Shown in pieces: positions 1 to 64,000 of a DNA stretch of 64,000 nucleotides. The position numbers and the translations under genes are program-made. Position 1 is the stretch's first letter, and every line of letters begins with the position of its first letter. The stretch is from contig DATGXG010000019.1 in NCBI GenBank assembly GCA_035299085.1, forward strand, positions 78,783 through 142,782. Reading direction: 5' to 3'. A model generated the notes under the pieces. It saw only the letters and a list, made by a program, of their open reading frames with translations. It was not told the origin of the DNA and did no database searches. The DNA is from Bacteroidales bacterium. GTDB taxonomy: Bacteria > Bacteroidota > Bacteroidia > Bacteroidales > UBA10428.

Positions 1-371
1 ACTTAGCCCTTTATGTAACAGGCACCCCTCTCAATATAGGCAGCTATACCGGACTCATAATGATTGTGGGTATAATCGGTGAAAACGCCATTTTTACATT
101 TCTCCAATTCCGCCAGGCAGTGAGAGATATGACAGCCCGCGATGCCATCGTTTATGCCATTTCAACACGGTTAAGGCCAAAACTGATGACTGCACTGGGA
201 GCTATCATTGCTTTGATGCCTATTGCACTTGGAATTGGTTCAGGTGCTCAGATGCACCAGCCACTGGCAATTGCCATAATAGGGGGTTTTATTGTTGCTA
301 TGCCATTATTGCTAGTTGTATTACCCACAATGATCTGGTTATTGTATAAAAATGAATCGTATGAAAATTAA
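1..371 (+). CDS. C-terminal fragment of an RND-family (AcrB/CusA/CzcA-type) efflux pump subunit; the 5' end lies outside the window
   Basis: The frame is open from the window edge to the stop at 369-371. The tail (LRPKLMTALGAIIALMPIALGIGSGAQMHQPLAIAIIGGF...) looks like the last TM helices of RND transporters. Confidence 0.7.
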   Translation, partial: LALYVTGTPLNIGSYTGLIMIVGIIGENAIFTFLQFRQAVRDMTARDAIVYAISTRLRPKLMTALGAIIALMPIALGIGSGAQMHQPLAIAIIGGFIVAMPLLLVVLPTMIWLLYKNESYEN

Positions 372-1029
372 AGTGATCCTTACAGGGGCTACCGGAATGG
401 TAGGCGAAGGTGTACTTTTAACCTGCCTTGAATGCCCTGATGTGGAAGAAGTATTGATCGTTAACCGGCGGCACGCCGACATTTCACATCCGCGGCTTAA
501 GGAAATCATTCTTAAGGATTTCTTTAATCCGGAAGGATTGGAATCGCAGCTTACCGGATATGATGCCTGCTTTTTCTGCGCGGGAGTGTCTTCAATAGGT
601 ATGAGCCAGGATGACTATAAGCGGGTAACGCGGGATATGACCCTGAATTTTGCGCGGTTTTTATGGAAGCTCAACCCTGAAATGACATTTTGTTATGTTT
701 CAGGGGCAGGAACCGACAGTTCTGAAAAAGGAAAACTGGCCTGGGCGCGTGTCAAAGGGGAAACCGAAAATTTGTTGATGAAAATTTTCAAAGATGCGTA
801 TATGTTTCGTCCTGCTTTCATGAAAGCCAGGGAAGGTCAGAAATACCTTCCGTCCTTCTATAAATACCTGTCGTGGATCTATCCTGTCGGGAAGGCCGTT
901 TACCCATCCGGTTTCTGCACATTACTCCAGGTAGGCAAGGCCATGATCCACTCCGTCACCCGCAAATACCCGAAGAAAATTCTGGAAGTAAAGGATATCG
1001 TTGAATTGGCTAAGGACGAAGCTAATTAA
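361..1029 (+). CDS. NAD(P)-binding Rossmann-fold protein (atypical SDR / epimerase-like)
   Basis: N-terminal MKIKVILTGATGMVGEG glycine-rich dinucleotide-binding motif. ATG at 361 is preferred over 352. Confidence 0.65.
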   Translation: MKIKVILTGATGMVGEGVLLTCLECPDVEEVLIVNRRHADISHPRLKEIILKDFFNPEGLESQLTGYDACFFCAGVSSIGMSQDDYKRVTRDMTLNFARFLWKLNPEMTFCYVSGAGTDSSEKGKLAWARVKGETENLLMKIFKDAYMFRPAFMKAREGQKYLPSFYKYLSWIYPVGKAVYPSGFCTLLQVGKAMIHSVTRKYPKKILEVKDIVELAKDEAN

Positions 1030-1034
1030 ACTAA

Positions 1035-1058
1035 AGAGACGCGATGAATCGCGTCTCT
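1035..1058. terminator. Perfect 10-bp-stem hairpin (AGAGACGCGA-TGAA-TCGCGTCTCT) between convergent genes; member of a repeat family (second copy at 13871-13892)
   Basis: The inverted repeat was read directly. It sits between the stop of 361..1029 (+) and the stop of 1067..1345 (-). Confidence 0.5.
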
Positions 1059-1066
1059 ACCAGTGT

Positions 1067-1345
1067 TTAATGATGATGTCCGACAGGTACCTCAACATCT
1101 CCTTCAAGGACCTCTACGATTTCATCGGCCACCAGTCCATGCGATTCACGATGAACAGCTATAGCAGATTCTTTATCGGGTGCTTCAGCCAGGCAAAATA
1201 TTTTACCCGAATTTGTATCATACCAGTATTTCAGGTAACGTACGTTGTATTTACCCTGGATTTCAAGGTCTTTGGCATGTGCTTCCTCAATTCCCTCTTT
1301 CGTCAGACCCGGAACGTGCTGGTGGATATCCAAAAATAACGGCAT
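1067..1345 (-). CDS. Small DUF4242-like (SCO4226-like) protein
   Basis: 92 aa, MPLFLDIHQ...GKIFCLAEAPDKESAIAVHRESHG..., ending in a His-rich tail. Family assignment is from memory. Confidence 0.5.
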   Translation of the reverse strand: MPLFLDIHQHVPGLTKEGIEEAHAKDLEIQGKYNVRYLKYWYDTNSGKIFCLAEAPDKESAIAVHRESHGLVADEIVEVLEGDVEVPVGHHH

Positions 1346-1720
1346 ATTAACCTCCTTAGATTTAGTTTAACAATGAAAATACCGGAAATCCCGGTATCCA
1401 TTAATGGATATCGGATGAGTTTAAAACATTGCGGCTAATGATTAGTTCATACCTTTTCCGGATATAAATCTGGTCATTCTTAGAAAGAAGAGAAACAGTA
1501 ATACTAAAATAACAGATGAAAGAAAATCTACTACATCTATAGTAGCAAATCTTAGAAGGTCATTTTTATATCGACAAATGCCGCTCTAAGCTTGTTTTTT
1601 TGCTATTTTTATAAGTTATTTAATTATCAATCAATCGTTTCGTCTGGTCCGACCCCGAAATAAAACTTGGATACAACCTTTCTGTTTAAATTTTCCTCTT
1701 TATTGCAGACACCCTTAAAT

Positions 1721-2242
1721 ATGCCTCTTTTTTCACAGGATAAAAAATTAGTAAGCCGTTGTTTGGAGAACAAGCGGAACGCACAGAAAGAGCTTTTCGA
1801 CAAATATTACAGGGCAATGTTTACGATTGCACTGAGGATTGTGGGGAAGGAGGAAGAAACATATGATGTGGTCCAGGACACCTTTATAAGCGTTTTCAAT
1901 AATCTGCATCAATTCCGTTTTGAAAGTACACTTGGTGCCTGGATCAAGAAAATACTGATCCGGGAGGCTCTCCGGAAGATAAGACCTTCATTTCAAGAAT
2001 CGCAACCTGGCAAACCCGTTGATCCGATAATATGGCCCGACGATCTGTCAGGTGACTACCTGCATAAAGCTATACTGGGGTTACCTGACGGATTCAGGCT
2101 TGTTTTTACACTTATCGAAATTGAAGGATATTCTCACAAGGAGGTGGCTGAAATTATGAAAATCTCAGAAGGGACTTCGAAATCTCAGCTTTACCATGCA
2201 AAGAAAAGTCTGCAACATAAACTGGCCGAATTTAAGCCATGA
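1721..2242 (+). CDS. ECF-type RNA polymerase sigma-70 family factor
   Basis: Region 2 (YDVVQDTFISVF) and region 4 HTH (EGYSHKEVAEIMKISEGTSKSQLYHAKKSL). ATG at 1721 is preferred over the upstream TTG. Confidence 0.85.
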   Translation: MPLFSQDKKLVSRCLENKRNAQKELFDKYYRAMFTIALRIVGKEEETYDVVQDTFISVFNNLHQFRFESTLGAWIKKILIREALRKIRPSFQESQPGKPVDPIIWPDDLSGDYLHKAILGLPDGFRLVFTLIEIEGYSHKEVAEIMKISEGTSKSQLYHAKKSLQHKLAEFKP

Positions 2243-2820
2243 AAAAGATAAGGAAACATATCAATCGTTTATCTGTGGCTAAACCAGACGCAAAGAAACT
2301 GTGGCGACAGATTGAATCAGGATTGCTGACAGACGGTTTATACAGTGAGATCAACCGTTCATCACTTGAAAAAGCCATTCAGAATCTTCCTTCAGTTGAC
2401 CCACGAAGATATATATGGCAGAAAATTGAGAAGGGAATTGATCTTCCTGAATTAAAAAAGAATTTCCGGGTTTATGACACACGGCTTATTAAATTCGCTG
2501 CAACTATCCTGTTGCTTTTGATTTCATACGCTGTAATCAGGATTATACTTCCTGAAATCCGTCAGCATGAACTGGATACATTAAAAAAGCAGCCTGTCGA
2601 ATCGTTCCTTGCCACTCTTTGCACACGATATCCTAAAAAATGCCAGGAGCCGGATTTTATTGAGTTGAAGACAGAGATTATCAGGCTTAACGACGAAAAA
2701 TCAGAGATTGAAAACTCCATGTTTTTCAATCCCGAAGATGCCAGCATTTCAAAAATCACTGATCGTATTGATTATCAGATGTCAAGTCTTAGAACGCAAA
2801 TGATGGATTATGTGGAATAA
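2239..2820 (+). CDS. Putative anti-sigma factor (single-pass membrane protein)
   Basis: Overlaps the sigma stop in a 4-nt ATGA overlap. It has one central hydrophobic helix (LIKFAATILLLLISYAVIRIIL). No conserved motif was recognised. Confidence 0.45.
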   Translation: MKKIRKHINRLSVAKPDAKKLWRQIESGLLTDGLYSEINRSSLEKAIQNLPSVDPRRYIWQKIEKGIDLPELKKNFRVYDTRLIKFAATILLLLISYAVIRIILPEIRQHELDTLKKQPVESFLATLCTRYPKKCQEPDFIELKTEIIRLNDEKSEIENSMFFNPEDASISKITDRIDYQMSSLRTQMMDYVE

Positions 2821-3682
2821 AACCGTCATATTCCTCCTACTGATTTTTTTTGCAGCGATTCCCGTTTTATCTCAAACGGTAGTGAAGGAATACGTCGATT
2901 CGGTTCCGGTAAGCCGGAATATGACAATTACAATCAATTCTAAAAAAAGCAATCTTGAGATTACACGCTGGGAAAAATCAATGTTATGGCTCAAAGTAAA
3001 AATTGCATTTACAAATAATGATGTGTCTATGGCCCGACGGGAATTACAGTACAGCAGATTTAATTTAACCAGAACATCCGCCGAAGTCAATATAAACAAT
3101 TTTTTTGCTTTGCCTGTAGGAACAGACAAGATTCAATCCATTATATCAATTGATTACAAAGTTTACATTCCTGATAAAGTAATTCTGATTATTAACAATG
3201 ATTATGGAATATGTCGGTTGTCGGGGGTGAACGGCTATATAAACATTAATAATAAATACGGCGAAATATACCTGAACAGGATTTCCGGAACAACCAGGAT
3301 ATATTCTACTTTGTGTGACATACACGCTGATTACATTTCAGGAATAACACAGCTTGAAGCCTCTAATTCAAATATCTTTCTTAAAAGCATGAATGGCCAA
3401 ATGGCAATCACTAACAAGGTCGGGAAAATTCACTTTGAAGCCGGTACAGAATTGGATAGGCTTAAAATAAACTCTTCACATTGCGACATAGATTTAATTA
3501 TAAATGACCCGAAAAGATTCAATTATAATATCACTGTAAAAAACGCCACTATTGAATTCAGTCAGAAATTCAATGATATTCCCTTTACATCGATTACAAA
3601 ACAAAATCTTCTGTACCAATCACCCAAAATTGCACATGATATATATGTTTCATCAAGTTATAACAGTATAAAACTTCATTGA
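2810..3682 (+). CDS. Secreted repetitive beta-strand protein, DUF4097-like putative adhesin
   Basis: Signal peptide plus repeated G-x-I-x-L/I-x-N short beta-strand units. Translationally coupled to the anti-sigma gene. Confidence 0.45.
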   Translation: MWNKTVIFLLLIFFAAIPVLSQTVVKEYVDSVPVSRNMTITINSKKSNLEITRWEKSMLWLKVKIAFTNNDVSMARRELQYSRFNLTRTSAEVNINNFFALPVGTDKIQSIISIDYKVYIPDKVILIINNDYGICRLSGVNGYININNKYGEIYLNRISGTTRIYSTLCDIHADYISGITQLEASNSNIFLKSMNGQMAITNKVGKIHFEAGTELDRLKINSSHCDIDLIINDPKRFNYNITVKNATIEFSQKFNDIPFTSITKQNLLYQSPKIAHDIYVSSSYNSIKLH

Positions 3683-3683
3683 A

Positions 3684-4352
3684 ATGAAAACCTATGCTTT
3701 TTCTATTATATTAAGCTTACTGGTCATACATCCTCCAGCCTATTCCCAGTCAAAATCAGATACAGTTGAATTTAAAATTCAGAAAAAATTTATAGACAGG
3801 AAAATGGCCTGGTATTTAAATGTAACCGGTTTACTAATGAATACAGGTAGGGAGGATTTCTTCGGGGTTGGAGGCGGAACGACAGTGGAAAAGAAATTAT
3901 GGAATAGTTCTTCTATATCTGCAAGCCTAAATTTATTCCATGTGTCACATGATTTATGGTTCATGAACAATTCCTCAGGTTATACAAGCTTAAACCTTGA
4001 TTTGAATTACAGGTATTACCTTAATCTTAAGAACAGAATGCGCACCGGGCTTACGGGTAATAATTTTAATGCAAATTATATAGTTCTGGCACCTTATTTC
4101 CTGTTTTTTTATAAACCGTACCGATCTAATTCGATTCAATGGGATTTTGAGAAAGGTGAATGGATAATTAAGACTTCGCGAAAAATTGAATTACAGCCCT
4201 ATTTAAAGGTTGGTTACGGAATTCAAAGAAGTATATGGAAAGACCTTTATGTAGATATAAACTCGGGATTTCAAATCAATCAATTGCCTGATTTCGACGA
4301 TCCATTTTCGCTGATGTACCTGAATTTTAATCTCAAATACATAATAAAATAG
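3684..4352 (+). CDS. Hypothetical secreted protein, possibly an outer-membrane beta-barrel
   Basis: Signal peptide (LLVIHPPAYSQ), alternating aromatic/hydrophilic pattern, and a C-terminal NFNLKYIIK-type strand. Confidence 0.35.
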   Translation: MKTYAFSIILSLLVIHPPAYSQSKSDTVEFKIQKKFIDRKMAWYLNVTGLLMNTGREDFFGVGGGTTVEKKLWNSSSISASLNLFHVSHDLWFMNNSSGYTSLNLDLNYRYYLNLKNRMRTGLTGNNFNANYIVLAPYFLFFYKPYRSNSIQWDFEKGEWIIKTSRKIELQPYLKVGYGIQRSIWKDLYVDINSGFQINQLPDFDDPFSLMYLNFNLKYIIK

Positions 4353-4356
4353 TATT

Positions 4357-5421
4357 ATGAAATTAACCAATCTGATTTGCATTGTAGCAGGTCTATTATT
4401 ATTCTCCTGTGAAATTGAAAAAACTGAATATAGAAAGTTCCTTACTGATAAAGATTATGATATGGGATTTGGAACAGGTATGTTTATTGTTCATAAGCAA
4501 TCCATCAGTTTTTATTCGCCCGGGCAAAACAAAGTCTTCAGTGATATTTATTATAATCAGAATGGTGTTCAAATTTTGAACCCTATCCATTCTTTTGTTT
4601 CTAACGGGTTTATTGGAGTGATTTCATTTGAAAACGATAACACCTTAGAATGGATCAGGTTGAAAAACTTCACTACAATAGCTACCCTTTCAATAAATGG
4701 TCCGAAAAACATAACTTCAAATAATTTATTATCATACGGAGGCAAAGATAGTGCTGGTGTTTGCTTAGTAGATTATGACAAAACCATAATTAAAAATATT
4801 CCTTTAAATATTGATCCTGGTAAGATTTTCGGTACGAATGGCTTCATTTATGTTTTTAGTTCAGGAAATAATATGAATGATTCGATAATATATCGCTTAT
4901 ATACACCCGACAGCTACCACTTAAACATGATTCATAAACTTGACAGTTTTGTAGTCGGCAAAAGACCAATCGATTGTGTGAATGTAATGATTGAATATTC
5001 TGGGTATTTTCATCCCGGTCTATATATTCTCTGCAAAGGAAATTCAAAAATACCCCCGTCGATTGTTGAATTTGACCTGGTTACCAATAAAGTAGTCAGA
5101 ACGCATTACTTTGAATCCACTGATTACAAACCTGAGAACTTATTTTGGATTTTACCTTATACTGAGAATACTAAACTGGTATCCTATATCAATAATAAAC
5201 TGTATATTATTAATCTGGAAAATGGAATTGCTTTATCCCTGCTTACCAATAAAAATGTAAGTGAACTTGTAGGCTATAATAACTACTACATAGGCGTGTC
5301 AAGAGATACAACTTCAAGCACATCGTATTTATACAGATTCAAAATCCCAACATTTGAGATAGCTGATTCATTGGTTATTGATGGCAAGGCACTCAACATA
5401 ATAGGAGATTATTACGAGTAG
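4357..5421 (+). CDS. Hypothetical lipoprotein
   Basis: Lipobox-like LLLFSC at the N-terminus. The gene lies 4 nt after the previous gene. No family was recognised. Confidence 0.4.
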   Translation: MKLTNLICIVAGLLLFSCEIEKTEYRKFLTDKDYDMGFGTGMFIVHKQSISFYSPGQNKVFSDIYYNQNGVQILNPIHSFVSNGFIGVISFENDNTLEWIRLKNFTTIATLSINGPKNITSNNLLSYGGKDSAGVCLVDYDKTIIKNIPLNIDPGKIFGTNGFIYVFSSGNNMNDSIIYRLYTPDSYHLNMIHKLDSFVVGKRPIDCVNVMIEYSGYFHPGLYILCKGNSKIPPSIVEFDLVTNKVVRTHYFESTDYKPENLFWILPYTENTKLVSYINNKLYIINLENGIALSLLTNKNVSELVGYNNYYIGVSRDTTSSTSYLYRFKIPTFEIADSLVIDGKALNIIGDYYE

Positions 5422-5470
5422 AGATTACTATCTGATATCTGCTGTCTTATAATCTGATTGACCTATTCTC

Positions 5471-5725
5471 TCGCCCTTTCAGGGCTGAATGTAATTGACA
5501 AACATTTAGCACAGGGTTTGCACCCTGTGCTGGGTTATATCGCCCTTTCAGGGCTTTTCGCGAAAAAAACAAGGACGTGATAAGGATTCAAACCTGAAGT
5601 GGTTAAAGGTACCAGCATAGGGTTAAACCCCTGCATCGAATCACCCTGAAAGGGTGCAAGATACCAGCACAGGGTGTAAACCCTGTGTTAATGACCGCAT
5701 TCAACAATCAGCCCTGAAAGGGCGC
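5471..5725. repeat. Composite palindromic repeat element, copy A (about 255 bp, terminal inverted repeats TCGCCCTTTCAGGGCTGAAT / ATCAGCCCTGAAAGGGCGCA)
   Basis: Read directly. It is built from mini-hairpins GCCCTTTCAGGGC, CAGGGTTTGCACCCTG, CACCCTGAAAGGGTG and CAGGGTGTAAACCCTG. It is nearly identical to copy B at 6760-7069. Confidence 0.85.
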
Positions 5726-5842
5726 AGGAAATATGCTTAGTATTGGAAAACCTCCTTCCAAGCTTCAATTATATCATTTTTTTAATGATATTTAATTATA
5801 ATTCACCTTCAATCGTTTGGCAAAATCTGAAAAAACCATTAT

Positions 5843-6751
5843 ATGTATCAAAGACATTTTATAACCATTCTTTTTCTTTCCGGATTTGCGATTACAATGT
5901 ACAGTCAGCAAAAGCCTCAATGGGAAATGCCGCTTTTTTTCGAAGATGCAACTGGAGCAAGGGACACTGTTTATATTGGATATGATTCTGCTGCCAGCAA
6001 TGAAGTATATGTTATAGACACTGCCTTTGATGAGGGCTGGATTAGGATTGATACTACAAAGTTCAATGCATTTTTATGGATATATCCCAGTTATCTCCCG
6101 GCAGGTGCTTATCTTCTGACCTCAGACTCTGTAAGGGTAAAAGATATATCTTCTTTCCCTTATCCATATGCGCGTATAGGTTTTACAGGTGGTAAAATGC
6201 CTATAGTTGTAAAGTGGGTCGACAGTCTACTAAATAGCCCCGCCTTACCATTTCCGGATATCTCTCCAAGGCCGAGGGCCAGAATTGACTTTTATTGTGA
6301 AAGCGGGGAACCCGGCTATATTAATTGTCCTATTGAATATGATCCAATTTCGTTAACATCCTATAATACACCGGATTTAAAATATGTGGCTTCAGATAGT
6401 TTAGTGTTTGAAGGATCTGGAAATTATAGTCCATATAAAGCTATATTTAATGTATTCTTGCAAATTGTACCCCACGATTACCTTCTAACTAGTCTTTCAA
6501 ATCAGCCGTATGCTCTTAATTGTACTATATATCCAAACCCGGTTACAAAATATCTCAACATCAGCAATCCATCCAATGATAACATAAAATTGACATTGTA
6601 CAATTTAGTTGGACAAGCTATAATTCAAAACATTTCATCGCATCTTTTAATCTCAATTGATTTATCATATTTTCAGGATGGTATTTACATTTTGAAATTA
6701 TCGAATGAAAAATATATTTATACTTCTAAAATTCTTAAAACACACAATTGA
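5843..6751 (+). CDS. Secreted protein with a type A T9SS (Por) C-terminal sorting domain
   Basis: Signal peptide, plus a C-terminus (IYPNPVTKYLNISN...LTLYNLVGQ...GIYILKLSNEKYIYTSKILK) typical of T9SS CTDs. Confidence 0.7.
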   Translation: MYQRHFITILFLSGFAITMYSQQKPQWEMPLFFEDATGARDTVYIGYDSAASNEVYVIDTAFDEGWIRIDTTKFNAFLWIYPSYLPAGAYLLTSDSVRVKDISSFPYPYARIGFTGGKMPIVVKWVDSLLNSPALPFPDISPRPRARIDFYCESGEPGYINCPIEYDPISLTSYNTPDLKYVASDSLVFEGSGNYSPYKAIFNVFLQIVPHDYLLTSLSNQPYALNCTIYPNPVTKYLNISNPSNDNIKLTLYNLVGQAIIQNISSHLLISIDLSYFQDGIYILKLSNEKYIYTSKILKTHN

Positions 6752-6759
6752 CATAATCT

Positions 6760-7069
6760 TTCGCCCTTACAGGGCTGAATGTGCATGACAATCATTTAAC
6801 ACAGGGTTTGCACCCTGTGCTGGGTTATGCCGCCCTTTCAGGGCTTTTCGCGAAAAAAACAAGGACGTGATACAGGATTCAAACCTGAAGTGGTTAAAGG
6901 TAACAGCACAGGGTGAAACCCCTGCATCGAATCACCCTGAAAGGGTGCAAGATACCAGCACAGGGTGAAACCCTGCAGCGACTCACCCTGAAAGGGTGCA
7001 ACGATACCAGTTCAGGGTGCTAACCCTGTGTTTCATGGCGTATTCAACATTCAGCCCTGAAAGGGCGCA
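6760..7069. repeat. Composite palindromic repeat element, copy B (about 310 bp; one extra internal CACCCTGAAAGGGTG/CAGGGTG..CCCTG module)
   Basis: Aligns by eye with 5471-5725 over its whole length apart from a roughly 50-bp module insertion. Confidence 0.85.
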
Positions 7070-7165
7070 GGAATAAATCTTAAAGCATGTTAAGAATATT
7101 TAATTAAATACAAATTCCGGTAAAATATTTCAGGGCTTGCATAAATTAGTGATAAACCCGACCTG

Positions 7166-7789
7166 ATGAAAACCGGATTATATTTCCTATTCTTCATTTT
7201 TTTACCTGTTACTTCTTTTTCACAGGATTCTCAAAAAAGGATCTTATTAATAGGATATACTTACGAATCGAATTCGCTGAAAATTCTTCCGAATATTACT
7301 ATTTCAGTTAATGGTAAAATTCAATTTATGTCGGATCAGATAGGTCATTTCAAAATCACCGTTGAAAGAACAGATACAATAAATTTCTCAGGGATTGGTT
7401 ATAAAACAGCAACTTTGAACCTGGGTGATGCTTCATATGATGTGGATACCCTGATTCTTGACATTGTAATGGAACAACAGCCCTATGATGTGGCAGAAGC
7501 CAGAATAGTTCCCTTTCACTCATATGACGAGCTGAAAACAGCGATAATTAATATGGAGCCGGATCCTGCCAATTTATGCCACCTGTCTAAAGAAAATACA
7601 GACCTGATTTTGAAACAGAATAAGATCGTCGAGGGGCCCGGCCTTGATGCCTATGGAAATTACCGGTATGTTATGAAACGTTTTACAAATGATGGTAGTC
7701 CCGTGATCCTTATTTCAACCGATCCAACCAAGGGTATTTTCGCTTTGCTTCGTCAATTTGGAATAACAATGCCATGGGCTAAAAAGTGA
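7166..7789 (+). CDS. Secreted protein with an N-terminal carboxypeptidase-regulatory-like domain
   Basis: Signal peptide, then ILLIGYTYESNSLKILPNITISVNGK...SDQIGHFKITV...INFSGIGYKT, which is typical of CarboxypepD_reg-like folds. Confidence 0.45.
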   Translation: MKTGLYFLFFIFLPVTSFSQDSQKRILLIGYTYESNSLKILPNITISVNGKIQFMSDQIGHFKITVERTDTINFSGIGYKTATLNLGDASYDVDTLILDIVMEQQPYDVAEARIVPFHSYDELKTAIINMEPDPANLCHLSKENTDLILKQNKIVEGPGLDAYGNYRYVMKRFTNDGSPVILISTDPTKGIFALLRQFGITMPWAKK

Positions 7790-7800
7790 TATAATAACAA

Positions 7801-7843
7801 AGCCCGCTTTCGTGGGCTCCGATTCTCTTATGTAGTCCGTAGG
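7801..7843 (-). pseudogene. Duplicated fragment: the last ~11 nt of tRNA-Glu (3' acceptor strand plus discriminator base) plus its downstream terminator hairpin
   Basis: 42 of 43 nt are identical to 7958-8000, which covers the terminator and the 3' end of the intact tRNA. Confidence 0.7.
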
Positions 7844-7989
7844 AGGACCGAGCGTTAAGAAAAGCTCCGGTGGAGCTTTTTAGCGAAGGAGCCAGGATGC
7901 GCGATGGCCGAGCGCAGGCCAGGGATTCGATTCCCCAAAGGAATTATACAATAAAAAAGCCCGCTTTCGCGGGCTCCGATTCTCTTATG

Positions 7990-8061
7990 TAGTCCGTAGG
8001 GGAATCGAACCCCTGTTACCAGGATGAAAACCTGACGTCCTAACCCCTAGACGAACGGACC
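7990..8061 (-). tRNA. tRNA-Glu (anticodon TTC)
   Basis: The reverse complement GGTCCGTTCGTCTAGGGGTTAGGACGTCAGGTTTTCATCCTGGTAACAGGGGTTCGATTCCCCTACGGACTA folds as a cloverleaf. The T-arm is AGGGG-TTCGATT-CCCCT and the anticodon loop is TTTTCAT. A GC hairpin plus T-run terminator follows. Confidence 0.85.
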
Positions 8062-8117
8062 AAATTGCATTTTGGGAATGCAAAAGTAAAATAATTTTTT
8101 AACTCTGCAAAAAAATA

Positions 8118-8675
8118 TTATTTCTTCTGCCACTTAACCATGATCTCCGTGAACGGATCACCCTGGGTAAGCGATTTTTCAAGTGTAACCCACACTTCCA
8201 CACCATGAATTTCCATCGCGCGCTCAATCCATCCGCAAATCCGGGCTTCAACCAGCTTGCTCGGCTCCTCAAAATGGGTAATATGCAACACCACAAAAAG
8301 ATCTCCCTTATTCACCACTTCCATGGTGCTCGGCTGGTAATAAGTCGAAAATATCCGGCCGGCACGCTCAATGACAAACTGCGGCGAAGCCGCTTTGATA
8401 AAGAACTTGTAAATACCGGTAAGCGCCGTTTCTGCACTGAAACGCCCGCATTGCCAGGCGCCTTTTACTGCATCGCTGTAAAGGATCTGACCCAGCACTT
8501 CCGTAGGAATGATGGCTGCGTCCTGCAACGAATACCAGTTAGAAGGCAGAACCGGTTCTGTAAAGATTTTCTTCGATTTCTCAGGTAACGCATCCAGCCA
8601 GGTTGAATATTTATCCGGGTGGAACTTTTTTAGATAATCCGGTATGGATTTAACTGCTGAGCCTTTGATTTCCAT
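8118..8675 (-). CDS. Hypothetical cytoplasmic protein (possibly DUF2378-like)
   Basis: A 185-aa ORF with coding-like composition. The family name is only a weak recollection. Confidence 0.35.
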   Translation of the reverse strand: MEIKGSAVKSIPDYLKKFHPDKYSTWLDALPEKSKKIFTEPVLPSNWYSLQDAAIIPTEVLGQILYSDAVKGAWQCGRFSAETALTGIYKFFIKAASPQFVIERAGRIFSTYYQPSTMEVVNKGDLFVVLHITHFEEPSKLVEARICGWIERAMEIHGVEVWVTLEKSLTQGDPFTEIMVKWQKK

Positions 8676-8796
8676 GGTGAGAGGTTTAATGGATAATGCT
8701 ACAAAGAAAATAGTCTTTTCATAAACTTCATAATTAACTTATTAACAGATCAGGCTGTAGGCTGTAGACTGCAGGCTATGGCCTTTTGTCAATAGA

Positions 8797-9213
8797 TTAA
8801 TGAACAAATATTACTAGCCAGTAATACAAGAAAGGCCAGAATAAAAATAAAAAGAGGATGAAAGTTATTACAGTATCTGCAATGATAATTGCCGGTTTGA
8901 AAGGAAGTTTTGCCAGGAACAAACCTGATATACGCATAAACAATTGGATCAGGAAAAACATGAAAATCCGTATTCCAAATGGGTTAAAGGAAAGAGCATC
9001 ATTGAAGCGAAAATGCATTATGGCAGAAAAACTCCTTGATAAACCGGTGCTTATTGATGATTTTCCGGTCATCATCCCTGAAACAGAAGGAACAGGATGT
9101 ACCTTTCCAGGCAATCCATAATACCAGGAATAGAAGAAAACAAAAAATATGATAACAGCAAAAACCAGGTTGATTACCCTGTACGGATCACCGGATGCTG
9201 TCTTCACCTTCAA
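8797..9213 (-). CDS. Membrane protein, DUF2752-like
   Basis: Multiple TM helices. The STGLSRSFSAIMHFRFNDALSFNPFG segment resembles the DUF2752 core with its Cys residues replaced by Ser. Confidence 0.4.
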   Translation of the reverse strand: MKVKTASGDPYRVINLVFAVIIFFVFFYSWYYGLPGKVHPVPSVSGMMTGKSSISTGLSRSFSAIMHFRFNDALSFNPFGIRIFMFFLIQLFMRISGLFLAKLPFKPAIIIADTVITFILFLFLFWPFLYYWLVIFVH

Positions 9214-9628
9214 GGGCTTTCAGGGTATCTGTCATATCACCCATATCGGTCCCCTGGTCGGCAGCCGTATCCACTATGATATCCTGGTACACATTCTCAT
9301 CATGCTGGAAATCTTCGAACCTCGGAGGACCGTTTCTGAACATCTCCCTTATAACCGGTGAGCTTATTTTTGAAAATGCGAATCCCCAGACCGAAGCAAA
9401 GGTCAAACCCACAATGGAACATACAAGCGCAGCTATTATAAGACCTTTAGGACCGAAACCACGGTTGGCCTGGGAAAGGGCAACCAGACTGAGAACTATA
9501 CCGATGATGCCGAATAATATTCCGACAACAAAGGTACAGGGAATAATTCCCATGGGAATAGCAAGGATACCTAATATAAGTCCTGCAATGCCTAATCCCT
9601 GACCTGCTGAGCTTTTTGGTTCTTCCAT
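9188..9628 (-). CDS. Small membrane protein, DUF4190-like
   Basis: GLGIAGLILGILAIPMGIIPC...GIIGIVLSLVAL glycine-zipper TM pair followed by an acidic tail. Confidence 0.45.
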   Translation of the reverse strand: MEEPKSSAGQGLGIAGLILGILAIPMGIIPCTFVVGILFGIIGIVLSLVALSQANRGFGPKGLIIAALVCSIVGLTFASVWGFAFSKISSPVIREMFRNGPPRFEDFQHDENVYQDIIVDTAADQGTDMGDMTDTLKALEGEDSIR

Positions 9629-9814
9629 GGTGTGATGTGTTTAATCAAATATACAATTTTTACTGTTCCTGACGTAATAATCTTCTAAAATCAAAAATCA
9701 GTGTTCGTTGTTCGATGTTGCTGGGACCTATAAGACCTTTGGGACCAATGGGACATTGCAAATTCTGAAACAACTCTGACAGGTCCTTCTGACTCTGTCA
9801 GGTTGTTCCATACC

Positions 9815-11956
9815 TTAATTATGCAGCGTATCCAGCAGCACTTCAAGTATTTTGCGTGCAGCGACGGATACAGAGGTACCGGGGCCAAAAATGCCCACTA
9901 CACCCGACTTATAAAGAAAATCATAATCCTGTGCAGGTATTACGCCTCCCACGATGACCATGATATCTTCGCGACCCAGGTTCTTCAGCTCATCTATTAC
10001 CTGCGGAACAAGAGTCTTATGTCCGCCGGCCAGACTGGAAACACCAAGCACATGAACATCATTTTCAACAGCCTGGCGTGCAGCTTCTGCAGGGGTCTGG
10101 AACAACGGGCCGATATCCACATCAAAACCGATGTCGGCATAGCCTGTGCTCACCACCTTGGCCCCGCGATCATGTCCGTCCTGTCCCATCTTGGCAATCA
10201 TGATCCTCGGCTGACGGCCCTCCTGCTTTGCAAATTGGCCGCAAAGATTGCGGGCTATTGTATAGCTTTCTTCGCCTGCCGATTCGGATGAATATATACC
10301 TGATATCGACCTGATGAAAGCTTTATACCGGCCGCTGACCTTCTCGATGGCATAGGATATCTCGCCCAGGGTTGCCCTTACTTTGGCAGCTTCGATTGAC
10401 AATTCAAGCAGATTGCCCGTGTTGTTTCTGACAGCCTCTGTTATGTTGTTCAAGGCAATCTCAACAGCCTGCTGATCGCGTGAAGCCTTTACTTCACTCA
10501 GCCTCTTCAGCTGTGCCTCACGAACTGCCGTGTTATTCACTTCAAGGATGTCGATGGGATCTTCCTTATCAAGCCTGTACTTGTTTACCCCCACAATGAT
10601 ATCTTTTTTCGCATCAATACGCGCCTGTTTTCTGGCGGCCGCTTCCTCGATGCGCATCTTCGGTAGTCCGGTTTCGATAGCCTTCGCCATTCCGCCCAGC
10701 TTTTCGATTTCCTGGATCAGGTCCCATGCTTTACGGGCTATTTCATTTGTGAGATATTCAACATAATAAGAACCTCCCCATGGATCCACGGTTCTTGTGA
10801 TATTCGTTTCCTCCTGGAGGTAAATCTGCGTGTTACGGGCAATACGGGCTGAAAAGTCAGTTGGCAGAGCTATTGCTTCATCGAGGGCATTGGTGTGCAG
10901 ACTCTGCGTGTGACCCAGCGCAGCGGCCATGGCCTCAATACATGTGCGGGCCACATTGTTGAATGGGTCCTGTTCCGTGAGGCTCCATCCTGATGTTTGC
11001 GAATGAGTCCGCAATGCGAGTGACTTCGGATTCTTCGGGTTGAACTGGCTTACAATTTTTGCCCACAGCATACGGGCGGCGCGCATTTTTGCTATTTCCA
11101 TAAAATGATTCATTCCGATTGCCCAGAAGAACGAAAGCCTGGGAGCAAAGGAATCAATATCAAGCCCTGAATTCACTCCCGTTCTCAGGTATTCCAGTCC
11201 GTCAGCCAGTGTATAGGCCAGCTCAATATCAGCAGTTGCACCGGCCTCCTGCATATGGTAACCGGAAATGCTGATCGAATTGAACTTAGGCATATGCTGC
11301 GAGGTAAACCTGAAAATGTCAGCAATGATCCGCATTGACGTTTCAGGCGGATAGATGTATGTATTGCGGACCATAAACTCTTTGAGGATGTCGTTCTGAA
11401 TGGTTCCGCTGAGCTCTTCGAGTTTGGCACCCTGCTCAAGAGCAGCAACAATGTAAAAGGCCATTACAGGAAGAACGGCACCGTTCATTGTCATGGATAC
11501 CGACATCTTGTTGAGCGGAATCTGGTCGAACAGGATCTTCATATCGGCAATTGAATCAATCGCCACACCGGCTTTGCCGACATCTCCCACTACTCTTTCA
11601 TGATCCGAATCGTATCCGCGATGAGTTGCCAGGTCAAAGGCAACGGAAAGACCTTTCTGTCCTGCGGCCAAATTCCTCCTGTAAAAGGCATTGGATTCCT
11701 CAGCTGTTGAAAAGCCCGCGTACTGCCTTATCGTCCAGGGCTGCATCACATACATAGTGGAATAAGGTCCGCGAAGGAAAGGAGGAATACCTGCCGCATA
11801 GGAAAGATGCTCCATGTTTTCGAGATCCTCCTTTGTAAATACGGGCTTCACCTGGATATGCTCTGCAGTAATCCAGTCTTCCTTCTGTTTCGGCTGCGAA
11901 GCAACAGATGGCCTTGTATTGGTGCTAATCTTTATATTTTTATAATCAGGTTTCAT
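9815..11956 (-). CDS. mutB: Methylmalonyl-CoA mutase, large (catalytic, B12-binding) subunit
   Basis: 713 aa with a highly conserved mutase core ([17 protein letters not shown]) and a C-terminal B12-binding DxHxxG motif ([12 protein letters not shown]). Confidence 0.95.
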
Positions 11957-11962
11957 GAGATG

Positions 11963-13840
11963 TTACTGTTTAATTTGAATACCCAGTTTGCTGTGGAAAT
12001 GCCTCAGCGTCTCCAGCACATTGGAACGCATATGGATGAACTCGGTGATTCCTTTTTGCTTCAATTCTTCCATCGAAGCCGGGGCACCGGCAACAACCAC
12101 AATTGCCCTGTCACCAACAAGTTGAGCCACTTCAGGGGCAAATCCGGTGTATTCATCATCGCTGCTGCAAACTACAATGATATCAGCCTTCGCAGCAAAA
12201 GCTGCATCAACACCCTCTTTTTCATTTTTGAATCCCAGGTTGTCGATCACCTCGTAACCTGCACAGGCAAAGAAATTGGCCGAAAACTGCGAACGGGCCA
12301 ATCGCATCGCCAGGTTACCATAGGTAAGCATGAAAACTCTCGGACGATGACCGGGATATTTTTCAACAGAAAGACGTAATTTTTCGAATTCCGCTGCAGC
12401 TCTCCTCGGCATAACCGGTTCAGTAAGTTTTTCCGAATTCAGGTTAGCTGCCGGAAAGGCAATTTCCTCATTGATGCATCCGTTCACGCTTTCATTCACT
12501 GCCGGGTACTGATTCGTTCCGAGCAATGATTCGCGCCTTGAAGCAATCAGGTCAAGCCGCTGGCGTGCAGTTTTTTCGAGTTCACCATTAATGAATCCTG
12601 AAAGGAATGATTTTGTAAATCCTCCCTGTTCATCAATCTTTATGAAAAGTTCCCAGGCATAATGAATCAGCGAATCCGTGAGCGATTCAATATAATAAGA
12701 ACCCGCAGCAGGATCCACCACTTTGTTGAAATAGGATTCCTCCCTGAGGATTATCTGGATATTTCTTGCAAGTCTTTCTGATAAATCGGTAGGTTCATTG
12801 TATACCGTGTCAAAGGGCATAACTAACAACGAATTGCAGCCGCCCAGCACGGCTGACATAGCCTCGGTGGTTAACCGCAGCAGGTTTACATGCGGATCAT
12901 ATAATGTCTTGTTCCAGGTTGTCGTTATACTGTGGATAAATACAGGTGTTATCCGGGTGGTCGGATTAAATGCGCTCACCAGGTTTGAAACGAGCACCCT
13001 GGCAGCCCGCACTTTAGCAATTTCCATGAAGTAATCCGATCCGGTACCGAGGTTCCATTGCATGTGCCTCAATACTTCGGTTGCCGGCCGCTGTTCGTCA
13101 GCAAGGTTTACAAGATAATCGGAAATCATCGACAATCCGAAAGCCAGTTCCTGAACCACTGTTGCACCTGCATCACTGAACAGGTGGCTGTTTGCAGCAA
13201 GCGTGCGAAGAGAGGGAGCTTCCCTGAGAACGATGTCCATCATCTTCCGGGCGGCTTCCATATCATCCTGCTCCGAATAATAGAATCCTCCTGTAGCCGC
13301 AAGGTGACCCAGCGGATCAAATTCAACAGCCCCTTTGAAAGCCTCTCTTTTATTTCCTGATTCATCAAGTGCTTTAAACAGAAAATCGAGGATTTGAGGG
13401 GCATCATTTCCTGTAATGAAGTTTAACTGAACAGCTGAAGAATCCAGGCCTGTAACCAGTTTTCTGAATTCATCATAATGTATGCCGCCTTTGCGTTTCA
13501 GATCAAAACCGATTGAGCCGGCACCACGGCTTGCGGCTGTAAAAGCCTTCTCAACGGCGGCTTCTGTTTCGGTAACTTTGAAATCCTGCCTTATAAGCCA
13601 GCTGTTACAGCATGTCCTGTTTCCGCGCGCAAAAGGAAAAGTAGCAGGCGCGTGGTCAAGATATTTCAGCTTTTCAAGGTCTTCACGGGTATAATACGGT
13701 TTAATGCTGATATTTTCCGGTGTCTTCCGGATAAGTTTTTTGGCATAATCAGCACCTTTAAGGTCTTCGTGGATTTTTGCCTCCCATTCCGCCACGGTAA
13801 CCGGTGGAAAGGAAGAAAATAGTTGTTGCTGTTCGTCCAT
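11963..13840 (-). CDS. mutA: Methylmalonyl-CoA mutase, small subunit
   Basis: 625-aa paralogue lying 6 nt upstream of mutB. It has the mutase fold motifs (RLARNIQIILREES) but no DxHxxG motif. Confidence 0.9.
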   Translation of the reverse strand: MDEQQQLFSSFPPVTVAEWEAKIHEDLKGADYAKKLIRKTPENISIKPYYTREDLEKLKYLDHAPATFPFARGNRTCCNSWLIRQDFKVTETEAAVEKAFTAASRGAGSIGFDLKRKGGIHYDEFRKLVTGLDSSAVQLNFITGNDAPQILDFLFKALDESGNKREAFKGAVEFDPLGHLAATGGFYYSEQDDMEAARKMMDIVLREAPSLRTLAANSHLFSDAGATVVQELAFGLSMISDYLVNLADEQRPATEVLRHMQWNLGTGSDYFMEIAKVRAARVLVSNLVSAFNPTTRITPVFIHSITTTWNKTLYDPHVNLLRLTTEAMSAVLGGCNSLLVMPFDTVYNEPTDLSERLARNIQIILREESYFNKVVDPAAGSYYIESLTDSLIHYAWELFIKIDEQGGFTKSFLSGFINGELEKTARQRLDLIASRRESLLGTNQYPAVNESVNGCINEEIAFPAANLNSEKLTEPVMPRRAAAEFEKLRLSVEKYPGHRPRVFMLTYGNLAMRLARSQFSANFFACAGYEVIDNLGFKNEKEGVDAAFAAKADIIVVCSSDDEYTGFAPEVAQLVGDRAIVVVAGAPASMEELKQKGITEFIHMRSNVLETLRHFHSKLGIQIKQ

Positions 13841-13870
13841 TTTATGTTGGTTAATCTTTTTTTATCAATT

Positions 13871-13892
13871 GAGATGCGATAAATCGCGTCTC
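13871..13892 (-). terminator. Hairpin GAGATGCGA-TAAA-TCGCGTCTC downstream of fumC; same family as 1035-1058
   Basis: The inverted repeat was read directly. It lies between the fumC stop (13904) and the mutA start (13840). Confidence 0.45.
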
Positions 13893-13903
13893 TACGAGCG
13901 TAT

Positions 13904-15289
13904 TTAAATCATTTTAGCGGGATTTACCCACTGGTCAAACTGTTCGGCGGTCACCAGGCCAAGTTCTATAGCGGTTTCCTTCAGTGTCTTTTTCTCCTTA
14001 TGCGCTTTCTTCGCAATTTTGGCGGCGTTCTCATAACCGATATGCGGGTTAAGTGCAGTTACAAGCATCAGAGAATTATCAAGATGCTCCTTTATCACTT
14101 CGTAATTCGGAACAATGCCTTCTGCGCATTTTTCAGTGAAAGATACGCATGCATCACCAAGCAGGCGGGCCGACTGCAGCACATTGGCTGCAATGAGCGG
14201 TTTGAATACATTGAGTTCAAAATGACCGGTCATTCCGCCGATTGTTACTGCCACATCATTGCCGGCTACCTGGGCACAAACCATAGTGAGTGCTTCAGGC
14301 TGGGTGGGATTTACCTTTCCCGGCATAATGGATGAACCTGGTTCGTTATCGGGAATCACGATTTCACCAATCCCACAACGCGGACCGGAGCTCAGCATTC
14401 GAACATCATTTGCGATTTTCATCAGCGCCGTTGCTGCTCTTTTAAGGGCTGCGCTCAATTCCACCATGGCATCATGAGCTGCAAGGGCTTCAAACTTGTT
14501 AGGGGCAGTGATAAACGGAAGGCCCGTTAATCCGGCAATCTTTTTTGCCACCAGTACATCATAGCCCTTAGGCGCATTTAAGCCAGTTCCAACAGCTGTA
14601 CCGCCAAGAGCAAGCTCACGAACGGCTTCCAGCGCATTCCGGATGGCACGTATGGAGTTGTCGATCTGCTGTACATATCCCGAAAATGCCTGTCCCAGCG
14701 ATAGAGGCGTGGCGTCCATAAAATGCGTACGGCCGGTTTTCACCACATCCTTAAATTCAATGGCTTTCCTATTCAGCGTTTCACGCAATTTCTGCATTCC
14801 GGGGAGAGTAACTTCCACTGCCATTTTGTAGGCGGCAATATGCATGGCGGTAGGGAAGGTATCATTCGAGGACTGCGACTTATTCACATCATCATTCGGA
14901 TGCAGAACCTTCTTGTCATCTGTGAGTTTTCCCCCTGAAAGGACATGAGCACGATAGGCAATAACCTCATTCACGTTCATGTTCGACTGGGTACCTGAAC
15001 CGGTTTGCCAGATCACCAGTGGAAATTCATCATTCAGCTTTCCTTCGAGTATTTCATCACAAACCTGCGAAATAAGATTCAGCTTATCCTTCGGAAGCAC
15101 TCCCAGTTCAGCGTTTGCCAGGGCCGCGGCCTTTTTCAGGTAAGCAAAAGCATGGATGATTTCACGGGGCATACTGGCTTCGGGACCAATTTTAAAATTG
15201 TTTCTAGACCGTTCCGTCTGCGCTCCCCAGTACCGTGTTGCCGGTACCTTTACTTCTCCCATTGTGTCGTGTTCGGTTCTGTAATCCAT
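13904..15289 (-). CDS. fumC: Class II fumarate hydratase
   Basis: 461 aa with the [11 protein letters not shown] signature and conservation throughout. Confidence 0.95.
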
Positions 15290-15296
15290 ATTAATT

Positions 15297-15400
15297 GTTT
15301 GATAGTGTTTGAATTAGTTTGAATAAGTTTGAAATGCTTGTTTTGACAAAGATTTATAACCTTTTCAAACGATTTCAAACGTCCTCAAACCGTTTCAAAC
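15297..15400. repeat. Phased decamer array: 4x GTTTGA(A/T) then 4x TCAAAC, each with exact 10-bp spacing
   Basis: GTTTGA at 15297, 15307, 15317 and 15327. TCAAAC at 15365, 15375, 15385 and 15395. Confidence 0.9.
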
Positions 15401-15402
15401 GG

Positions 15403-16492
15403 TTATTTACCAGCAAATTCCATCAAATACGCCTTTATAAATGCATTAATATCGCCATCCAGCACTCCCTGAGTGTCGGATGTTTCATAGTCGGTCCTGA
15501 GGTCTTTCACAAGCCTGTAAGGATGCAGCACATAACTCCGGATCTGGCTTCCCCACTCGATTTTCTTTTTCTGGCCTTCGATCTCGGCCTGCTTTTCCAT
15601 TCTTTTCCGCAGCTCCATTTCGTATAAATGCGATTTCAGAATTCTCATTGCATTTTCTTTATTCTGAAGCTGTGATCTCGTCTCTGTATTATCCACGGTG
15701 ATACCGGTAGGCAAATGCCTTACCCTCACACCGGTTTCCACCTTGTTTACATTTTGTCCGCCTGCACCGCTCGACCGGAAGTAGTCGAACTCAATATCGG
15801 CGGGATTTATGACGATTTCGATTGTATCTTCAACAACAGGCGATACAAACACTGATGCAAAAGAAGTGTGCCGTTTATGATTGGAATCAAACGGTGAAAG
15901 CCGCACCAGCCGGTGTACTCCGTTTTCTGCCCTAAGATAACCATAGGCATACTCGCCGTCGAATTCAAGTGTAACCGATTTTATACCGGCATCATCTCCT
16001 TCGAGGTAACTCACTTCGCGAACTGCATAGTTGTTCCGTTCTCCCCAGCGGATGTACATACGCATAAGCATCTGCGCCCAATCCTGGCTTTCGGTTCCAC
16101 CGGCACCCGAATTGATTTTCAGAATGGCCCCCATGCGGTCTTCTTCACTCCGGAGCATATTCCGGAATTCCAGATCCTCAACAAGGCCAAGCGTTGAAGC
16201 ATATTGCTTGTCAATTTCTTCTTCCGTGGCTTCCCCTTCCTTATAAAAATCAAACAATACAGTGAGGTCATCAACATCTTTTTTTAGTTGATGATACCCT
16301 GTAGTCCAGCTTTTTAAGGTGGAAATGTCCTTCAGTTTTTTCTCGGCGGCTTTGGGATCGTTCCAGAAATCGGGAGCATGTGTCTTCTCCTCTTCTTCTT
16401 TTATCCGGGCAAGTTTATGATCGATGTCAAAGATACCTCCCCAGGGCGTCTGTGCGCTCTGTTAACGCTTTAATCTGTTCAATGGTAACCAT
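15403..16492 (-). CDS. prfB: Peptide chain release factor 2, in two frames joined by a programmed +1 frameshift
   Basis: Frame 0 reads MVTIEQIKALTERTDALGRYL and then reaches TGA. The +1 frame continues DIDHKLARIKEEEEKTHAPDFW... into the 284-aa tracked ORF. SPF and GGQ motifs are present. Confidence 0.93.
16426..16442 (-). promoter_or_regulatory. RF2 autoregulatory frameshift site GGGAGG-TAT-CTT-TGA-C
   Basis: The minus strand reads GGGAGGTATCTTTGAC. An SD-like element lies 3 nt before the CTT slippery codon, which is followed by an in-frame TGA C. Confidence 0.9.
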
Positions 16493-16557
16493 GAACTGCA
16501 GTTTTGATTAAGGGGACAAATGTATGAAAAAAAGCCTATATACGGCATAGCAATTTC

Positions 16558-17010
16558 TTACTCGCCCTGGTCGCCCAGAAACTCCCGCATATCGTCAAAC
16601 GCGTACCCCCTTGAAGCACCATACCTGGCCAGTTTGGCCCAAATCTCATAAGGCGCTCCCTTAACTGATTTCCGCTTTTTCGAAATCTCATGCCCGATCA
16701 TGCTTCTGTATTCACTGCGATCGATTTCATTAAATGCTTCTTCAATGGTTTCATTTGAAATACCTTTCTGCTGCAACATGAGCCTGATTTTCACAAGGCC
16801 CCAGTGATCAAACCTGATTTTATCGCTTGTATAGGCAATGGCAAAACGGGTCTCATCCAGGTACTTTTCATCCTTCAACGACTGCAGGATTTGTTGCCGG
16901 TCATCTTCAGGCACATCCCATTTCCTGAGCAATGCCATAATGTCTGCAGGGCTCTTCTCCTGTCCGCTGCAGATGTGTTTCAACTTATTAAGAGCTACTT
17001 CCTGATTCAT
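16558..17010 (-). CDS. recX: RecX family regulatory protein
   Basis: Three-repeat helical RecX pattern (QEKSPADIMALLRKWDV...QILQSLKDEKYLDETRFA...). ATG at 17010 is preferred because upstream codons run through a decamer repeat array. Confidence 0.75.
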   Translation of the reverse strand: MNQEVALNKLKHICSGQEKSPADIMALLRKWDVPEDDRQQILQSLKDEKYLDETRFAIAYTSDKIRFDHWGLVKIRLMLQQKGISNETIEEAFNEIDRSEYRSMIGHEISKKRKSVKGAPYEIWAKLARYGASRGYAFDDMREFLGDQGE

Positions 17011-17019
17011 TTTTGTATT

Positions 17020-17154
17020 GTTTGATAGCTTCGCTGTTTGAATGTTTCGCGTTTGAATGCTTCGCTGTTTGAGAAAGTTTGAAAAAGAGTTTGAAACTGT
17101 TTGAAAACTCAAACTACATCAAACTACTTCAAACTACATCAAACTACTTCAAAC
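17020..17154. repeat. Phased array: 7x GTTTGA followed by 5x TCAAACTAC(A/T) tandem decamers
   Basis: GTTTGA at 17020, 17037, 17051, 17067, 17077, 17089 and 17099. TCAAAC at 17109, 17119, 17129, 17139 and 17149. Confidence 0.9.
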
Positions 17155-18011
17155 TACTTCTTCGCTTTAATCATTCTGAATTTCCCGTTCAGATCCTTCC
17201 TTACTTCCACTGCATACAATCCTGCTGATTTAAGAAGCGTGGAAACCTCATCGGGAAATTTCTCATTGATCTCAAGGTACAGTGAACCGCCATCCAGGAG
17301 GTTTTTACGGGCCAACAATGCTATTCTTTTATAAAAAACAAGCGGATCGTGATCCGGCACAAACAAAGCTATGTGCGGTTCAAAATCAAGTACATTCTTT
17401 TTCATCAGAACAATCTCTTCCGGTGTCACGTAGGGAGGATTGCTGACCATTACCTGGTACCTGCCCGGCAACGCATCATTATCATTTAAAAGATTGAAGT
17501 TGAAAAATTCAACAGAAGCCTTGTTGAGCCCGGCATTCTTTTTGGCCACAGCCAGGGCACCCGCAGAAATATCACATGCTGAAACCGCAGCCTTTTTCAA
17601 ATTTACAGACAGGGATACCGCTATGCAACCACTTCCCGTAGCCAGGTCAACAATCCTGCACTGGTTCTCCGGCTCTGAATTGATAATCCAATGTACCAGT
17701 TCCTCAGTTTCCTGACGCGGTATTAACACATGCCTGTCTACTTCAAATGTCAGTCCATAAAACCAGGCATAACCAAATATGTACTGTATAGGCTCCCATT
17801 TTTTCAGCCTGGCTAATATTTCGTCGAATTTCCTGAGGCTTGCATCTGAAATCGGTTGATCCGACTTAAGAAAAGTGTCAATTTTGCTGTAATTTAGCAC
17901 ATGTTCGGAGGCCAGTAAGAAAATCTGACTGATTTCCGCATCAGGATAGTAACCTGAAAGCCCTGACCGGAACTGCTGCCTGATCTCTGAAAGTACGGTT
18001 GTGGTTTCCAT
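17154..18011 (-). CDS. prmC: Release factor glutamine N5-methyltransferase
   Basis: SAM motif (VDLATGSGCIA) and the NPPY motif (VSNPPYV). Confidence 0.9.
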   Translation of the reverse strand: METTTVLSEIRQQFRSGLSGYYPDAEISQIFLLASEHVLNYSKIDTFLKSDQPISDASLRKFDEILARLKKWEPIQYIFGYAWFYGLTFEVDRHVLIPRQETEELVHWIINSEPENQCRIVDLATGSGCIAVSLSVNLKKAAVSACDISAGALAVAKKNAGLNKASVEFFNFNLLNDNDALPGRYQVMVSNPPYVTPEEIVLMKKNVLDFEPHIALFVPDHDPLVFYKRIALLARKNLLDGGSLYLEINEKFPDEVSTLLKSAGLYAVEVRKDLNGKFRMIKAKK

Positions 18012-18033
18012 CAGGTAAATTTAAATAAAGTAC

Positions 18034-19086
18034 ATGACACAGAAGTCAACGGCGGAAACATATATGCAAAGATGTCTTGATCTGGCGGTTACCGGATTGG
18101 GAAAAACAGCTCCGAATCCAATGGTCGGAGCGGTGATTGTTCACAACGACCAGATCATCGGTGAAGGATATCATAAAGCTTTCGGAGGTCCGCATGCTGA
18201 AGTCAATGCCGTGAATGCAGTAAGGGATAAAAAGATGTTAAAGGATTCCACTCTTTATGTAAACCTTGAACCCTGCTCCCATACCGGAAAAACTCCACCC
18301 TGTGCTGATCTTATCATAAACAGCGGCATCCCGCGTGTGGTAGGCGGCATGACTGATCCCAACCCGGTTGTGGCAGGCAGCGGATTTTCAAAATTGCGCA
18401 GTGCCGGTGTGGAAGTCGTTACTGATGTCCTTCACGATGAATGCCTTGAATTGAACAGGAGGTTTATCCTGTTTCATACCCGGCGCCGGCCTTATATTAT
18501 TCTGAAATGGGCACAAACAAGCGATTGTTTTATTGACGTGCTCAGGGGACAGAAAGAATACCCCCAGCCAACCTGGATTTCAAATGAAATTTCAAGGATG
18601 CTGGTTCACAAATGGCGGAGTGAAGAACAATCGATCCTTGTCGGCACCAACACCGCCATCATGGATAATCCGCGGCTAAACGTAAGGGAATGGCCGGGCA
18701 GTTCACCATTGCGAATGGTAATCGATAAAACACTTAAATTGCCTAAAATTTTGAATTTGTTCGATAACAGCAATCCTACAGTTGTTTTCAATTCACTCAG
18801 TGATGAACAGTCAGGAAATACCCGTTATGCAAAAGTCGCTTTTGACGATACTTTCCTTGAAAATATGCTGAGCTGGCTATTTGAAGCCGGGATTCAATCT
18901 GTACTGGTTGAAGGCGGAAAAATTCTCCTCAACAGCCTGATCCGTAAGAACCTGTGGGATGAGGCCAGGGTGTTTAAAGGCAATAAACTTTTCGGGCAGG
19001 GGGTTACGGCACCTTCCATTCCTTTGTCGAATCCCGAAGAATATCTTATCCGCGAAGACCTGCTTATGATTTACCGAAACAGGTAA
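18034..19086 (+). CDS. ribD: Bifunctional riboflavin biosynthesis deaminase/reductase
   Basis: CMP/dCMP deaminase zinc motifs (HAEVNA, PCSHTGKTPPC) followed by a RibD C-terminal reductase domain. Confidence 0.9.
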   Translation: MTQKSTAETYMQRCLDLAVTGLGKTAPNPMVGAVIVHNDQIIGEGYHKAFGGPHAEVNAVNAVRDKKMLKDSTLYVNLEPCSHTGKTPPCADLIINSGIPRVVGGMTDPNPVVAGSGFSKLRSAGVEVVTDVLHDECLELNRRFILFHTRRRPYIILKWAQTSDCFIDVLRGQKEYPQPTWISNEISRMLVHKWRSEEQSILVGTNTAIMDNPRLNVREWPGSSPLRMVIDKTLKLPKILNLFDNSNPTVVFNSLSDEQSGNTRYAKVAFDDTFLENMLSWLFEAGIQSVLVEGGKILLNSLIRKNLWDEARVFKGNKLFGQGVTAPSIPLSNPEEYLIREDLLMIYRNR

Positions 19087-19200
19087 ATTCAATCCTGTAC
19101 CTGCTAAAAACAACCATTTTTAAAATAATCCGTATCAATACTTTACCATAATTATAAATACTTTCAACCTGACATTTATCGTAAAGTAAATCAACGGATT

Positions 19201-21552
19201 ATGAAAACCGCTACAATATTAGCATTTCTACTGGTCACCGGAATTTTCTCACAAAACATTTCTGCACAAAATGCCCGCCAGTATTATAAAACAGGGCTTA
19301 CTTTCGTAGAGGCAAAGAACCACAGGGATGCAATAGCCCAGTTTACAAAAGCGATTGAAATCGATCCGGAATACGCACAAGCGTATGTTGAAAGGTCCAG
19401 GTCATACGAGGCAATCAATGATCTTCAGAATGCCGCCGATGATTTGAAGAGGGCGCTTACCTTCGAACAGAAGGAACCCGAAATCTATTATGATGCCGCC
19501 AGACTGAATTACCAGCTTGGAAATCACCAGGCAGCCCTTGAACTGATCAATAAATGCCTTTCGATGGAAAAGAAATCCGAAGTGGCCCACCGGTTGCTGG
19601 CCCGCATCCAGATGGCACTTGAAGATTATTCCAATTCACTGGTTACGATCAACAAAGCCATCGAACTAAAGGATAATGCAGAAAACAACTTCTACCGTGG
19701 TGTTCTTTCAGAGAAAATGAAAAACTACAACCAGGCAGAGATAGATTATAAATCAGCCATTTCAAAAAAACCTGACTATACAGAAGCCCTTCTTTCGCTG
19801 GCTTCACTTAAACTTATGCTGAACAAACCGCAGGAAGCTCTTGAATACTGCAACACTGTTATTGCAAAGGACCCCAATCATAAAGAGGCACTACTGATTC
19901 GCAGCCGTATACATGCAAAGCTCACAGAATACCCTGCCGCTATTGATGACTTGTCAAAGATTCTATACAACAACCCTGATGATAAGCAAATGTATGTTGT
20001 AAGGGGTAATTATTACCAGGAATTCACCCAACACCAACAAGCGATCAATGATTTTTCAAAGGCGCTTTTGCTTGATCCCAAATATTCGGAAGCCATATAT
20101 AAAAGAGCATACTCGTACGAGCAGGTAGGAGATTTCAAATCGGCCATAAAGGACTATGAATCGCTGACCACTTTATCGTCAGAGGACCTTGTTGCGCAGC
20201 AGCATCTGAATAATGCACGCAAAAGGCTCTTTGAACTCAACCGGGAATCGGTAGCTCCGAAAGTATCACTTATCGAACCACAGGTTTTCAACGATTCCAC
20301 TTTGAAAATTGCCAGGAATAAAATTTCAGTGTCGTTACGGGGAAGAATTTCAGATCAGAGTGAGATCAGTAAAGTTACAGTAAACAAGAGACCGGTTAAT
20401 ATCTTCAAATCTGGTGAAAACTACGAATTTACAGCGGATATTGAAATTAATCTGTCAGACGTGATAATTATTCAGGCAATTGATGTGTATGATAATATCC
20501 GAACGGTCAACTACAGTATTACCCGCACTGAAATTGATCCTCCAGTCATATCCATTCTTGCACCGTATGCTTCGGATAATGGCGAGATTTACCTCGATAC
20601 GGACAATTCGAACCTATATGTGGAAGGCACAATCAGCGATGAAAGCACAATCAAATCAATCCTGATTGACGGCGTTGCTGCCAGTTTCACACTCGATGAC
20701 CTGAATCCCCGGTTCACTGCAACCATTAACATTGCCAATAAAAACAAATTCAACGTTACCGCAACGGATATTTACGGGAACGATACAATTGAAACATTTA
20801 CACTGAACCGCGAAGGTGTATCCTTGCTTGAAGCCAATCCGATGGGCCGTACATGGGTTGTTTTTATTGAAAATTCAAACTATGAGACGTTCCCAAGCCT
20901 TGACGGACCTTCGAAGGATGTTACCCTGATGCGCTCTGCCCTTGCCCGCTATGACATTCAGAAGATCATACACAAGCAGGACATGACCAAAAAAGAAATG
21001 GAACGATTCTTTTCAATTGAGCTCAGGGATTTGCTCAGGAGCAACAAGGTAAATGCTTTGCTTGTTTGGTACGCTGGGCACGGCAAATTTTACAACGAAA
21101 CCGGATACTGGATACCGATAGATGCCAAACGCGACGACGAATTCACCTATTACAACCTCAACGCCCTCCGGGCATCATTGCAGTCGTACACATCGTACAT
21201 CACTCATGATCTTGTTGTGACTGATGCGTGCGAGTCGGGCCCGACCTTTTACCAGGCCATGCGAGAAACACCAAAGGAAAGAAACTGCAACGACTGGGAA
21301 GCAGTGAAATTCAAATCATCACAGGTATTTTCTTCCGCCGGTTATGAGCTGGCTGTTGATAATTCGCAGTTTACGAAAACTTTTGCCAATACACTGGCTA
21401 ACAATCCGAATGCCTGTCTTCCAATCGAATCCATTGTGAATAAGGTCACAATGGCCGTTACACAGAGCAACCAGCAGAAACCAAAATTCGGTAAGATCAC
21501 AGGACTTGAAGATGAAGACGGAACGTTCTTCTTCATGTCGAAAAACAAGTAA
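19201..21552 (+). CDS. Secreted TPR-repeat protein with a C-terminal caspase-like (peptidase C14) domain
   Basis: Signal peptide, about 9 TPR units (aa 25-330), two Ig-like repeats, and then a caspase dyad context: WYAGHG (His codon 21079-21081) and TDACESG (Cys codon 21229-21231). Confidence 0.75.
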   Translation: MKTATILAFLLVTGIFSQNISAQNARQYYKTGLTFVEAKNHRDAIAQFTKAIEIDPEYAQAYVERSRSYEAINDLQNAADDLKRALTFEQKEPEIYYDAARLNYQLGNHQAALELINKCLSMEKKSEVAHRLLARIQMALEDYSNSLVTINKAIELKDNAENNFYRGVLSEKMKNYNQAEIDYKSAISKKPDYTEALLSLASLKLMLNKPQEALEYCNTVIAKDPNHKEALLIRSRIHAKLTEYPAAIDDLSKILYNNPDDKQMYVVRGNYYQEFTQHQQAINDFSKALLLDPKYSEAIYKRAYSYEQVGDFKSAIKDYESLTTLSSEDLVAQQHLNNARKRLFELNRESVAPKVSLIEPQVFNDSTLKIARNKISVSLRGRISDQSEISKVTVNKRPVNIFKSGENYEFTADIEINLSDVIIIQAIDVYDNIRTVNYSITRTEIDPPVISILAPYASDNGEIYLDTDNSNLYVEGTISDESTIKSILIDGVAASFTLDDLNPRFTATINIANKNKFNVTATDIYGNDTIETFTLNREGVSLLEANPMGRTWVVFIENSNYETFPSLDGPSKDVTLMRSALARYDIQKIIHKQDMTKKEMERFFSIELRDLLRSNKVNALLVWYAGHGKFYNETGYWIPIDAKRDDEFTYYNLNALRASLQSYTSYITHDLVVTDACESGPTFYQAMRETPKERNCNDWEAVKFKSSQVFSSAGYELAVDNSQFTKTFANTLANNPNACLPIESIVNKVTMAVTQSNQQKPKFGKITGLEDEDGTFFFMSKNK

Positions 21553-21566
21553 CAGGGATTGTTCCG

Positions 21567-24500
21567 ATGATGCCAATGGTTATATTACAGGTCAAACGGC
21601 TGCCTTTACTGATTATTGCAGCGGTTTCTGGCATCGCAGGATCCGCACAGACGTACTTTTTCGATAATTACAGCACCCAGCAGGAATTTGAATCCAAAGT
21701 ATACTGCATTGTTCAGGATCGCCAGCATTATGTGTGGCTTGGCACACCGGCAGGTTTATGGAGGTATGAGGGAAAAACTTTTACAAATGAATCACAGGCA
21801 AAAGGATTGCCTGATGGCAGTGTAAGAGCCCTATTTATCGACGACAATCAGAACCTCTGGATCGGCTATGAAGGAGGCGGTATTTTCAGGAAAACAGGAA
21901 CCCGCTATGAACGTATTGCATCCCTCGATTCTGTTCTTAAATCAAATATTACTTCGATCAATGAAGATAAAGACAAGAGGCTCTGGATCACCTCAGAATC
22001 CGACGGTGCCCTTGTTATTGAGAATCCAGGTGCGCCTGTAAAAACACTGAAATATGAGCATTTTCTGAAAGGCAAAAGCCTGGGTGACCAGGTTTTCAAC
22101 AGCACGGTTACATCCAACGGGAATCTCTATTTCATAACGAATATTGGCATCAAAAAATACAATAAGGAGGGACATAGGTTTGAAGTATTTAAGCCTACCG
22201 GCTTATCCACGTATTTCAGCATCTCCGTCTTTTATGAAGACAGTAAGGGCAATCTGTGGTTTGGTACCTATAACGGCGGTTTATCCAAAATGGACGCCCG
22301 GGATAAATCATTTACTTATTACGACACAGGTGACGGCCTGGCTTCGAATTGGATCACGGCCATTACCGAGGATAAATCAGGAAACATCTGGATCGGCCAC
22401 TGGAAGGACAATGTAAATACCGGGGGAATATCCCGGATTGATCCTAAAGGTAACATACAGGTCTTTAACACCGGCAACGGTCTGCACGATGACCATATAT
22501 GGTGCATTACGGAGGACCATGAAGGAAATCTGCTGATAGGAACCACTGATATGGGACTTGAAATTTTCAAGGGTGAAAAATTCGTCAGCTACATGAACAC
22601 CCCCGGTGTGATAGGTAACCAGGTGAATGCCATTATAGAAAGTACACCGGGTGACATATGGTTCGGCACAAACCAGGGCATATCGGAATTTCACCGTGAG
22701 AAAGACAGGGCCACAGTAACGCAGATAAACCAGTCGAATCACTTTATCAGCAACCAGATACGATTCTTTAAGAAAGACAATAACGGAAATATTTGGATTG
22801 GCACCGGCGACGAAGGCGTGCTGCTTTATAACACCCGGAAACGCCAGTTCATATCGCAACCCGGCATCAATAGTTACATACCCTATTACCAGGTTCTTAC
22901 TAAAGGAATTACAGCACTCGAAATTACAAATGACGGGCACTTATGGATAGGAACCATTGAGGGGCTTGTTGAATTCGATATTAACAATAACCGGTATGTG
23001 GCCACTTATACCCAGGGTAACGGAATTGCAGGCAATGAAATAAGCGCTCTTTACGCGGATACGAAGGGTTTGCTGTGGGTAGGTTCAGGCAAGAACAAAG
23101 GCCTTGCCCTGTTGAAGGACAGAAAATTCACAATTATCAAGCGACTTGGAGAGATCAGCCCATCCTGCATTACGGAAGACAGGTCAGGAAATATCTGGAT
23201 AGGCACCGATTCTAAAGGCATTTATGTGCTGAAAGAGAGTACCGTGATTCATTACGGTATAGTCAACGGACTGCTTTCGAACCATATTAACCTGCTTTGC
23301 TGTGATGAGCACGACAATATATTTGCCGGTTCAAACCTGGGACTAAATAAGATTGATCAGCGAAACCAGAAAATCATTTCCTATACACGCAAACTCGGCT
23401 TTACGGGCATTGAAACCAAACCAAATGCCTGGTTTGCCGATGACAGGGGTTATATGTGGATAGGAACAGCCAATGGTGCTATGCGGTGCGACAGCCGGTT
23501 GCTTGCTGAAGAGGATACCATAAAGCCCGGTATCCGGATAACCGGAATTCTTATGAAAGGCGCTTCACTTGATAGCAGCAGCACAAGACGATTTTCAAGC
23601 ACTGAAAATGATTTCACTTTTAACTATGCCAGCATCAGCTTTGCCAATCCCGAAGGCATTACCTACCAGGTTTTATTACAGGGATATGATGAAAAATGGC
23701 AGGATGTAAAGAATGAAACCAGGAAAATCTACAATAAACTGGCTCCGGGACGCTATATCTTTAAGGTAAGAGCAAAAAATGAATACGGGGAATGGACCCT
23801 GAAACCTGCCGAATATAGTTTCCGAATCCTGGCGCCTTTTTACAAACGGGGGTATTTTATCATTTCAGTCGTTCTGATCATACTGGCTTTCATTATCGTT
23901 TATATTAAAATTCGTGAAAGGAATCTTATCCAGGAAAAACGGGTTCTTGAAGCCAGGGTCAATGAAAGAACCCAGGCCCTTCAGGAAGCCAACCTTTTGC
24001 TTTCGATGAAGAACAAGGATATTCTCGACAGTATCACGTATGCCAAACGGATCCAGTTGGCCATTCTTCCGACAGAGATCCTGTTCGAGAAGACCTTTAT
24101 TCTTTACAAGCCCAAGGATATCGTTAGCGGTGATTTTTACTGGATGAATGTGGCAGGCGGTAAAGAATTTGCCGCAGCCGTTGATTGCACAGGCCATGGA
24201 GTACCGGGTGCTTTTATGTCGTTCATCGGGTTTACCTCACTGAACAAGATCATCATTGAGCAGGGAATCTATAATCCTGCGGCAATACTCGACAGGCTGA
24301 ATATTGAAGTTGCTGTAACCCTTCATCAGAAAGGTGAAGCTATTGTCAATGACGGTATGGATATTTCATTAATATGTTATTCCCCCGATACCGGAATCCT
24401 TGAATTTTCAGGTGCTTTTAACTCGCTCGTCATTATCAGAAACAAGGAATTGATCGAAATTAAGGCCGACCGGTTTGCCATCGGCCGCTCTACCGGTAAT

Positions 24501-24755
24501 GAAAAAAACTTTACCAATCATACATTCAAGGTTGAAAAAGGCGATTCGGTGTATATGTTCTCCGACGGTTATGCCGACCAGTTCGGCGGCCCCGACGGGA
24601 AGAAATTCAAAACATCGACTCTTAAGGAGCTTCTCCGTAATATAAGCGAATCCGATACGGAAACCCGGTTAAAAATTCTTGACTCTGCTTTTGAGAACTG
24701 GAAAGGTAACGGAGAGCAAATAGATGATGTGCTTGTTTTCGGACGCCAGTTTTAA
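21567..24755 (+). CDS. Sensor protein: two-component-regulator beta-propeller repeats + Y_Y_Y domain + TM helix + coiled coil + SpoIIE/PP2C phosphatase domain
   Basis: Many (D/E)xxGNLWIGT repeats. Y_Y_Y-like YQVLLQGYDEKWQ...GRYIFKVRAKNEYGEW. TM helix FIISVVLIILAFIIVYI. C-terminal SGDFYW...DCTGHGVPGA...FSDGYADQ PP2C motifs. Confidence 0.8.
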   Translation: MMPMVILQVKRLPLLIIAAVSGIAGSAQTYFFDNYSTQQEFESKVYCIVQDRQHYVWLGTPAGLWRYEGKTFTNESQAKGLPDGSVRALFIDDNQNLWIGYEGGGIFRKTGTRYERIASLDSVLKSNITSINEDKDKRLWITSESDGALVIENPGAPVKTLKYEHFLKGKSLGDQVFNSTVTSNGNLYFITNIGIKKYNKEGHRFEVFKPTGLSTYFSISVFYEDSKGNLWFGTYNGGLSKMDARDKSFTYYDTGDGLASNWITAITEDKSGNIWIGHWKDNVNTGGISRIDPKGNIQVFNTGNGLHDDHIWCITEDHEGNLLIGTTDMGLEIFKGEKFVSYMNTPGVIGNQVNAIIESTPGDIWFGTNQGISEFHREKDRATVTQINQSNHFISNQIRFFKKDNNGNIWIGTGDEGVLLYNTRKRQFISQPGINSYIPYYQVLTKGITALEITNDGHLWIGTIEGLVEFDINNNRYVATYTQGNGIAGNEISALYADTKGLLWVGSGKNKGLALLKDRKFTIIKRLGEISPSCITEDRSGNIWIGTDSKGIYVLKESTVIHYGIVNGLLSNHINLLCCDEHDNIFAGSNLGLNKIDQRNQKIISYTRKLGFTGIETKPNAWFADDRGYMWIGTANGAMRCDSRLLAEEDTIKPGIRITGILMKGASLDSSSTRRFSSTENDFTFNYASISFANPEGITYQVLLQGYDEKWQDVKNETRKIYNKLAPGRYIFKVRAKNEYGEWTLKPAEYSFRILAPFYKRGYFIISVVLIILAFIIVYIKIRERNLIQEKRVLEARVNERTQALQEANLLLSMKNKDILDSITYAKRIQLAILPTEILFEKTFILYKPKDIVSGDFYWMNVAGGKEFAAAVDCTGHGVPGAFMSFIGFTSLNKIIIEQGIYNPAAILDRLNIEVAVTLHQKGEAIVNDGMDISLICYSPDTGILEFSGAFNSLVIIRNKELIEIKADRFAIGRSTGNEKNFTNHTFKVEKGDSVYMFSDGYADQFGGPDGKKFKTSTLKELLRNISESDTETRLKILDSAFENWKGNGEQIDDVLVFGRQF

Positions 24756-26677
24756 CTTACTTTGGAAAGAACCCTCCGAGGGATCATAGATTTAATGGCT
24801 TCATAGATGCTGTCGGCATCAAACCCGCATTCTTTATAGAGTTCCTGCTGGGTACCATGGTCCACAAAGGTATCGGGAACTCCCAGGCGTTTTACATTGG
24901 CCTGGTAACCGTTGTCGTTCATGAATTCGATCACCGCGCTTCCAAATCCGCCTGCAAGCACGCCGTCTTCAACGGTGACAATATTTTTAAAAGTGCGGAA
25001 TATACTGTGCAGGCATTCTGTATCCAGTGGTTTCACAAATCGCATATCCCAGTGTTCCGCTTCAATATTCTCGCTATCAAGACGGTCAAGTGCATCGCTG
25101 GTTAGGTTTCCGGCGTTCCCGACAGTCAGTACGGCTACTTCCTTCCCCGGTCTGATCATTCTTGCCTTACCTATTTCGATTTCACGGAAAGGCATCTGCC
25201 ACTCATTATTCCGGCCTCTTCCCCGTGGATACCGGATAGCAAAAGGACCCTGATTTTTAAGCTGGCTGGTATAAAGCATATTCCTCAAATCCTGTTCATC
25301 CATGGGAGCTGCAACAATCATATTGGGTATGGAGCGCAGGTAGGCTAAATCGAAAATGCCCTGGTGGGTGGCGCCGTCGGCACCCACAATCCCTCCACGG
25401 TCGATACAGAAAACAACAGGAAGTTTCTGAAGGGCCACATCATGAATTACCTGGTCATAAGCCCTTTGAAGAAAGGATGAATAGATATTGCAATACGGAA
25501 TAATTCCCCGGGCGGCAAGTCCGGCCGAAAATGTGACTGCATGCTGTTCGGCAATACCCACATCGAAAGCTCGGTCAGGCATCTCGTCCATAAGAAATTT
25601 CAATGAGCATCCCGAAATCATTGCAGGTGTAATGCCCACAATCTTATCATTCATCCTTGCCAGTTCGAGGAGTGTAATTCCGAATACATCCTGGTAAAGT
25701 GGCGGTTCGTGCCCATCTGATGCCGAAGGCACCAGTGCACCGGTGTTCCTGTCGAACTTACCGGGAGCGTGATATACTGTCTGATTCATCTCGGCCAGGG
25801 GGAATCCTTTGCCTTTCACCGTCATCAGGTGAAGCAGTTTTGGACCGGGAATGCTCTTCATGTCCTCCAGAACTTCAGCCACATGCAGCACATCATTGCC
25901 GTCGATAGGACCGAAATACCTGAAATTAAACGATTCAAAAAGATTACTCTGGTGCATGAGAATCGACTTCAGCCCGTTTTCGAGCTTCTGTGCATATTCT
26001 CTTGCATGAGGTGCTATTTTATTGATCTTGCCGAACAGGTGCCAGAGATCACTTTTAACCCGGTTGTAGGTGCGTGACGTAGTGATGTCGGTAAGGTATT
26101 CCTTGAGGGCGCCAGTGCCTGGATCGATTGAAATATTATTATCATTGAGAATGACAAGAAGATCGGTCTTTTCCATTCCGGCATTGTTCAATCCTTCGAA
26201 AGCCATTCCTCCTGTCATGGAGCCATCGCCGATTATGGCCACCACATTACGTTTTATGCCCTGCAGGCGGTCGGCAACAGCCAGTCCAAGTGCTGCCGAA
26301 ATTGAAGTGGATGAATGGCCTGTGCCGAAAGCATCATATTCGCTTTCGCTCATCCTCGGAAATCCGCTGATCCCCTTGTACTGTCTGTTAGTGTGGAAGT
26401 TTTCCCTTCGTCCGGTCAGAATTTTATGGCCGTATGCCTGGTGACCGACATCCCAGATCAGCGCATCATGCGGCGTATTGTAAACGTAATGAAGTGCAAC
26501 AGTAAGTTCCACAACACCAAGGTTTGCACCAAGATGACCCGGATTGGAAGCACAGGCATCAATTATAAACTGGCGCAGTTCATCGCAAACCTGCGGAAGC
26601 TTTTCTTTTTCGAGTGTTCGCAGGTCTGACGGGTATTTGATCTGGTTAAGTAGCAGTGATTCCCTGTTATCTTCCAT
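24752..26677 (-). CDS. dxs: 1-deoxy-D-xylulose-5-phosphate synthase
   Basis: 641 aa with the ThDP motif IIGDGSMTGGMAFEGLNNAG and conservation throughout. Confidence 0.95.
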   Translation of the reverse strand: MEDNRESLLLNQIKYPSDLRTLEKEKLPQVCDELRQFIIDACASNPGHLGANLGVVELTVALHYVYNTPHDALIWDVGHQAYGHKILTGRRENFHTNRQYKGISGFPRMSESEYDAFGTGHSSTSISAALGLAVADRLQGIKRNVVAIIGDGSMTGGMAFEGLNNAGMEKTDLLVILNDNNISIDPGTGALKEYLTDITTSRTYNRVKSDLWHLFGKINKIAPHAREYAQKLENGLKSILMHQSNLFESFNFRYFGPIDGNDVLHVAEVLEDMKSIPGPKLLHLMTVKGKGFPLAEMNQTVYHAPGKFDRNTGALVPSASDGHEPPLYQDVFGITLLELARMNDKIVGITPAMISGCSLKFLMDEMPDRAFDVGIAEQHAVTFSAGLAARGIIPYCNIYSSFLQRAYDQVIHDVALQKLPVVFCIDRGGIVGADGATHQGIFDLAYLRSIPNMIVAAPMDEQDLRNMLYTSQLKNQGPFAIRYPRGRGRNNEWQMPFREIEIGKARMIRPGKEVAVLTVGNAGNLTSDALDRLDSENIEAEHWDMRFVKPLDTECLHSIFRTFKNIVTVEDGVLAGGFGSAVIEFMNDNGYQANVKRLGVPDTFVDHGTQQELYKECGFDADSIYEAIKSMIPRRVLSKVS

Positions 26678-26810
26678 CTTAAGGAAATGTCAGCCTTTAA
26701 AAGGGTTGTGGTTACAGTTAGTTTTCAAGGTCTCAAAGTTAATAATTAATTGGTTATTTAACTTGATATTGTGGCTGTGCGTAGTAATTTAGGCTTGTTT
26801 TAATGTAGAA

Positions 26811-27809
26811 TTGAATATGAGGAAAATTTCGTGTTTCTGTGTAGTGGCGCTCATTGCCTTTTCATGTGTTCCGCCTTCGAAATTCAAGGCTTTGCAAAAA
26901 GTTAATGTGAATTGTGAGCAGGAAAGAGATGATCTGAAAGCTGCCAATGAAAAACTTACTGTTGATAATACCGAATTAAATGCACGCCTCCTGAGGGCAG
27001 ATAAACAGCTTGCAAAAGCGGGTGAGGATACTGTAAGGTGGCAGGATGAAGTGACTCGCCTTTCCAGGGAAAACATGATGCTTTCAAGGGATTACAACGA
27101 TCTTCAGCAGGCACAGCAGGCTTTGGCAAAAGGCAGTGAAACAGAGATTAAACGGTTAATGAATGAATTGCAGGCTTCGCAGAAAGATCTCCAGCAGAGA
27201 GAAGCCGACCTGAATAAGCTTTCCGCTGACGTAAATGCACGTAAAACGGAGCTTGACAGGGTTCAAAAGGAACTTGATCAGCGAAACCAGCGACTGACTG
27301 AACTTGAGAAAGGGTTGGAGGAACAGCAGGCATCTGTGGCCGAATTACGTAAGAAGGTTTCTGATGCCCTGCTTGGTTTTGAGAACCAGGGTCTGACGGT
27401 GACTCAGAAAAACGGTAAGGTATATGTTTCTCTTGAGGAGAAGCTCCTGTTTAAAAGCGGAAGTACCGTGGTAGATCCCAAAGGCATTACCGCTCTTAAA
27501 AAGCTTGCGGGAGTGCTTGAACAAAATCAGGATATCAATGTCATGATTGAAGGGCATACGGATGATGTGCCGGTAATTGCCGGTTCAAACTATAAAGATA
27601 ACTGGGACCTGAGCGTTTTACGGGCTACAAGCATCGTGCGTATTTTACTTGACGGAACAGGGATTAACCCGAAACGACTGACAACAGCAGGCAGAAGCCA
27701 GTATTTACCAGTTGATCCGGCAAAAACCGCAGAAGCCCGTCAGAAGAACAGGCGAACAGAAATTATCCTTTCACCGAACCTTGAAGAACTCTATAAGTTA
27801 GTAGAATAG
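26811..27809 (+). CDS. OmpA/MotB-domain lipoprotein with a long coiled coil
   Basis: Lipobox (LIAFSC), heptad-rich central region, and a C-terminal OmpA-like domain (GHTDDVP...NWDLSVLRA...NRRTEIIL). Confidence 0.8.
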   Translation: MNMRKISCFCVVALIAFSCVPPSKFKALQKVNVNCEQERDDLKAANEKLTVDNTELNARLLRADKQLAKAGEDTVRWQDEVTRLSRENMMLSRDYNDLQQAQQALAKGSETEIKRLMNELQASQKDLQQREADLNKLSADVNARKTELDRVQKELDQRNQRLTELEKGLEEQQASVAELRKKVSDALLGFENQGLTVTQKNGKVYVSLEEKLLFKSGSTVVDPKGITALKKLAGVLEQNQDINVMIEGHTDDVPVIAGSNYKDNWDLSVLRATSIVRILLDGTGINPKRLTTAGRSQYLPVDPAKTAEARQKNRRTEIILSPNLEELYKLVE

Positions 27810-27880
27810 GATTTTCATAACATTTGGCATTTTAAAATCAATATTTTAAATTTGTTACCGTTACTCAAAACCGCTTAACA

Positions 27881-28444
27881 ATGGAAGAAGAAGCACGCTT
27901 TTGTGTCGAAATGGCGCAGGAAAAAATGGATAAGGCTATAAAACATCTCGAGGATGAACTTGTGCATGTCCGCGCCGGTAAAGCAACTCCTGCAATTCTC
28001 GACGGTATAACCGTGGATTACTACGGGGCTGTGACACCGCTTGCCCAGGTATCCAATATCGGAACACCTGATCCGAAAACCATTGTTATACAGCCCTGGG
28101 ATAAATCAATGCTACAGGTAATTGAGAAAGCCATTTTGTATGCCAATATTGGTTTGACTCCCAATAATAACGGCGAGATCATCCGACTGAACATACCTCC
28201 GCTTACCGAAGAACGCCGCAGGAACCTTGTAAAACAGGTTAAAACAATGGGCGAAAATACAAAGGTAAGTATCCGCAATGCACGCCGTGATGCCAATGAA
28301 GAACTGAAGAAACTTCAGAAAAACGGATTGCCCGAGGATGTGGAAAAGGAATGTTTTGATGAAGTGCAGCAGGAGACCGACTCCTCAATTGCCAAGGTTG
28401 ATGTGATCGTTACCGCCAAGGAGAAGGATATTATGACGGTTTAG
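27881..28444 (+). CDS. frr: Ribosome recycling factor
   Basis: 187 aa, conserved throughout (VRAGKATPAILDGI...IRNARRDANEELKK). Confidence 0.95.
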   Translation: MEEEARFCVEMAQEKMDKAIKHLEDELVHVRAGKATPAILDGITVDYYGAVTPLAQVSNIGTPDPKTIVIQPWDKSMLQVIEKAILYANIGLTPNNNGEIIRLNIPPLTEERRRNLVKQVKTMGENTKVSIRNARRDANEELKKLQKNGLPEDVEKECFDEVQQETDSSIAKVDVIVTAKEKDIMTV

Positions 28445-28544
28445 TGTCACCCTGAGCGGAGTCGAAGGGTTTTCGCTTCGCAAGCTCAGCGACCAGATTT
28501 TTTAAATAACAGGCATGCCTTCGGCAAGCTCAGTCATGCCGCTC

Positions 28545-28623
28545 AATATCCAGTATCAAGTATCAAGTATCCAATATCCAGCATCTGATACCAGTCACCA
28601 TTCACTAATCACTAATCACTACA
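28545..28623. repeat. Heptamer microsatellites upstream of pyrH: 7x ARTATCM, then 3x CACTAAT-like
   Basis: AATATCC AGTATCA AGTATCA AGTATCC AATATCC AGCATCT GATACCA (28545-28593). CACTAAT CACTAAT CACTACA (28603-28623). Confidence 0.85.
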
Positions 28624-28625
28624 CC

Positions 28626-29339
28626 ATGTCACTCAAATACAAACGCGTACTGCTCAAACTCAGTGGTGAAGCCCTGATGGGAGATAAAAAATCAGGCCTG
28701 GACGAGGCAATCCTTGAGTCGTATTGCAGGCAGATAAAGGAGGTGCAGGACCTGGGAGCCGAAGTTGGAATCGTAATCGGGGGAGGAAATATTTTCAGGG
28801 GACTTTCAGGCCTGAAATCAGGATTTGATCGCGTGACAGGTGATTACATGGGTATGCTCGCTACCGTGATAAACGGACTGGCTTTGCAGACATTTATCGG
28901 ACAGGCAGGCGGTAAGGCACGGGTACTTACGGCAATTGAGATGCTTCCCGTTGCAGAACGGTATACAAAAACACTCTCAGAAACATTACTTTCCCAGGGC
29001 TATGCCCTGATCTTCACTTTTGGTACCGGTAACCCGTTTTTTACAACCGATACGGCGTCGGCATTAAGAGGGGTTGAAATAGAAGCCGAAGTAATTTTAA
29101 AAGGTACCCGGGTGGATGGTGTCTATACCGCCGATCCTGAAAAAGATCCTGCTGCTGTTAAATACAAGGATGTTACATTTGAGGAAGCTTACAACAAAGG
29201 TCTGAAAATAATGGACCTCACAGCTTTCACCATGTGCAGGGAAAACAATGTACCTATAATTGTTTTCGACATGAATACTCCCGGGAATCTTAAGAAGCTG
29301 CTGCAGGGCGAGGATGTGGGGACACTGATTCATAACTAA
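28626..29339 (+). CDS. pyrH: UMP kinase
   Basis: MSLKYKRVLLKLSGEAL start and GGGNIFRG motif. The tracked ORF's 37-codon N-terminal extension is repeat DNA. Confidence 0.95.
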   Translation: MSLKYKRVLLKLSGEALMGDKKSGLDEAILESYCRQIKEVQDLGAEVGIVIGGGNIFRGLSGLKSGFDRVTGDYMGMLATVINGLALQTFIGQAGGKARVLTAIEMLPVAERYTKTLSETLLSQGYALIFTFGTGNPFFTTDTASALRGVEIEAEVILKGTRVDGVYTADPEKDPAAVKYKDVTFEEAYNKGLKIMDLTAFTMCRENNVPIIVFDMNTPGNLKKLLQGEDVGTLIHN

Positions 29340-29456
29340 GAACATCCAGTATCACTCTTTGCGATGCCATGCCTGTGCGGGCAGATTGCTTCGTAGACAG
29401 GCAATCCGGTAATAATCAAAGATTTATCACGCTCCTCGCAATGACGAGCTTTTGCA

Positions 29457-29491
29457 GCATCCAGCATCCAGCATCCAGTATCCAGTATCTA
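29457..29491. repeat. Heptamer microsatellite downstream of pyrH: 5x GYATCYA
   Basis: GCATCCA GCATCCA GCATCCA GTATCCA GTATCTA. This is the same motif family as the upstream array, in the same orientation. Confidence 0.85.
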
Positions 29492-29493
29492 AT

Positions 29494-29526
29494 AAAAAAG
29501 CCGTTCCTTTTGAGAACGGCTTTTTT
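29494..29526. terminator. Bidirectional rho-independent terminator between convergent pyrH and tsf
   Basis: AAAAAAGCCGTTC-CTTTTGA-GAACGGCTTTTTT. The stem is flanked by an A-run and a T-run. Confidence 0.8.
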
Positions 29527-29546
29527 AATTTCAATTTATTAAATAA

Positions 29547-30371
29547 TTACTGGTTAAGCGAATAGCGCATAAAACCGGTAACTTTTACGTCTTTGTCCAC
29601 TTCCTGGAGATATTGCCTTACGGTTTTGGTGCTGTCTTTTGTAAATTCCTGGTTAAGCAGGGTGCTTTCCTTAAAGAACTTGTTCAGCTTGCCTTCGGCA
29701 ATCTTATCCAGCATGTTTTCAGCTTTTCCTTCGTTGCGTGCCTGTTCACGGCCAATTTCCTTTTCCTTTTCGATAACTGAAGGAGGAACATCAGCTTTAT
29801 CAACAGCAACCGGATTCATAGCGGCAACCTGCATGGCAATGTCGCGTCCGACTTTTACATCAATTGCTTTGCTTAAGCCAACCAATGTTGCAAGACGGTT
29901 TCCCGGGTGAATGTAAGGAACAACCTGAGCAGCTTCGATCTTCTCATAATAAGAGAGTTCAAGCTTTTCACCAATGATACCGATTTGTTCGGTAACCCGT
30001 TCGCCAATGCCCCGGCCGTCGAGCTTAATGTTCTTAAGCGCTTCAAGATCGGCAGGCTTATTCTGAACGGCAGCATCAAGGATACTTTCAGCCAGTTTAA
30101 TGTAATTTTCATTCTTGGCTACAAAGTCGGTTTCGCAATTTAATACGATGAGTGCACCGAAAGTTGCATTGCTATTGGTTTTTGCTATAACAACACCTTC
30201 CATTGCATCACGATCGGCTCTTTTGCTTGCTACAAGCTGTCCTTTTTTGCGGATAATTTCGACTGCTTTTTCAAAATCGCCATTTGACTCTTCAAGCGCG
30301 CTTTTGCAATCCATCATGCCGGCACCTGTCATTTTTCTGAGTTTGGCGACTTCTGCTGCTGTAATTGCCAT
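29547..30371 (-). CDS. tsf: Translation elongation factor Ts
   Basis: 274 aa with an N-terminal UBA-like motif (AITAAEVAKLRKMTGAGMMDCKSAL). Confidence 0.95.
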   Translation of the reverse strand: MAITAAEVAKLRKMTGAGMMDCKSALEESNGDFEKAVEIIRKKGQLVASKRADRDAMEGVVIAKTNSNATFGALIVLNCETDFVAKNENYIKLAESILDAAVQNKPADLEALKNIKLDGRGIGERVTEQIGIIGEKLELSYYEKIEAAQVVPYIHPGNRLATLVGLSKAIDVKVGRDIAMQVAAMNPVAVDKADVPPSVIEKEKEIGREQARNEGKAENMLDKIAEGKLNKFFKESTLLNQEFTKDSTKTVRQYLQEVDKDVKVTGFMRYSLNQ

Positions 30372-30391
30372 AATTTCTTATTTAATCGTTA

Positions 30392-31270
30392 TTAAACTTC
30401 TTCTTCTTCCTCTTCTTCTTCCTCAATTTCGACATTCACGCCTTTCTTGGCAGGAGCTTTAAGAGCAACCGTTTTATGTGCGCCTCTTCTTTCCTGTTCT
30501 TCATCGAAATCCTCATCACCTTCTTCGACATCCCCCTTATCGCCCTTCTTGCCTTTTACATCGCCTTCTTTCTCACGTTCCATCTTGCGTTCATCGAGGC
30601 CTTCCTGTATGCTTTTGCAAATAATTTCGAGAATGAGAGAAATCGATTTTGATGCATCGTCATTTGCCGGGATCGGGAAATCCACCAGGTTAGGATCCGA
30701 ATTGGTGTCCACCATGGCAAAGATCGGAATATTCAAACGGCGGGCTTCGTGCACGGCAATGTGTTCCTTGCTGATGTCAACAATAAACATGGCAGCCGGA
30801 AGCCTTGTAAGATCGGAGATACTGCCCAGGTTCTTCTCAAGTTTGGCCCGTTGACGGGACACCTGCAGTTTCTCACGTTTTGAGAGGTTATCAAAAGTAC
30901 CATCGGTGGCCATCCTGTCGATGGATGACATTTTCTTTACAGCCTTACGGATTGTCGGGAAGTTGGTGAGCATTCCGCCCGGCCAGCGTTCCGTAACATA
31001 AGGCATATTAATTATTTTCACCTGTTCGGCTACAATGTCTTTAGCCTGTTTCTTGGTGGCTACAAACAGGACCTTGCGTCCTGATTTGGCTATATTTTTT
31101 AGCGCTGCTGCAGCTTCCTCAAGTTTTACCAGTGTTTTCTGTAAATCGATAATATGAATACCCTCTTTCTCCATGAAAATATAAGGAGCCATAGCGGGAT
31201 TCCACTTTCTTCTCAGGTGACCAAAATGTACACCTGCATCCAATAATTGCTGAACTGATGTTTTAGGCAT
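30392..31270 (-). CDS. rpsB: 30S ribosomal protein S2 with an acidic C-terminal extension
   Basis: Conserved S2 core (LLDAGVHFGH...). The tail ends in IEEEEEEEEEV. Confidence 0.95.
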   Translation of the reverse strand: MPKTSVQQLLDAGVHFGHLRRKWNPAMAPYIFMEKEGIHIIDLQKTLVKLEEAAAALKNIAKSGRKVLFVATKKQAKDIVAEQVKIINMPYVTERWPGGMLTNFPTIRKAVKKMSSIDRMATDGTFDNLSKREKLQVSRQRAKLEKNLGSISDLTRLPAAMFIVDISKEHIAVHEARRLNIPIFAMVDTNSDPNLVDFPIPANDDASKSISLILEIICKSIQEGLDERKMEREKEGDVKGKKGDKGDVEEGDEDFDEEQERRGAHKTVALKAPAKKGVNVEIEEEEEEEEEV

Positions 31271-31301
31271 GTTTTAAATTTGTTTACGTTCTATAAAAAT
31301 C

Positions 31302-31339
31302 AATTGATGAGTAGCCAGCTCCACTGAGTCTCATCAATT
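31302..31339 (-). terminator. 10-bp perfect-stem hairpin between rpsI and rpsB (terminator or rpsB leader structure)
   Basis: AATTGATGAG-N18-CTCATCAATT. On the minus strand it is followed by GATTTTTAT. Confidence 0.45.
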
Positions 31340-31364
31340 TAGATACTAAACCAGATAAGAGATA

Positions 31365-31751
31365 CTAACGCTTGCTGAACTGGAATCTTCTCCTGGCGCC
31401 GGGCTGACCGGGTTTCTTACGCTCAACCTCACGGGGATCCCTGGTGAGCATCTTATTACTCTTAAGGGCATCTTTGCTCTCGGGCTTAACAATTGTCATT
31501 GCCCTTGCAATAGCCAGACGCAATGCTTCGGCCTGACCCTTAATTCCGCCACCCTGAAGATTTACGGTAATATCATATTTATCAGCAACTTCGGCAATGT
31601 TCAATGGCTGAAGAACAATATACTGAAGCTGTTCAAGCGGGAAATAATTCGCTAATTCGCGATCATTAATAACAATTTTGCCTTTGCCTTCTTTTAAATA
31701 AATTCTGGCGACTGCACTTTTTCTGCGTCCAATGGCATTAACTATTTCCAT
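31365..31751 (-). CDS. rpsI: 30S ribosomal protein S9
   Basis: 128 aa, GRRKSAVARI...GARRRFQFSKR. Confidence 0.95.
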   Translation of the reverse strand: MEIVNAIGRRKSAVARIYLKEGKGKIVINDRELANYFPLEQLQYIVLQPLNIAEVADKYDITVNLQGGGIKGQAEALRLAIARAMTIVKPESKDALKSNKMLTRDPREVERKKPGQPGARRRFQFSKR

Positions 31752-31756
31752 ACTTG

Positions 31757-32209
31757 TTATTTGTAGTTTAATTTAAGTTCTTTAGGTTGCTGTGCGGTAT
31801 GAGGATGCTCGGTTCCGGCATATACATAAAGGTTGCCGTATATCGCATTACCCAGCCTGTTGCGGGGAAGCATCTTCTTTACAGCAGTTTCAATAATACG
31901 GGTCGGATCAATAAGAGCCATATCATGCGGAGAAGTAATACGCTGTCCTCCTGGATAACCTGTATGCCGAACATATTCCTTATCGGTCCATTTCTTACCG
32001 GTGAGCCTTATCTTTTCAGCATTTATGATAATAATATTATCTCCACAATCTACATGGGGAGTATAGCTGGTCTTGTGCTTTCCCCTGAGAATGCTGGCTA
32101 CCTGTGAGCTCAGTCTTCCCAGTACCTGATTCGTGGCATCCACTACAAACCATTCTTTCTGAACAGTAGCATTATTTGCAGAAACCGTTCTATAACTCAG
32201 TGTATTCAC
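31757..32209 (-). CDS. rplM: 50S ribosomal protein L13 (GTG start inferred)
   Basis: Conserved WFVVDATNQVLGRLSSQVASILRGKHK. The tracked ORF's first 24 codons look non-native, and a GTG at 32207-32209 gives the usual length. Confidence 0.9.
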   Translation of the reverse strand: MNTLSYRTVSANNATVQKEWFVVDATNQVLGRLSSQVASILRGKHKTSYTPHVDCGDNIIIINAEKIRLTGKKWTDKEYVRHTGYPGGQRITSPHDMALIDPTRIIETAVKKMLPRNRLGNAIYGNLYVYAGTEHPHTAQQPKELKLNYK

Positions 32210-32373
32210 GTCGTTTGTTATTGTTAAATTTCGCTGCTTATTATATACTTTACCCTTAAAATAGGGAGTGCAAAAATACAATTTATTTTAATTTTACAAG
32301 ATATTTTCAGATTTATTTTCTTATGAATCACTAACCCTGTATTCATTATGAAGCGGTTGGAAAAAATCAAGAT

Positions 32374-33981
32374 ATGAATTATTCTGCAGGAAGGGAACCA
32401 CTTCACAGGACTGTATATTTGTTCGGACTTGCCCTGCTTGTCAGCTGTCTGCCCCTTTCACGCTACCTTTTGAGTATTGCGCAATTCACAATTGTTATTA
32501 ACTGGATTGCAGAAGGAAATTTTAAGAGGAAGTTCTCAATCCTTCACAAGAACCCTGCCATTTTGCTTTTCGCCTCTGTATTCATTGTATATGCTGTCGG
32601 ATTACTTTACAGTGAAGATCTTAAAACCGGGTTTGAAAAGATTATCAATACGCTTCCGCTCTTAATACTGCCCCTTGTGATAGGTACTTCGAAACCTTTG
32701 AGTACAAAGGCTTCGAGAAGATTATTGATCCTTTTCACAATTGCCGTTTCAGCCGCTTCAATGGTTTGTTTTATCCGGTATGCTGGTTACGGACTTCCCC
32801 CAGGAGCGGATTTCAGGGAAATTTCGGTTTTTATGTCCCACATCCGGTTTGCTCTTCTTATTGATATGGCTATCGCTATTTCGATTTATTATGCAATTCG
32901 AAAGCATGGGGATGAACCCCTGTCGGTTTTACGCTCACCCTGGTTTTTTATAATACTATCCGTATTCCTGACCGCCTTTCTATTTTTTCTCCGCTCTGCA
33001 ACCGGGATTGTTATATTCTTCATTATCCTGGGCGTTTTTGGTGTTAACAGGGCTTTCCACTCTAAAAGCAGATTTATACGATATAGTATTTTAGGAGCTA
33101 CAACCGCATTTTCATTGACGGCTGTGCTAACTGTGTACTTTACCTGGAATAGGAATTTTAGTCCGAAACCTTTCAACCCTACCCGGCTTAAGGATAAAAC
33201 AGCAAATGGCAATTTGTATACACATGATATAGAAGCCGGAATACTCGAAAACGGCAATTATACCTGGCTTTATATTTGCGAACCGGAACTGGAAAGGGAA
33301 TGGAACCGGCTAAGCCCGATTCATTATGATGAGTTTGACCACAGACACCAGGCCATCCGTACCACTATAATCCGGTATCTGACTTCAAAGAACCTTACAA
33401 AAGATTCAGCAGGGATTCATCATTTGAGCCAGGCAGACCTATCAAATATTGAAAAAGGACTTGCCAATTACAGGTTTTCTGAACACCCCGGCATCCGGCA
33501 AAGGCTCTATGAAACTCTTTATGAAATCCATATCATAAGAAAATCAGGATTTGCCGAAAGCCATTCGCTGGGCCAACGATTACTTTTTTATAAGGCGGCG
33601 CTCCCTGCTATAAAAGAGAGTTTCTGGTTTGGTTACGGTACCGGGGACGCCTACAACATTATGGCAAACCAGGCAAGATCTGAAAACCTGGCGATTGACA
33701 GTGCATGGAAAGGAAAACCGCATAACCAGTTCCTGTTCTTTCTGCTGGCTTTCGGAATCACAGGATTTTTATGGATCGTTTTCAGCTGGGTGTATACAGT
33801 GATCTTTTCGAAAGCATACACCCAACTGCTGTTTAATCAAATGCTTCTGATAACAGGAATTTCAATGATGGTGATAGATACGCTTGAATCATACGACAAT
33901 ATTGTTTTCTTCTCCTTTTTCTTTTGCCTGTTTGCTTTTAATTATGGGGATATTACTTCTTATAATGAAAAGATGATATAA
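32374..33981 (+). CDS. Polytopic membrane protein, O-antigen ligase (Wzy_C)-like
   Basis: About 10-12 TM helices with a large loop. The late GKPHNQFLFFLLAFGITG segment resembles O-antigen polymerase/ligase family motifs. Confidence 0.55.
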   Translation: MNYSAGREPLHRTVYLFGLALLVSCLPLSRYLLSIAQFTIVINWIAEGNFKRKFSILHKNPAILLFASVFIVYAVGLLYSEDLKTGFEKIINTLPLLILPLVIGTSKPLSTKASRRLLILFTIAVSAASMVCFIRYAGYGLPPGADFREISVFMSHIRFALLIDMAIAISIYYAIRKHGDEPLSVLRSPWFFIILSVFLTAFLFFLRSATGIVIFFIILGVFGVNRAFHSKSRFIRYSILGATTAFSLTAVLTVYFTWNRNFSPKPFNPTRLKDKTANGNLYTHDIEAGILENGNYTWLYICEPELEREWNRLSPIHYDEFDHRHQAIRTTIIRYLTSKNLTKDSAGIHHLSQADLSNIEKGLANYRFSEHPGIRQRLYETLYEIHIIRKSGFAESHSLGQRLLFYKAALPAIKESFWFGYGTGDAYNIMANQARSENLAIDSAWKGKPHNQFLFFLLAFGITGFLWIVFSWVYTVIFSKAYTQLLFNQMLLITGISMMVIDTLESYDNIVFFSFFFCLFAFNYGDITSYNEKMI

Positions 33982-34486
33982 TATCGTCGAATTCCGGTTT
34001 AGCCCTTGGATATGCAGTATCAACGGATACAAATGTAAAGTTGTAACCAAAATCGTTGGCAATAAAGAAATACCTTTCGGTTACCATTCCAACGGTATCT
34101 GTATCCGAAGCATGGAAGTACTGTTTAAATTCATGCGATACCATTTTCATGAAATCGGTAGCATCTATAACAGTGTCTGTAACATATGTAAGTGAGTCAT
34201 AGGGTGTATCTGTCTGAATTTGTTGCTTCAAAGTAGCAAAATATACTGGCAGGGTATAACCGGGTATACTGTTTTTAAAAATCACAAGCGCCTCGGCCAT
34301 TGTATCCTGCTGGTCCACCGGGTTACGGTGTGCCTCATATATATAACCAATATCATTGTAAACGTAGCCTGACCAGTTATCGGGAAGTGACAGATCAAAA
34401 TCAAGTTCCGTTTTTTCATCTTTTTTGCACGATGTAAAAAGGCTAGCTACAACAAGTAAACTCAGAACTATGTGATACTTCTTCAT
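33953..34486 (-). CDS. Hypothetical lipoprotein
   Basis: MKKYHIVLSLLVVASLFTSC lipobox. ATG at 34486 is preferred over 34537. Confidence 0.4.
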   Translation of the reverse strand: MKKYHIVLSLLVVASLFTSCKKDEKTELDFDLSLPDNWSGYVYNDIGYIYEAHRNPVDQQDTMAEALVIFKNSIPGYTLPVYFATLKQQIQTDTPYDSLTYVTDTVIDATDFMKMVSHEFKQYFHASDTDTVGMVTERYFFIANDFGYNFTFVSVDTAYPRAKPEFDDIISSFHYKK

Positions 34487-34684
34487 ATTATTGGTTTTTT
34501 TAAGTTTCAGAAATATTTCGGCGCAAAGGTAATACAATAATATATGGTGGCAAACTTATAAAATACGAGTTACCAACACGGGAGCAGACGAAAATGGTTA
34601 TCTTTAAAAATGAATACATCTTTTACAGGATGATCGAATCTGAAAAAAGGTTGCGTCTGGTATACAAATTCAATAATTACGTCT

Positions 34685-35764
34685 ATGAAAAATAATATCC
34701 TGTTTTTATTCGCACTATCTTTCTTTTATTTAATCCCGATCCAAACACCCTGTCAGTCCTTACCTGTCCGTGGATTCAGCATCGGTGCACCAGCCAGAGA
34801 AAATCTCGGTGCTTTCATTGATTTTATACATAACGGCCTTGCATCCAGGTCAGTAAATACGCTGATTCTTCAAATTGATTACGGTTACCGGTTTAAATCG
34901 CATCCTGAACTAAGCGATAGCGGAGCACTCACCCATTCTGATATTAACAAGATAGTAAAAGCTTGTGAAGAAGAACATATTCGTTTGATTCCCATGATTA
35001 ACCTGCTGGGTCACCAGTCGTGGGCCGGAAAAGTCAACAACCTCCTCAGGGTCTACCCACAGTTTGATGAGACTCCATATGTAAAGATGCCTGAAAACTA
35101 TGTATGGCCGAATGAAGAGGGACTATACTGCAAAAGTTACTGCCCGCTACATCCCGATATTCATAAGGTGTTATTTGATGTAATTGATGAAATTTGCGAT
35201 GTCTTTCAGTCGGATGCCTTTCACGGAGGCATGGATGAGGTTTTTTATATAGCCCACGACAGTTGCACAAGGTGCTCGGGTAGCGATCCGGCAGAACTAT
35301 TTGCAGGCGAAGTAAACCTCATAAGGAATCATCTGGCTGAAAAAAACAGGGAACTGTGGATTTGGGGCGACAGGCTTATTGACGGGAAATCAACCGGCAT
35401 GGGAATGTGGGAGGCAAGTATGAACAATACGTTCAGGGCAGTTGACCTGATCGCAAAAGATGTTTTCATTTGCGACTGGCATTATGAACGACCTGACCAG
35501 ACAGCAGTATATTTTGCCATGAAAGGACTCCGTGTGGCAACATGTCCCTGGAGGGACCCTGAGGTGGCTGTAAAGCAGGCCCGTGACATGGTGAAGTTCA
35601 GGGAACATTCAACTCCGGAAATGAAAGACCGCTTTTGCGGCATTATTCAAACCGTATGGTCATCGCCTGACCAGTTTCTGAAAGAATATAACAGCACTGA
35701 AAATAAGAACAGTGCAGCCGCCAGCTTTAAGGCTGTATATGAATATATGAACAGCCTGAAATGA
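34685..35764 (+). CDS. Secreted glycoside-hydrolase-like TIM-barrel protein (GH20-like)
   Basis: Signal peptide. NLLGHQSW and FHGGMDEV resemble the H-x-G-G-D-E catalytic motif of GH20 hexosaminidases. The assignment is tentative. Confidence 0.45.
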   Translation: MKNNILFLFALSFFYLIPIQTPCQSLPVRGFSIGAPARENLGAFIDFIHNGLASRSVNTLILQIDYGYRFKSHPELSDSGALTHSDINKIVKACEEEHIRLIPMINLLGHQSWAGKVNNLLRVYPQFDETPYVKMPENYVWPNEEGLYCKSYCPLHPDIHKVLFDVIDEICDVFQSDAFHGGMDEVFYIAHDSCTRCSGSDPAELFAGEVNLIRNHLAEKNRELWIWGDRLIDGKSTGMGMWEASMNNTFRAVDLIAKDVFICDWHYERPDQTAVYFAMKGLRVATCPWRDPEVAVKQARDMVKFREHSTPEMKDRFCGIIQTVWSSPDQFLKEYNSTENKNSAAASFKAVYEYMNSLK

Positions 35765-36927
35765 AGAACCGCATTGTTTCAATTGATATATTCAGGGCGC
35801 TCACAATGCTCCTGATGATTTTCGTGAATGACTTGTGGACTCTGCATGGCATACCGGGTTGGCTTGAACACACTGAAGCTCATGAAGACGGTATGGGTCT
35901 GGCTGACATCGTTTTTCCAGCATTTCTTTTCATCGTCGGACTTTCAATTCCTTTTGCGATTAAAGCCCGCCTTAATAGCGGAGATTCAAAACAAAAAATC
36001 CTGATCCATATAGTGAAACGATCACTGGCGCTTATTGTGATGGGATTTTTTATGGTGAACAGTGAAAGTTTAAGTTCCTCGTTTTCTCCCCTGTTTCGCA
36101 CGCTCTGGGAGGTTTTTATGATTGTGGCATTTATACTGGTATGGAATCAATATGACAAGGAAAAGATTTCTCCTATGTTCAGCCTTCTGCTCCAGATAGC
36201 CGGTATTGCATCACTTATTCTGCTGGCAGTGCTTTATGTGGGCGGACCACCTGAAAACCTTCACTGGATGCGCCCTGGCTGGTGGGGAATCCTGGGCCTA
36301 ATCGGCTGGGCTTATTTATTGTGTTCCTTATTATACCTTTTCAGCGGGGGAAAAACGACAATCATTCTCCTGGCAGTTCTTGTATTTTATGGTTTAAATA
36401 CACTTGAATTCATTCATCTTAAAGGTGTTCCTCATTTCCCCTTTATTGTAAGCTCATCCAATCATGCCCTTATCATGAGTGGTGCATTAGCTACCAGGCT
36501 TTATCTTGGCACCCGCGATTCCAAACCGGTAAGGTTTTTACTTTATTTGTGGACTGCGGCAATTGTACTTTTTGCTTTTGGATATGCTATAAGACCGTAT
36601 TGGGGAATTTCAAAAATACTCGCTACCCCTTCATGGACCTCTATTTGTGCTGCCATAAGCTTAATCTTTTTCAGTTTAATTTACATCCTCACTGATTTAA
36701 GCGGGAAAGTGAGAACAGCCGGATTTATCAAACCCGCCGGTACCAATACGCTGACCTGTTATCTAATTCCCGGATTGGTTTACCCGGTTTTATGGCCACT
36801 CCAACAGATGCTGCCGGTTGAACTGCTTACCGGTTTAGCGGGTATAATTAAATCGGTACTGTTTGCATTTGTCATTGTTTGGATCACAGGTTTTCTTGAA
36901 AAAGCAGGGGTTAAACTGAAAATTTAA
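35761..36927 (+). CDS. DUF5009 / heparan-alpha-glucosaminide N-acetyltransferase-like membrane protein
   Basis: N-terminal RIVSIDIFRALTMLLMIFVN motif and about 10 TM helices. It shares a 4-nt overlap with the upstream gene. Confidence 0.65.
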   Translation: MKNRIVSIDIFRALTMLLMIFVNDLWTLHGIPGWLEHTEAHEDGMGLADIVFPAFLFIVGLSIPFAIKARLNSGDSKQKILIHIVKRSLALIVMGFFMVNSESLSSSFSPLFRTLWEVFMIVAFILVWNQYDKEKISPMFSLLLQIAGIASLILLAVLYVGGPPENLHWMRPGWWGILGLIGWAYLLCSLLYLFSGGKTTIILLAVLVFYGLNTLEFIHLKGVPHFPFIVSSSNHALIMSGALATRLYLGTRDSKPVRFLLYLWTAAIVLFAFGYAIRPYWGISKILATPSWTSICAAISLIFFSLIYILTDLSGKVRTAGFIKPAGTNTLTCYLIPGLVYPVLWPLQQMLPVELLTGLAGIIKSVLFAFVIVWITGFLEKAGVKLKI

Positions 36928-36978
36928 TGTTTCAACTTTTTTCGCTTATTTCGCATTGTCTATTTTAAAACATTATTC

Positions 36979-39900
36979 ATGAAAAACTACAGGCTTGTCA
37001 ATATTATTGCCGGTTGGGTAACATTTGTTATTGCTGCAATTGTTTACCTTTCAACTATTGAGCCTTCAGCGAGTTTCTGGGATTGCGGTGAATTCATTTC
37101 ATCGGCTTTTAAACTTGAAGTGGGCCATCCCCCGGGAGCCCCGTTTTTCATGTTGCTTGGCCGGTTCTTCACACTGTTTGCCGGTGACCATCTGACCCGT
37201 GTTCCGGTAATGGTCAATTCAATGTCTGCCCTTTTCAGTGCCGCCACCATCCTTTTCCTTTTCTGGTCGATCACTCACCTTGCTAAAAGGCTTATTGTCC
37301 GCGAGAATGAAATGACAACCGGTAACCTGATTGCCATTATCGGCAGCGGCCTTGTAGGCGCCCTTGCGTACACCTTTTCCGATACGTTCTGGTTTTCGGC
37401 CGTTGAAGGTGAGGTTTATGCCAGTTCATCGTTGTTTACTGCCATTGTTTTCTGGGCTATCCTGAAATGGGAAAATGTGGCTGATGAAAAACATGCCAAC
37501 CGGTGGCTGATTTTTATTGCGTATATGATGGGCCTTTCAATCGGTGTGCATTTGCTGAACCTGCTTGCTATTCCGGCTATCGTGCTCGTTTATTATTTTC
37601 GCAAGTATCCGGTTACTAAAGGCGGCCTGTTTAAAGCACTTGGCATATCGGTGATTATCCTGGGCGGCATTATGTATGTGATTATTCCGGGTGTGGTAAA
37701 AATTGCTTCGATTTTTGAACTTCTTTTTGTTAATTCATTCGGTCTTCCCTACAATTCAGGAGTGCTGTTCTATGGTATCCTGCTTATCGGTCTTATCGTT
37801 TATGGTCTTTGGTATAGTGTAAAAAAAGGAAAGGCGCTGCTCAACACAGCTATTCTTGTTGTTACTGTAATTCTTATCGGATATTCGTCCTATGCATGCC
37901 TGGTCATCAGGTCAGCTGCTGAAACTCCAATGGATCAGAATGATCCGGAAGACCTCTTTTCACTGCTGTATTACCTGAACCGGGAACAATACGGCGACAG
38001 GCCCCTGTTATACGGACAGTATTTCAATGCACCGGTTACCGGGACAAAACCGGGAAGTCCTTATTATTACAAGGAAAACGGGAAATATGTTGAGAATGAT
38101 TTCCGTATAAAATATAATTATGACAGCCGCTTTACAACCATTTTCCCACGTATGTACAGCAGCGACGATGAAGGCGGGCATATAAGTGCCTATATACAGT
38201 GGGCCAACCTTAAAGAAAGCGATCTTTTTCAGCCCAGGCTTGACAAGAACGGGCAGCCGGTAAGGAATAACGAAGGAAAAATTGTGTATGACCATTCGAA
38301 AGCCAGGAAAAAACCTACCTTTTTTCAGAATATCAGGTTTTTCTGGAAATACCAGGTAGGACACATGTATTTCCGCTATTTTATGTGGAATTTTTCCGGA
38401 CGGCAGAATGATATCCAGGCTAACTATAAAACGGAAATCAACAAGGGAAACTGGATTTCCGGTATTCCTTTTATCGACGAGGCTCGTATAGGTAACCAGA
38501 AAAGCCTGCCCGATGAAATGAAAAACAACAAAGCCCGCAACCGGTATTATATGCTTCCGCTAATACTGGGTCTTGCCGGTCTGTATTATCAATATAAAAA
38601 AGACAGGAATAACTTCAGGGTAACGATGATGCTGTTCTTTATGACCGGACTGGCCATTGTGATTTACCTGAATCAGAGCCCTCTACAACCCCGCGAACGC
38701 GATTACGCTTATGCCGGCTCATTTTATGCTTTTGCTATCTGGATCGGACTGGGTGTGCTGGCAATTTATGATGGATTGAAAAAAGTGACTCCGGCGACTT
38801 CAGCCGCTACACTGGCCACTTTGAGCTCCCTGGTAGCTGTACCGTTTGTGATGGGAAAAGAAAACTGGGATGATCACGACCGCTCAGAACGTTATGCAGC
38901 AAGGGATTTCGCGTATAACTACCTGAACTCATGTGACAAAAATGCGATATTGTTTACGAACGGGGATAACGATACCTTCCCGTTATGGTATGCACAGGAA
39001 GTGGAAGGAATCAGGACCGATGTGCGTGTGATGAACCTGAGCTACCTGGCTGCAGACTGGTATATCGAACAGATGCAGCGGAAAGCTTATGAATCCGATC
39101 CGGCTCCGTTCAGCCTGACACCCGATAAATACAGGTCGGGTAAGCGGGATGTGGTATATATTATTGACCGTCTTTCGGGTTACCGGTCACTGCGTGATGT
39201 GATCGACTTTGTGGCCAGTGACGATAAGCAAACAAAAAGCCTGCCTGACGTTAGCCAAAATGTGGATTATATTCCCACTCCCCGGTTTTTTATACCTGTA
39301 GATACGGCCATAGTGCTGCATAACGGCATGGTGCCGCCTTCTAGAGCTAAGGATGTGCTTCCCCAGGTGGCATGGGAACTTGAACCAAACAGGGAATATA
39401 TAACCAAAAATCACCTGATGATCCTGGATATGCTGGCTACAAATAATTGGGAAAGACCTATATATTACGCCATCACGGTATCAGATGAAAATTACCTGAA
39501 CCTGAGCAATTATTTTGATATGGAAGGACTGGCTTATAAAATTGTTCCTTACCGGTCAGAAGGCGATATGTTCAGTAAGAGCGGTATCAACACCGACAAG
39601 ATGTATGATAATTTTGTGAATAAATTCAAATGGGGAGGTGTTGAAAAACCCGGTGTTTATCTCGATGAAAATATTACCCGCATGCTTGGCAATTTCAGGA
39701 ATAGCTTTGCACGACTTGCGATGCAGCTGATTGCTGAACATAAACCCGACAGCGCCCGTAAGACCCTGGATAAATGCCTTGAGGTAATTCCCGAAGAAGC
39801 AGTGCCCATGAATATATATAATCTTCTGATGGTGCAGGGTTATTACCAGGTGGGTGATACGGTAAAAGCCAACACCATCGCGGATAAGATCAAAAAGAAT

Positions 39901-40095
39901 ACCTACCAGCAACTTGATTACTTTGTAAGCCTGGGGAAAGAATACAATAATTACCTTATGTATGAAAAGAGGGTGGCCTTTTACACACTTGATGAAATCA
40001 GGAGGATGGCCACCGAATTTAAACAGCCCGATCTTGCAAAGGAAATGGAAGCGAAGATGCAGCAATACGCATCCGCAATGAGCCTGCCGATGTAA
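36979..40095 (+). CDS. Large DUF2723-family membrane protein (glycosyltransferase-C-like N-terminal domain plus a soluble C-terminal domain)
   Basis: YLSTIEPSASFWDCGEFISSAFKLEVGHPPGAPFFMLLGR is the hallmark DUF2723 N-terminus. The protein is 1038 aa. Confidence 0.8.
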   Translation: MKNYRLVNIIAGWVTFVIAAIVYLSTIEPSASFWDCGEFISSAFKLEVGHPPGAPFFMLLGRFFTLFAGDHLTRVPVMVNSMSALFSAATILFLFWSITHLAKRLIVRENEMTTGNLIAIIGSGLVGALAYTFSDTFWFSAVEGEVYASSSLFTAIVFWAILKWENVADEKHANRWLIFIAYMMGLSIGVHLLNLLAIPAIVLVYYFRKYPVTKGGLFKALGISVIILGGIMYVIIPGVVKIASIFELLFVNSFGLPYNSGVLFYGILLIGLIVYGLWYSVKKGKALLNTAILVVTVILIGYSSYACLVIRSAAETPMDQNDPEDLFSLLYYLNREQYGDRPLLYGQYFNAPVTGTKPGSPYYYKENGKYVENDFRIKYNYDSRFTTIFPRMYSSDDEGGHISAYIQWANLKESDLFQPRLDKNGQPVRNNEGKIVYDHSKARKKPTFFQNIRFFWKYQVGHMYFRYFMWNFSGRQNDIQANYKTEINKGNWISGIPFIDEARIGNQKSLPDEMKNNKARNRYYMLPLILGLAGLYYQYKKDRNNFRVTMMLFFMTGLAIVIYLNQSPLQPRERDYAYAGSFYAFAIWIGLGVLAIYDGLKKVTPATSAATLATLSSLVAVPFVMGKENWDDHDRSERYAARDFAYNYLNSCDKNAILFTNGDNDTFPLWYAQEVEGIRTDVRVMNLSYLAADWYIEQMQRKAYESDPAPFSLTPDKYRSGKRDVVYIIDRLSGYRSLRDVIDFVASDDKQTKSLPDVSQNVDYIPTPRFFIPVDTAIVLHNGMVPPSRAKDVLPQVAWELEPNREYITKNHLMILDMLATNNWERPIYYAITVSDENYLNLSNYFDMEGLAYKIVPYRSEGDMFSKSGINTDKMYDNFVNKFKWGGVEKPGVYLDENITRMLGNFRNSFARLAMQLIAEHKPDSARKTLDKCLEVIPEEAVPMNIYNLLMVQGYYQVGDTVKANTIADKIKKNTYQQLDYFVSLGKEYNNYLMYEKRVAFYTLDEIRRMATEFKQPDLAKEMEAKMQQYASAMSLPM

Positions 40096-40703
40096 TGAAC
40101 CTCGTAAAAATACCCGGCGTTCTCAAAAAGCTGTTTCCGGCTATAACATGGGAAATCCGGACAAAAGATCCTGTTTTGTACCTGACCTTTGATGATGGCC
40201 CGACCCCCGTTATCACAGATCAGGTACTGGGGGTTCTTGAAAAATATAATGCCAAGGCAACCTTTTTTTGCATCGGACGCAATGTGGAACGTCATCCCGG
40301 TATATATGAGAATATTCTGAAAGCCGGACATTACACAGGTAATCATACCTACAGCCACCTGAAAGGATGGTATACTCCTGATAAGGAATATTACAGCGAC
40401 ATACAGCTTGCAGCTCAGTTTATAAACTCCGGCCTTTACCGCCCGGCTTATGGCATGATCACCACGGCACAGCTAAAGCATCTGCGGGCAACCTATCAAA
40501 TTGTACTATGGGATGTGATGAGCTATGATTTTGCTTATAACACATCCCCTGAACAATGCCTCAAAAATGTGATCCGATACGCCGGCCCCGGTTCCATCAT
40601 CGTTTTCCATGATTCATTGAAAGCTTCTGAAAAGGTACTCTATGCGCTGCCAAGGGTGCTGGAGTATTTTAGAGAAAAGGGGTATACGTTTAGGACGATT
40701 TAG
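40095..40703 (+). CDS. Polysaccharide deacetylase (NodB homology domain)
   Basis: LTFDDGP and GNHTYSH motifs. The start overlaps the upstream stop by 1 nt. Confidence 0.85.
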   Translation: MNLVKIPGVLKKLFPAITWEIRTKDPVLYLTFDDGPTPVITDQVLGVLEKYNAKATFFCIGRNVERHPGIYENILKAGHYTGNHTYSHLKGWYTPDKEYYSDIQLAAQFINSGLYRPAYGMITTAQLKHLRATYQIVLWDVMSYDFAYNTSPEQCLKNVIRYAGPGSIIVFHDSLKASEKVLYALPRVLEYFREKGYTFRTI

Positions 40704-40815
40704 ATATCTGACTACAAAAAAAACATAACGCAAAGATCAATTTTACTACGATTGAGGGTTCCGGCTCTTATACGTGTTCTGACTAATATATTGCTGATTT
40801 TAAGGTAGCAAAGCC

Positions 40816-40877
40816 CGCAAAGGCCTCAAACCTGCGGTTTGTGGTGCTTTGCGGCCTTTGCGTTAAACCGCAGGTTT
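40816..40877. repeat. GC-rich REP-like block with interleaved complementary segments
   Basis: CGCAAAGGCC (40816-25) pairs with GGCCTTTGCG (40853-62). AAACCTGCGGTTT (40828-40) pairs with AAACCGCAGGTTT (40865-77). Confidence 0.7.
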
Positions 40878-40962
40878 CTTAATTGAAATTGCATTAGATG
40901 AAATAATAGCAACAATACCTTTTTTAGTAAACTATTCCTTTGCGTTTATTGATTTAAAAAAA

Positions 40963-40998
40963 AACTAATGATTTAGTTGCATAACTAATTTTTTAGTT
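40963..40998. promoter_or_regulatory. Two 16-bp palindromes, AACTAA-N4-TTAGTT, 20 bp apart centre to centre: candidate BlaI-family operators
   Basis: AACTAATGATTTAGTT (40963-78) and AACTAATTTTTTAGTT (40983-98) lie immediately upstream of the blaI-like gene. Confidence 0.55.
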
Positions 40999-40999
40999 A

Positions 41000-41007
41000 T
41001 ATATTTG
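41000..41007 (+). promoter_or_regulatory. Candidate Bacteroidota -7 promoter box TATATTTG (TAnnTTTG)
   Basis: Matches the TAnnTTTG consensus. It abuts operator 2 and lies 19 nt before the ATG at 41026. Confidence 0.4.
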
Positions 41008-41025
41008 AATTGAAATTTCAACATC

Positions 41026-41412
41026 ATGGCAAAAAAAGAGGAGATAACAGAGCTTACCCGGGCAGAAGAAGAGGTAATGCAGATATTATGGGATATCCAA
41101 AAGGGCTTTGTAAAAAACATCGTTGAAAAATATCCCGACCCTAAACCGGCCTATAATACAGTATCTACGATTGTCCGTATCCTTGAAGCAAAAGGATTCG
41201 CAGATCACACGGCCTACGGAAAAACCCATGAATATTTTCCTATTGTGCAACGGGATGAATACCGGAAGCAGTACCTGAATAACATGCTGAAAAGCTATTT
41301 CGGAGGTTCATTCCGCCAGATGGCTTCTTTTTTTATAAAACAGGAAAAGCTTGACACCCGGGAACTGGAGGAAATCCTGAAAATGATGAATAAGGAATTG
41401 GGCAATAAATAA
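41026..41412 (+). CDS. BlaI/MecI/CopY-family transcriptional repressor
   Basis: 128-aa winged-helix protein (LTRAEEEVMQILW...YNTVSTIVRILEAKGF...). Confidence 0.9.
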   Translation: MAKKEEITELTRAEEEVMQILWDIQKGFVKNIVEKYPDPKPAYNTVSTIVRILEAKGFADHTAYGKTHEYFPIVQRDEYRKQYLNNMLKSYFGGSFRQMASFFIKQEKLDTRELEEILKMMNKELGNK

Positions 41413-41423
41413 ATGACCGGATC

Positions 41424-42671
41424 ATGACACCGTTTTTATTTTACCAGCTGAAAACAGGTTTGTGCCTGGTCTCCTTTGTTACGCTTTATTATATTCTTTT
41501 CCGCAAAGAAACTCACTATAGGTTAAACAGGATCTATCTTGTTTCTTCACTTGTTTTATCATTCATCCTGCCGCTTCTGCCGTTTCCTGAATTTAAAAAC
41601 CTGAAAGAAGGAACAATGACCACTTTCCTTCAGACAGTCACCATTTATGCGTACAATGCCGGAAAAGAAACTACTGTTGAAAAGACTCATACATCATTAA
41701 TTTCAACTGCCTATTCAGTTGTTGCCATGGTGTCGGCTTCGTGGATAGCCTGGCAATTACTTAATATGATCTTCCTTATTTTAAAAAGAGGATCCATAGC
41801 GCTGGGTAATTTCAGAATTATATCCCTGCCCCGGCGCTCCCTTTCCTATTCCTTTTTTAACCTGATATTCCTGTCGGCTTCAGAAAAAGAAGGAGAAAGC
41901 GACCAGGTATTAATGCATGAAATGGCCCATGCCCGGCAATTCCATTCTCTTGATATATTACTGATACAGATTATTAAAATATTTCAGTGGTTCAATCCAT
42001 TTATCTATTTGGCTGAAAAAGCATTGCAAGAAACCCACGAGTACCTGGCGGATGAAGCTGTATTGGAGCAGAACAACGATTCCGGCAGGTACAGGCTGCT
42101 CCTGCTTACCCAGGTTTTTGGGGTTCAACCCGGGATTTTTAGTTTGTTCAATTACTCACTTTTAAAAAAGCGTCTCTTTATGATGACAAAAGAAAAATCC
42201 CCCGACCGCAACCGGTTTAAATACCTGGCTGCGTTGCCTCTGATCATGGCCATATTGATTGTGCTCAGTTGCACAAAAAATCCGCCGCCACCACCGCCGC
42301 CACCGCCACCGCCTGTAACTGAAACAGAAGTTACACAGGTTTCAGATACTTCCAAAGCCTTTACGATAGTAGATGAAAACGCAAAATTTCAGAACGGCTC
42401 CCTGGAGGAATTTGGTCAATGGGTTCAGAAAAACATGGTATATCCTGAATCCGCTATTAAAAACAGCATTTCAGGTAAGGTTATGGTACAGTTTGCAGTG
42501 GATAAATTCGGAAAAGTGGCAGATGTAACGGTTGTCCGCAGCGCATCACCCACCTTGAGTGAAGAGGCCATCAGGGTAATACAGTCATCGCCCGAATGGA
42601 CCCCGGCCAAACTTGGAGGGAACAGCGTTAAACAGCAATTCGTGATGCCGGTAGTTTTCGCATTGAAGTAA
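41424..42671 (+). CDS. BlaR1-like M56 peptidase fused to a Pro-rich linker and one TonB C-terminal domain
   Basis: HEMAHARQFH zinc motif, 11 consecutive Pro codons (42282-42314), and a C-terminal TonB_C-like domain (GKVMVQFAVDKFGKV...). Confidence 0.85.
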   Translation: MTPFLFYQLKTGLCLVSFVTLYYILFRKETHYRLNRIYLVSSLVLSFILPLLPFPEFKNLKEGTMTTFLQTVTIYAYNAGKETTVEKTHTSLISTAYSVVAMVSASWIAWQLLNMIFLILKRGSIALGNFRIISLPRRSLSYSFFNLIFLSASEKEGESDQVLMHEMAHARQFHSLDILLIQIIKIFQWFNPFIYLAEKALQETHEYLADEAVLEQNNDSGRYRLLLLTQVFGVQPGIFSLFNYSLLKKRLFMMTKEKSPDRNRFKYLAALPLIMAILIVLSCTKNPPPPPPPPPPPVTETEVTQVSDTSKAFTIVDENAKFQNGSLEEFGQWVQKNMVYPESAIKNSISGKVMVQFAVDKFGKVADVTVVRSASPTLSEEAIRVIQSSPEWTPAKLGGNSVKQQFVMPVVFALK

Positions 42672-42757
42672 GTACATTCAAAATATACGGGGACAAGGTT
42701 TTCCTTGTCCCTCATTGGGTTTGATAAGTAGGATTCAGGTAATATAAAAACGTGAAT

Positions 42758-44407
42758 ATGACTCCCTTTTTGCTCTATCAGATCAAGGCCGGATTCTGTA
42801 TCATGGTGTTCACCGGCATTTATTTCCTGCTTTTGAGAAAAGAAACATTTTATGCGGGAAACAGGATTTACCTGGTTATTTCGGTCATTCTTTCAGCTCT
42901 GTTGCCATTGATCCGGCTACCACTTTTGCCGGCTGAAGGAGGGACAATAATTAACGGTTTTGAGGGAGCCGCAAATATTGATAATTTACCCGCGATAAAG
43001 CCTGAATCACCGACACATCAAATACCTGTTCTTTATATAGTTTACATTGCAATAGGTGTTTTGCTTCTAAGCCATCTGTTTTACCAGTTTTTTAGAATGA
43101 TGCTGATCGTGAAAAGAAACGGAAGCATAAGGCTTGGAAGATTTATAGTAGTTTCTCTTCCGATTAAATCTCATTCATTCTCCTTCTTCAACCTTATATT
43201 CATAGCATCGCCCACACCGCAGGAAGGAGAGAACGACCAGGTACTGCAGCACGAAATGGTACATGCGCGTCAGCTACATTCCCTGGATATCCTGATCATT
43301 CAATTTTTCAAAATATTTCAATGGTTCAATCCATTCATATACCTCACTGAAAAAGCCATGCAAGAAACCCACGAGTACCTGGCGGATGAAGCTGTATTGG
43401 AGCAGAACAGCGATTCCGGCAGGTACCGCCTGCTCCTGCTTACCCAGGTTTTTGGGGTTCAACCCGGGATTTTTAGTTTGTTCAATTACTCACTTATCAA
43501 AAACCGACTCAAAATGATGACTAAACAAAAATCCCCGCACCGCGCACAGCTTAAATACCTGGTTTTACTGCCACTGATCGCGGTCATGCTCTTGCTCAAC
43601 TGCACCAATAAAGAAGCTGAGGAAACACTTACCCAGGAAAACGAAAAAATCTGGGTTGGAACACCGCCTCCTCCAACCGGAAATATTACTCCCGACGAAG
43701 CCAACGCCGGAATCGATCCTTCAAAGATCACCGATGAGGATTCAACTTTTATCATGGTCGATCAACAGGCTCTTTTTCATGGGGGTGATTTAGAGAATTT
43801 CAGGGACTGGGTGCAGAAAAATGTAAAGTACCCTGAAAGTGAAATAAAAAGAGGAAATTCAGGAAGAGTAACTGTTCAGTTTGCCGTGAATTCAAAAGGG
43901 AAAGTAAGTATGGTTAAGATTCTGAAAGGAGTTTCACCTGCAATTGATGAAGAAGTGGCACGGGTTATTGCTTATTCCGACGACTGGACACCGGCCAGTT
44001 ATAAAGGGTTCCCGGTAAAACAGCAGTTTGTAATGCCGGTGATTTTTGAGTTGGAGAATGGTGTAAAAAGTACAGCGGCAAATGAAGAACAATCTTATAT
44101 TTTTGTCGAAAAACAGGCCGCATTCCAGGGCGGAAACCTTGAAACATTCAGGGACTGGGTGCAACAAAACCTCCGTTATCCCGAAACTGCTGCTAAAAAC
44201 GGGATATTCGGAAGAGTAACCATACAGTTTGCTGTCAATTCGGATGGGAAAGTATGTGATATAAAAATCATTAGGGGAGTTGCACCCTCCCTTGATGAAG
44301 AAGCCGTCCGCACCCTGCAATCTTCGCCGTTATGGATCCCGGCCGAACAGGAAGGAAAACACGTCAAACAACAATTCGTGATGCCGGTTGTATTTTCATT
44401 GGAATAG
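42758..44407 (+). CDS. Paralogous BlaR1-like M56 peptidase with two tandem TonB C-terminal domains
   Basis: HEMVHARQLH motif plus two TonB_C-like repeats (GRVTVQFAVNSKGKV... and GRVTIQFAVNSDGKV...). Confidence 0.85.
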   Translation: MTPFLLYQIKAGFCIMVFTGIYFLLLRKETFYAGNRIYLVISVILSALLPLIRLPLLPAEGGTIINGFEGAANIDNLPAIKPESPTHQIPVLYIVYIAIGVLLLSHLFYQFFRMMLIVKRNGSIRLGRFIVVSLPIKSHSFSFFNLIFIASPTPQEGENDQVLQHEMVHARQLHSLDILIIQFFKIFQWFNPFIYLTEKAMQETHEYLADEAVLEQNSDSGRYRLLLLTQVFGVQPGIFSLFNYSLIKNRLKMMTKQKSPHRAQLKYLVLLPLIAVMLLLNCTNKEAEETLTQENEKIWVGTPPPPTGNITPDEANAGIDPSKITDEDSTFIMVDQQALFHGGDLENFRDWVQKNVKYPESEIKRGNSGRVTVQFAVNSKGKVSMVKILKGVSPAIDEEVARVIAYSDDWTPASYKGFPVKQQFVMPVIFELENGVKSTAANEEQSYIFVEKQAAFQGGNLETFRDWVQQNLRYPETAAKNGIFGRVTIQFAVNSDGKVCDIKIIRGVAPSLDEEAVRTLQSSPLWIPAEQEGKHVKQQFVMPVVFSLE

Positions 44408-44442
44408 CTTCATACTATGCTAAGCGTAATCGAACCTTTTTT

Positions 44443-44480
44443 ACCACCTCGACAGGGTACCCCCACCCTGTCGAGGTGGT
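44443..44480. terminator. 16-bp perfect-stem hairpin ACCACCTCGACAGGGT-ACCCCC-ACCCTGTCGAGGTGGT
   Basis: Read directly, downstream of the second M56 gene. A third copy of the arm lies at 44565-44580. Confidence 0.6.
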
Positions 44481-44545
44481 GATACCAAAAAATTATCTAT
44501 AATTGTGATTATATGTTTATTACTAAATTTCAAAGGGTATATAAT

Positions 44546-45907
44546 ATGACTTTTATCATAAAAACACCCTGTCGAGGTGGTATAAAACCAAGGGTATTCT
44601 TTTCTGTTTTATTATCGTTGATAGCATTATCTGTTGCATCAGCCCAGCAAAATAAGGTCGATTCGTTAATCAGGAATTACGATTACCAGGGGGCGCTGGA
44701 AGTTATTGACAGTATTTACCCGGATAGCATGGATATGAATATGCTGTATTTAAAAGCCGTGGCATTAAAATCCCTGTCAAAGTTTCCGGATGCAATTGCC
44801 TGTTATGATTCCCTTTATAAAAATGACTCTGCCAACACAAGGATTAGCATCGAAATGGCGGATTGCTATAAATCGGTTATGAATTATGACAAACCGGAGG
44901 AGTTATACATCAAGGCACTTGAGTACAAGCCGGGAAACCGCTATTTGATGCAACTGCTGGCAGGAGTGTACATGACGACGGAGCAATTCGGCAAGGCAAA
45001 AGAATGGTACCTGGATGCCTGCACAAATGATACATCCGTTTTTCTACTGAAACAAATAGGATGGTGCTGCGACAAACTATTGCAGGATTCAGAAGCAGAG
45101 TTTTACTATAAAAAAGCGATGGCCCTTGACCCTGATGATTACCAGCCCGTCTTCAGGCTCGGTAATTTATATAAAGATCAGCGCGATTATGAGCAGGCTA
45201 TCGCGGTTACCGATTCATTCCTGAACCGGCATCCTGATAACCGGGAAGTGACAAGGTTAAGCGGTTATGCCCATTACCTGAACCAGACGTTCAGGAAAAG
45301 CATCGCCCGGTTTCGGTGTTCGCTTGAATTATCCGATTCTTCGGCATTTGTTCTGAAATACCTCGGATACAGCTATTTTAAACTGGCTGAGTACCCGAAC
45401 GCCATTAAATACATGGAAAAAGTTTATGCGGTTGATTCATCGGATGCTGATCTGTGCTGGGCCCTTGGACTTGCCCATGACGTGCCTCAGAATATAAGGT
45501 ATTTTGAACGAGCCATCGATTTAGGCTTGCCGGTTCTAACTGCCATGGCCAAAGTGTACCTCGATCTGTCGCTTGCCTACACTAAAGCATGGCGCTATAA
45601 TGAAGCTCTTGAGGCGTTGAATAATGCGTTGAACCTGAAACCGGGCGACCCCGGAGTGATCTACAAAATAGCCGTTCACTACGATAACTGGATGGATGAC
45701 AAACCTTCGGCCCTTAAGTATTACAAAGAATTTATGACGACCCGTCCGGATGATTCATCTGATTATTTCATGACAGGAATATCAGTAATTAACCGTTCCG
45801 ATTATGGCCAGGCAGAAAGACGGATTAAAGACATCGAACAAACTGCTGCTTCTGTCGTTGAAGCGGATAGCCTAACCGGACCTGAGAAATTTACACTACC
45901 GGAGTGA
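44546..45907 (+). CDS. Secreted TPR-repeat protein
   Basis: Signal peptide (VFFSVLLSLIALSVASAQQ) and multiple TPR-like A-x-x-x-Y/F...A-L-x-x-x-P units. Confidence 0.65.
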   Translation: MTFIIKTPCRGGIKPRVFFSVLLSLIALSVASAQQNKVDSLIRNYDYQGALEVIDSIYPDSMDMNMLYLKAVALKSLSKFPDAIACYDSLYKNDSANTRISIEMADCYKSVMNYDKPEELYIKALEYKPGNRYLMQLLAGVYMTTEQFGKAKEWYLDACTNDTSVFLLKQIGWCCDKLLQDSEAEFYYKKAMALDPDDYQPVFRLGNLYKDQRDYEQAIAVTDSFLNRHPDNREVTRLSGYAHYLNQTFRKSIARFRCSLELSDSSAFVLKYLGYSYFKLAEYPNAIKYMEKVYAVDSSDADLCWALGLAHDVPQNIRYFERAIDLGLPVLTAMAKVYLDLSLAYTKAWRYNEALEALNNALNLKPGDPGVIYKIAVHYDNWMDDKPSALKYYKEFMTTRPDDSSDYFMTGISVINRSDYGQAERRIKDIEQTAASVVEADSLTGPEKFTLPE

Positions 45908-46969
45908 TCCTTTAACTTCAACCAGCTTTATCAGCTGGCGCACCATGATACCGTAAATCCAATCCGCTTTTGCGGAAAATCCTTTCATTAATAACATCAC
46001 ATACTTCAATTTCAGGCCACGCCCTTTCAGGGTGGAGCCGTATGCGGCCTCCTTTGCCAAAATAAAAGTACAGATGGAAGCAAGGTGCATGACCCGATTA
46101 TCCGGCTTAAATTGGGCTAAGGTGTAATCTTCGTTGAAATATTGCTTAATCAGAAGGAAGACAAGGCTTACACATCGCCAGATCCGACTGGCAGTTGCAA
46201 TATCATAAACGATTCCAAAATCGAGTGTACCCTGTTTCTGAATCAGAAAAGCTCTTACATCCATCAGCCAGGCCAGGCGCGAAAACTGGTGCAACGCACC
46301 ATGGTAACACAAATACACAAAACTGGCCTCATCCTTCATAATGTTCACCGGTGTACCGTCAAGATCATATTTCCTGAGATCTTCAAGAAAACCGGCAAAT
46401 CGCTTTTCTGTCAGGTAGGTATTCGCTCCTGGCCTGATATGTAAATCAATGGCACAGCGGTTTTCTTTATTGAAATAATGAACCTCACGCTTGGCCACCA
46501 GGAAGATCTTCCTTCGTAAATTTCCAGGGTAATGATTCAGGTTCGACTGAGTATAGCCTGATCCTGATAAAATCGCATGAACCACCAACAGATCGGTACC
46601 ATCGGTAAGCAGAATATCCAGGTCAACCGACTCTTTTAACGCCTCCCTGCCATACAGCATCCGGCTTAGCTGTGGGCCTTTGATGCACACATAACCAATA
46701 TTTTTTTCGTTCAGCATTTCGGCAATCGTCTTTAGCTCGTTCAACTGGGTGAGCGATTGCATGGCTATCTTGCGACTGTGCGCTTCAATCCGCGAAAGCT
46801 GTTCAGCAGTGAAATATCCTCTATGTTCCCGGGCAAAATGCTGAAGGTGGTACACGGTCTTATGGCGGAAACACAGGCGGATCAGGCGGTGGATGTTCAA
46901 ATCGGTTGTCTGGTGAACCGGTTGCCCTTTGGTTATTTGCAGCAACGCTTGTATTTCGGGGTCAGGCAT
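45896..46969 (-). CDS. Uncharacterised nucleotidyltransferase-family protein (PF14907-like), lasso-cluster associated
   Basis: 357 aa with KGPQLSRMLYG...ESVDLDILL, resembling the G-x-x...D-x-D nucleotidyltransferase fold. It shares an 8-nt overlap with the cyclase gene. Confidence 0.6.
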   Translation of the reverse strand: MPDPEIQALLQITKGQPVHQTTDLNIHRLIRLCFRHKTVYHLQHFAREHRGYFTAEQLSRIEAHSRKIAMQSLTQLNELKTIAEMLNEKNIGYVCIKGPQLSRMLYGREALKESVDLDILLTDGTDLLVVHAILSGSGYTQSNLNHYPGNLRRKIFLVAKREVHYFNKENRCAIDLHIRPGANTYLTEKRFAGFLEDLRKYDLDGTPVNIMKDEASFVYLCYHGALHQFSRLAWLMDVRAFLIQKQGTLDFGIVYDIATASRIWRCVSLVFLLIKQYFNEDYTLAQFKPDNRVMHLASICTFILAKEAAYGSTLKGRGLKLKYVMLLMKGFSAKADWIYGIMVRQLIKLVEVKGSLR

Positions 46970-48902
46970 TGCTTTGGTTTTCGGTGGTGGAATGGGACCT
47001 ATGGGACGAATGGGACGGTTTTTCCAGGTAGTAAAGAAGGATCATCAGGTAATCATAAAAGGCACCTGGATTTAAATAATTCTGATCATTAGGATCTCGC
47101 TTTGCCAGTTTTGTATACCATTCCGGGAATTTTGAAAAATCAAATATGCTATGCAGAAATGGTATTCCCGATGCTTTTTGTATTATTTGCAAAATTTCAT
47201 CCTTGTCGTTTACCAGGCTTTGCAATGTTTGTGGAATGGTGCCAACAGTTTTGTCATCCCTCTTTCTTATTTCTTCCGGCACAAATCCCCTGATGGCTTC
47301 ACGGAACATATACCGGTTCTTGCCATGATGTTGTTTCATCCAGGGTGGGAAGGCAAGTGCCGTTTCAACTACATCCAAATCCAGCAACGGGTACCTGTAC
47401 TCAATTCCGTATTGGGCGGCTGCCGTATAACAATATTCCATCCTTTGCGGAAGATGATCCGGCATAATACGATCAAACTGTCTTTCTGAAAGTGTATTCC
47501 TTTTTAATTTCCTAAAATTTTCTTCAAGCCTTGCCCTGAGATGATGCTTTAACGAAAATTCACTTTTTAAGGGAAAATTCGTAAACCGTTTATCCAGTAA
47601 ATCTCTAGTAAAAACACCACTTGTATGTGTTTCTGTATTGAGCAGAAACCGGAAATAATTAAGAGCTATCTTCACTGGTTTCAAAATGGTTTTTATACGG
47701 ACTCCCTTATAAAACAATTCATCACCGATTACCCTCCATTGCTTTTTTTGAATCAGTTCATTCCATGGAAAAGAAGTCCTTGCAGAAACCAATTCATCGC
47801 CGCCGAAACCGGATAACAAAACCTGTATACCGTTGCTTCCGGCTTTTTCATACAAGCTTTTGCTGAAAATATTAAAGTTCTGCTGTATAAAACAAGAGTG
47901 AATTTTCAAGCTGTGTTTTAGAATTTCAGGAATGCTTGACTGGTGGTGATCGATTCCATACCAGCGAAAAGATCCAAAATCAATCATATACTTAATAAAC
48001 TCTTTTTCATCCTTGAAATCAACCGTTCCGCTTTCAGGAAATAAGTTTGAAAAAGTGGTTATCTGCTTTCCTGACTCTTTAAGAAACTGATTTGCAATAC
48101 CTGTAACGGCAGAGGAATCCAATCCGCCGCTTAATTCTGATCCCATAACTGCAGTTGGATTACAACGTATTTGAACAGCTTCTGCAAGTATTTTCTTCAG
48201 GAGTACTATATAATCTTTCTCAGAGCGAAGTTGGATCTGCCTGGCAGGATCAGGTTTCCAGTAAGTATCAATAACAGTCTGTCCTTGTTTGTGATGTAAA
48301 TAATGACCCGGCTTCAGGCGGTAAACCGATTGAAAGGGGGTCTGATCCTTCCGGCTTTTCACTGTGATCAGGGTGTCTGTGAAATATTCAGCCCTGAGGC
48401 CGGGTTTTTGCAAAGCATACACCAGGTAACGGATTTCAGATGCAAACAGGAAGGATCCTTTATGGAATGTATAGAACAAGGGCCGCACACCCAGATGATC
48501 GCGTCCGCAAAAAATCTCACCGGTTTTACGATTAGTTATAACAAATGCAAAATCGCCGTAAAACAGGTTCATGCAAGCCGATCCATAGCGGATCCATGCT
48601 TCAAGGACAAGGCCGGCATCAGACTGCGATTCATTTTCAATTCCGAGTTTTTCACGCAGTATTGCTCTCTTGTACAACGCTGCATCGGCAATAATTATCC
48701 AGTCGCCCTTTTCATAAACAACCTGTTCCGGTACCATTAATGGGTTATTCACGATCACGGCCATTCCGAGGAAATCACCAGCCAATTCTTTGCAGATAAG
48801 TTTCCGGGGAATTACATATTCACTTGCCCGCTTCATCCTGTCAATCAATGAAGCGTCTGGTGTTGACCCTGCAGGTGCAATAATTCCGAAAACCGGGGGC
48901 AT
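46962..48902 (-). CDS. Asparagine-synthetase-fold lasso peptide cyclase (McjC-like)
   Basis: PP-loop SGGLDSS is present. The N-terminus is MPPVFGII, with no Cys2 glutaminase nucleophile. B1/B2/precursor genes lie nearby. Confidence 0.8.
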   Translation of the reverse strand: MPPVFGIIAPAGSTPDASLIDRMKRASEYVIPRKLICKELAGDFLGMAVIVNNPLMVPEQVVYEKGDWIIIADAALYKRAILREKLGIENESQSDAGLVLEAWIRYGSACMNLFYGDFAFVITNRKTGEIFCGRDHLGVRPLFYTFHKGSFLFASEIRYLVYALQKPGLRAEYFTDTLITVKSRKDQTPFQSVYRLKPGHYLHHKQGQTVIDTYWKPDPARQIQLRSEKDYIVLLKKILAEAVQIRCNPTAVMGSELSGGLDSSAVTGIANQFLKESGKQITTFSNLFPESGTVDFKDEKEFIKYMIDFGSFRWYGIDHHQSSIPEILKHSLKIHSCFIQQNFNIFSKSLYEKAGSNGIQVLLSGFGGDELVSARTSFPWNELIQKKQWRVIGDELFYKGVRIKTILKPVKIALNYFRFLLNTETHTSGVFTRDLLDKRFTNFPLKSEFSLKHHLRARLEENFRKLKRNTLSERQFDRIMPDHLPQRMEYCYTAAAQYGIEYRYPLLDLDVVETALAFPPWMKQHHGKNRYMFREAIRGFVPEEIRKRDDKTVGTIPQTLQSLVNDKDEILQIIQKASGIPFLHSIFDFSKFPEWYTKLAKRDPNDQNYLNPGAFYDYLMILLYYLEKPSHSSHRSHSTTENQSNA

Positions 48903-48941
48903 GTTTTTCCGTGTTTTATGCTTGACTAAATTAGTTGTTTG

Positions 48942-49180
48942 GTTTGAAATCGTTTGAAGTAGGGGGTGAAATCGTTTGAAGTAGTTTGAAATGATTTGAA
49001 ATTGTTTGAAAAAGTTATTTGCGACCTACTGAAAACATGGTTTTCAGCCTATTTGTGAAATTCGCTTTTAATTTTTTATTCGTTTTTAATTCGTGCATTC
49101 GTGGTTATTTTTTGTGGCTTGATTGGTTTCAGATAGTTTCAGATGGTTTGAGGTTGTTTCATATTGTTTTCGTGTTGTTT
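48942..49180. repeat. Phased GTTTGAA / GTTT(C/G)A decamer arrays in the divergent promoter region of the lasso cluster
   Basis: (G/A)TTTGA at 48942, 48952, 48974, 48984, 48994 and 49004. A second run reads GTTTCAGATA GTTTCAGATG GTTTGAGGTT GTTTCATATT ... GTTTGAG (about 49128-49185). Confidence 0.85.
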
Positions 49181-49202
49181 GAGATTTAGGTTATTTTTGC
49201 AT

Positions 49203-50114
49203 ATGCCTGATCCATCTTCATATTCTTACAAGGCCTTCGGTTTAAATATCCTTTCTCAATTCGAGGTCCCCGGTTTTCAACCTGCCTCTTTTTCAAATGC
49301 CGATGTCACCATCGAAAGCGGGCATGTACCTGAAACCATTGATCCGGTTATCAATAAGGGAGTACTCTTCCAGGCAAATGACCATGAGTTTATCCTCAGG
49401 ATTGTAGGAATAGCATCCTACTATATTAAGTACGGCACAACGATTCGCATACAACCGCAACCAAAAGCTGTAAGCAAAGATATCGCTGCTTTTCTCACCG
49501 GAACGTGTTTCGGTGCCCTGCTGCATCAGAGGAAACTATTGCCCTTGCATGCCGGTACCGTTGTGTTCAAAAACCGGTGCCTTGTATTCATGGGACTTTC
49601 CGGCGCAGGCAAATCTACCCTTGCGGCTGCATTTTTGAAAGCAGGCGCCACATTGGTTGCGGATGACATTTCAGTAATTGATTTTTCAGGCGAACGACCG
49701 GCTGTAAGGCCTGCGTTTCCGGCTATCAAGATGTGGCAGGACAGTTTGAAACACTTAGATTATGCTACAGATGGCCTTGTCAGTGTCCGCGAAGAGCTGA
49801 AAAAATTTTACATGCCTGTTCTACAATTCAGCGAAATACCTGTTCCTGTAGATACGCTTTTTATATTAAACAGCTACAACAAGCCGGATGCCCTGATCAA
49901 ATCTATTGAAGGAATGGATAAATTCCAGGCAGTGATAAGGCATACGTACCTGTTCCGTGGGATACCGAAAACAGGGCTTGAACAAAACCATTTTATACTG
50001 GCCGGAAAGCTGATCACAACCATTCCGCTTTTCATGCTGTCAAGGCCAGACAGTCATTTTAACACCGACAATCTTCTTGAGTTAATAAAGGAAAAAGCCG
50101 GTATCAATGGATGA
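49203..50114 (+). CDS. HPr-kinase-related P-loop kinase (lasso precursor kinase-like)
   Basis: YKAFGLNILS N-terminus and the Walker A motif GLSGAGKSTLAAAFLKAGATLVADD. ATG at 49203 is preferred. Confidence 0.75.
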   Translation: MPDPSSYSYKAFGLNILSQFEVPGFQPASFSNADVTIESGHVPETIDPVINKGVLFQANDHEFILRIVGIASYYIKYGTTIRIQPQPKAVSKDIAAFLTGTCFGALLHQRKLLPLHAGTVVFKNRCLVFMGLSGAGKSTLAAAFLKAGATLVADDISVIDFSGERPAVRPAFPAIKMWQDSLKHLDYATDGLVSVREELKKFYMPVLQFSEIPVPVDTLFILNSYNKPDALIKSIEGMDKFQAVIRHTYLFRGIPKTGLEQNHFILAGKLITTIPLFMLSRPDSHFNTDNLLELIKEKAGING

Positions 50115-50949
50115 TACCAAAAAAATAATATGGCTGGCTTCGTATCCGAAATCGGGTAACACCTGGTTCAGGGCATTTCTGACAGCACTTCTTAACCCGG
50201 ATTTAAAAGAAGTGGACATCAACAACATGGCACAAACTACCATTGCCAGCAGCCGGCAATTGTTTGATGAGGTTTCAGGAATTGAATCTTCCGATCTGAC
50301 TGCAGATGAGATCGATTCCCTGAGGCCGCGGATTTACAGGCAAAACGCTTTTGAATCAAATGAAGTCATTTATCACAAGATCCACGATGCCTGGGATGTA
50401 TTGCCCGATGGAACAGCCCTGTTTCCCATGGAAGCAACAAAAGGCGTGTTATATTTTATCCGGAATCCGCTGGATGTGGCCATTTCTTTTGCCAACCACC
50501 TGAATACAAGCATAGACAGGACTATAGAAATAATGAACAACCCGACTTATGCCTTCTGTGAAAAGAATAGTAAGCTATATAACCAGCTCCGACAACGGTT
50601 ACATACGTGGAGTGGTCATGTTAAAAGCTGGACTGAAGATTCAGGACTTCCCCTAATGGTGATCCGTTATGAAGACATGCTAACGGATACACTGGCCATC
50701 TTTTCAAAAGCAGTTTCCTTTATAGGTTTGGACCAATCTGAAGTCAATATTAAAAAAGCCCTTGACCTCTCTTCTTTTGAACAGCTCCGAAAGCAGGAAG
50801 AAACAAAGGGCTTTTCTGAAAAGAGCGCCAAATCGGAGCGATTTTTCAGGAAAGGCATAGCAGGCGACTGGAAGACTATGTTAAGCAAAGAACAAGTTGG
50901 CCGGATCAAGGAAGCACATAGTTTAACTATGTTAAAATTCGGGTATTAG
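50107..50949 (+). CDS. PAPS-dependent sulfotransferase-family protein
   Basis: 5'-PSB loop YPKSGNTWFRAF and 3'-PB region RYEDM...FFRKGIAGDWK. It shares an 8-nt overlap with the kinase gene. Confidence 0.85.
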   Translation: MDDTKKIIWLASYPKSGNTWFRAFLTALLNPDLKEVDINNMAQTTIASSRQLFDEVSGIESSDLTADEIDSLRPRIYRQNAFESNEVIYHKIHDAWDVLPDGTALFPMEATKGVLYFIRNPLDVAISFANHLNTSIDRTIEIMNNPTYAFCEKNSKLYNQLRQRLHTWSGHVKSWTEDSGLPLMVIRYEDMLTDTLAIFSKAVSFIGLDQSEVNIKKALDLSSFEQLRKQEETKGFSEKSAKSERFFRKGIAGDWKTMLSKEQVGRIKEAHSLTMLKFGY

Positions 50950-51009
50950 CGTAAAATACTGTTGATAAAATGTAACATTGCGCTTAAAAAAGTTGTATAT
51001 TTTCGAAAC

Positions 51010-51031
51010 ATATTCATATTTGTATGAATAT
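51010..51031. promoter_or_regulatory. Perfect 9-bp inverted repeat ATATTCATA-TTTG-TATGAATAT upstream of the pqqD-like gene; its centre contains a near-consensus -7 box (CATATTTG)
   Basis: Read directly. It ends 23 nt before the ATG at 51054. Confidence 0.4.
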
Positions 51032-51053
51032 CACCTAACCTGACCATTGACGT

Positions 51054-51371
51054 ATGGGAATTTTTACTGCAAAGAAGGAGATCGGGCCGGACACGGTGTT
51101 ACAGCGAAGGAATGATCTTTTATTCAACGAAATAGACGGGGAAATGGTAATGCTCTCAATTCATAACGGGGAGTATTATGGGATGGATAAAGTAGGTTCG
51201 AGAATTTGGAAGATTCTATCTGAACCTATAAAACTTTCTTGTCTGGTAGATAAGTTGATTTTAGAATATGAAATAAATAGAGATCAATGCTTAATTGACA
51301 CGGTTAATTTCTTGGAAAAATTACATGATAAGGCTTTAATCTTTTATGAAACAATTCCTGATAAACAATAA
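51054..51371 (+). CDS. PqqD-family RiPP recognition element (lasso B1)
   Basis: 105 aa, LLFNEIDGEMVMLSIHNGEYYGMDKVGSRIWKIL...LIDTVNFLEKL. This is the typical PqqD pattern. Confidence 0.85.
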   Translation: MGIFTAKKEIGPDTVLQRRNDLLFNEIDGEMVMLSIHNGEYYGMDKVGSRIWKILSEPIKLSCLVDKLILEYEINRDQCLIDTVNFLEKLHDKALIFYETIPDKQ

Positions 51372-51759
51372 AAAATTAAAATCTTTCATATTTTCAAGAA
51401 TTGTGGAAGTAATATTTATTTTATTGATTTTAATGTCATTATTTGTTAGATCATTAATATTTCTTTTGCCTTTAAGAACGTATAAATTTTTACTTTTTAA
51501 GCAACCTGAAATTGAAGAATCAACTTATAAAAAGTATAAAATAAAATGTTTAAACTGTGCGATTAAGAAATTTGATAAGTTGAAATTTTTAAATACATCA
51601 TGTTTTGCTAAAACAATAACAATTAAAATTTTTGCTCTCATATTTAGAATAAACAGTCTAATCGAATTAAATGTAAATACTAGAAACGAAAAAATGAGTG
51701 CACATGCTGAAATTACTTTTATTACAAAATCTAAATCCCTTTTGCTTACCTTAAATTGA
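51346..51759 (+). CDS. Lasso peptide B2 leader peptidase (transglutaminase-core-like)
   Basis: N-terminal TM-like segment, then NTSC-(33 aa)-HAEITF, comparable to the Cys...AHAW(V/I)E spacing of B2 proteins. It overlaps the pqqD-like gene by 26 nt. Confidence 0.65.
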   Translation: MKQFLINNKKLKSFIFSRIVEVIFILLILMSLFVRSLIFLLPLRTYKFLLFKQPEIEESTYKKYKIKCLNCAIKKFDKLKFLNTSCFAKTITIKIFALIFRINSLIELNVNTRNEKMSAHAEITFITKSKSLLLTLN

Positions 51760-51761
51760 TT

Positions 51762-51908
51762 ATGATGGATATTGAATTGCAAAATAAAAGAGAATGGAAT
51801 CCACCAACACTGAAAAGTCTATCAGTCAAAAAAACAGGCGGTAGTGATTCGGCTCAGTTTGGAGAAGAATCACAATATATTGATCAGGACCCTGAAAGTG
51901 GTTTTTAA
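51762..51908 (+). CDS. Candidate lasso peptide precursor (48 aa): MMDIELQNKREWNPPTLKSLSVKKTGGSDSAQFGEESQYIDQDPESGF
   Basis: Translated by hand. It starts 2 nt after the B2 stop. The leader has W-x-x-P-x-L and a Thr at the predicted -2 position. The predicted core is GSDSAQFGE..., with Gly1 and Glu9. Confidence 0.6.
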   Translation: MMDIELQNKREWNPPTLKSLSVKKTGGSDSAQFGEESQYIDQDPESGF

Positions 51909-51923
51909 ATTAACTACTTAATT

Positions 51924-54900
51924 ATGAAACTAAGATGTTCAATTAGTATTTTTTCAATTTTTATTACTGCTTTATCTTTTTCACAAGGTTGGGTCAACTC
52001 TTTGGTTATAAAAGGCTCCCAAATTGAGCCTAGATTTTCAGTAATAGACAATAATAATAACCTCATTATTTACAGTTATTTTTCTGATACTGTCTACTCT
52101 CCGTTAACTATATCGTATGGTTTAAGAGATTTATTTATAACCAAAATAAATTCCGGTGGCAGCATTCTTTGGAATAAGAGAATAGGAACTGCTAATTCAG
52201 ATGCACCTGGAGGCTTATTTGTCGATAATGATGACAATATCTATTTGACCGGTGGCTATTATTCAACGTTGAAATTTTCAACAACTGATAGTTTAAAAAA
52301 TAGTGGTAGTAGTGATATTTTTCTGGCCAAATATGATAAAAACGGAGTATTCTTATGGTCAAAAAAATTAACTTCAGCAACCACCCTGGAAATACCGCTT
52401 GACATAAAATTTGATGGGAACAATAATTTCCTTATGTCAGGTTATTTTAAGGATAGTTTGATAATCGGTGATAACCATTCTAATATTGATACTCTTTTAG
52501 GAAACACCTACAACTCACATTTTATTGCTCTATTTGATTTAAATGGAAATTTGAGCTGGTCAAAGTCTTTTTTAGGTACAAATAATTTATCTAGAATCTA
52601 CAAGGTTGGGACAAGCAGTAATGGATATTATTTTGGAGGTTATTTTGCAGGAAATTTGACTTTTGATGTAGGGACTATATCAAGTTATTCAACCAATTAC
52701 TATGACGCTTTTTTATATAAGACTGATATTAATGGACAAGGACAATGGATAAGACGTATAAGAGGTACGGCTCATGAAAATTTTCGATCATTGTCTATCG
52801 ACGAATTTGAAAATATTTACATTCTAGGGAATTATAATAGTTCGACAATATATATTGACTCTACTTCCTCAGCGATTAAAACAGTATCAGTAAATACTGG
52901 TGGATATGATACATATATTGCTAAATATAACCGAAGTGGAATCCTTCAATGGTTTCTACGAAAAGGCAGTACGGCAAAAGACATATATAATGATTTCGTT
53001 GTTCGAAATAACGTTATTTATGCAACCGGATATTTCACTGGACAAATAACTTTTCATAATGATGTCCTTACAACCAGCAGCGCAACTAATTCAGATGCTT
53101 TTGTTGCCGCATTCAATGAAATTGGCGACCCTATATCTGGGGTGAGTGTCGTAGGCACAGGCAATTACGAAGATGCCGGTACCATAGTGAATATGGATGC
53201 CAGTTCAAGGGCCTACGTGGCCGGTTACTATAAATCACAGCAAATTAAAATCGGTTCCCAAACCTACACGAGTAATAATCTTAATAAGAGCGATTTATTC
53301 TTTGCTATTTACAAACAGCGTTTTCAGGCCGTTGTCACCGATGAAGACATGGTTTCCTGCAACGGTCTGAGTGATGGAATGCTTTCTGTTACACCGTATT
53401 TCGGCAGGCCGCCATATACCTATTCATGGAGCCATAACCCGGCGCTTAATAATCCTACGGCACAAAATTTACCGGCCGGTTCTTATATCTGCACGGTCAC
53501 CGATGCCAATGACAGCATTACCCATGTAACCGGTATTGTATCGCAACCCAATCCATTTTCAGTCAATGGGGCCCTGACAAACCCGGTATGTTACAACGAA
53601 AATACAGGTGTCATCAATATTACCGTCACAGGAGGGAATACAGGTGGTTACAGTTATTTCTGGACATCACCCGACGGATCCGGAATTCAGCCGCTCATCG
53701 AGGACCAGGCAGGCTTAAGCCACGGAACATACACGGTCCGTATTCTTGATAGTAAAAATTGCGCCGATACAACTGATTTTCTTCTCACCGAACCGGCACC
53801 TTTCAATTATGAGGGCACTGCTGTCACAAAAATTTTCATTCCGCCGGGAAATAACGGTGCAATCAACTTAATTCCGCATGGCGGCACGGCACCATACACC
53901 TATTCATGGTCCGGACCCAACGGCTATACAGCAACATCCGAAGATATCGGTAACCTGAATGATGCAGGGTTATATAATCTCACTATCCATGATTCAAAAA
54001 GCTGCACGGGTGATACCACATTTACAGTTATTGATAACTTCACCTTTCAGGCTGAAATCTTTGATAAAACTGACGTCCTCTGCAAAGGTGCTGCTAACGG
54101 AACGGCAACTGTCCAGGTTTTCAATGGCACAAAACCTTATTCCTATCAATGGAGTGATGGCGTAACCCTTAATGATTCGGTACGAACCGGTATGACACCC
54201 GGAAATTATATTATTACTGTTACCGATGGTGCAATGCATACTAGTCAGGCACGTGTTACTATTACAGAACCTACATTGCCTTTGTCGGTCGTTCTTTTAC
54301 CTCAGGATCTTCATTGTTATAATGACAATTCCGGAGTTATTGATGCCACTATCAATGGAGGAACATTACCCTATTCTTATTCATGGTCCAGCGGTTACAC
54401 AGGAGAAGATCTTGTTAACGTGGCTGCTGGCATTTACACTGTTACTGTTACTGATGCCAATGGCTGCCAGGTGCAGGATACAAAAGAGATTACCCAGCCC
54501 GGCATGATGGTGGTAACTCCTGAAATAAATACTCCCATACTGTGCCATGGAAATCGTGGTGGTGTTGCTACTGTAAATGTCACTGGCGGTGTATTACCCT
54601 ATTCTTATGTATGGGATGACCGTGGCGACCAGACAACTGCAACAGCATATGACCTCAGGGCACGTACCTATCATTGTACGGTAACCGATTTCAATGAATG
54701 TTCTCAAACTGTTGACGTACCCTTACTCGAACCGGATTCACTTTATGTGGATGTGATCATTAATAATCCATCTTGCCCGGGACTGGAAGATGGCTCCATT
54801 GCTCCGACTCCTCATGGCGGAACGGGACCCGGTTACGAATACATCTGGTCGAATTCAGTCTTCCAGCGCTTTAACACCGATATTCCGGCAGGCATGTATA

Positions 54901-55955
54901 TTCTTACAATGAATGATGCCAATAACTGCGTTATTGTGGACACATTCAACCTTGCCGATCCGGATACCGTGAAAATCACATCGGTTGATGTTGCCGATAT
55001 TACCTGCCCCGGTAAAACCGATGGATCATTGACGATTCATGCCACAGGCGGATCCGGAATATATGAGTTTTCGACCGACAACGGCGATAATTATGATAAC
55101 CAGTCTGTTGCAGACAACCTGCCCTCTGGCGATTATACCGTATTGGTAAGGGACGATAAAGACTGCATTTCTGAAAACCAGCTTGCAACGATCAGTATTT
55201 CCGATACGGTAACCATTGATACAATCGATATTGCCAATGCCACCTGTAATGGAATCCATGACGGTGCGGTAACCCTTAAAGTTACCGGTGGAACAGGCAC
55301 TTACCAGTATTCAACCGACGGCGGATCAACCTTTGGCGGTGCTTCAATTCTTGCAGCCCTTGCTTCCGGTAACTACACTATCGTTGTACGCGATGGCAAT
55401 GATTGTAATTCGGAACAGTCCCTGATTACGCTGACAAACTCAGACACCATCTCAATAAGCCATATCGAATCCACCGATCTTACCTGTTCGGGACTTCCTG
55501 ACGGAACCATCACGATTACCGGGTCCGGAGGGTCAGGAGTATACCAGTATTCTATTGACGGTGGAACTACTTTTTCGGATCAACCGGCCTTCACGGGATT
55601 AAGCCAGTCTGAATACGATGTTGTCGTTAAAGATGATCATGAATGCCTTTCCGAAGAAAGCGATGTGATCCTGAATTCGCAGGACGTTTGCAGCCTTATA
55701 CTGTATAATGCCTTCACCCCGAATGATGACGGCAAGAATGATGTGTGGGATATTGAGAATGTTGCCAGTTTTCCCGATATCGTTGTGAAAATATTCAATA
55801 TCTGGGGTAAGGAAGTATTCAATTCAAAAGGCTATGATACGCCTTGGGACGGAACCTATAACGGCAATGATCTTCCCTCAGGAACCTATTATTATGTCAT
55901 CGATCCCGGAGACGGTTCCGGAATCCTGACAGGCGATGTCAGCATTGTTAAATAA
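51924..55955 (+). CDS. Giant cell-surface protein: SBBP-like beta-propeller repeats, about 13 SprB-type repeats and a type B T9SS (gliding-motility) C-terminal domain
   Basis: D(A/I)F(L/I)AKY...G..LWSK repeats. Repeated C..x..DG...(V/I)..GG..PYxYSWS units. C-terminal NAFTPNDDGKNDVW...GTYYYVI. Confidence 0.85.
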   Translation: MKLRCSISIFSIFITALSFSQGWVNSLVIKGSQIEPRFSVIDNNNNLIIYSYFSDTVYSPLTISYGLRDLFITKINSGGSILWNKRIGTANSDAPGGLFVDNDDNIYLTGGYYSTLKFSTTDSLKNSGSSDIFLAKYDKNGVFLWSKKLTSATTLEIPLDIKFDGNNNFLMSGYFKDSLIIGDNHSNIDTLLGNTYNSHFIALFDLNGNLSWSKSFLGTNNLSRIYKVGTSSNGYYFGGYFAGNLTFDVGTISSYSTNYYDAFLYKTDINGQGQWIRRIRGTAHENFRSLSIDEFENIYILGNYNSSTIYIDSTSSAIKTVSVNTGGYDTYIAKYNRSGILQWFLRKGSTAKDIYNDFVVRNNVIYATGYFTGQITFHNDVLTTSSATNSDAFVAAFNEIGDPISGVSVVGTGNYEDAGTIVNMDASSRAYVAGYYKSQQIKIGSQTYTSNNLNKSDLFFAIYKQRFQAVVTDEDMVSCNGLSDGMLSVTPYFGRPPYTYSWSHNPALNNPTAQNLPAGSYICTVTDANDSITHVTGIVSQPNPFSVNGALTNPVCYNENTGVINITVTGGNTGGYSYFWTSPDGSGIQPLIEDQAGLSHGTYTVRILDSKNCADTTDFLLTEPAPFNYEGTAVTKIFIPPGNNGAINLIPHGGTAPYTYSWSGPNGYTATSEDIGNLNDAGLYNLTIHDSKSCTGDTTFTVIDNFTFQAEIFDKTDVLCKGAANGTATVQVFNGTKPYSYQWSDGVTLNDSVRTGMTPGNYIITVTDGAMHTSQARVTITEPTLPLSVVLLPQDLHCYNDNSGVIDATINGGTLPYSYSWSSGYTGEDLVNVAAGIYTVTVTDANGCQVQDTKEITQPGMMVVTPEINTPILCHGNRGGVATVNVTGGVLPYSYVWDDRGDQTTATAYDLRARTYHCTVTDFNECSQTVDVPLLEPDSLYVDVIINNPSCPGLEDGSIAPTPHGGTGPGYEYIWSNSVFQRFNTDIPAGMYILTMNDANNCVIVDTFNLADPDTVKITSVDVADITCPGKTDGSLTIHATGGSGIYEFSTDNGDNYDNQSVADNLPSGDYTVLVRDDKDCISENQLATISISDTVTIDTIDIANATCNGIHDGAVTLKVTGGTGTYQYSTDGGSTFGGASILAALASGNYTIVVRDGNDCNSEQSLITLTNSDTISISHIESTDLTCSGLPDGTITITGSGGSGVYQYSIDGGTTFSDQPAFTGLSQSEYDVVVKDDHECLSEESDVILNSQDVCSLILYNAFTPNDDGKNDVWDIENVASFPDIVVKIFNIWGKEVFNSKGYDTPWDGTYNGNDLPSGTYYYVIDPGDGSGILTGDVSIVK

Positions 55956-55959
55956 CGTC

Positions 55960-56883
55960 ATGAACACCACTATGAAGAACATAAAAATATATCACTCCGT
56001 TCTGACAGTACTGGTCATCATGCTGTTCGTGACATTTTCAGCTAAGGTAGAGGCTCAGCAGATCCCCAACTTCAGCATGTACAACATGAATCATTACCTT
56101 GTGAATCCGGCTGCAACAGGCATAACCGACCGGCTGCCGGTTTCCTTGTCATACAGGAAGATTTGGGCGGGAATGACCAATGCACCTTCTGTACAATATC
56201 TTTCGGCGAATACCCAGGTTGCAGATAACATGGGTGTCGGAGCACGGCTCTTTAATTTCCAGGCTGGACCGTTGCGAAAAACTGGTCTTGAAGGAACTTA
56301 CAGCTATCATATTGACGTAGGCACAGAGGGAAAACTATCATTCGGACTTTCACTCCTTTTTTACCAGTTCAAGCTCAGCAAATCGGAGATGTTTGTTAAA
56401 GATATTACCGATGAGTTAATCATGGGAGATGAACAGATGTTTGTTCCTGATGCCGGAATCGGCGTATATTATTACGGCCCGAACTATTACGCCGGTATTG
56501 CAGTGCCTCAACTGTTCCAGCGTAACATCGACCTGAAATCGGATGCCATCCTGCAGCAAAAACAGGTAAGGCATTATTATATTCATGGCGGTTATATTTT
56601 TGATGCCGGAACCGATTTTAAAATAGAGCCTTCCCTGCTGCTGAAATTTGTTGAAAGCGGCATCTTCCAGGCAGATGTTAACGCCCTTGTCACTTATAAA
56701 GATATGGTGAATTTCGGCTTATCCTACAGAACTTCCGAAGCACTTTCCTTCCAGGTCGGCTATAAGAACCCGGATATTTTTATCGGCTATGCTTATGATC
56801 TCATCCTTTCAGGTATGAAAAGCAACACCTGGGGATCGCACGAGATATTGTTCACGTATACGCTGGATAATTTCCTTAAATAG
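55960..56883 (+). CDS. PorP/SprF-family type IX secretion membrane protein
   Basis: QQIPNFSMYNMNHYLVNPAATG N-terminal signature. It lies directly after a type B CTD cargo gene. The start is 55960 or 55972. Confidence 0.85.
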   Translation: MNTTMKNIKIYHSVLTVLVIMLFVTFSAKVEAQQIPNFSMYNMNHYLVNPAATGITDRLPVSLSYRKIWAGMTNAPSVQYLSANTQVADNMGVGARLFNFQAGPLRKTGLEGTYSYHIDVGTEGKLSFGLSLLFYQFKLSKSEMFVKDITDELIMGDEQMFVPDAGIGVYYYGPNYYAGIAVPQLFQRNIDLKSDAILQQKQVRHYYIHGGYIFDAGTDFKIEPSLLLKFVESGIFQADVNALVTYKDMVNFGLSYRTSEALSFQVGYKNPDIFIGYAYDLILSGMKSNTWGSHEILFTYTLDNFLK

Positions 56884-56930
56884 GCTGTTAGCTAATCAGG
56901 CTATTAACTAGTTGCTATCATAGACGAGTC

Positions 56931-57052
56931 AGCTCCGCTAGGAGCGACATTATGGTAGAAAATTGAGTTAATTTACAATCAAAAAGCTCCGGTAGGAGCG
57001 ACATTATGGTGAATTTAACATTAATAACCATAATGTCGCTCCTACCGGAGCT
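56931..57052. repeat. 26-nt repeat AGCTCCG(C/G)TAGGAGCGACATTATGGT: two direct copies plus one inverted copy that forms a 26-bp perfect hairpin
   Basis: Copies lie at 56931-56956, 56985-57010 and, inverted, 57027-57052. A degenerate fourth copy and two more hairpins follow, up to about 57128. Confidence 0.85.
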
Positions 57053-57278
57053 CAAGGTATATAAGGCTTGCATTTAGCTACCATAATGCCGGCCCTAACG
57101 GGCCTGTAGCTTAAACCTTCGGTTTAAGCCTCGTGTTAGCTGCATAATAACCAGCAACTTGAGTTATTAGGCTATTAGTAGTTTGCTCCTCTCTATTAAG
57201 GGGTCGGAATCAGTTAATAGTCTAATTGCCTAATGGACTAATAGCCTAAATTTGCTAAGTTTGCAAAAAATTCTCCCC

Positions 57279-58553
57279 ATGAATATCCTCTTACTTGGCT
57301 CAGGCGGCCGTGAACATGCCATGGCATGGAAAATAAGCCAGAGTCCCAAACTTGAAAAACTTTTCATTGCCCCCGGAAATGCGGGGACATCCCTTCATGG
57401 AACGAATGTGGATATTGCCGCTGATGATTTTGAAAAAATCGGGCAGTTTGTTTTGGATAACACGGTTCATATGGTTGTGGTGGGACCTGAAGATCCTCTT
57501 GTAAAAGGAATAGCCGACTTTTTTGCATCGGATGAAAAATTAAAAAACATCCCTGTTATAGGTCCCTCAAAAAAAGCAGCCATGCTCGAAGGCAGCAAGG
57601 ACTTTGCAAAGGCTTTTATGCTCAGGCATCATATTCCCACAGCACGGCATAAATCGGTTACATTCACCCATATTTCAGATGGTATCCGTTTTCTCGAATC
57701 CATGAAACATCCCTATGTGCTGAAAGCCGACGGGCTGGCTGCCGGTAAAGGAGTTCTTATCCTGGATAACCTTAATGAAGCCCGTGAAGAATTACACAAC
57801 ATGCTGCAGGGAAAATTCGGGGAAGCCGGTAAAACGGTGGTGATTGAGCAATTCCTCTCAGGTATTGAACTTTCCGTTTTTGTAATCACCGATGGTAAAA
57901 GCTATAAAATACTACCCGAGGCAAAGGATTACAAGCGGGTTGGCGAGGCTGACAGCGGACCCAATACCGGTGGTATGGGCGCCGTTTCGCCGGTTCCTTT
58001 TGCTGACAAAGCGTTTATGAGCCGTGTGGAAGAACGGATTATCATTCCGACTATCAAAGGTCTTCAGCAGGATGAAATTGATTATAAGGGCTTTATCTTT
58101 TTCGGACTTATCAATTGCGATGGGGAACCGTATGTTATCGAGTACAATGCACGTATGGGCGATCCTGAAACCGAAGTGGTGATGCCCCGGTTAAAAAGCG
58201 ATTTTGTCGATTTGCTCGAAGGTGTTGCAAACGGAACACTGGCCGACAAAAATGTTTTATTTGATGACCGATATGCCACTACTGTAATGCTTACATCGGG
58301 CGGATACCCCGGATCCTATGAAAAAGGAAAGGAAATTACAGGACTTGATTTAACTTCCGGAAGCATTATATTTCATGCAGGAACCAAAATGAAGGACACG
58401 CGGGTTGTAACCAACGGAGGAAGGGTGATTGCGATTACTTCTTATGGAACCACCATGAAAGAGGCTCTTGAAAAAAGTTATAAAAACGCCCCGGTTATTG
58501 ATTTTGAAAAGAAATATTACAGGAAGGATATCGGTTTTGATTTGCAGTCTTAA
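57279..58553 (+). CDS. purD: Phosphoribosylamine-glycine ligase
   Basis: [18 protein letters not shown] start and an ATP-grasp core. Conserved throughout. Confidence 0.95.
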
Positions 58554-58586
58554 TTGTCATACCTTTGGCTGGTAAAGCTATTATCA

Positions 58587-59279
58587 ATGAAACCGACCAT
58601 AGCCCTGATGTTTGTTCTTCTGCTCTCCGCAATATCCCTGTTTTCCCAGCAGATTCCTGAAGGTTACCTGCTGCAGTACCAGCAAAACTTCAACGGACCA
58701 AAAGTCCTGGCTGATTTTAAAACAGAAAACGCTGATAAATGGGGAATTTTCAAGAATGGTCCGAACTTCTATCTTGAATGTGCAGCTGCTGATTCTGCCG
58801 GAGTTCTACCTGCAAATATAGCTGTACTCGGAAACCGTGTTTTCGGTGATTTCATCATGGAAGCCGACATTATGGCGGGTCTGGACACTGCCGGTAACGG
58901 TGATGTCGGCCTTTTTCTCGGAATGCGCTATCCCTCTAAATACTATGTCATTCAGATTTCAAATATTGATGACAGCCTCCACAACGGGATATTTCTGCTT
59001 AGAAACGACCGTTTTGGAAAACTTGAAGGAAATGCAGCCAAAACTATATCGTGGGATAAAAATAAATGGCATAAGATCAGGCTTGAACGTAATATAATCA
59101 GCCGCACTATCCGCGTTTTTGTTGACAATATGACTACCCCATATCTGCTGACAAAAGATTACAACCTTATTATGGGTTCCGTTGGTTTCGGATCCTTTTC
59201 CGGCATGGCCCGTTTTGACAATATTAAAATATGGGCTCCCACCATGCTTACGGAGGAGGAGTTGAGGGAAATGGAGTAG
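58587..59279 (+). CDS. Secreted DUF1080 (3-keto-disaccharide hydrolase / LamG-like) protein
   Basis: Signal peptide, W..F..G.....L and a C-terminal ARFDNIKIW pattern. Confidence 0.6.
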   Translation: MKPTIALMFVLLLSAISLFSQQIPEGYLLQYQQNFNGPKVLADFKTENADKWGIFKNGPNFYLECAAADSAGVLPANIAVLGNRVFGDFIMEADIMAGLDTAGNGDVGLFLGMRYPSKYYVIQISNIDDSLHNGIFLLRNDRFGKLEGNAAKTISWDKNKWHKIRLERNIISRTIRVFVDNMTTPYLLTKDYNLIMGSVGFGSFSGMARFDNIKIWAPTMLTEEELREME

Positions 59280-59287
59280 AATTTTCC

Positions 59288-59319
59288 TTCCTTTCTTTGT
59301 CCTGTCACAAAGAAAGGAA
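59288..59319. terminator. 13-bp perfect-stem hairpin TTCCTTTCTTTGT-CCTGTC-ACAAAGAAAGGAA between convergent genes
   Basis: Read directly, 9 nt after the stop at 59279. Confidence 0.6.
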
Positions 59320-59438
59320 CAAAGAAAAGACCAGACAATACGATTCCCGACCCGCTCATAGCTATACCGGCTCCGCGTTTTGTCCAGGCCAGCCCGCTGT
59401 GCTTCGATCATTGCAGTGGTTTAATATTAAGTCCCTAT

Positions 59439-60974
59439 TTACAATTCAAAAATAGGGATCTCTTCATCAATCTTCTTCCCCCCTTCGGCGTTGAAGGTTT
59501 CAATCCAGCCGGGATTGTCTTTTCTCACGATCCATCCCGAAGTTCCCAAATCCATTTTGTTTAAGTGGTTCAGCTCACCTGAATTGCTTGTTACATCAAA
59601 AAGGTAAGTCTTTCCGCCAATCTGAGCCGAAGCGATGACATGGTTGAACTGGTTTTTAACCGGAAACATTTTCTCCGGTAAGCCCAGGTCGGATGTCCGG
59701 ATTAAAACCGGGTCACTTTGTATACCGTATTGCCTGAAAAGATTCACAAGAACAAGATTCAATTCAGCGGATGAACCTTTTCTTGTTTCCATAAAGTTTT
59801 TAAAAGGCTGGGCTGCCCTGTCCGAATACTGGCCATTCCATGCAAAGTTCTCCTTTACAAACCGGTAAACGGCATCCACACGCTCCAGTTCGTTTGCACT
59901 GGCAGGAAGCGTGTTTGCTTTTCCAAGACTTTTTATAAGATAATCTCCGAAATTCTCACTTTTCAACAGGTTGTCATTGAACTGCGACCAGGTTTTCATC
60001 CTGTAGTGCACATATCCCACATACTCAGAAGTATTCATCAAGGCATTCATATCGCCCCTGTATTCATAATCATCATGGGTTGTAAGAAGCAGAGGACGAA
60101 AAGCCCTGGGCAGGTTGCCGGATGATTCAAACAAATCGAACCTTACCTGGGGATAATAATAATTTACAGGTTGCTTTCCCGCAGAAGTATTAAGTCCGGG
60201 CAAATTTTTCATGATTATTTTTTTACGCACATCGTTCAACGCCCAGACTTTATAGCGATTTTCCGATGTGTTAAACAGAAGGTAATTATCCTGTACCATC
60301 TGGAAATGCCTTGGCCTTGCTTTAGTATTGTAGAGCCACTGCAGCTTTTCGCCATATATTCCTTCTTCACCGGCATCCAGGTTCCGGTTATTTTCAAAGC
60401 TCACCAGGTAAGTGAAAGGAGGAGGCACATTGAAGCGTATTTCACTCCATATAACCGGTATGTCACGCTGAAAATACCAGGTATCCAGCTTTTCAAAATC
60501 AAGGGAGGCAAGGTTATACGTGTATTCAATAACAACCCCCGGTTTCACCATGGGAAAGGTGAACTTTTTCTTACTCCACTGATCATTGATCTTAACATCT
60601 TCGATTTGTGAAGGCTCCACTTTGTATGTGAGCACCTTACCGTTTTCAAGAACAAGGGTTTGTGCCTTCAATTCATAGAAAACATCATGCTTGTTTTTTG
60701 ATTGATAGGGTATCTCAACAGAAGCATATCGTAAGCCTTCGTTGTTGAGAATTTTAATTCGGGTGTGACGGTTGTAAAAAGTACGGTTGCTGATCTCTAT
60801 GTTACCATAATCGCAAAGTACAATTGCAGGTGCATTTGCATCGGAACCTGCGGGTTGAATACTGAATTCGGCCGGATTGATCTTACCCCATTTTACAGGT
60901 TCCTTTGATCGGAAGCCGGCATATGCATGCACTGATGTAAAAAGCATCAGAAAATAAATGGCAAGGTTTTTCAT
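59439..60974 (-). CDS. Secreted DUF3857 / transglutaminase-like domain protein
   Basis: Signal peptide. The N-terminal DUF3857-like region (A.AI.L.D......) and the later ...GSSAELNLVLVNLFRQYGI... resemble a transglutaminase-like core. Family recall only. Confidence 0.5.
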   Translation of the reverse strand: MKNLAIYFLMLFTSVHAYAGFRSKEPVKWGKINPAEFSIQPAGSDANAPAIVLCDYGNIEISNRTFYNRHTRIKILNNEGLRYASVEIPYQSKNKHDVFYELKAQTLVLENGKVLTYKVEPSQIEDVKINDQWSKKKFTFPMVKPGVVIEYTYNLASLDFEKLDTWYFQRDIPVIWSEIRFNVPPPFTYLVSFENNRNLDAGEEGIYGEKLQWLYNTKARPRHFQMVQDNYLLFNTSENRYKVWALNDVRKKIIMKNLPGLNTSAGKQPVNYYYPQVRFDLFESSGNLPRAFRPLLLTTHDDYEYRGDMNALMNTSEYVGYVHYRMKTWSQFNDNLLKSENFGDYLIKSLGKANTLPASANELERVDAVYRFVKENFAWNGQYSDRAAQPFKNFMETRKGSSAELNLVLVNLFRQYGIQSDPVLIRTSDLGLPEKMFPVKNQFNHVIASAQIGGKTYLFDVTSNSGELNHLNKMDLGTSGWIVRKDNPGWIETFNAEGGKKIDEEIPIFEL

Positions 60975-61094
60975 ATGATGGATTTTAGTACTAATGGGAT
61001 TCGCAATTTTTATGCCAATAAAAAGTATTCTGTTTATAACCAGCTGTTGTATACTGGAAAAAATTTGTATTTTTATTTTGAACTAAACCATTGC

Positions 61095-61838
61095 ATGGCA
61101 TACAAGCACATTATATGTACCCTGCTGATATTCCTTGGTGTGTCAGCTTCATACACCGGCTCCCAACCTGCCATAGTTGAATCTGCAACGCTTTTTGATA
61201 CGTTCGCAGCCGATATCTATAATTCGCTTGGAGATTATTCTTTAAACTCAACTGCCTTTTCGCTTGCCCTTCTTGGACAGAAATCATTGATTGATAAAGG
61301 ACTTGTTCAGAAAAAAAACCTGCTTACAGTGATCGACTTCAGCAGGCCCTCAAATGAATACCGGTTTTTTGTGATCGATCTTTTCAACAGGGAAATTATT
61401 TTCAAAACACTTGTTGCACATGGCAGAAACTCCGGCGATCTCTACGCCAGCCGTTTTTCAAACAAACCGCAGTCGCACGAAAGCGCTCTGGGTTTTTATG
61501 TTACCGGTGACCCGTATATTGGTGGTCAGGGTTATTCGTTGCTGATGTGCGGAATGGATACCGGGTACAACGACAATGCCCGTCAAAGGGCAATTGTCAT
61601 ACACGGAGCCGACTATGTGACTGACAAGTATATTCAACGATACGGCAGGCTTGGAAGAAGTTTTGGCTGCCCTGCCCTGCCCCCTGATGTTAACCAGAGC
61701 ATTATCGATAAGATTAAGGAAGGTTCCGTTGTTTTCGGATACTATCCTGATGACCGGTATATGAAGAACTCGAGGATTCTTAGCCAGGCCCTGGCAAACT
61801 CCGATTCGATGGTTTATGGTCAGATACCGCTGAACTGA
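61095..61838 (+). CDS. L,D-transpeptidase catalytic-domain family protein (YkuD_2-like)
   Basis: VAHGRNSG...IVIHGADYV...GRSFGCPAL motif set. ATG at 61095 precedes a signal peptide. Confidence 0.7.
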   Translation: MAYKHIICTLLIFLGVSASYTGSQPAIVESATLFDTFAADIYNSLGDYSLNSTAFSLALLGQKSLIDKGLVQKKNLLTVIDFSRPSNEYRFFVIDLFNREIIFKTLVAHGRNSGDLYASRFSNKPQSHESALGFYVTGDPYIGGQGYSLLMCGMDTGYNDNARQRAIVIHGADYVTDKYIQRYGRLGRSFGCPALPPDVNQSIIDKIKEGSVVFGYYPDDRYMKNSRILSQALANSDSMVYGQIPLN

Positions 61839-63544
61839 TCCAGTGCAGCGAGTTCCTTACTGTCAATCCCGTAAATATCTTTATAGAAATATACTCTGCC
61901 GCTTTGATCTGCCTCACAGGTGATATAGGTGATCCTTACAGGCAGAGAAACATTCACCGGGTATTCATGCTGTTGCCCTGTTTTCATAGCCTGACTGAAA
62001 CCGGTTGTGTCGCAACTGATCCTATTCAGAATTAACGTTGCCAGTTTTTCAGGATGCTCAATTCTGATACAGCCATGCGAGAAAGCCCTGAGATCTTTTT
62101 GGAAAAGCGATTTGGAAGGAGTATCATGAAGGTAAACTGAATACGGGTTGTCGAATAGGAATTTTACCTGTCCGAGAGAATTATCAGAACCCTTGTTCTG
62201 CCGGAAAGTGTAATCAAAATCGGCTTCCGAAATATTGCTTAAATCAACCGAGTTTGCATCTACCAATTTATTATTCCTGTCCAGGATTTTAAATCCGTTC
62301 CGGCTCAGATAGGCTGAATCTTTTTTCAGTTTCGGCAAAATCTCGTTAACAGCTATTTTGCGGGGAACAAACCATACCGGGTTGGCAATTATCTTTTGCA
62401 GGTTACCTGAAATCAAAGGGGTTGGTGTAGAAGGATTACCTACTATGACCCTGAAAGTACCGGTCATCTTCCTTCCGTCATAGATTTTAAGTCGGTACGC
62501 AGGAATATTCACATATAGCATCCCGGAATCAGGATATTGATTTTTCCTCAGGCGGTCGAGGTTAAGGGCAAGCACTTTGTAACGGTAGAGAGTGGTTTTG
62601 CCAAGGGCTTCAATAGTGTTCAAACCTGCTCTGCCGTCAGCCGTAAGTCCGTGCAATTCCTGGAATTTCTTTAAAGCCTCCGTTGTGGTGATATTATCCG
62701 ACCTGTGCTGTATATATCCAAGTGAAACAAGAGCATCCCTTATTTCTTCCATTAACTCAATAGTATCTTTCTGCGGGTACTTTATTTCGGTGAATTCATC
62801 ATTTAATTCATGTGATCTTACATACAGTGCATTAGCTTTTCGAAGTTGTGTGTATTCAATAAATTTCGGTTCAACAGAAAGAATCCCGTTCTGAACATCA
62901 GAAGTATAGACACTTTTAAACAATATCTCTGGTAATTCACTTACCCAGGGCTGTGAGGCAAGAGTTGAATCAAGACATGTATATCCGTTATGCAGATTGA
63001 TCATCAACCGGAAAGCCGCATCAGTCATAAGAGCCTCAAGCTCCACATCAACCTCCTCATTCTCGCGGCTTCCCGGTCTTTTGATCAATTCTTCAATCTC
63101 CGAACTTATTTCTTTATAATAGTAATTATCGGGTTCGAGACCCATTTCCCGTGCATTTTGTATAAGTTTTGCAAGAGCTTTACCGTTTGCGTTTATTCCA
63201 TTATCCATCCAAACAGGTTTGAATCCGTTACGTGTGTATAAATCGGAAACAAGACTTCGGATCAGAACATTGGTGTCGGTTTTCTCAAGGGCGGCTCCGG
63301 AAATATGCATTCTCAGTGCATTCCGGATTTCAGGAGAAAAATAGACTGCCTTTGAAACGGCCTCGGGAAGGATTATTTCACCGGTATTCCTCTGGTAGCT
63401 TGTGCTGATCAACAGGATCAGCGCCAGCGGAAGTGTCGCCAGGATATATCTGAACGATTTCCGGTGAAAAGTTTCATTGGATAAAATTTTGCCAGTGTCA
63501 GGTTTTTTGGTGCCGCAATTTTCGATAACAGTAGTTTCGTGCAT
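61820..63544 (-). CDS. L,D-transpeptidase (YcbB-like: peptidoglycan-binding domain plus YkuD domain)
   Basis: PG_binding-like ALKKFQELHGLTADGRAG and the catalytic YLHDTPSKSLF...FSHGCIRIEHP. Confidence 0.8.
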   Translation of the reverse strand: MHETTVIENCGTKKPDTGKILSNETFHRKSFRYILATLPLALILLISTSYQRNTGEIILPEAVSKAVYFSPEIRNALRMHISGAALEKTDTNVLIRSLVSDLYTRNGFKPVWMDNGINANGKALAKLIQNAREMGLEPDNYYYKEISSEIEELIKRPGSRENEEVDVELEALMTDAAFRLMINLHNGYTCLDSTLASQPWVSELPEILFKSVYTSDVQNGILSVEPKFIEYTQLRKANALYVRSHELNDEFTEIKYPQKDTIELMEEIRDALVSLGYIQHRSDNITTTEALKKFQELHGLTADGRAGLNTIEALGKTTLYRYKVLALNLDRLRKNQYPDSGMLYVNIPAYRLKIYDGRKMTGTFRVIVGNPSTPTPLISGNLQKIIANPVWFVPRKIAVNEILPKLKKDSAYLSRNGFKILDRNNKLVDANSVDLSNISEADFDYTFRQNKGSDNSLGQVKFLFDNPYSVYLHDTPSKSLFQKDLRAFSHGCIRIEHPEKLATLILNRISCDTTGFSQAMKTGQQHEYPVNVSLPVRITYITCEADQSGRVYFYKDIYGIDSKELAALDQFSGI

Positions 63545-64000
63545 TTTTCCAACTTTTGGTTTCTGTCTGTGTATACGGCAGGACCAAAGTGTATGCGGAT
63601 CATTTTACACCAACAGATGATATGGCTTTGATGAAAAGATGAAAATAGGATATATATCGAATTTCATCTTGTAAGCCGGCCTTGAGTCAGGCCTATGGAC
63701 AAGGGGGTATTAGTAAACCAATAACCCCGGCCTGAAGGCACGGGGCTATTGAATAAACTTTATTGTCACAATTTCATTGTCACATTATATGGGCGTTAAA
63801 ACCAACTGTCCAAAAAAGCCCGAAATAAAAAAGCCCGAAAATGCTTGATTTTATTAGAGATTATAGGTAATTATGCAAACATACAACTCCAAAACGAAAC
63901 GTCCAAAATGTTGATATATGATTTAAAACTGCTTTAACCAAAACCTGCCTTTTTAAGCCTAAATCAGCCCTAATTTTAATATCCCGAAGTGTAAGTATAA

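Follow-up and report, generated by a model that had tools for sequence, protein, structure and literature searches.

A candidate gene cluster for a tailored, kinase-associated lasso peptide in an uncultured Bacteroidales bacterium

The window analysed here, a stretch of 64,000 nucleotides from an uncultured Bacteroidales bacterium, probably carries at positions 45,896 to 51,908 an intact gene cluster for the biosynthesis of a class II lasso peptide with tailoring modifications. The predicted peptide would be of the kinase-associated type, like paeninodin and pseudomycoidin. The set consists of seven genes in 6 kb that form two divergent units, C and N on the minus strand and K, S, B1, B2 and A on the plus strand, with a shared 300-bp control region. 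Each of the seven open reading frames in the initial annotation was found with the same coordinates. Its central proposal, a complete A/B1/B2/C lasso set accompanied by K, S and N genes and lacking a linked ABC exporter, was supported by family models, orthologous loci and precursor conservation. The gene families, catalytic motifs, precursor invariants and conservation of architecture are established in this analysis, and the features are as follows.

45896..46969, minus strand: N, NTP_transf_5 family (PF14907), a PsmN-like candidate tailoring enzyme, 357 aa
46962..48902, minus strand: C, predicted lasso macrolactam synthetase (AsnB homologue), 646 aa; PF00733 and GATase_7
48903..49202, no strand: divergent intergenic region between C and K, presumed promoters, with phased 10-bp tandem repeats (Tandem Repeats Finder)
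49203..50114, plus strand: K, HPr-kinase-like P-loop kinase, 303 aa from the ATG at 49203; HprK-related models
50107..50949, plus strand: S, PAPS-type sulfotransferase, 280 aa; PF00685
51054..51371, plus strand: B1, PqqD-like RiPP recognition element, 105 aa; PF05402 and NF033536
51346..51759, plus strand: B2, putative leader peptidase, transglutaminase-like and highly diverged, 137 aa, 21.5% GC; assigned from homologues and position
51762..51908, plus strand: A, predicted precursor, 48 codons, leader MMDIELQNKREWNPPTLKSLSVKKTG and core GSDSAQFGEESQYIDQDPESGF; NF033524 and clade profile
51924..55955, plus strand: SprB-repeat, beta-propeller, type IX secretion cargo protein, 1343 aa (PF13573, CHU_C); a conserved neighbour whose membership of the cluster is unproven
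55936..56883, plus strand: PorP/SprF type IX secretion membrane protein (PF11751, E 1.5e-72), a conserved neighbour

The full N-C / K-S-B1-B2-A order was present in at least nine Bacteroidales metagenome loci, in which C was 37-78% identical. Because nine independent related loci share this order, the arrangement is not a product of chance, and this exact architecture is common in uncultured Bacteroidales. The clade is set apart by the lack of an ABC exporter, a non-terminal Ser in the precursor, very fast divergence of B2 and A, and an SprB-repeat gene after A. Searches for ABC_tran and ABC_membrane domains found no ABC transporter within approximately 10 kb on either side of the cluster in the window, nor in the nine related loci, and a scan of the neighbouring genes in the window found no linked immunity gene. 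An ABC exporter adjoins the lasso cluster in L060, a locus from an unrelated lineage. Within the C/K intergenic region, Tandem Repeats Finder identified GTTTGAAATC in 6.8 copies at 48942-49011 and GATTGTTTCA in 4.8 copies at 49121-49169. GTTTGAA arrays like those of this region also occur at two unrelated intergenic sites.

The 48-codon open reading frame proposed as the precursor was the only precursor-like frame in the window, and it holds the conserved residues that define lasso precursors. A profile of seven clade precursors retrieved it at E 5e-14. NF033524, the paeninodin-family model, was the sole family matched, both by A and by six of the seven clade precursors (best E 1.8e-5). These matches fall short of the curated threshold, which is 27 bits; A scored 16.6 bits (E 0.005). 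Trp12, Pro15, Leu20, Thr25 (position -2), Glu35 (Glu9 of the core) and Pro44 were invariant in the alignment of these seven, and the leader/core junction reads ...KKT-G|GSDSAQFGE..., with Thr at -2, Gly1 and Glu9. When 12 clade precursors were compared, the W-x-x-P leader motif and the Thr at -2 were found in all of them, Thr25 and Glu35 were again invariant, position 1 was Gly or Ser in 11, position 2 was Gly in all 12, and Glu9 was followed by Asp or Glu at position 10.

The C-terminus of the core, ...PESGF, places the candidate acceptor Ser at a sub-terminal position rather than at the end of the peptide. Only 4 of the 12 clade precursors end in Ser, whereas a Ser or Thr lies within the last four residues of every one; in the wider K-S family most precursors end in Ser. 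Phosphorylation is an extrapolation in the present case, because the core ends in SGF and the paeninodin kinase PadeK reportedly accepts a C-terminal Ser only (PMC8498205). A Tyr follows the ring in 11 of the 12 clade precursors but in only around half of the precursors from the wider K-S family, and it is therefore not a universal target of S.

The 105-aa PqqD-like protein was identified as such by both PF05402 (E 2e-14) and the lasso_PqqD_Bac model NF033536, on which B1 scored 82.1 bits, above the cut-off of 80. The families proposed for C, N (PF14907), K, S (Sulfotransfer_1) and B1 all held, but B2 fell below the curated B2 models when compared with them directly. It matched no Pfam family, PF13471 included, and reached 14 bits (E 0.05) on NF033537 against a cut-off of 33. 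The initial annotation had named a lack of matches to the PqqD and B2 models among the small proteins as a reason to abandon its reading; such a lack was observed for B2 directly, but not for B1. The spacing on which B2 had been proposed was as described, with 33 residues between Cys86 and His120, both invariant. A phmmer search of the whole library with B2 gave five significant matches (E 2e-6 to 7e-4), all of which passed the PF13471 cut-off and two of which reached that of NF033537, and three positional orthologues also match PF13471. B2 would thus be a lasso B2-type peptidase that is rescued only indirectly, through intermediate homologues and its position, and it is the weak point of the assignment.

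The divergence of B2 also bears on whether the locus still works. It could be that the pathway is crippled in this organism, with B2 degenerate and the precursor drifted away from a terminal Ser, so that no mature tailored peptide is made or other proteases remove the leader. B2 shows an approximately six-residue deletion after the catalytic His, has no Asp in its sequence downstream of His120 to complete a Cys-His-Asp triad, and is 19-28% identical to its orthologues, compared with 43-83% for C, K and S. Its predicted fold gave no significant match to the PDB by Foldseek, the best being TglA at E 0.12. Both B2 and A are fragmented in two of the related loci (L004 and L007), and pseudomycoidin can be obtained without B1 and B2 in E. 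coli (PMC6993621). Against these observations, every open reading frame in the window is intact, and the start/stop overlaps of 8 nt between K and S and 26 nt between B1 and B2 are retained. B2 keeps Cys86, His120, Pro42 and other family invariants, its AlphaFold2 model is fairly confident (pLDDT 78), and all invariant residues are present in the precursor. Low GC and fast divergence of B2 were seen in five of six loci and are therefore a property of the family. The contig names of L004 and L007 look like those of long-read assemblies, and the frameshifts there may be sequencing errors. We consider a crippled locus unlikely, and retain the intact cluster as the preferred reading.

The intact cluster is followed closely by genes for type IX secretion proteins. 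The SprB-like gene starts 15 nt past the stop codon of A and encodes a protein matching PF13573 (6e-76) and CHU_C (9e-26) with a T9SS type B sorting domain; the intervening sequence holds no terminator-like site. An SprB-like gene follows A on the same strand at 10-76 nt in every Bacteroidales locus examined, with an apparent overlap of about 29 nt in L003. In L013 and L014 it is again the gene immediately following A, and in L058 it adjoins the cluster. The PorP/SprF gene likewise follows the SprB-like gene in L003, L004, L007 and the P0080 locus. These regularities would suit a functional coupling of the lasso operon to the SprB-repeat protein and PorP/SprF, in which the peptide acts with, or exits via, the adhesin/gliding apparatus in place of an ABC exporter, as would the absence of such an exporter from all these loci, whereas the unrelated L060 has one. 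However, conservation extends to purD on one flank and to the deacetylase and TMEM260-like genes on the opposite flank, so that inherited gene order is a sufficient explanation. Proteins exported by type IX secretion need both a Sec signal and a sorting domain at the C-terminus, features that cannot be accommodated in a lasso peptide of 22 residues, and the SprB-like neighbour is missing at most K-S lasso loci elsewhere. We therefore regard functional coupling as improbable. An extended form of the idea, to which we give a similarly low probability, holds that the ABC exporter was lost and that the lasso operon is co-transcribed with the SprB-repeat adhesin and PorP/SprF. An anionic (phospho-, sulfo- and possibly glycosyl-) peptide would then serve as a ligand, modulator or signal of the adhesin/gliding apparatus and not as an antibiotic, and K would have shifted to a sub-terminal Ser.

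The K frame spans 49164-50114, with the likely start at ATG 49203 giving a protein of 303 aa that matches its orthologues. As a single sequence, K matched the HprK-related models TIGR04352 and TIGR04355 weakly (E 8e-9 and 5e-8), and a profile of 16 orthologues gave an E value of 2.8e-8 with two solved HPr kinases, 2qmh and 1jb1. The P-loop, GLSGAGKST, together with an Asp-Asp pair and these structural matches, bears out the proposed HprK-like kinase; G136, K137, D154 and D155 are invariant in the orthologues, and the D158A/D159A mutant of PsmK is inactive (PMC6993621). S overlaps K by 8 nt and is translationally coupled to it. Its identification as a sulfotransferase was confirmed by the match to PF00685 (Sulfotransfer_1, E 1e-26), by the PAPS-binding loops PKSGNTW and RKGIAGDWK, and by His93. 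P14-W20 (PKSGNTW), His93, Arg119, Ser127, and R248 and G250 (RKG) show conservation of 90% or more among 81 relatives. By sequence, the closest relatives with solved structures were Teg12 (E 5e-15) and Teg14 (E 1.5e-13), with StaL further off (6e-7). N matched PF14907 at E 5e-38, and Asp116 and Asp118 (VDLDIL), Lys97, Gly98, His177 and His223 were invariant in 13 family members; a D134A/D136A double mutant of PsmN is inactive (PMC6993621). The start of N overlaps the stop of C by 8 nt, in agreement with the translational coupling claimed previously. The suggestion that the product is nucleotidylated is probably the wrong chemistry, since psmN is needed for the addition of hexose to the phospho-Ser of pseudomycoidin (PMC6993621).

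K, S and N could in principle modify another substrate, for example a glycan or the SprB-like protein of the cell surface, with proximity to the lasso genes reflecting shared gene order. The conserved neighbours include genes for a TMEM260-like O-mannosyltransferase, a polysaccharide deacetylase and a large surface adhesin, and a sulfated lasso peptide is absent from the searchable literature. However, dozens of metagenome loci, whose GC contents run from 31 to 74%, have the K-S pair inside a lasso cluster, sitting between C and B1/B2 and mostly without the Bacteroidales neighbours. In 43 of the 50 metagenome loci with enough flank, K is the gene immediately upstream of S, and where at least 4 kb was available on each side, K and S were accompanied by B1 in 18, C in 15 and N in 8 of 19 loci (K and S in 19/19). 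Both K-S and C-N are translationally coupled inside the core operons, and in the paeninodin and pseudomycoidin pathways lasso precursors are the demonstrated substrates of K and N homologues. A different substrate is therefore very unlikely, and we take the lasso precursor to be the probable target of all three enzymes.

C begins with MPPVFG, so that residue 2 is Pro, and retains the PP-loop SGGLDSS. It matched PF00733 (E 8e-34) and GATase_7 in the family scan, and its best NCBIfam match was the lasso cyclase model NF033535. None of 99 full-length C family members starts with MC, and all 99 hold SGG[LI]DS; the proposed lack of the Cys2 nucleophile is thus borne out. A housekeeping AsnB, which would have spoken against the initial annotation, is not what was found, given the missing Cys2 and a score on TIGR01536 (asn_synth_AEB) of 224 bits, below both the cut-off of 267 and the NF033535 score. 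A reading in which C is a conventional asparagine synthetase or a different amidotransferase, the small frames are chance and no RiPP cluster exists is extremely unlikely and, to the limit of sequence evidence, already refuted: C reaches 285 bits against the curated lasso cyclase cut-off of 525 and its homologues are labelled 'asparagine synthase' in source databases, but the nucleophile is missing throughout the family, the lasso model outscores the AsnB model, B1 exceeds its curated cut-off, the precursor family is conserved with its lasso-defining residues, and the architecture is kept across nine loci.

From these features we infer an order of steps, acceptor residues and a chemistry for N and S, as we do any export route. 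B1, as the RRE, would bind the leader via the conserved W-x-x-P-x-L...K-T motif, and B2 (Cys86/His120) would cleave after Gly26, one residue past the invariant Thr at -2. C, using ATP bound through its PP-loop, may then adenylate the side chain of Glu9 and couple it to the amine of Gly1. In the predicted product, an acidic tail of 13 residues passes through a ring of 9 residues. K would phosphorylate Ser20, close to the C-terminal end (...PESGF), and would probably do so while the precursor is still linear, and N may decorate the phosphate made by K, with a hexose by analogy to PsmN. S would move sulfate from PAPS onto a peptide hydroxyl, for which Tyr13, in its acidic context, is the preferred candidate.

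The closest characterised systems share much of this organisation. The pseudomycoidin cluster, psmCAKB1B2ND of Bacillus pseudomycoides DSM 12442 (PMC6993621), has the same split B1/B2, C cyclase and HprK-like kinase and a gene annotated as an 'uncharacterised nucleotidyltransferase', and its peptide has a 9-residue ring from residue 1 to Glu9, as predicted for the window. The Asp-Asp pair of the kinase (essential in PsmK) and the D-x-D of N (essential in PsmN) are common to both, as matched by motif description. The psm cluster differs in its ABC exporter psmD, C-terminal Ser acceptor, co-linear genes and Firmicute host, whereas the sulfotransferase and the divergent gene units are particular to the window. 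Paeninodin (pade, Paenibacillus dendritiformis C454) is likewise kinase-tailored, but the pade cluster has a D transporter and no N (PMC6993621), while the window has N and no D. The two also differ at the C-terminus, where PadeK's reported restriction contrasts with the SGF ending (PMC8498205). Teg12, Teg14 and StaL (PDB 3mg9, 3nib and 2ov8) are homologues of S that carry out PAPS-dependent sulfation of hydroxyls on peptide natural products; the similarity is low and lies mostly in residues 106-233 of S. These enzymes act on aglycones of non-ribosomal glycopeptides, and the groups sulfated by the closest relatives of known structure are phenols of peptide antibiotics.

The initial annotation knew of no characterised lasso peptide from a kinase, sulfotransferase and nucleotidyltransferase cluster in Bacteroidota. 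We likewise found none in the searchable literature, which also held no characterised lasso peptide of any kind from this phylum, but the novelty was overstated. K, S and N gene families have been noted in lasso clusters of Firmicutes (Letzel 2014, PMC4289311; Zhu 2016, as summarised in PMC8498205), so the combination is not new, and the gene families and the chemistries of K and N are already known from paeninodin and pseudomycoidin. The Firmicutes clusters resemble the window in having the three accessory families next to A/B1/B2/C. Their sulfotransferase gene is described as opening the cluster, and their N as lying between B2 and the D transporter, sometimes fused to B2. The window differs in its coupled K-S pair upstream of B1, in N coupled to C on the other strand, and in having no D.

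The searchable literature holds neither a characterised sulfated lasso peptide nor a function reported for lasso-cluster sulfotransferases since 2014. The tightly coupled K-S pair recurs in lasso clusters across many phyla. On this basis, lasso peptides are likely to undergo sulfation, or some other reaction that uses PAPS, as a widespread modification that has yet to be described. Two further questions arise from the Bacteroidales clade: how a sub-terminal Ser is handled by a kinase family of strict C-terminal Ser specificity, and by which route the peptide would exit the cell without an ABC exporter. With seven genes in 6 kb, the cluster may provide a compact Bacteroidales set for probing lasso sulfation.

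The lasso interpretation put forward in the initial annotation is essentially right and the finding is real. Every lasso ORF that it named was found at the coordinates it gave, and the genes lie on two strands as follows.

45896-46969, minus strand: N, NTP_transf_5 protein
46962-48902, minus strand: C, lasso macrolactam synthetase (AsnB homologue), starting MPPVFG, with SGGLDSS present and an 8-nt overlap with N
49164-50114, plus strand: K, HPr-kinase-like kinase (ORF); the ATG at 49203 agrees with the start of all orthologues
50107-50949, plus strand: S, sulfotransferase, overlapping K by 8 nt
51054-51371, plus strand: B1, PqqD-like RiPP recognition element
51346-51759, plus strand: B2, putative transglutaminase-like leader peptidase, overlapping B1 by 26 nt; Cys86 and His120 are spaced 33 residues
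51762-51908, plus strand: A, precursor, 48 codons

The neighbours of the cluster encode a TPR protein, two BlaR1-like M56/TonB_C proteins, a polysaccharide deacetylase, a TMEM260-like protein, an SprB-repeat type IX secretion protein, PorP/SprF and purD. No ABC transporter was present within about 10 kb of the cluster, in agreement with the initial report that no dedicated ABC exporter is visible. The two BlaR1-like genes (peptidase M56 plus TonB C-terminal domain) are in tandem at 41424-42671 and 42752-44407, and one of them carries a run of 11 Pro. They and the TPR gene (44513-45907) make up an insert, variable among loci, that separates N from the conserved deacetylase and TMEM260-like genes; in related loci the number of BlaR1-like genes is one, two or zero.

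Profile searches matched C, N, S and K to the asparagine synthetase, NTP_transf_5, sulfotransferase and HprK-related models, respectively, as had been anticipated. Pfam scans assigned N to PF14907 (E 5e-38) and C to PF00733 plus GATase_7. Among NCBIfam models C scored best against NF033535, the lasso cyclase model (285 bits), ahead of asn_synth_AEB (224 bits), with both scores below the curated cut-offs. C lacks the Cys2 nucleophile, as had been claimed, and a Met-Cys start was found in none of 99 full-length C homologues; SGG[LI]DS was present in all 99.

S matched PF00685 (E 1e-26), and its nearest solved relatives were Teg12 and Teg14, which are glycopeptide sulfotransferases; cytosolic phenol sulfotransferases came next, and StaL was weaker (6e-7). 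Conserved positions in S include P14-W20, H93, R119, S127, R248 and G250. K by itself matched the HprK-related models TIGR04352 and TIGR04355 (E about 1e-8). A profile of 16 K orthologues matched the HPr kinase/phosphorylase structures 2qmh, 1jb1, 3tqf and 1ko7 among PDB sequences (E 3e-8 to 2e-7), over a span that covers the P-loop and the Asp-Asp segment. In K, Walker A is conserved at G131, S133, G134, G136, K137 and S138, and so is the D154/D155 pair; the invariant residues of N are K97, G98, D116, D118, H177 and H223. In the characterised pseudomycoidin system, the D158A/D159A mutant of the kinase PsmK and the D134A/D136A mutant of PsmN are both inactive (PMC6993621).

Both small proteins were expected to match PqqD and B2 models. 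This held for B1, which scored 82.1 bits against the lasso-PqqD model NF033536 (curated cut-off 80), but not for B2 when scanned directly, as it matched no Pfam family and reached NF033537 only at E 0.05. A word-indexed homologue search with B2 returned B2 alone, and a B2 profile had zero matches among PDB sequences. Exhaustive phmmer comparison to 1.8 billion representatives gave five matches (E 2e-6 to 7e-4), all five of which exceeded the cut-off for PF13471 and two that for NF033537. PF13471 was also matched by the positional orthologues of B2 in three related metagenome loci, L003, L005 and L008 (best E 1e-15). Pro42, Cys86, Ala119 and His120 were invariant in both alignments. The window B2 has a deletion of about six residues after the His and no Asp downstream; the orthologues carry Asp or Asn there, and the position is therefore variable within the clade. 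In an AlphaFold2 model (pLDDT 78, pTM 0.71), the N-terminal part is helical and a beta-hairpin sheet comes after it. Foldseek found nothing significant for this model in the PDB; the best match was the transglutaminase-like TglA (E 0.12), and such matches (TglA, vasohibins), all at E 0.1 or worse, were not counted as evidence. We conclude that B2 is probably a genuine but unusually diverged lasso B2 and a putative peptidase.

Translation of A yields the leader MMDIELQNKREWNPPTLKSLSVKKTG and the core GSDSAQFGEESQYIDQDPESGF, and no further precursor-like ORF was found in the window. Small ORFs orthologous to A occupy the same position in L003, L005, L008, L089, L091 and L092. A profile of these seven sequences recovered five more from a protein collection, giving a clade set of 12. 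Invariant residues are Trp12, Pro15, Leu20, Thr25 (position -2), Glu35 (core Glu9) and Pro44. Eleven of the 12 begin the core with Gly or Ser, all 12 have Gly at position 2, and Asp or Glu occupies position 10. Six of the seven precursors matched the NCBIfam paeninodin-family model, below its cut-off, and no other family was matched. A Gly1-Glu9 macrolactam ring with a 13-residue tail is predicted. Tyr occurs one to four residues past Glu9-Asp10 in 11 of 12 clade precursors. A terminal Ser is found in only 4 of 12, and the others have one to three residues beyond the last Ser (SGF, SPL, SPQ, SGNN, SETN, GSQ, SP, SGN). Most precursors of the wider K-S family have a terminal Ser. Some K-S lasso loci encode more than one precursor: L037 has three in tandem (2988-3520) that end in TSLEPV, TSLEMD and TSYVPF, with a non-terminal Ser as in the window, and in L020 six or more precursors are spread over the whole locus, which also has more than one C gene and more than one K gene.

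C had 1388 relatives at E < 1e-20, and the named ones among the top 120 were all Bacteroidales MAGs. Scanning species-representative genomes with C produced nothing but a spurious match of 32 residues in an Oscillospiraceae MAG, and metagenomes and MAGs were the only sources of close relatives. Nine contexts, with C identities of 37-78%, share a common gene order: PorP/SprF, SprB-like, A, B2, B1, S and K on one strand, and C and N on the opposite strand, followed beyond C-N by variable genes and then polysaccharide deacetylase and TMEM260-like genes. In two of the related loci, L004 (3300-5600) and L007 (3670-5670), B2 and the precursor are in frameshifted fragments (e.g. ...KKEWHTPSFQIISFKDTKGWRLRILN), with K, S, C and N intact. 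These may be either pseudogenes or homopolymer errors in AT-rich DNA; to judge from their contig names, both loci may come from long-read assemblies.

A search of metagenomes with an S alignment detected at least 585 relatives, and the 80 loci returned were annotated with our own HMMs. K was directly upstream of S in 43 of the 50 with enough flank. Where at least 4 kb of sequence flanked the genes on each side (19 loci), K and S were present in all 19, B1 in 18, C in 15 and N in 8. These loci range from 31 to 74% GC. This pairing across loci indicates that K-S is a widespread lasso tailoring module and not a peculiarity of the window. L060, a K-S-B1-B2-C-N lasso locus from another low-GC lineage, has an ABC_membrane/ABC_tran exporter (1713-3485) on the far side of the precursor ORF, some 1.5 kb upstream of the cluster, which shows that absence of the exporter is a trait specific to the Bacteroidales clade.

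Comparison of the window with L003 at the DNA level gave about 80% identity over 42733-51229 and 52557-56805, and similarity was undetectable within 51229-52557. This interval (28-32% GC) takes in B1 (its C-terminal half), B2 and A and ends some 210 codons into the SprB-like gene. B2 proteins are 19% identical between the two loci, and K and S 81-83%. Recent horizontal transfer of the low-GC 51-52.5 kb segment was rejected, as the GC content of B2 lies at 21-27% in five of six loci, and alignment of the SprB-like protein with its L003 counterpart extends over the full length at 74%. The recurrent low GC of B2 argues instead for a fast-evolving AT-rich module.

Phased decamer arrays of GTTTGAA-N3 were present at three intergenic sites, 15297-15400, 17067-17154 and 48942-49010 (19 matches, with 1.2 expected by chance). 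The first two have housekeeping genes on either side (fumarase, release factor, recX, prmC), which excludes a lasso-specific operator and points to a genome-wide intergenic element. At both of these a plus-oriented array faces a minus-oriented one; at the C/K site the plus array is followed by a different, GTTTCA-type repeat (49121-49169). Tandem repeats also occupy the C/K intergenic region in L003 (7677-7967, GGTGGAAC x15), L005 (7545-7784, ATGGTTGTG x12), L091 (5701-5767, AGTGAAA x9) and L092 (5849-5957, ATCTGAAACC x7). Repeats of 7-10 bp are conserved as a feature of this divergent region, and the unit sequence is not. In the release-factor ORF (15403-16257, minus strand), the PCRF domain match begins only at profile position 68, so the N-terminal part must sit in another frame, which would fit a programmed +1 frameshift of prfB.

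The SprB-repeat type IX secretion gene (51924-55955, plus strand) begins 15 nt past the A stop, with no terminator-like site between them. Its product has an SBBP beta-propeller N-terminal region and a CHU_C sorting domain. An SprB-like cargo gene immediately follows A in every Bacteroidales locus and in the more distant L013 (8759-10903) and L014 (8840-10618); L058, also more distant, has it next to the cluster, following C (10400-13375). Functional coupling of the lasso operon with this gene is possible. PorP/SprF and purD usually come next, and since purD and other flanks are also conserved, inherited gene order is the simpler explanation of the adjacency.

Gene families, motifs, precursor invariants, operon couplings and conserved architecture are established by the sequence, and a biosynthetic route may be proposed. 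B1 would bind the W-x-x-P...K-T motif of the leader, and B2 would cleave after Gly26. C would adenylate Glu9 and close the 9-residue ring. K would phosphorylate Ser20 of the linear precursor and, by analogy, N would place a hexose on the phosphate. S would sulfate a hydroxyl, preferably that of Tyr13, because of the conserved acidic Tyr context in the clade and the phenol-sulfating nearest relatives of S. As Tyr is missing in about half of the wider K-S family, Ser or Thr, the hexose or the phosphate are also possible targets.

In known systems, the kinase acts on the linear precursor, whose C-terminal Ser it phosphorylates, and in pseudomycoidin one or two hexoses are added to the phosphate by N (PMC8498205; primary data in PMC6993621). 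The predicted Gly1-Glu9 ring equals in size the Ala1-Glu9 ring of pseudomycoidin (PMC6993621). The window locus appears to resemble a paeninodin/pseudomycoidin-type system minus two features: the C-terminal Ser, in place of which the candidate acceptor Ser is sub-terminal, and the D transporter (ABC exporter). It also differs in the coupling of its genes (K with S, upstream of B1; N with C, on the opposite strand) and in the very fast divergence of B2, A and the C-terminal half of B1.

HPr kinase and sulfotransferase genes were noted in lasso clusters of anaerobic Firmicutes in 2014 (PMC4289311), and, according to a 2021 review, Firmicutes clusters begin with a putative sulfotransferase gene and have a nucleotidyltransferase gene located between B2 and D (PMC8498205). 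As a source of lasso peptides, Bacteroidetes have been described as underexplored (PMC7533575). Neither a characterised sulfated lasso peptide nor a characterised lasso peptide from Bacteroidota was found in the searchable literature. The window cluster is a compact test bed for a lasso sulfotransferase and an entry to the lasso peptides of Bacteroidota.

Follow-up and report, generated by a model that had tools for sequence, protein, structure and literature searches.

The window analysed here is a stretch of 64,000 nucleotides from the genome of a soil Bacteroidales bacterium. It contains a complete lasso peptide cluster of the paeninodin-like type, made up of a nucleotidyltransferase, a cyclase (C), a kinase, a sulfotransferase, the B1 and B2 proteins and one precursor. 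Its features are listed below in window coordinates.

45896..46969, minus strand: PsmN-type nucleotidyltransferase (NTP_transf_5), 357 aa; PF14907, E = 5.4e-38, 131 bits against a cut-off of 31
46962..48902, minus strand: lasso cyclase C (asparagine-synthetase-like), 646 aa; PF00733 plus GATase_7
48903..49202, no strand: divergent intergenic region with 10-11 bp tandem repeats
49203..50114, plus strand: HprK/PEPCK-fold P-loop peptide kinase, 303 aa; H116, K137, D154, D155
50107..50949, plus strand: PAPS-dependent SULT-fold sulfotransferase, 280 aa; PF00685, E = 1e-26
51054..51371, plus strand: B1, PqqD-like leader-binding protein (RRE), 105 aa; PF05402, E = 2e-14
51346..51759, plus strand: B2 leader peptidase (transglutaminase-like), divergent, 137 aa; homology to the B2 of related locus L081
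51762..51839, plus strand: leader peptide MMDIELQNKREWNPPTLKSLSVKKTG; WxxPxL motif (W-15, P-12, L-10), Thr-2
51840..51908, plus strand: core GSDSAQFGEESQYIDQDPESGF and stop; Tyr13 codon 51876-51878, Ser20 codon 51897-51899

According to an earlier, sequence-only reading, this DNA holds a lasso cluster whose genes include a kinase, a sulfotransferase and, at 45896-46969, a nucleotidyltransferase, and this is confirmed here. The cluster has the parts that define a lasso locus, namely cyclase C, the B1 RRE with the B2 peptidase, and a precursor with Thr-2, Gly1 and Glu9. Cyclase C matches the lasso isopeptide cyclase model NF033535 (E = 1.5e-84) with 285 bits, under the curated 525, and B1 passes NF033536 (82.1 bits against a cut-off of 80). 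B2 has no Pfam match and reaches NF033537 at E = 0.05 only; its identity to the B2 of L081, a PF13471 protein, is 27% (E = 4e-10), and the Cys (SCFAK) and His (AHAE) line up between the two. The PF14907 alignment of the nucleotidyltransferase is full length, and the first 8 nt of its gene are shared with the end of the cyclase gene (ATGCCTGA). A catalytic role is inferred for its D-L-D motif (...ESVDLDILL) by analogy with D134/D136 of PsmN, and a PDB sequence search with this protein gave chance matches only.

Tandem Repeats Finder (TRF) places two repeat arrays in the intergenic region, at 48942-49011 and 49121-49169; relatives carry other repeat units in the same place. A TAnnTTTG-like box ends about 5 nt upstream of the kinase ATG, and a scan for sigma-70 promoters, which does not cover those of Bacteroidota, returned sites no more numerous than in shuffled sequence. 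The scan of window ORFs, over approximately 9.8-64 kb, revealed neither PAPS-synthesis genes nor an exporter.

The paeninodin and pseudomycoidin clusters of Bacillota (PadeK, ThcoK, PsmK, PsmN) share with this one the split B1/B2, cyclase C, a leader carrying WxxPxL and Thr-2, an HprK-like kinase that has His-Lys-Asp-Asp, a PF14907 nucleotidyltransferase, and a family of precursors that conserve a phospho-acceptor Ser at their C-terminal end. The window cluster differs in its Bacteroidales host, in having no ABC exporter, in the divergent transcription of the kinase-sulfotransferase pair from the cyclase and nucleotidyltransferase, and in an acceptor Ser that is followed by Gly-Phe instead of being C-terminal. 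The gene content itself has been seen before: a sulfotransferase gene had already been noted in some of the Bacillota clusters, and work from 2014-2016 mentions the trio of kinase, sulfotransferase and nucleotidyltransferase in lasso clusters.

The kinase and the sulfotransferase

The kinase ORF extends from the ATG at 49203 to a TGA ending at 50114, and we prefer this start to the TTG at 49164 because homologues are 302-304 aa long. Domain profile libraries returned weak HprK-related matches. A profile of the kinase family matched HPr kinases in the PDB (E = 9e-6) over a region spanning the His, P-loop and ADD motifs, and the AlphaFold2 model (pLDDT 92) gave Foldseek matches to PEPCK and HprK/P. 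The P-loop is accompanied by the catalytic His-Lys-Asp-Asp typical of lasso HprK-like kinases, a motif shown to be essential in lasso kinases (PMC9266682). The four residues are kept in 88-99% of 95 kinases, and the kinase of the window keeps its catalytic motifs. An alternative assignment, that of an APS kinase supplying PAPS, was rejected because the resemblance is limited to the P-loop (E = 0.015-0.08) and because the family-profile match to HprK takes in the catalytic His and Asp-Asp. In a neighbour-joining tree of the 95 kinases, sulfotransferase-paired and unpaired enzymes do not separate.

Transcript data are too thin for claiming expression of the cluster. A soil metatranscriptome contig of 172 nt is identical to part of the kinase gene, which is weak evidence because DNA carry-over is possible. 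A search of RNA runs with the sulfotransferase gene returned no runs, and the soil metatranscriptome held two short contigs only.

The sulfotransferase had been likened to the tyrosine sulfotransferases TPST and RaxST in the sequence-only reading, and this analogy fails. The protein scores 94 bits with PF00685 (cut-off 22) and 18 bits with PF13469 (Sulfotransfer_3), under the 27-bit cut-off, which places it outside the TPST/RaxST family, and no TPST chain appeared in PDB sequence, profile or fold searches. In the PDB, sequence and fold comparison both rank Teg12, Teg14, SULT1 enzymes and StaL highest. For Teg12, Teg14 and StaL, E ranges from 5e-15 to 6e-07 by sequence and reaches 1.7e-20 with the family profile; Foldseek, given the AlphaFold2 model (pLDDT 88.9), aligns them with E = 3e-12, TM 0.67 and approximately 24-26% identity. 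LGS1 and retinol dehydratase are also among the Foldseek matches.

Four motifs stand out in the sulfotransferase: PKSGNTW (14-20), K91-I-H93, R119/S127 and FRKGIAGDW (247-255), the last containing the RKGxxGDW of SULT (PF00685) enzymes. PKSGNTW, K91/H93, R119/S127 and R248-x-G250 are kept in at least 95% of 83 homologues, and K249, G253 and D254 in at least 90% of a 27-sequence alignment. In SULT1E1, from which the roles are taken, PKxGxTW is the 5'-phosphosulfate loop, Lys-x-His is catalytic and the Arg/Ser pair serves the 3'-phosphate. The enzyme looks catalytically competent.

Among characterized sulfotransferases, Teg12, Teg14 and StaL have the same PAPS-binding motifs and act on a peptide natural product, but they act alone on cross-linked non-ribosomal aglycones, without a kinase partner. 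Residues 37-90 of the window enzyme, between the two stretches aligned with Teg12/Teg14, are strongly conserved in its own family and have no counterpart in those two proteins. SslST, from a sulfonated lanthipeptide pathway, is likewise a PAPS-dependent RiPP sulfotransferase, leader-independent and specific for Tyr5 on the cyclized peptide. It serves another RiPP class, has no kinase partner and is encoded with its own CysCDN genes for PAPS, which are absent here; its authors place it in a clade of its own, with no similarity to other natural-product sulfotransferases that they could detect.

The 8-nt overlap of the kinase and sulfotransferase genes (ATGGATGA), pointed out in the sequence-only reading, is real and is typical for this gene pair. 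In about 50 of 80 related loci the end of the kinase gene runs 1-16 nt into the sulfotransferase gene, and in 23 more the two are separated by less than 30 nt; the two genes of the window are translationally coupled. A kinase gene is present in 79 of the 80 sulfotransferase loci (in L072, the sequence ends just upstream of the sulfotransferase) and lies directly upstream on the same strand in 76; the loci come from more than ten phyla. Two loci, L068 and L071, have in-frame kinase-sulfotransferase fusions with unrelated linkers. Fusion-like proteins of 568-789 aa form at least 120 protein clusters at 90% identity, most of them combining PF00685 with PF07475 or PF27840, and the reverse order, sulfotransferase then kinase, also exists. 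Pairing with a kinase is near-universal for the sulfotransferase family across many phyla, often within one fused polypeptide. The dependence is one-sided, in that the sulfotransferase always occurs with the kinase and not vice versa: the gene list of the published psm cluster has a kinase and no sulfotransferase (PMC6993621). B1 adjoins the pair in 46 of the 80 loci, and a nucleotidyltransferase is detectable in 26.

At E <= 1e-10 the family numbers over 7,800 database proteins, and its link to lasso machinery extends over ten or more phyla. Of the lasso tailoring enzymes with undescribed chemistry it is therefore probably the most widespread.

The precursor and its candidate acceptors

The ORF at 51762-51908, the only precursor-like ORF in the window, encodes the leader and core MMDIELQNKREWNPPTLKSLSVKKTG|GSDSAQFGEESQYIDQDPESGF. 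The junction ...KKTG|GSDSAQFGE has T-2, G1 and E9, and the predicted ring joins G1 to E9. The W-15/P-12/L-10/T-2 register of the leader is identical to the crystallographically defined register of the paeninodin-like PbaA leader, and the WxxPxL motif has its Trp at -15, a residue that is nearly invariant in the paeninodin-like subfamily. The match of the precursor to NF033524 (paeninodin family) is weak. As the sequence-only reading had it, the core has four Ser (S2, S4, S11 and S20), a single Tyr (Y13) within E-E-S-Q-Y-I-D-Q-D, and a C-terminal Phe.

The core was aligned with 58 related precursors under the rule that a core starts 15 residues after the leader Trp. The C-terminal residue is Ser in 48 of these 59 precursors, and 58 have Ser or Thr within the last four residues, which makes Ser20 the homologue of the phosphorylated C-terminal Ser; in the alignment it coincides with the conserved phospho-acceptor position of the precursor family. 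The window core ends in ...PESGF, with this Ser third from the end, and precursors of its own clade (L001, L004, L081 and L083) likewise have two to three residues after the Ser. The suggestion of the sequence-only reading that the kinase site differs from a C-terminal Ser is thus borne out, in that the core ends in Phe and the acceptor Ser is not C-terminal. Characterized lasso kinases need a C-terminal Ser. An internal target is known from LppK, the HprK-like RiPP kinase of the linear polyphosphorylated peptides (LPP, 2026), which phosphorylates Ser3 several times. The LPP pathway also shares a discrete RRE and a PF14907 nucleotidyltransferase with the window, and differs in its linear product, in a YxxP leader cut by a signal-peptidase-like enzyme, and in having neither cyclase nor sulfotransferase.

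No second hydroxyl position is common to all precursors, and because of this a fixed hydroxyl acceptor for the sulfotransferase cannot be named. The ring of L083 has no hydroxyl, and the tails of L044 (AFGAGSGADGAFITPF) and L075 have a single one.

According to the sequence-only reading, Tyr13 is O-sulfated owing to its acidic stretch, in the manner of TPST and RaxST substrates, and the kinase acts separately on a Ser. We consider this reading possible, with considerable doubt. It would share with TPST and with RaxST/RaxX the PAPS donor and a Tyr in an acidic peptide as the acceptor, but the enzyme belongs to another sulfotransferase family and an acid-flanked Tyr is not conserved among the precursors here. 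The core has six acidic and no basic residues among its 22, and four acidic residues within +-4 of Tyr13 arise by chance with P = 0.115 (two within +-3, P = 0.58); the acidic context is not beyond chance for this composition. Two or more acidic residues lie within +-3 at only 9 of 55 Tyr sites in the family, and 14 sites have basic neighbours. Tyr itself is present in 38 of the 59 precursors and absent from 21. In 14 of 45 loci every detected core is Tyr-less, and in at least 11 of these the precursor gene lies within the cluster of kinase and sulfotransferase. L082 (core GGGDTSIAEELGGTISTLPG), a close syntenic relative with a sulfotransferase 68% identical to that of the window, likewise lacks Tyr; no column of the sulfotransferase alignment separates Tyr-less from Tyr-containing loci, and in 11 precursors Phe or Trp, and no Tyr, lies 3-5 residues past the ring acceptor. 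In favour of Tyr13, members of the window's clade (L001, L004, L005, L081, L083 and L085) repeatedly have a Tyr 3-4 residues past the ring Glu, and such a Tyr is found once more, again among acidic residues, in the fused-enzyme clade (L086, EEEEDVSYYLLS; L087, EDSAYDDSL). Moreover, the closest solved relatives, Teg12, Teg14 and StaL, sulfate phenolic hydroxyls of peptide antibiotics, and SslST, the only characterized SULT-type RiPP example in the literature searched, is specific for a Tyr. Tyr13 stands as a legitimate candidate in this peptide; that it is the sulfate acceptor here is a minority prospect.

Proposed pathway and alternatives

The co-occurrence of kinase and sulfotransferase points to a sulfated lasso peptide, of which the literature searched contains no report, in agreement with the sequence-only reading, which had called sulfation new among lasso modifications. 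We lean towards a pathway in which the kinase phosphorylates Ser20 and the sulfotransferase, coupled to the kinase, sulfates the same tail of the paeninodin-like lasso peptide. On the model of PadeK, PsmK and LppK, the kinase would use ATP to phosphorylate Ser20 of the linear precursor, with B1 probably holding the leader. The sulfotransferase would then, together with the kinase or just after it, transfer sulfate from PAPS to the same acidic C-terminal tail, a step suggested by the coupling of the two genes. The acceptor would be a tail hydroxyl, for which Tyr13 is the best single candidate and Ser11 and the Ser20 region are alternatives; it is probably chosen through the kinase-bound or phosphorylated tail and not through a TPST-like acidic Tyr motif. 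The PsmN-type nucleotidyltransferase may subsequently add a hexose onto the phosphate; B2 would cut behind Thr-Gly and C would close the Gly1-Glu9 ring, as in related systems.

Some observations count against this proposal: the precursors have no second hydroxyl position in common, paired and unpaired kinases do not separate in the tree, the scanned ORFs include no PAPS-synthesis genes or exporter, and Ser20 is third from the end, whereas the lasso kinases characterized so far need a C-terminal Ser.

The same coupling could be read in another way, with the sulfotransferase capping the phosphate that the kinase adds to Ser20 to give a Ser-O-phosphosulfate, an APS-like mixed anhydride on the lasso tail. 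A C-terminal or near-C-terminal Ser/Thr is the sole acceptor candidate common to all precursors, the tails of L044 and L075 offer just one hydroxyl, and the sulfotransferase is never seen apart from the kinase, with which it often forms one fused protein. Nonetheless we think this outcome unlikely. The family fully conserves the Lys/His pair characteristic of SULTs that sulfate hydroxyls, a phosphosulfate would be a labile product, we know of no SULT-fold enzyme that sulfates a phosphate, and the case for this reading is purely comparative. The Ser phosphate of paeninodin-like peptides is known to be extended by phosphates and hexose (PMC9266682, PMC6993621), which fits such a capping step. 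It is similarly improbable that kinase and sulfotransferase are the halves of one bifunctional machine, split in this cluster and joined in others, building a phosphosulfate on the tail Ser. A phosphosulfate there, if real, would be a peptide-borne APS analogue with no precedent on any peptide or protein.

Readings that take the sulfate away from the peptide residues, or treat it as transient, have less in their favour. Small molecules and sugars are common substrates of SULT-fold enzymes, and the cluster holds kinase, sulfotransferase and nucleotidyltransferase together, so that the sulfotransferase might act on a nucleotidyltransferase-added hexose or another non-peptide substrate; PsmN-type enzymes do attach hexose to phospho-Ser (PMC6993621). 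We judge this very unlikely, since a nucleotidyltransferase occurs in only 26 of the 80 sulfotransferase loci against 79 for the kinase, and both the coupling and the fusions involve the kinase and not the nucleotidyltransferase. Sulfate could also be a leaving group, with Ser/Thr sulfation followed by elimination, as in CurM, LGS1 and retinol dehydratase. Sulfation drives elimination in the SULT-fold enzymes LGS1 (as its database entry title partly indicates) and retinol dehydratase, both of which are among the Foldseek matches, and a Ser at the C-terminus resembles the CurM substrate in being a beta-hydroxy acid. However, nothing specific supports such a role, the Ser of the window is not C-terminal, and the phosphorylated lasso peptides of the paeninodin-like family are stable end products; we give this reading hardly any credence.

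The window cluster is an ordinary member among thousands, and its value lies in being a compact test case with six genes and a single precursor, not in being a unique system. The groups that the two enzymes would add to one and the same tail are near-isobaric, at +79.957 for SO3 and +79.966 for HPO3.

Gene layout and enzyme identities

The lasso-peptide cluster of the window consists of two divergent transcription units, flanked by ordinary Bacteroidota chromosome genes. The minus-strand unit holds cyclase C and the nucleotidyltransferase, and the plus-strand unit holds, in order, the kinase, sulfotransferase, B1, B2 and precursor genes. On re-reading, all coordinates and sequence statements of the sequence-only reading were correct.

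Genes of the cluster (window positions, strand)
45896-46969, minus: nucleotidyltransferase, a full-length PF14907 protein
46962-48902, minus: cyclase C, in the same unit as the nucleotidyltransferase
49203-50114, plus: kinase, read as an ORF with its ATG at 49203 and its TGA ending at 50114
50107-50949, plus: sulfotransferase, read as an ORF from ATG at 50107
51054-51371, plus: B1, scoring above the curated cut-off for PqqD chaperones of lasso clusters
51346-51759, plus: B2, whose Cys and His align with those of a homologue, the PF13471 peptidase found in a close relative
51762-51908, plus: precursor, encoding MMDIELQNKREWNPPTLKSLSVKKTG followed by GSDSAQFGEESQYIDQDPESGF

Kinase and sulfotransferase genes overlap by ATGGATGA, and those for cyclase C and the nucleotidyltransferase also share 8 nt, ATGCCTGA. 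B2 is too divergent in sequence to match Pfam. The precursor is the sole precursor-like ORF of the window, and no exporter or PAPS-synthesis gene was found among the window ORFs scanned. HPr-kinase and sulfotransferase genes were noted in lasso clusters in 2014, and for lasso clusters of Firmicutes the paeninodin work, as relayed by a 2021 review, recorded a sulfotransferase along with a nucleotidyltransferase. The cluster is real and intact, and typical of a type already described bioinformatically; it therefore does not represent a system of a new kind.

Cleavage after Thr-Gly gives the numbering proposed earlier for the core (S2, S4, S11, Y13, S20 and a C-terminal Phe). This site is independently supported, because the leader register (Trp -15, Pro -12, Leu -10) exactly matches that in the crystal structure of a B1-bound paeninodin-like leader. 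With the core start set 15 residues past the leader Trp, most of the 58 related precursors yielded sensible cores that carry Asp/Glu at position 7-9.

The identities of the enzymes are well established. The kinase scores weakly against HprK models; its family profile aligns with HPr kinases in the PDB over the His, P-loop and Asp-Asp, and its model (pLDDT 92) resembles PEP carboxykinase and HprK/P. H116, K137, D154 and D155 are the counterparts of the His-Lys-Asp-Asp motif that mutagenesis has found essential in lasso kinases (PMC9266682). The sulfotransferase is a PF00685 SULT-fold protein whose best solved relatives, by sequence, family profile and predicted fold (AlphaFold2, pLDDT 88.9), are Teg12, Teg14, phenol SULTs and StaL. 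Its PAPS-binding loops and Lys91/His93 pair show at least 95% conservation among 83 homologues from many phyla, and therefore the enzyme should be active.

Kinase and sulfotransferase are coupled across phyla

Scanning one genome per species gave 80 loci encoding sulfotransferase relatives (38-68% identical over the best tblastn segment) in Bacteroidota, Chloroflexota, several classes of Pseudomonadota, Acidobacteriota, Cyanobacteriota, Bacillota, Actinomycetota and others. A kinase gene lies directly upstream on the same strand in 76 of them; the four exceptions differ in gene order, have a wider gap or are cut by a contig end. Kinase stop and sulfotransferase start overlap by 1-16 nt in about 50 loci, so the 8-nt overlap in the window is the norm, and 23 further loci have a gap of less than 30 nt. 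Two loci (L068, L071) encode both enzymes as a single in-frame fusion, and their linkers are unrelated. Searched against a database, the L071 fusion matched at least 120 protein clusters of 568-789 aa, the majority of which contain both domains; a fusion of reverse domain order was also found. B1 adjoins the pair in 46 of the 80 loci, and a nucleotidyltransferase is found in only 26. The dependence is one-sided: the sulfotransferase always occurs with the kinase, but for the published psm cluster a kinase is listed and no sulfotransferase. Kinase and sulfotransferase form one unit.

In two proteobacterial-type loci with fused enzymes (L086, 11220-13882; L088, 6340-9055), a second pair or fusion of sulfotransferase and kinase is immediately preceded by an Asp/Arg beta-hydroxylase gene (PF05118), which suggests further tailoring variants.

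Candidate phosphate and sulfate acceptors in the precursor tail

In the linear precursor, the C-terminal Ser is the site used by the characterised kinases PadeK, ThcoK, SyanK and PsmK, some of which phosphorylate it repeatedly; PsmN adds a hexose to the phosphate of this Ser. We compared 59 precursors from 45 loci: the C-terminal residue is Ser in 48, and 58 have Ser/Thr within the last four residues. Members of the window's clade often carry two or three residues beyond the tail Ser, where most of the family ends exactly at Ser (window ...PES-GF, with Ser20 onward at 51897-51908; L001 ...PTS-GNN; L004 ...PTS-ETN; L081 ...SDS-NNI; L083 ...PTPS-QG). From this alignment of tails, Ser20 is the homologue of the known phospho-acceptor. 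Phosphorylation of a non-terminal Ser is plausible, because LppK, a related kinase, acts on an internal Ser; the extra residues may be either trimmed or tolerated by the kinase.

The sequence-only reading had proposed sulfation of Tyr13 on the grounds that its acidic context resembles sites of TPST-type enzymes. This rationale is the weakest part of the finding. The sulfotransferase scores under the PF13469 threshold, and searches by sequence, family profile and fold gave no TPST-type enzyme among their matches. Tyr is common (38 of 59 precursors) and not conserved: 14 of the 45 loci lack it, at least 11 of these with the precursor inside a kinase-sulfotransferase cluster by coordinates, and L082, a syntenic relative with a 68% identical sulfotransferase, encodes GGGDTSIAEELGGTISTLPG, with no aromatic residue whatever. 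Tyr stands 3-5 residues past the ring acceptor in 18 precursors and Phe/Trp without Tyr in 11, which would fit a structural role for an aromatic side chain. At least two acidic neighbours occur at only 9 of 55 Tyr sites. The acidic context of Tyr13 is real but at the level of chance for a core with 6 acidic among 22 residues (P = 0.115). An acid-flanked Tyr near the tail Ser does recur in the window's clade and the fused-enzyme clade.

Kinase-coupled sulfation of the precursor tail is the best-supported model. The kinase would phosphorylate Ser20 while the precursor is linear and bound by B1; the sulfotransferase, produced stoichiometrically and probably kinase-bound, would sulfate the same tail with PAPS; the nucleotidyltransferase would glycosylate the phosphate; and B2 and C would complete the lasso with its Gly1-Glu9 ring. 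We infer this order, and likewise the acceptor of the sulfate. Tyr13 is a possible acceptor, given the phenol-sulfating relatives of the enzyme and the conservation within the window's clade, although it is not a family-wide site. No second universal hydroxyl position was found among the precursors compared; the ring of L083 has no hydroxyl, and L044 and L075 have a single one in the tail. The phosphate itself is the only universal candidate and fits both the one-sided dependence and the fusions, yet we consider it unlikely, as such chemistry is without precedent for the SULT fold. That the substrate is a sugar or another non-peptide seems improbable, and that the sulfate serves as a leaving group highly improbable; the remaining likelihood falls to tail Ser/Thr hydroxyls.

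Sulfated RiPPs named in the literature consulted are RaxX, some methanobactins and two lanthipeptides. No lasso peptide with a sulfate or sulfonate group turned up in full-text literature searches, and the string 'sulf' is absent from a 2022 review of unusual lasso modifications (PMC9266682). The role of the lasso-associated sulfotransferase is a genuine question, and one that is directly testable.

Neighbouring genes, intergenic repeats and environmental occurrence

The gene that begins 16 nt past the precursor stop encodes a giant SprB-repeat protein bearing a CHU_C type IX secretion signal; a PorP/SprF gene comes next (together 51924-56883). At least 13 further Bacteroidota loci (L001, L004, L005, L011, L012, L014, L015, L018, L023, L055, L082, L083, L085) have an SprB-like gene immediately after the precursor gene, even at sulfotransferase identities of only about 45-50%; PorP/SprF was seen only in L001, L004 and L082 besides the window. 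No ABC exporter was found in the window cluster or the 13 SprB-linked loci. The lasso cluster and the type IX cargo/adaptor pair may be functionally linked.

The divergent cyclase/kinase intergenic region (48903-49202) contains 10-11 bp tandem repeats:
48942-49011, intergenic: GTTTGAAATC, 6.8 copies
49121-49169, intergenic: GATTGTTTCA, 4.8 copies

Relatives have arrays of other units in the same place (CACAACCAT in L082, TGCACAAC in L083, CACTTTTC in L084). A TAnnTTTG-like box ends about 5 nt ahead of the kinase start codon in the window and in L081-L085, which suggests a leaderless kinase mRNA. About 40 nt within 49066-49114, single-copy in the window, are common to several other contigs of the soil metagenome X1, where the local depth of 49066-49114 is 45 versus 14; this stretch looks like a short dispersed repeat.

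The window sequence is present in soil metagenomes. Two short contigs of a soil metatranscriptome run (X13) are at least 99% identical to 45886-46096 (nucleotidyltransferase gene, 3' end) and 49255-49426 (inside the kinase gene), a weak hint of in situ expression, with DNA carry-over possible. Directly upstream of the cluster (41026-44407) lie a BlaI-type repressor gene and then two paralogous BlaR1 (M56)-TonB_C fusions; a BlaR1/TonB_C gene occupies the same place in L001, L004 and L082. At 19201-24755, a 1062-aa Reg_prop/Y_Y_Y/SpoIIE phosphatase-type sensor adjoins a TPR protein that ends in a caspase (Peptidase_C14) domain.

Follow-up and report, generated by a model that had tools for sequence, protein, structure and literature searches.

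The stretch of DNA analysed here, called the window throughout, comprises 64,000 nucleotides of a Bacteroidales MAG and contains a gene cluster in which a kinase (K), a sulfotransferase (ST), B1, B2 and a small peptide (A) are encoded in that order on the plus strand, with the genes for a cyclase (C) and a nucleotidyltransferase (NTase) arranged divergently. The cyclase (46962–48902, minus strand) is a 646-residue asparagine-synthetase-like protein with PF00733 and GATase_7 domains, and among NCBIfam models it scores highest with NF033535, lasso isopeptide cyclase (285 bits, below the cut-off of 525). The 357-residue nucleotidyltransferase (45896–46969, minus strand; PF14907, E=5e-38) belongs to the PsmN type of tailoring enzyme and is found in 53 related loci. 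The sulfotransferase (50107–50949, plus strand; 280 residues; PF00685, E=1e-26) is of the PAPS type, carries the motifs PKSGNTW and RNPLDVAIS, and occurs in 49 related loci while being genuinely absent from five. Library scans and the adjacent genes revealed no ABC exporter in the cluster.

The precursor kinase (49164–50114, plus strand) is HprK-like, with matches to HprK_rel_A/B and Hpr_kinase_C; an ATG at 49203 would give a 303-residue form, as called on the related locus L001. Every position with at least 95% identity among 58 homologues is preserved in it, namely H129, the P-loop G144xxG147xG149K150, D167 and D193. H129, K150, D167 and D193 are consistent with the His-Lys-Asp-Asp motif of lasso kinases (PMC9266682), the two invariant Asp residues being the presumed counterparts of those in the motif. 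In the PDB, the kinase matched PEP carboxykinase alone, through the P-loop. Judged by these intact signatures, the cluster enzymes look functional.

B1 (51054–51371, plus strand) is a 105-residue discrete RiPP recognition element (RRE) of the PqqD family (PF05402, E=2e-14; NF033536, 82.1 bits against a cut-off of 80). Its closest solved relative is PbaB1 of Paenibacillus alginolyticus (PDB chain 9x90_B, E=1.3e-15), for which contacts with a bound leader have been described (PMC13381572), and alignment to 9x90 allowed the pocket residues to be compared. Those lining the Trp pocket of PbaB1 (I44, L65, Y69 and V71) are V, L, Y and I in the window protein, those of the Pro pocket (I48 and F83) are I and F, and those of the Leu pocket (Y39, L41, L87 and L92) are Y, M, L and L. 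B1 differs from PbaB1 at E75 and Q79, which hydrogen-bond the Trp and are replaced by Q and D; these two positions are not strongly conserved (PMC13381572). With pocket residues that are identical or conservatively replaced, B1 probably binds its leader through a Trp-accepting hydrophobic pocket, a reading supported at the sequence level.

The B2 leader peptidase (51346–51759, plus strand; 137 residues) is a highly diverged transglutaminase-like Cys protease that matches NF033537 only weakly (E=0.05). Nevertheless, in ten other loci the ORF that precedes the precursor gene is a phmmer match to it (E<1e-4), and the conserved Cys (SCFAKT) and His (AHAE) are both present. It lacks an acidic residue at a position where many relatives have D or E, and its C-terminus is approximately 8–10 residues shorter. 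No similarity to the B2 of its nearest relative, the cluster at locus L006, could be detected; the window B2 resembles those of more distant loci. Because the protein is so diverged, shorter at the C-terminus and without D or E at that position, its activity is not assured. A short ORF follows this B1 and B2, with the cyclase gene divergent, and this context agrees with the lasso precursor reading of the initial annotation.

The short ORF, precursor gene A (51762–51908, plus strand), comprises 48 codons plus stop and encodes MMDIELQNKREWNPPTLKSLSVKKTGGSDSAQFGEESQYIDQDPESGF. Its ATG lies 2 nt past the TGA of the B2 ORF, as originally described, and its coordinates and translation are likewise as given then; an alternative TTG start lies at 51756. 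Its stop codon ends 15 nt before the ATG of a 1343-residue downstream ORF, and A occupies the whole gap between B2 and that gene. The G+C content is approximately 30% over positions 51001–53000 (27–32% per 500-nt interval), and at this local composition a stop-free run of 49 codons is expected by chance at approximately 1.3% per frame position. A search of the PDB with the peptide sequence returned only noise.

Homologues of A were found in many other genomes. Word-index protein searches starting from the A peptide or from B2 retrieved nothing outside the window, and single-protein locus searches with B1 and with the cyclase gave nothing useful, whereas an alignment-based scan covering one genome per species yielded 80 related loci. 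Homologues of the cyclase numbered 1388, many of them in Bacteroidales MAGs. In the nearest cluster, L006, the cyclase is 78% identical, the gene order is the same, and a 47-residue ORF follows B2 (MEETDFNNDKTNWQTPTLIVLKFNKTLGGPSAGSTEDKYENNPVSGS). An iterated profile search of the small ORFs of the loci then recovered homologous peptides in approximately 45 loci from different species; most of these precursors lie directly 3′ of a B2-like ORF of 130–160 residues, and a minority directly 3′ of the cyclase gene. The initial annotation had made its reading depend on the conservation of such syntenic short ORFs after B2, and they are present in most related clusters.

One further close homologue, P0126 (MADLEQNKKPWNNPEIFSLDFNKTEGRDDFDFGEDSDYLPIDPSDGT), came from an exhaustive phmmer search covering 1.84 billion representatives. 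Three giant proteins (3600–5193 residues; phmmer E 1e-10 to 1e-5) were also retrieved and were rejected as chance matches, their scores being sums of 7–11 weak matches to Ig-like repeats (PSLTSGSV..TGDDSTQFNFSV.YVDQD).

To the conserved family the window contributes a single member. When 43 syntenic small ORFs from other Bacteroidales genomes, excluding the window ORF and that of L006, were combined into a profile and the 837 small ORFs of the window were searched with it, A scored 32.2 bits (E=2.9e-9) and the runner-up 6.1 bits, which identifies A as the one precursor candidate in the window. An identical peptide has been gene-called on four independently assembled metagenome contigs. The exact sequence is also on record in NCBI nr, where its relatives are named "hypothetical protein"; the earlier description of the ORF as unannotated is therefore true of the 60-residue ORF track and of nothing beyond it. 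The peptide is short and a Pfam scan gave no match, features that a chance ORF in an AT-rich spacer would share, but homology, synteny and motif conservation over approximately 45 species refute such an origin, to which we attach practically no probability. Homology is a stronger argument here than the stop-codon statistics. The 48-codon ORF is thus confirmed as a real and conserved gene of an uncultured Bacteroidales bacterium, and its interpretation as the precursor gene of a paeninodin-like lasso peptide is supported by the evidence that follows. We consider it very probable that the surrounding cluster converts A into a class II lasso peptide.

The predicted leader (51762–51839, plus strand; 26 residues, MMDIELQNKREWNPPTLKSLSVKKTG) contains the motif W12-N-P-P15-T-L17 followed by T25, which places Trp at −15, Pro at −12, Leu at −10 and Thr at −2 relative to the proposed cut. 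A therefore has both the RRE-binding motif, defined as [Y/W]xxPx[L/V/I/F/A] (PMC13381572), and the Thr at −2 that is an established recognition element of lasso leader peptidases (PMC10368454). The register of −15/−12/−10 is exactly the numbering of PbaA (W-15/P-12/L-10), the paeninodin-like leader crystallised with PbaB1 (PMC13381572; PDB 9x90), although the cores of the two peptides are unrelated. Throughout the family of 45, neither P(−12) nor T(−2) varies, and W(−15) is kept in at least 90% of the peptides. These results agree with the original assignment of a W-x-x-P-x-L motif in which Trp stands for Tyr. They also dispel the accompanying worry that the motif lies too close to the Thr, since a Trp-to-Thr distance of 13 is the norm in the family (44 of 45 members) as well as in the PbaA register.

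Cleavage between the leader and the predicted core (51840–51905, plus strand; 22 residues, GSDSAQFGEESQYIDQDPESGF) would leave a small N-terminal residue, Gly1, and an acidic residue within positions 7–9, Glu9, as is usual for lasso precursors. The core has a net charge of −6, with six acidic residues and no basic ones. The Glu eleven residues after the Thr, at core position 9, is at least 90% conserved by alignment and present in 35 of 45 members when a fixed register is used, and 42 of the 45 have an acidic residue at core position 8 or 9. The invariant Pro and Thr, together with Trp and Glu9 at 90% conservation or above, support the cut after T-G and the Gly1–Glu9 isopeptide ring that were proposed at the outset.

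One feature counts against this assignment: core position 2 is Ser in A and Gly in at least 90% of its relatives. The column after the proposed Gly1 is in fact better conserved than position 1 itself, which is Gly in only 29 of the 45 members and S, D, T, N or V elsewhere. The same precursor could be cut one residue later, with Thr at −3, to give a core beginning SDSAQFGE... and an eight-membered Ser1–Glu8 ring in A; across the family, cleavage ahead of the near-invariant Gly would yield a uniform Gly1–Glu8 ring. Paeninodin, however, starts with A-G and has an Ala1–Asp9 ring. The later cut would also leave Ser or Arg at position 1 in A and in its closest homologue P0126, whereas a cut one residue earlier leaves Gly in both. 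Moreover, the PbaA numbering of W-15/P-12/L-10 agrees with T(−2) and with the 13-residue spacing from Trp to Thr, and a later cut would be at odds with Thr(−2) as the recognition element of the leader peptidase (PMC10368454). We regard the later cut as unlikely and retain the T-G site with a nine-residue ring. For the corresponding lasso, Tyr13/Ile14 is the likely plug, an aromatic residue being present at core positions 11–16 in 39 of 45 members. Tyr13 thus survives from the original list of plug candidates, while Phe22 is an unlikely plug because it is not conserved.

The only NCBIfam match of A is the paeninodin family, NF033524 (16.7 bits, E=0.0044, below the cut-off of 27), a model that is also the sole NCBIfam family matched by 18 of the 45 relatives, at E≤1 (best E=1.8e-5). 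The resemblance to paeninodin suggested previously therefore holds at this sub-threshold level, and A appears to be a distant relative of that family. Like the precursor of paeninodin (PadeA from Paenibacillus dendritiformis C454), A has a WxxPx[L/I] leader with Trp, Thr at −2, a predicted nine-membered ring closed on an acidic residue at position 9, and an acidic D/E/P-rich tail. Paeninodin-like clusters also share the split B1 and B2, the HprK-like kinase, the PF14907 nucleotidyltransferase and sometimes a sulfotransferase. The differences are that the ring acceptor is Glu here and Asp in paeninodin, that A lacks the C-terminal Ser characteristic of the family, that the cluster has no ABC exporter, that A follows B2, and that the host is a Bacteroidales MAG. 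Paeninodins were described as restricted to Bacillota in a 2026 study (PMC13381572).

An RRE, an HprK-like kinase and an NTP transferase are common to paeninodin-like clusters and to those for linear polyphosphorylated (LPP-like) peptides (PMC13381572), and A could in principle be a precursor of the linear type rather than of a lasso. LPP leaders, however, have the sequence YxxPxVLxHQxIxFETxxS with Tyr at −16, are cut by a signal-peptidase-like enzyme and come from clusters that lack a cyclase (PMC13381572), whereas the window leader has Trp at −15 without the extended motif, a cyclase and B2 are present, and the ring-forming Glu is conserved. A linear product of this kind is highly improbable, and the lasso assignment is followed below.

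The C-terminus of A is the clearest departure from known systems. The peptide ends in E-S-G-F, its last Ser (core Ser20) being two residues from the end; the initial annotation had remarked on this ending in place of a terminal Ser, and it is a real departure, with Ser the final residue in 30 of the 45 family members. The kinases of paeninodin and pseudomycoidin clusters act on the linear precursor and (poly)phosphorylate its C-terminal Ser, a residue that is "extremely conserved" in kinase-containing clusters and serves as the specific recognition element of the kinase (PMC9266682, PMC8498205). Since A ends in S-G-F, the kinase target would have to be the subterminal Ser20 or another Ser. Precedents exist for internal residues, as BsfK and LppK both act on Ser3 (PMC13381572, PMC10368454). 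BsfK, from Bradymonas sediminis, is an HprK-like kinase from a lasso cluster that modifies this non-C-terminal residue of BsfA with the help of B1 (PMC10368454). The window core likewise has Ser2 and Ser4, but the Bsf leader contains YxxPxL with Ile at −2, and in the Bacteroidales family Ser is not conserved at core positions 2–4 but is conserved at or near the C-terminus.

The unusual ending might instead mean that A, although a genuine family member, belongs to a decaying or altered pathway: the terminal Ser would have been lost, B2 would have degenerated, and the peptide would be either not matured or matured without phosphorylation. The S-G-F terminus itself, a shortened B2 without the acidic third residue, and related MAGs with clearly shortened precursors and fragmented downstream genes (L030, L032 and L037) all fit this explanation. 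However, fifteen of the 45 family members, A included, have one to four residues after the last Ser (examples are SGNN, SETN, SLEE, SPHGL, SPQ, SP, SGF and SDGT); they come from different species, and the kinase is kept in all fifteen clusters, which suggests a tolerated variation of the C-terminus and not a decaying pathway. None of the seven cluster ORFs is disrupted, and the kinase retains all invariant residues and shares 82% identity with its counterpart in L006, a cluster whose peptide has a terminal Ser. B2 keeps its Cys and His, and the B2 proteins of L013 and L010 also lack the acidic residue. The recovery of the identical peptide from four samples argues against decay as well. We consider a decaying or altered pathway improbable and favor a functional cluster with a variant C-terminus.

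The sulfotransferase has a less obvious substrate. The conserved Tyr at core position 12 or 13, which lies in an acidic context, was examined as its target, and this idea was weakened by the distribution of the gene. Loci L009, L015, L021, L025 and L029 are genuinely without a sulfotransferase, K being followed directly by B1, and keep the Tyr at core position 12 or 13; at least eight sulfotransferase-bearing clusters have no Tyr there. Because the five clusters without the enzyme retain the residue, it is unlikely to be an obligatory sulfation site. No sulfated lasso peptide was found in the searchable literature.

A maturation pathway is proposed in which B1 binds W(−15)xxP(−12)xL(−10) of the leader in a PbaB1-like hydrophobic cleft and brings the peptide to B2, the Cys protease, for cleavage after T(−2)-G(−1). 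The ATP-dependent cyclase would then join the amine of Gly1 to the side chain of Glu9 around the tail. The predicted product is a strongly acidic 22-residue lasso with a calculated monoisotopic mass of 2373.95 Da and Tyr13/Ile14 as its likely plug. As in the paeninodin and pseudomycoidin pathways, the HprK-like kinase may phosphorylate a Ser of the linear precursor, either the subterminal Ser20 or another, and the PF14907 enzyme may decorate the phosphate; the sulfotransferase would add a further modification. The pairing of the kinase with a PF14907-type enzyme resembles that of PsmK and PsmN in the pseudomycoidin cluster of Bacillus pseudomycoides, where the two (poly)phosphorylate and then glycosylate the C-terminal Ser, with the PF14907 enzyme adding hexoses (PMC9266682, PMC8498205). 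The window cluster differs in that A has no terminal Ser and that a sulfotransferase is present in addition.

Comparison with L006 revealed a hypervariable low-GC island at 51230–52556, which begins within B1, takes in its 3′ part together with B2 and A, and extends approximately 630 nt (approximately 210 codons) into the downstream gene. There is no blastn similarity to L006 inside the island, whereas the flanks, up to 51229 and from 52557, are 79.8% and 77.7% identical. Its G+C content is 27–32%, against approximately 44% elsewhere, and it is low in G+C in both the window and L006. The pattern is repeated at the protein level, with 67% identity to L006 for B1, no match for B2, 37% for A and 74–89% for the flanking genes. 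The cassette either evolves fast or has been exchanged.

The gene downstream of A (51924–55955, plus strand) encodes the 1343-residue protein mentioned above, which contains SprB repeats and a CHU_C sorting domain of type IX secretion (T9SS), both identified with Pfam. It is followed by a gene (55936–56883, plus strand; PF11751, E=1.5e-72) for a PorP/SprF-family outer-membrane partner of T9SS cargo, which is found in 18 loci. In 28 of the 42 loci with enough sequence, including loci with rearranged flanks, the ORF immediately 3′ of the precursor encodes a homologue of the SprB-like protein, and the gap between the two genes ranges from −76 to +291 nt (L007–L084). No terminator-like site was found between A and the SprB-like gene. 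The SprB-like gene is probably co-transcribed with A and may be linked to the peptide in function. A scan for sigma-70 promoters gave 11 sites against 10.9 expected, Bacteroidetes promoters being outside the model used by the scan. The wider neighborhood is equally syntenic, with purD in 16 loci, a 1038-residue protein and a deacetylase in approximately 40, and BlaI/BlaR1-like genes; inherited gene order could therefore explain much of the T9SS association. A literature search found no mention of lasso peptides together with type IX secretion.

The upstream flank contains genes for a BlaI-like repressor (41026–41412), a BlaR1-like protein (41424–42671), a further BlaR1-like protein with M56 and TonB_C domains (42752–44407), which is present in approximately 19 related loci, and a TPR protein (44513–45907), present in eight. 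These genes may be regulators of the cluster or just conserved neighbors.

A bolder reading of the locus, which we think doubtful, is that this uncultured Bacteroidales lineage has rewired a vertically inherited paeninodin-like cluster. The kinase target would have moved away from the C-terminus in about one third of species, B2, the precursor and the N-terminus of the neighboring protein would form a fast-evolving cassette, and the peptide would be co-transcribed with and functionally tied to the SprB-repeat beta-propeller cargo and SprF, which would replace the ABC exporter. If this is true, either the kinase accepts a subterminal Ser or C-terminal trimming occurs, and the tie between peptide and T9SS could be that of a ligand, of a partner in export or display, or of a diversifying recognition pair.

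No lasso peptide of the Bacteroidales family has been characterized, and its precursors appear in public records only as "hypothetical protein". The Trp(−15) leader and the set of kinase, nucleotidyltransferase and sulfotransferase point to paeninodin-like chemistry beyond the Bacillota. The family offers natural test cases both for the role of the cluster sulfotransferase and for the behavior of "C-terminal-Ser-specific" kinases towards a subterminal Ser. In genome annotation, precursors overlooked by the curated model would be found with a profile of the 45 peptides.

Several related loci depart from the common arrangement. Shortened precursor ORFs without the WxxP part were observed in L030 (7048–7146), L032 (7055–7156) and L037, for example MELILTLFKLDFKNTFGGDTSATYEDTILDPAF. 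In MAGs of this type the SprB-like genes are fragmented too, into pieces of 188–388 residues, and the combination points to decay of the locus in these genomes or to problems of assembly. L081, from a Draconibacterium MAG, carries two identical copies of the precursor ORF (4870–5028 and 5981–6139) that are 1.1 kb apart, which may reflect a duplication or an assembly repeat; the cyclase match in this locus covers an unusually long stretch.

Outside the Bacteroidota, the precursor gene is usually located after that of the cyclase, with no SprB-like gene next to it. A W(−15) precursor ending in Ser was found in L080 (3399–3545), which belongs to the cultured gammaproteobacterium Pleionea sp. CnH1-48 (WP_253043789.1). 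Precursors of the same kind are present in L052, L057, L059, L078 and L086, from Desulforapulum, Acidobacteria, Clostridia and Rhodothermales MAGs.
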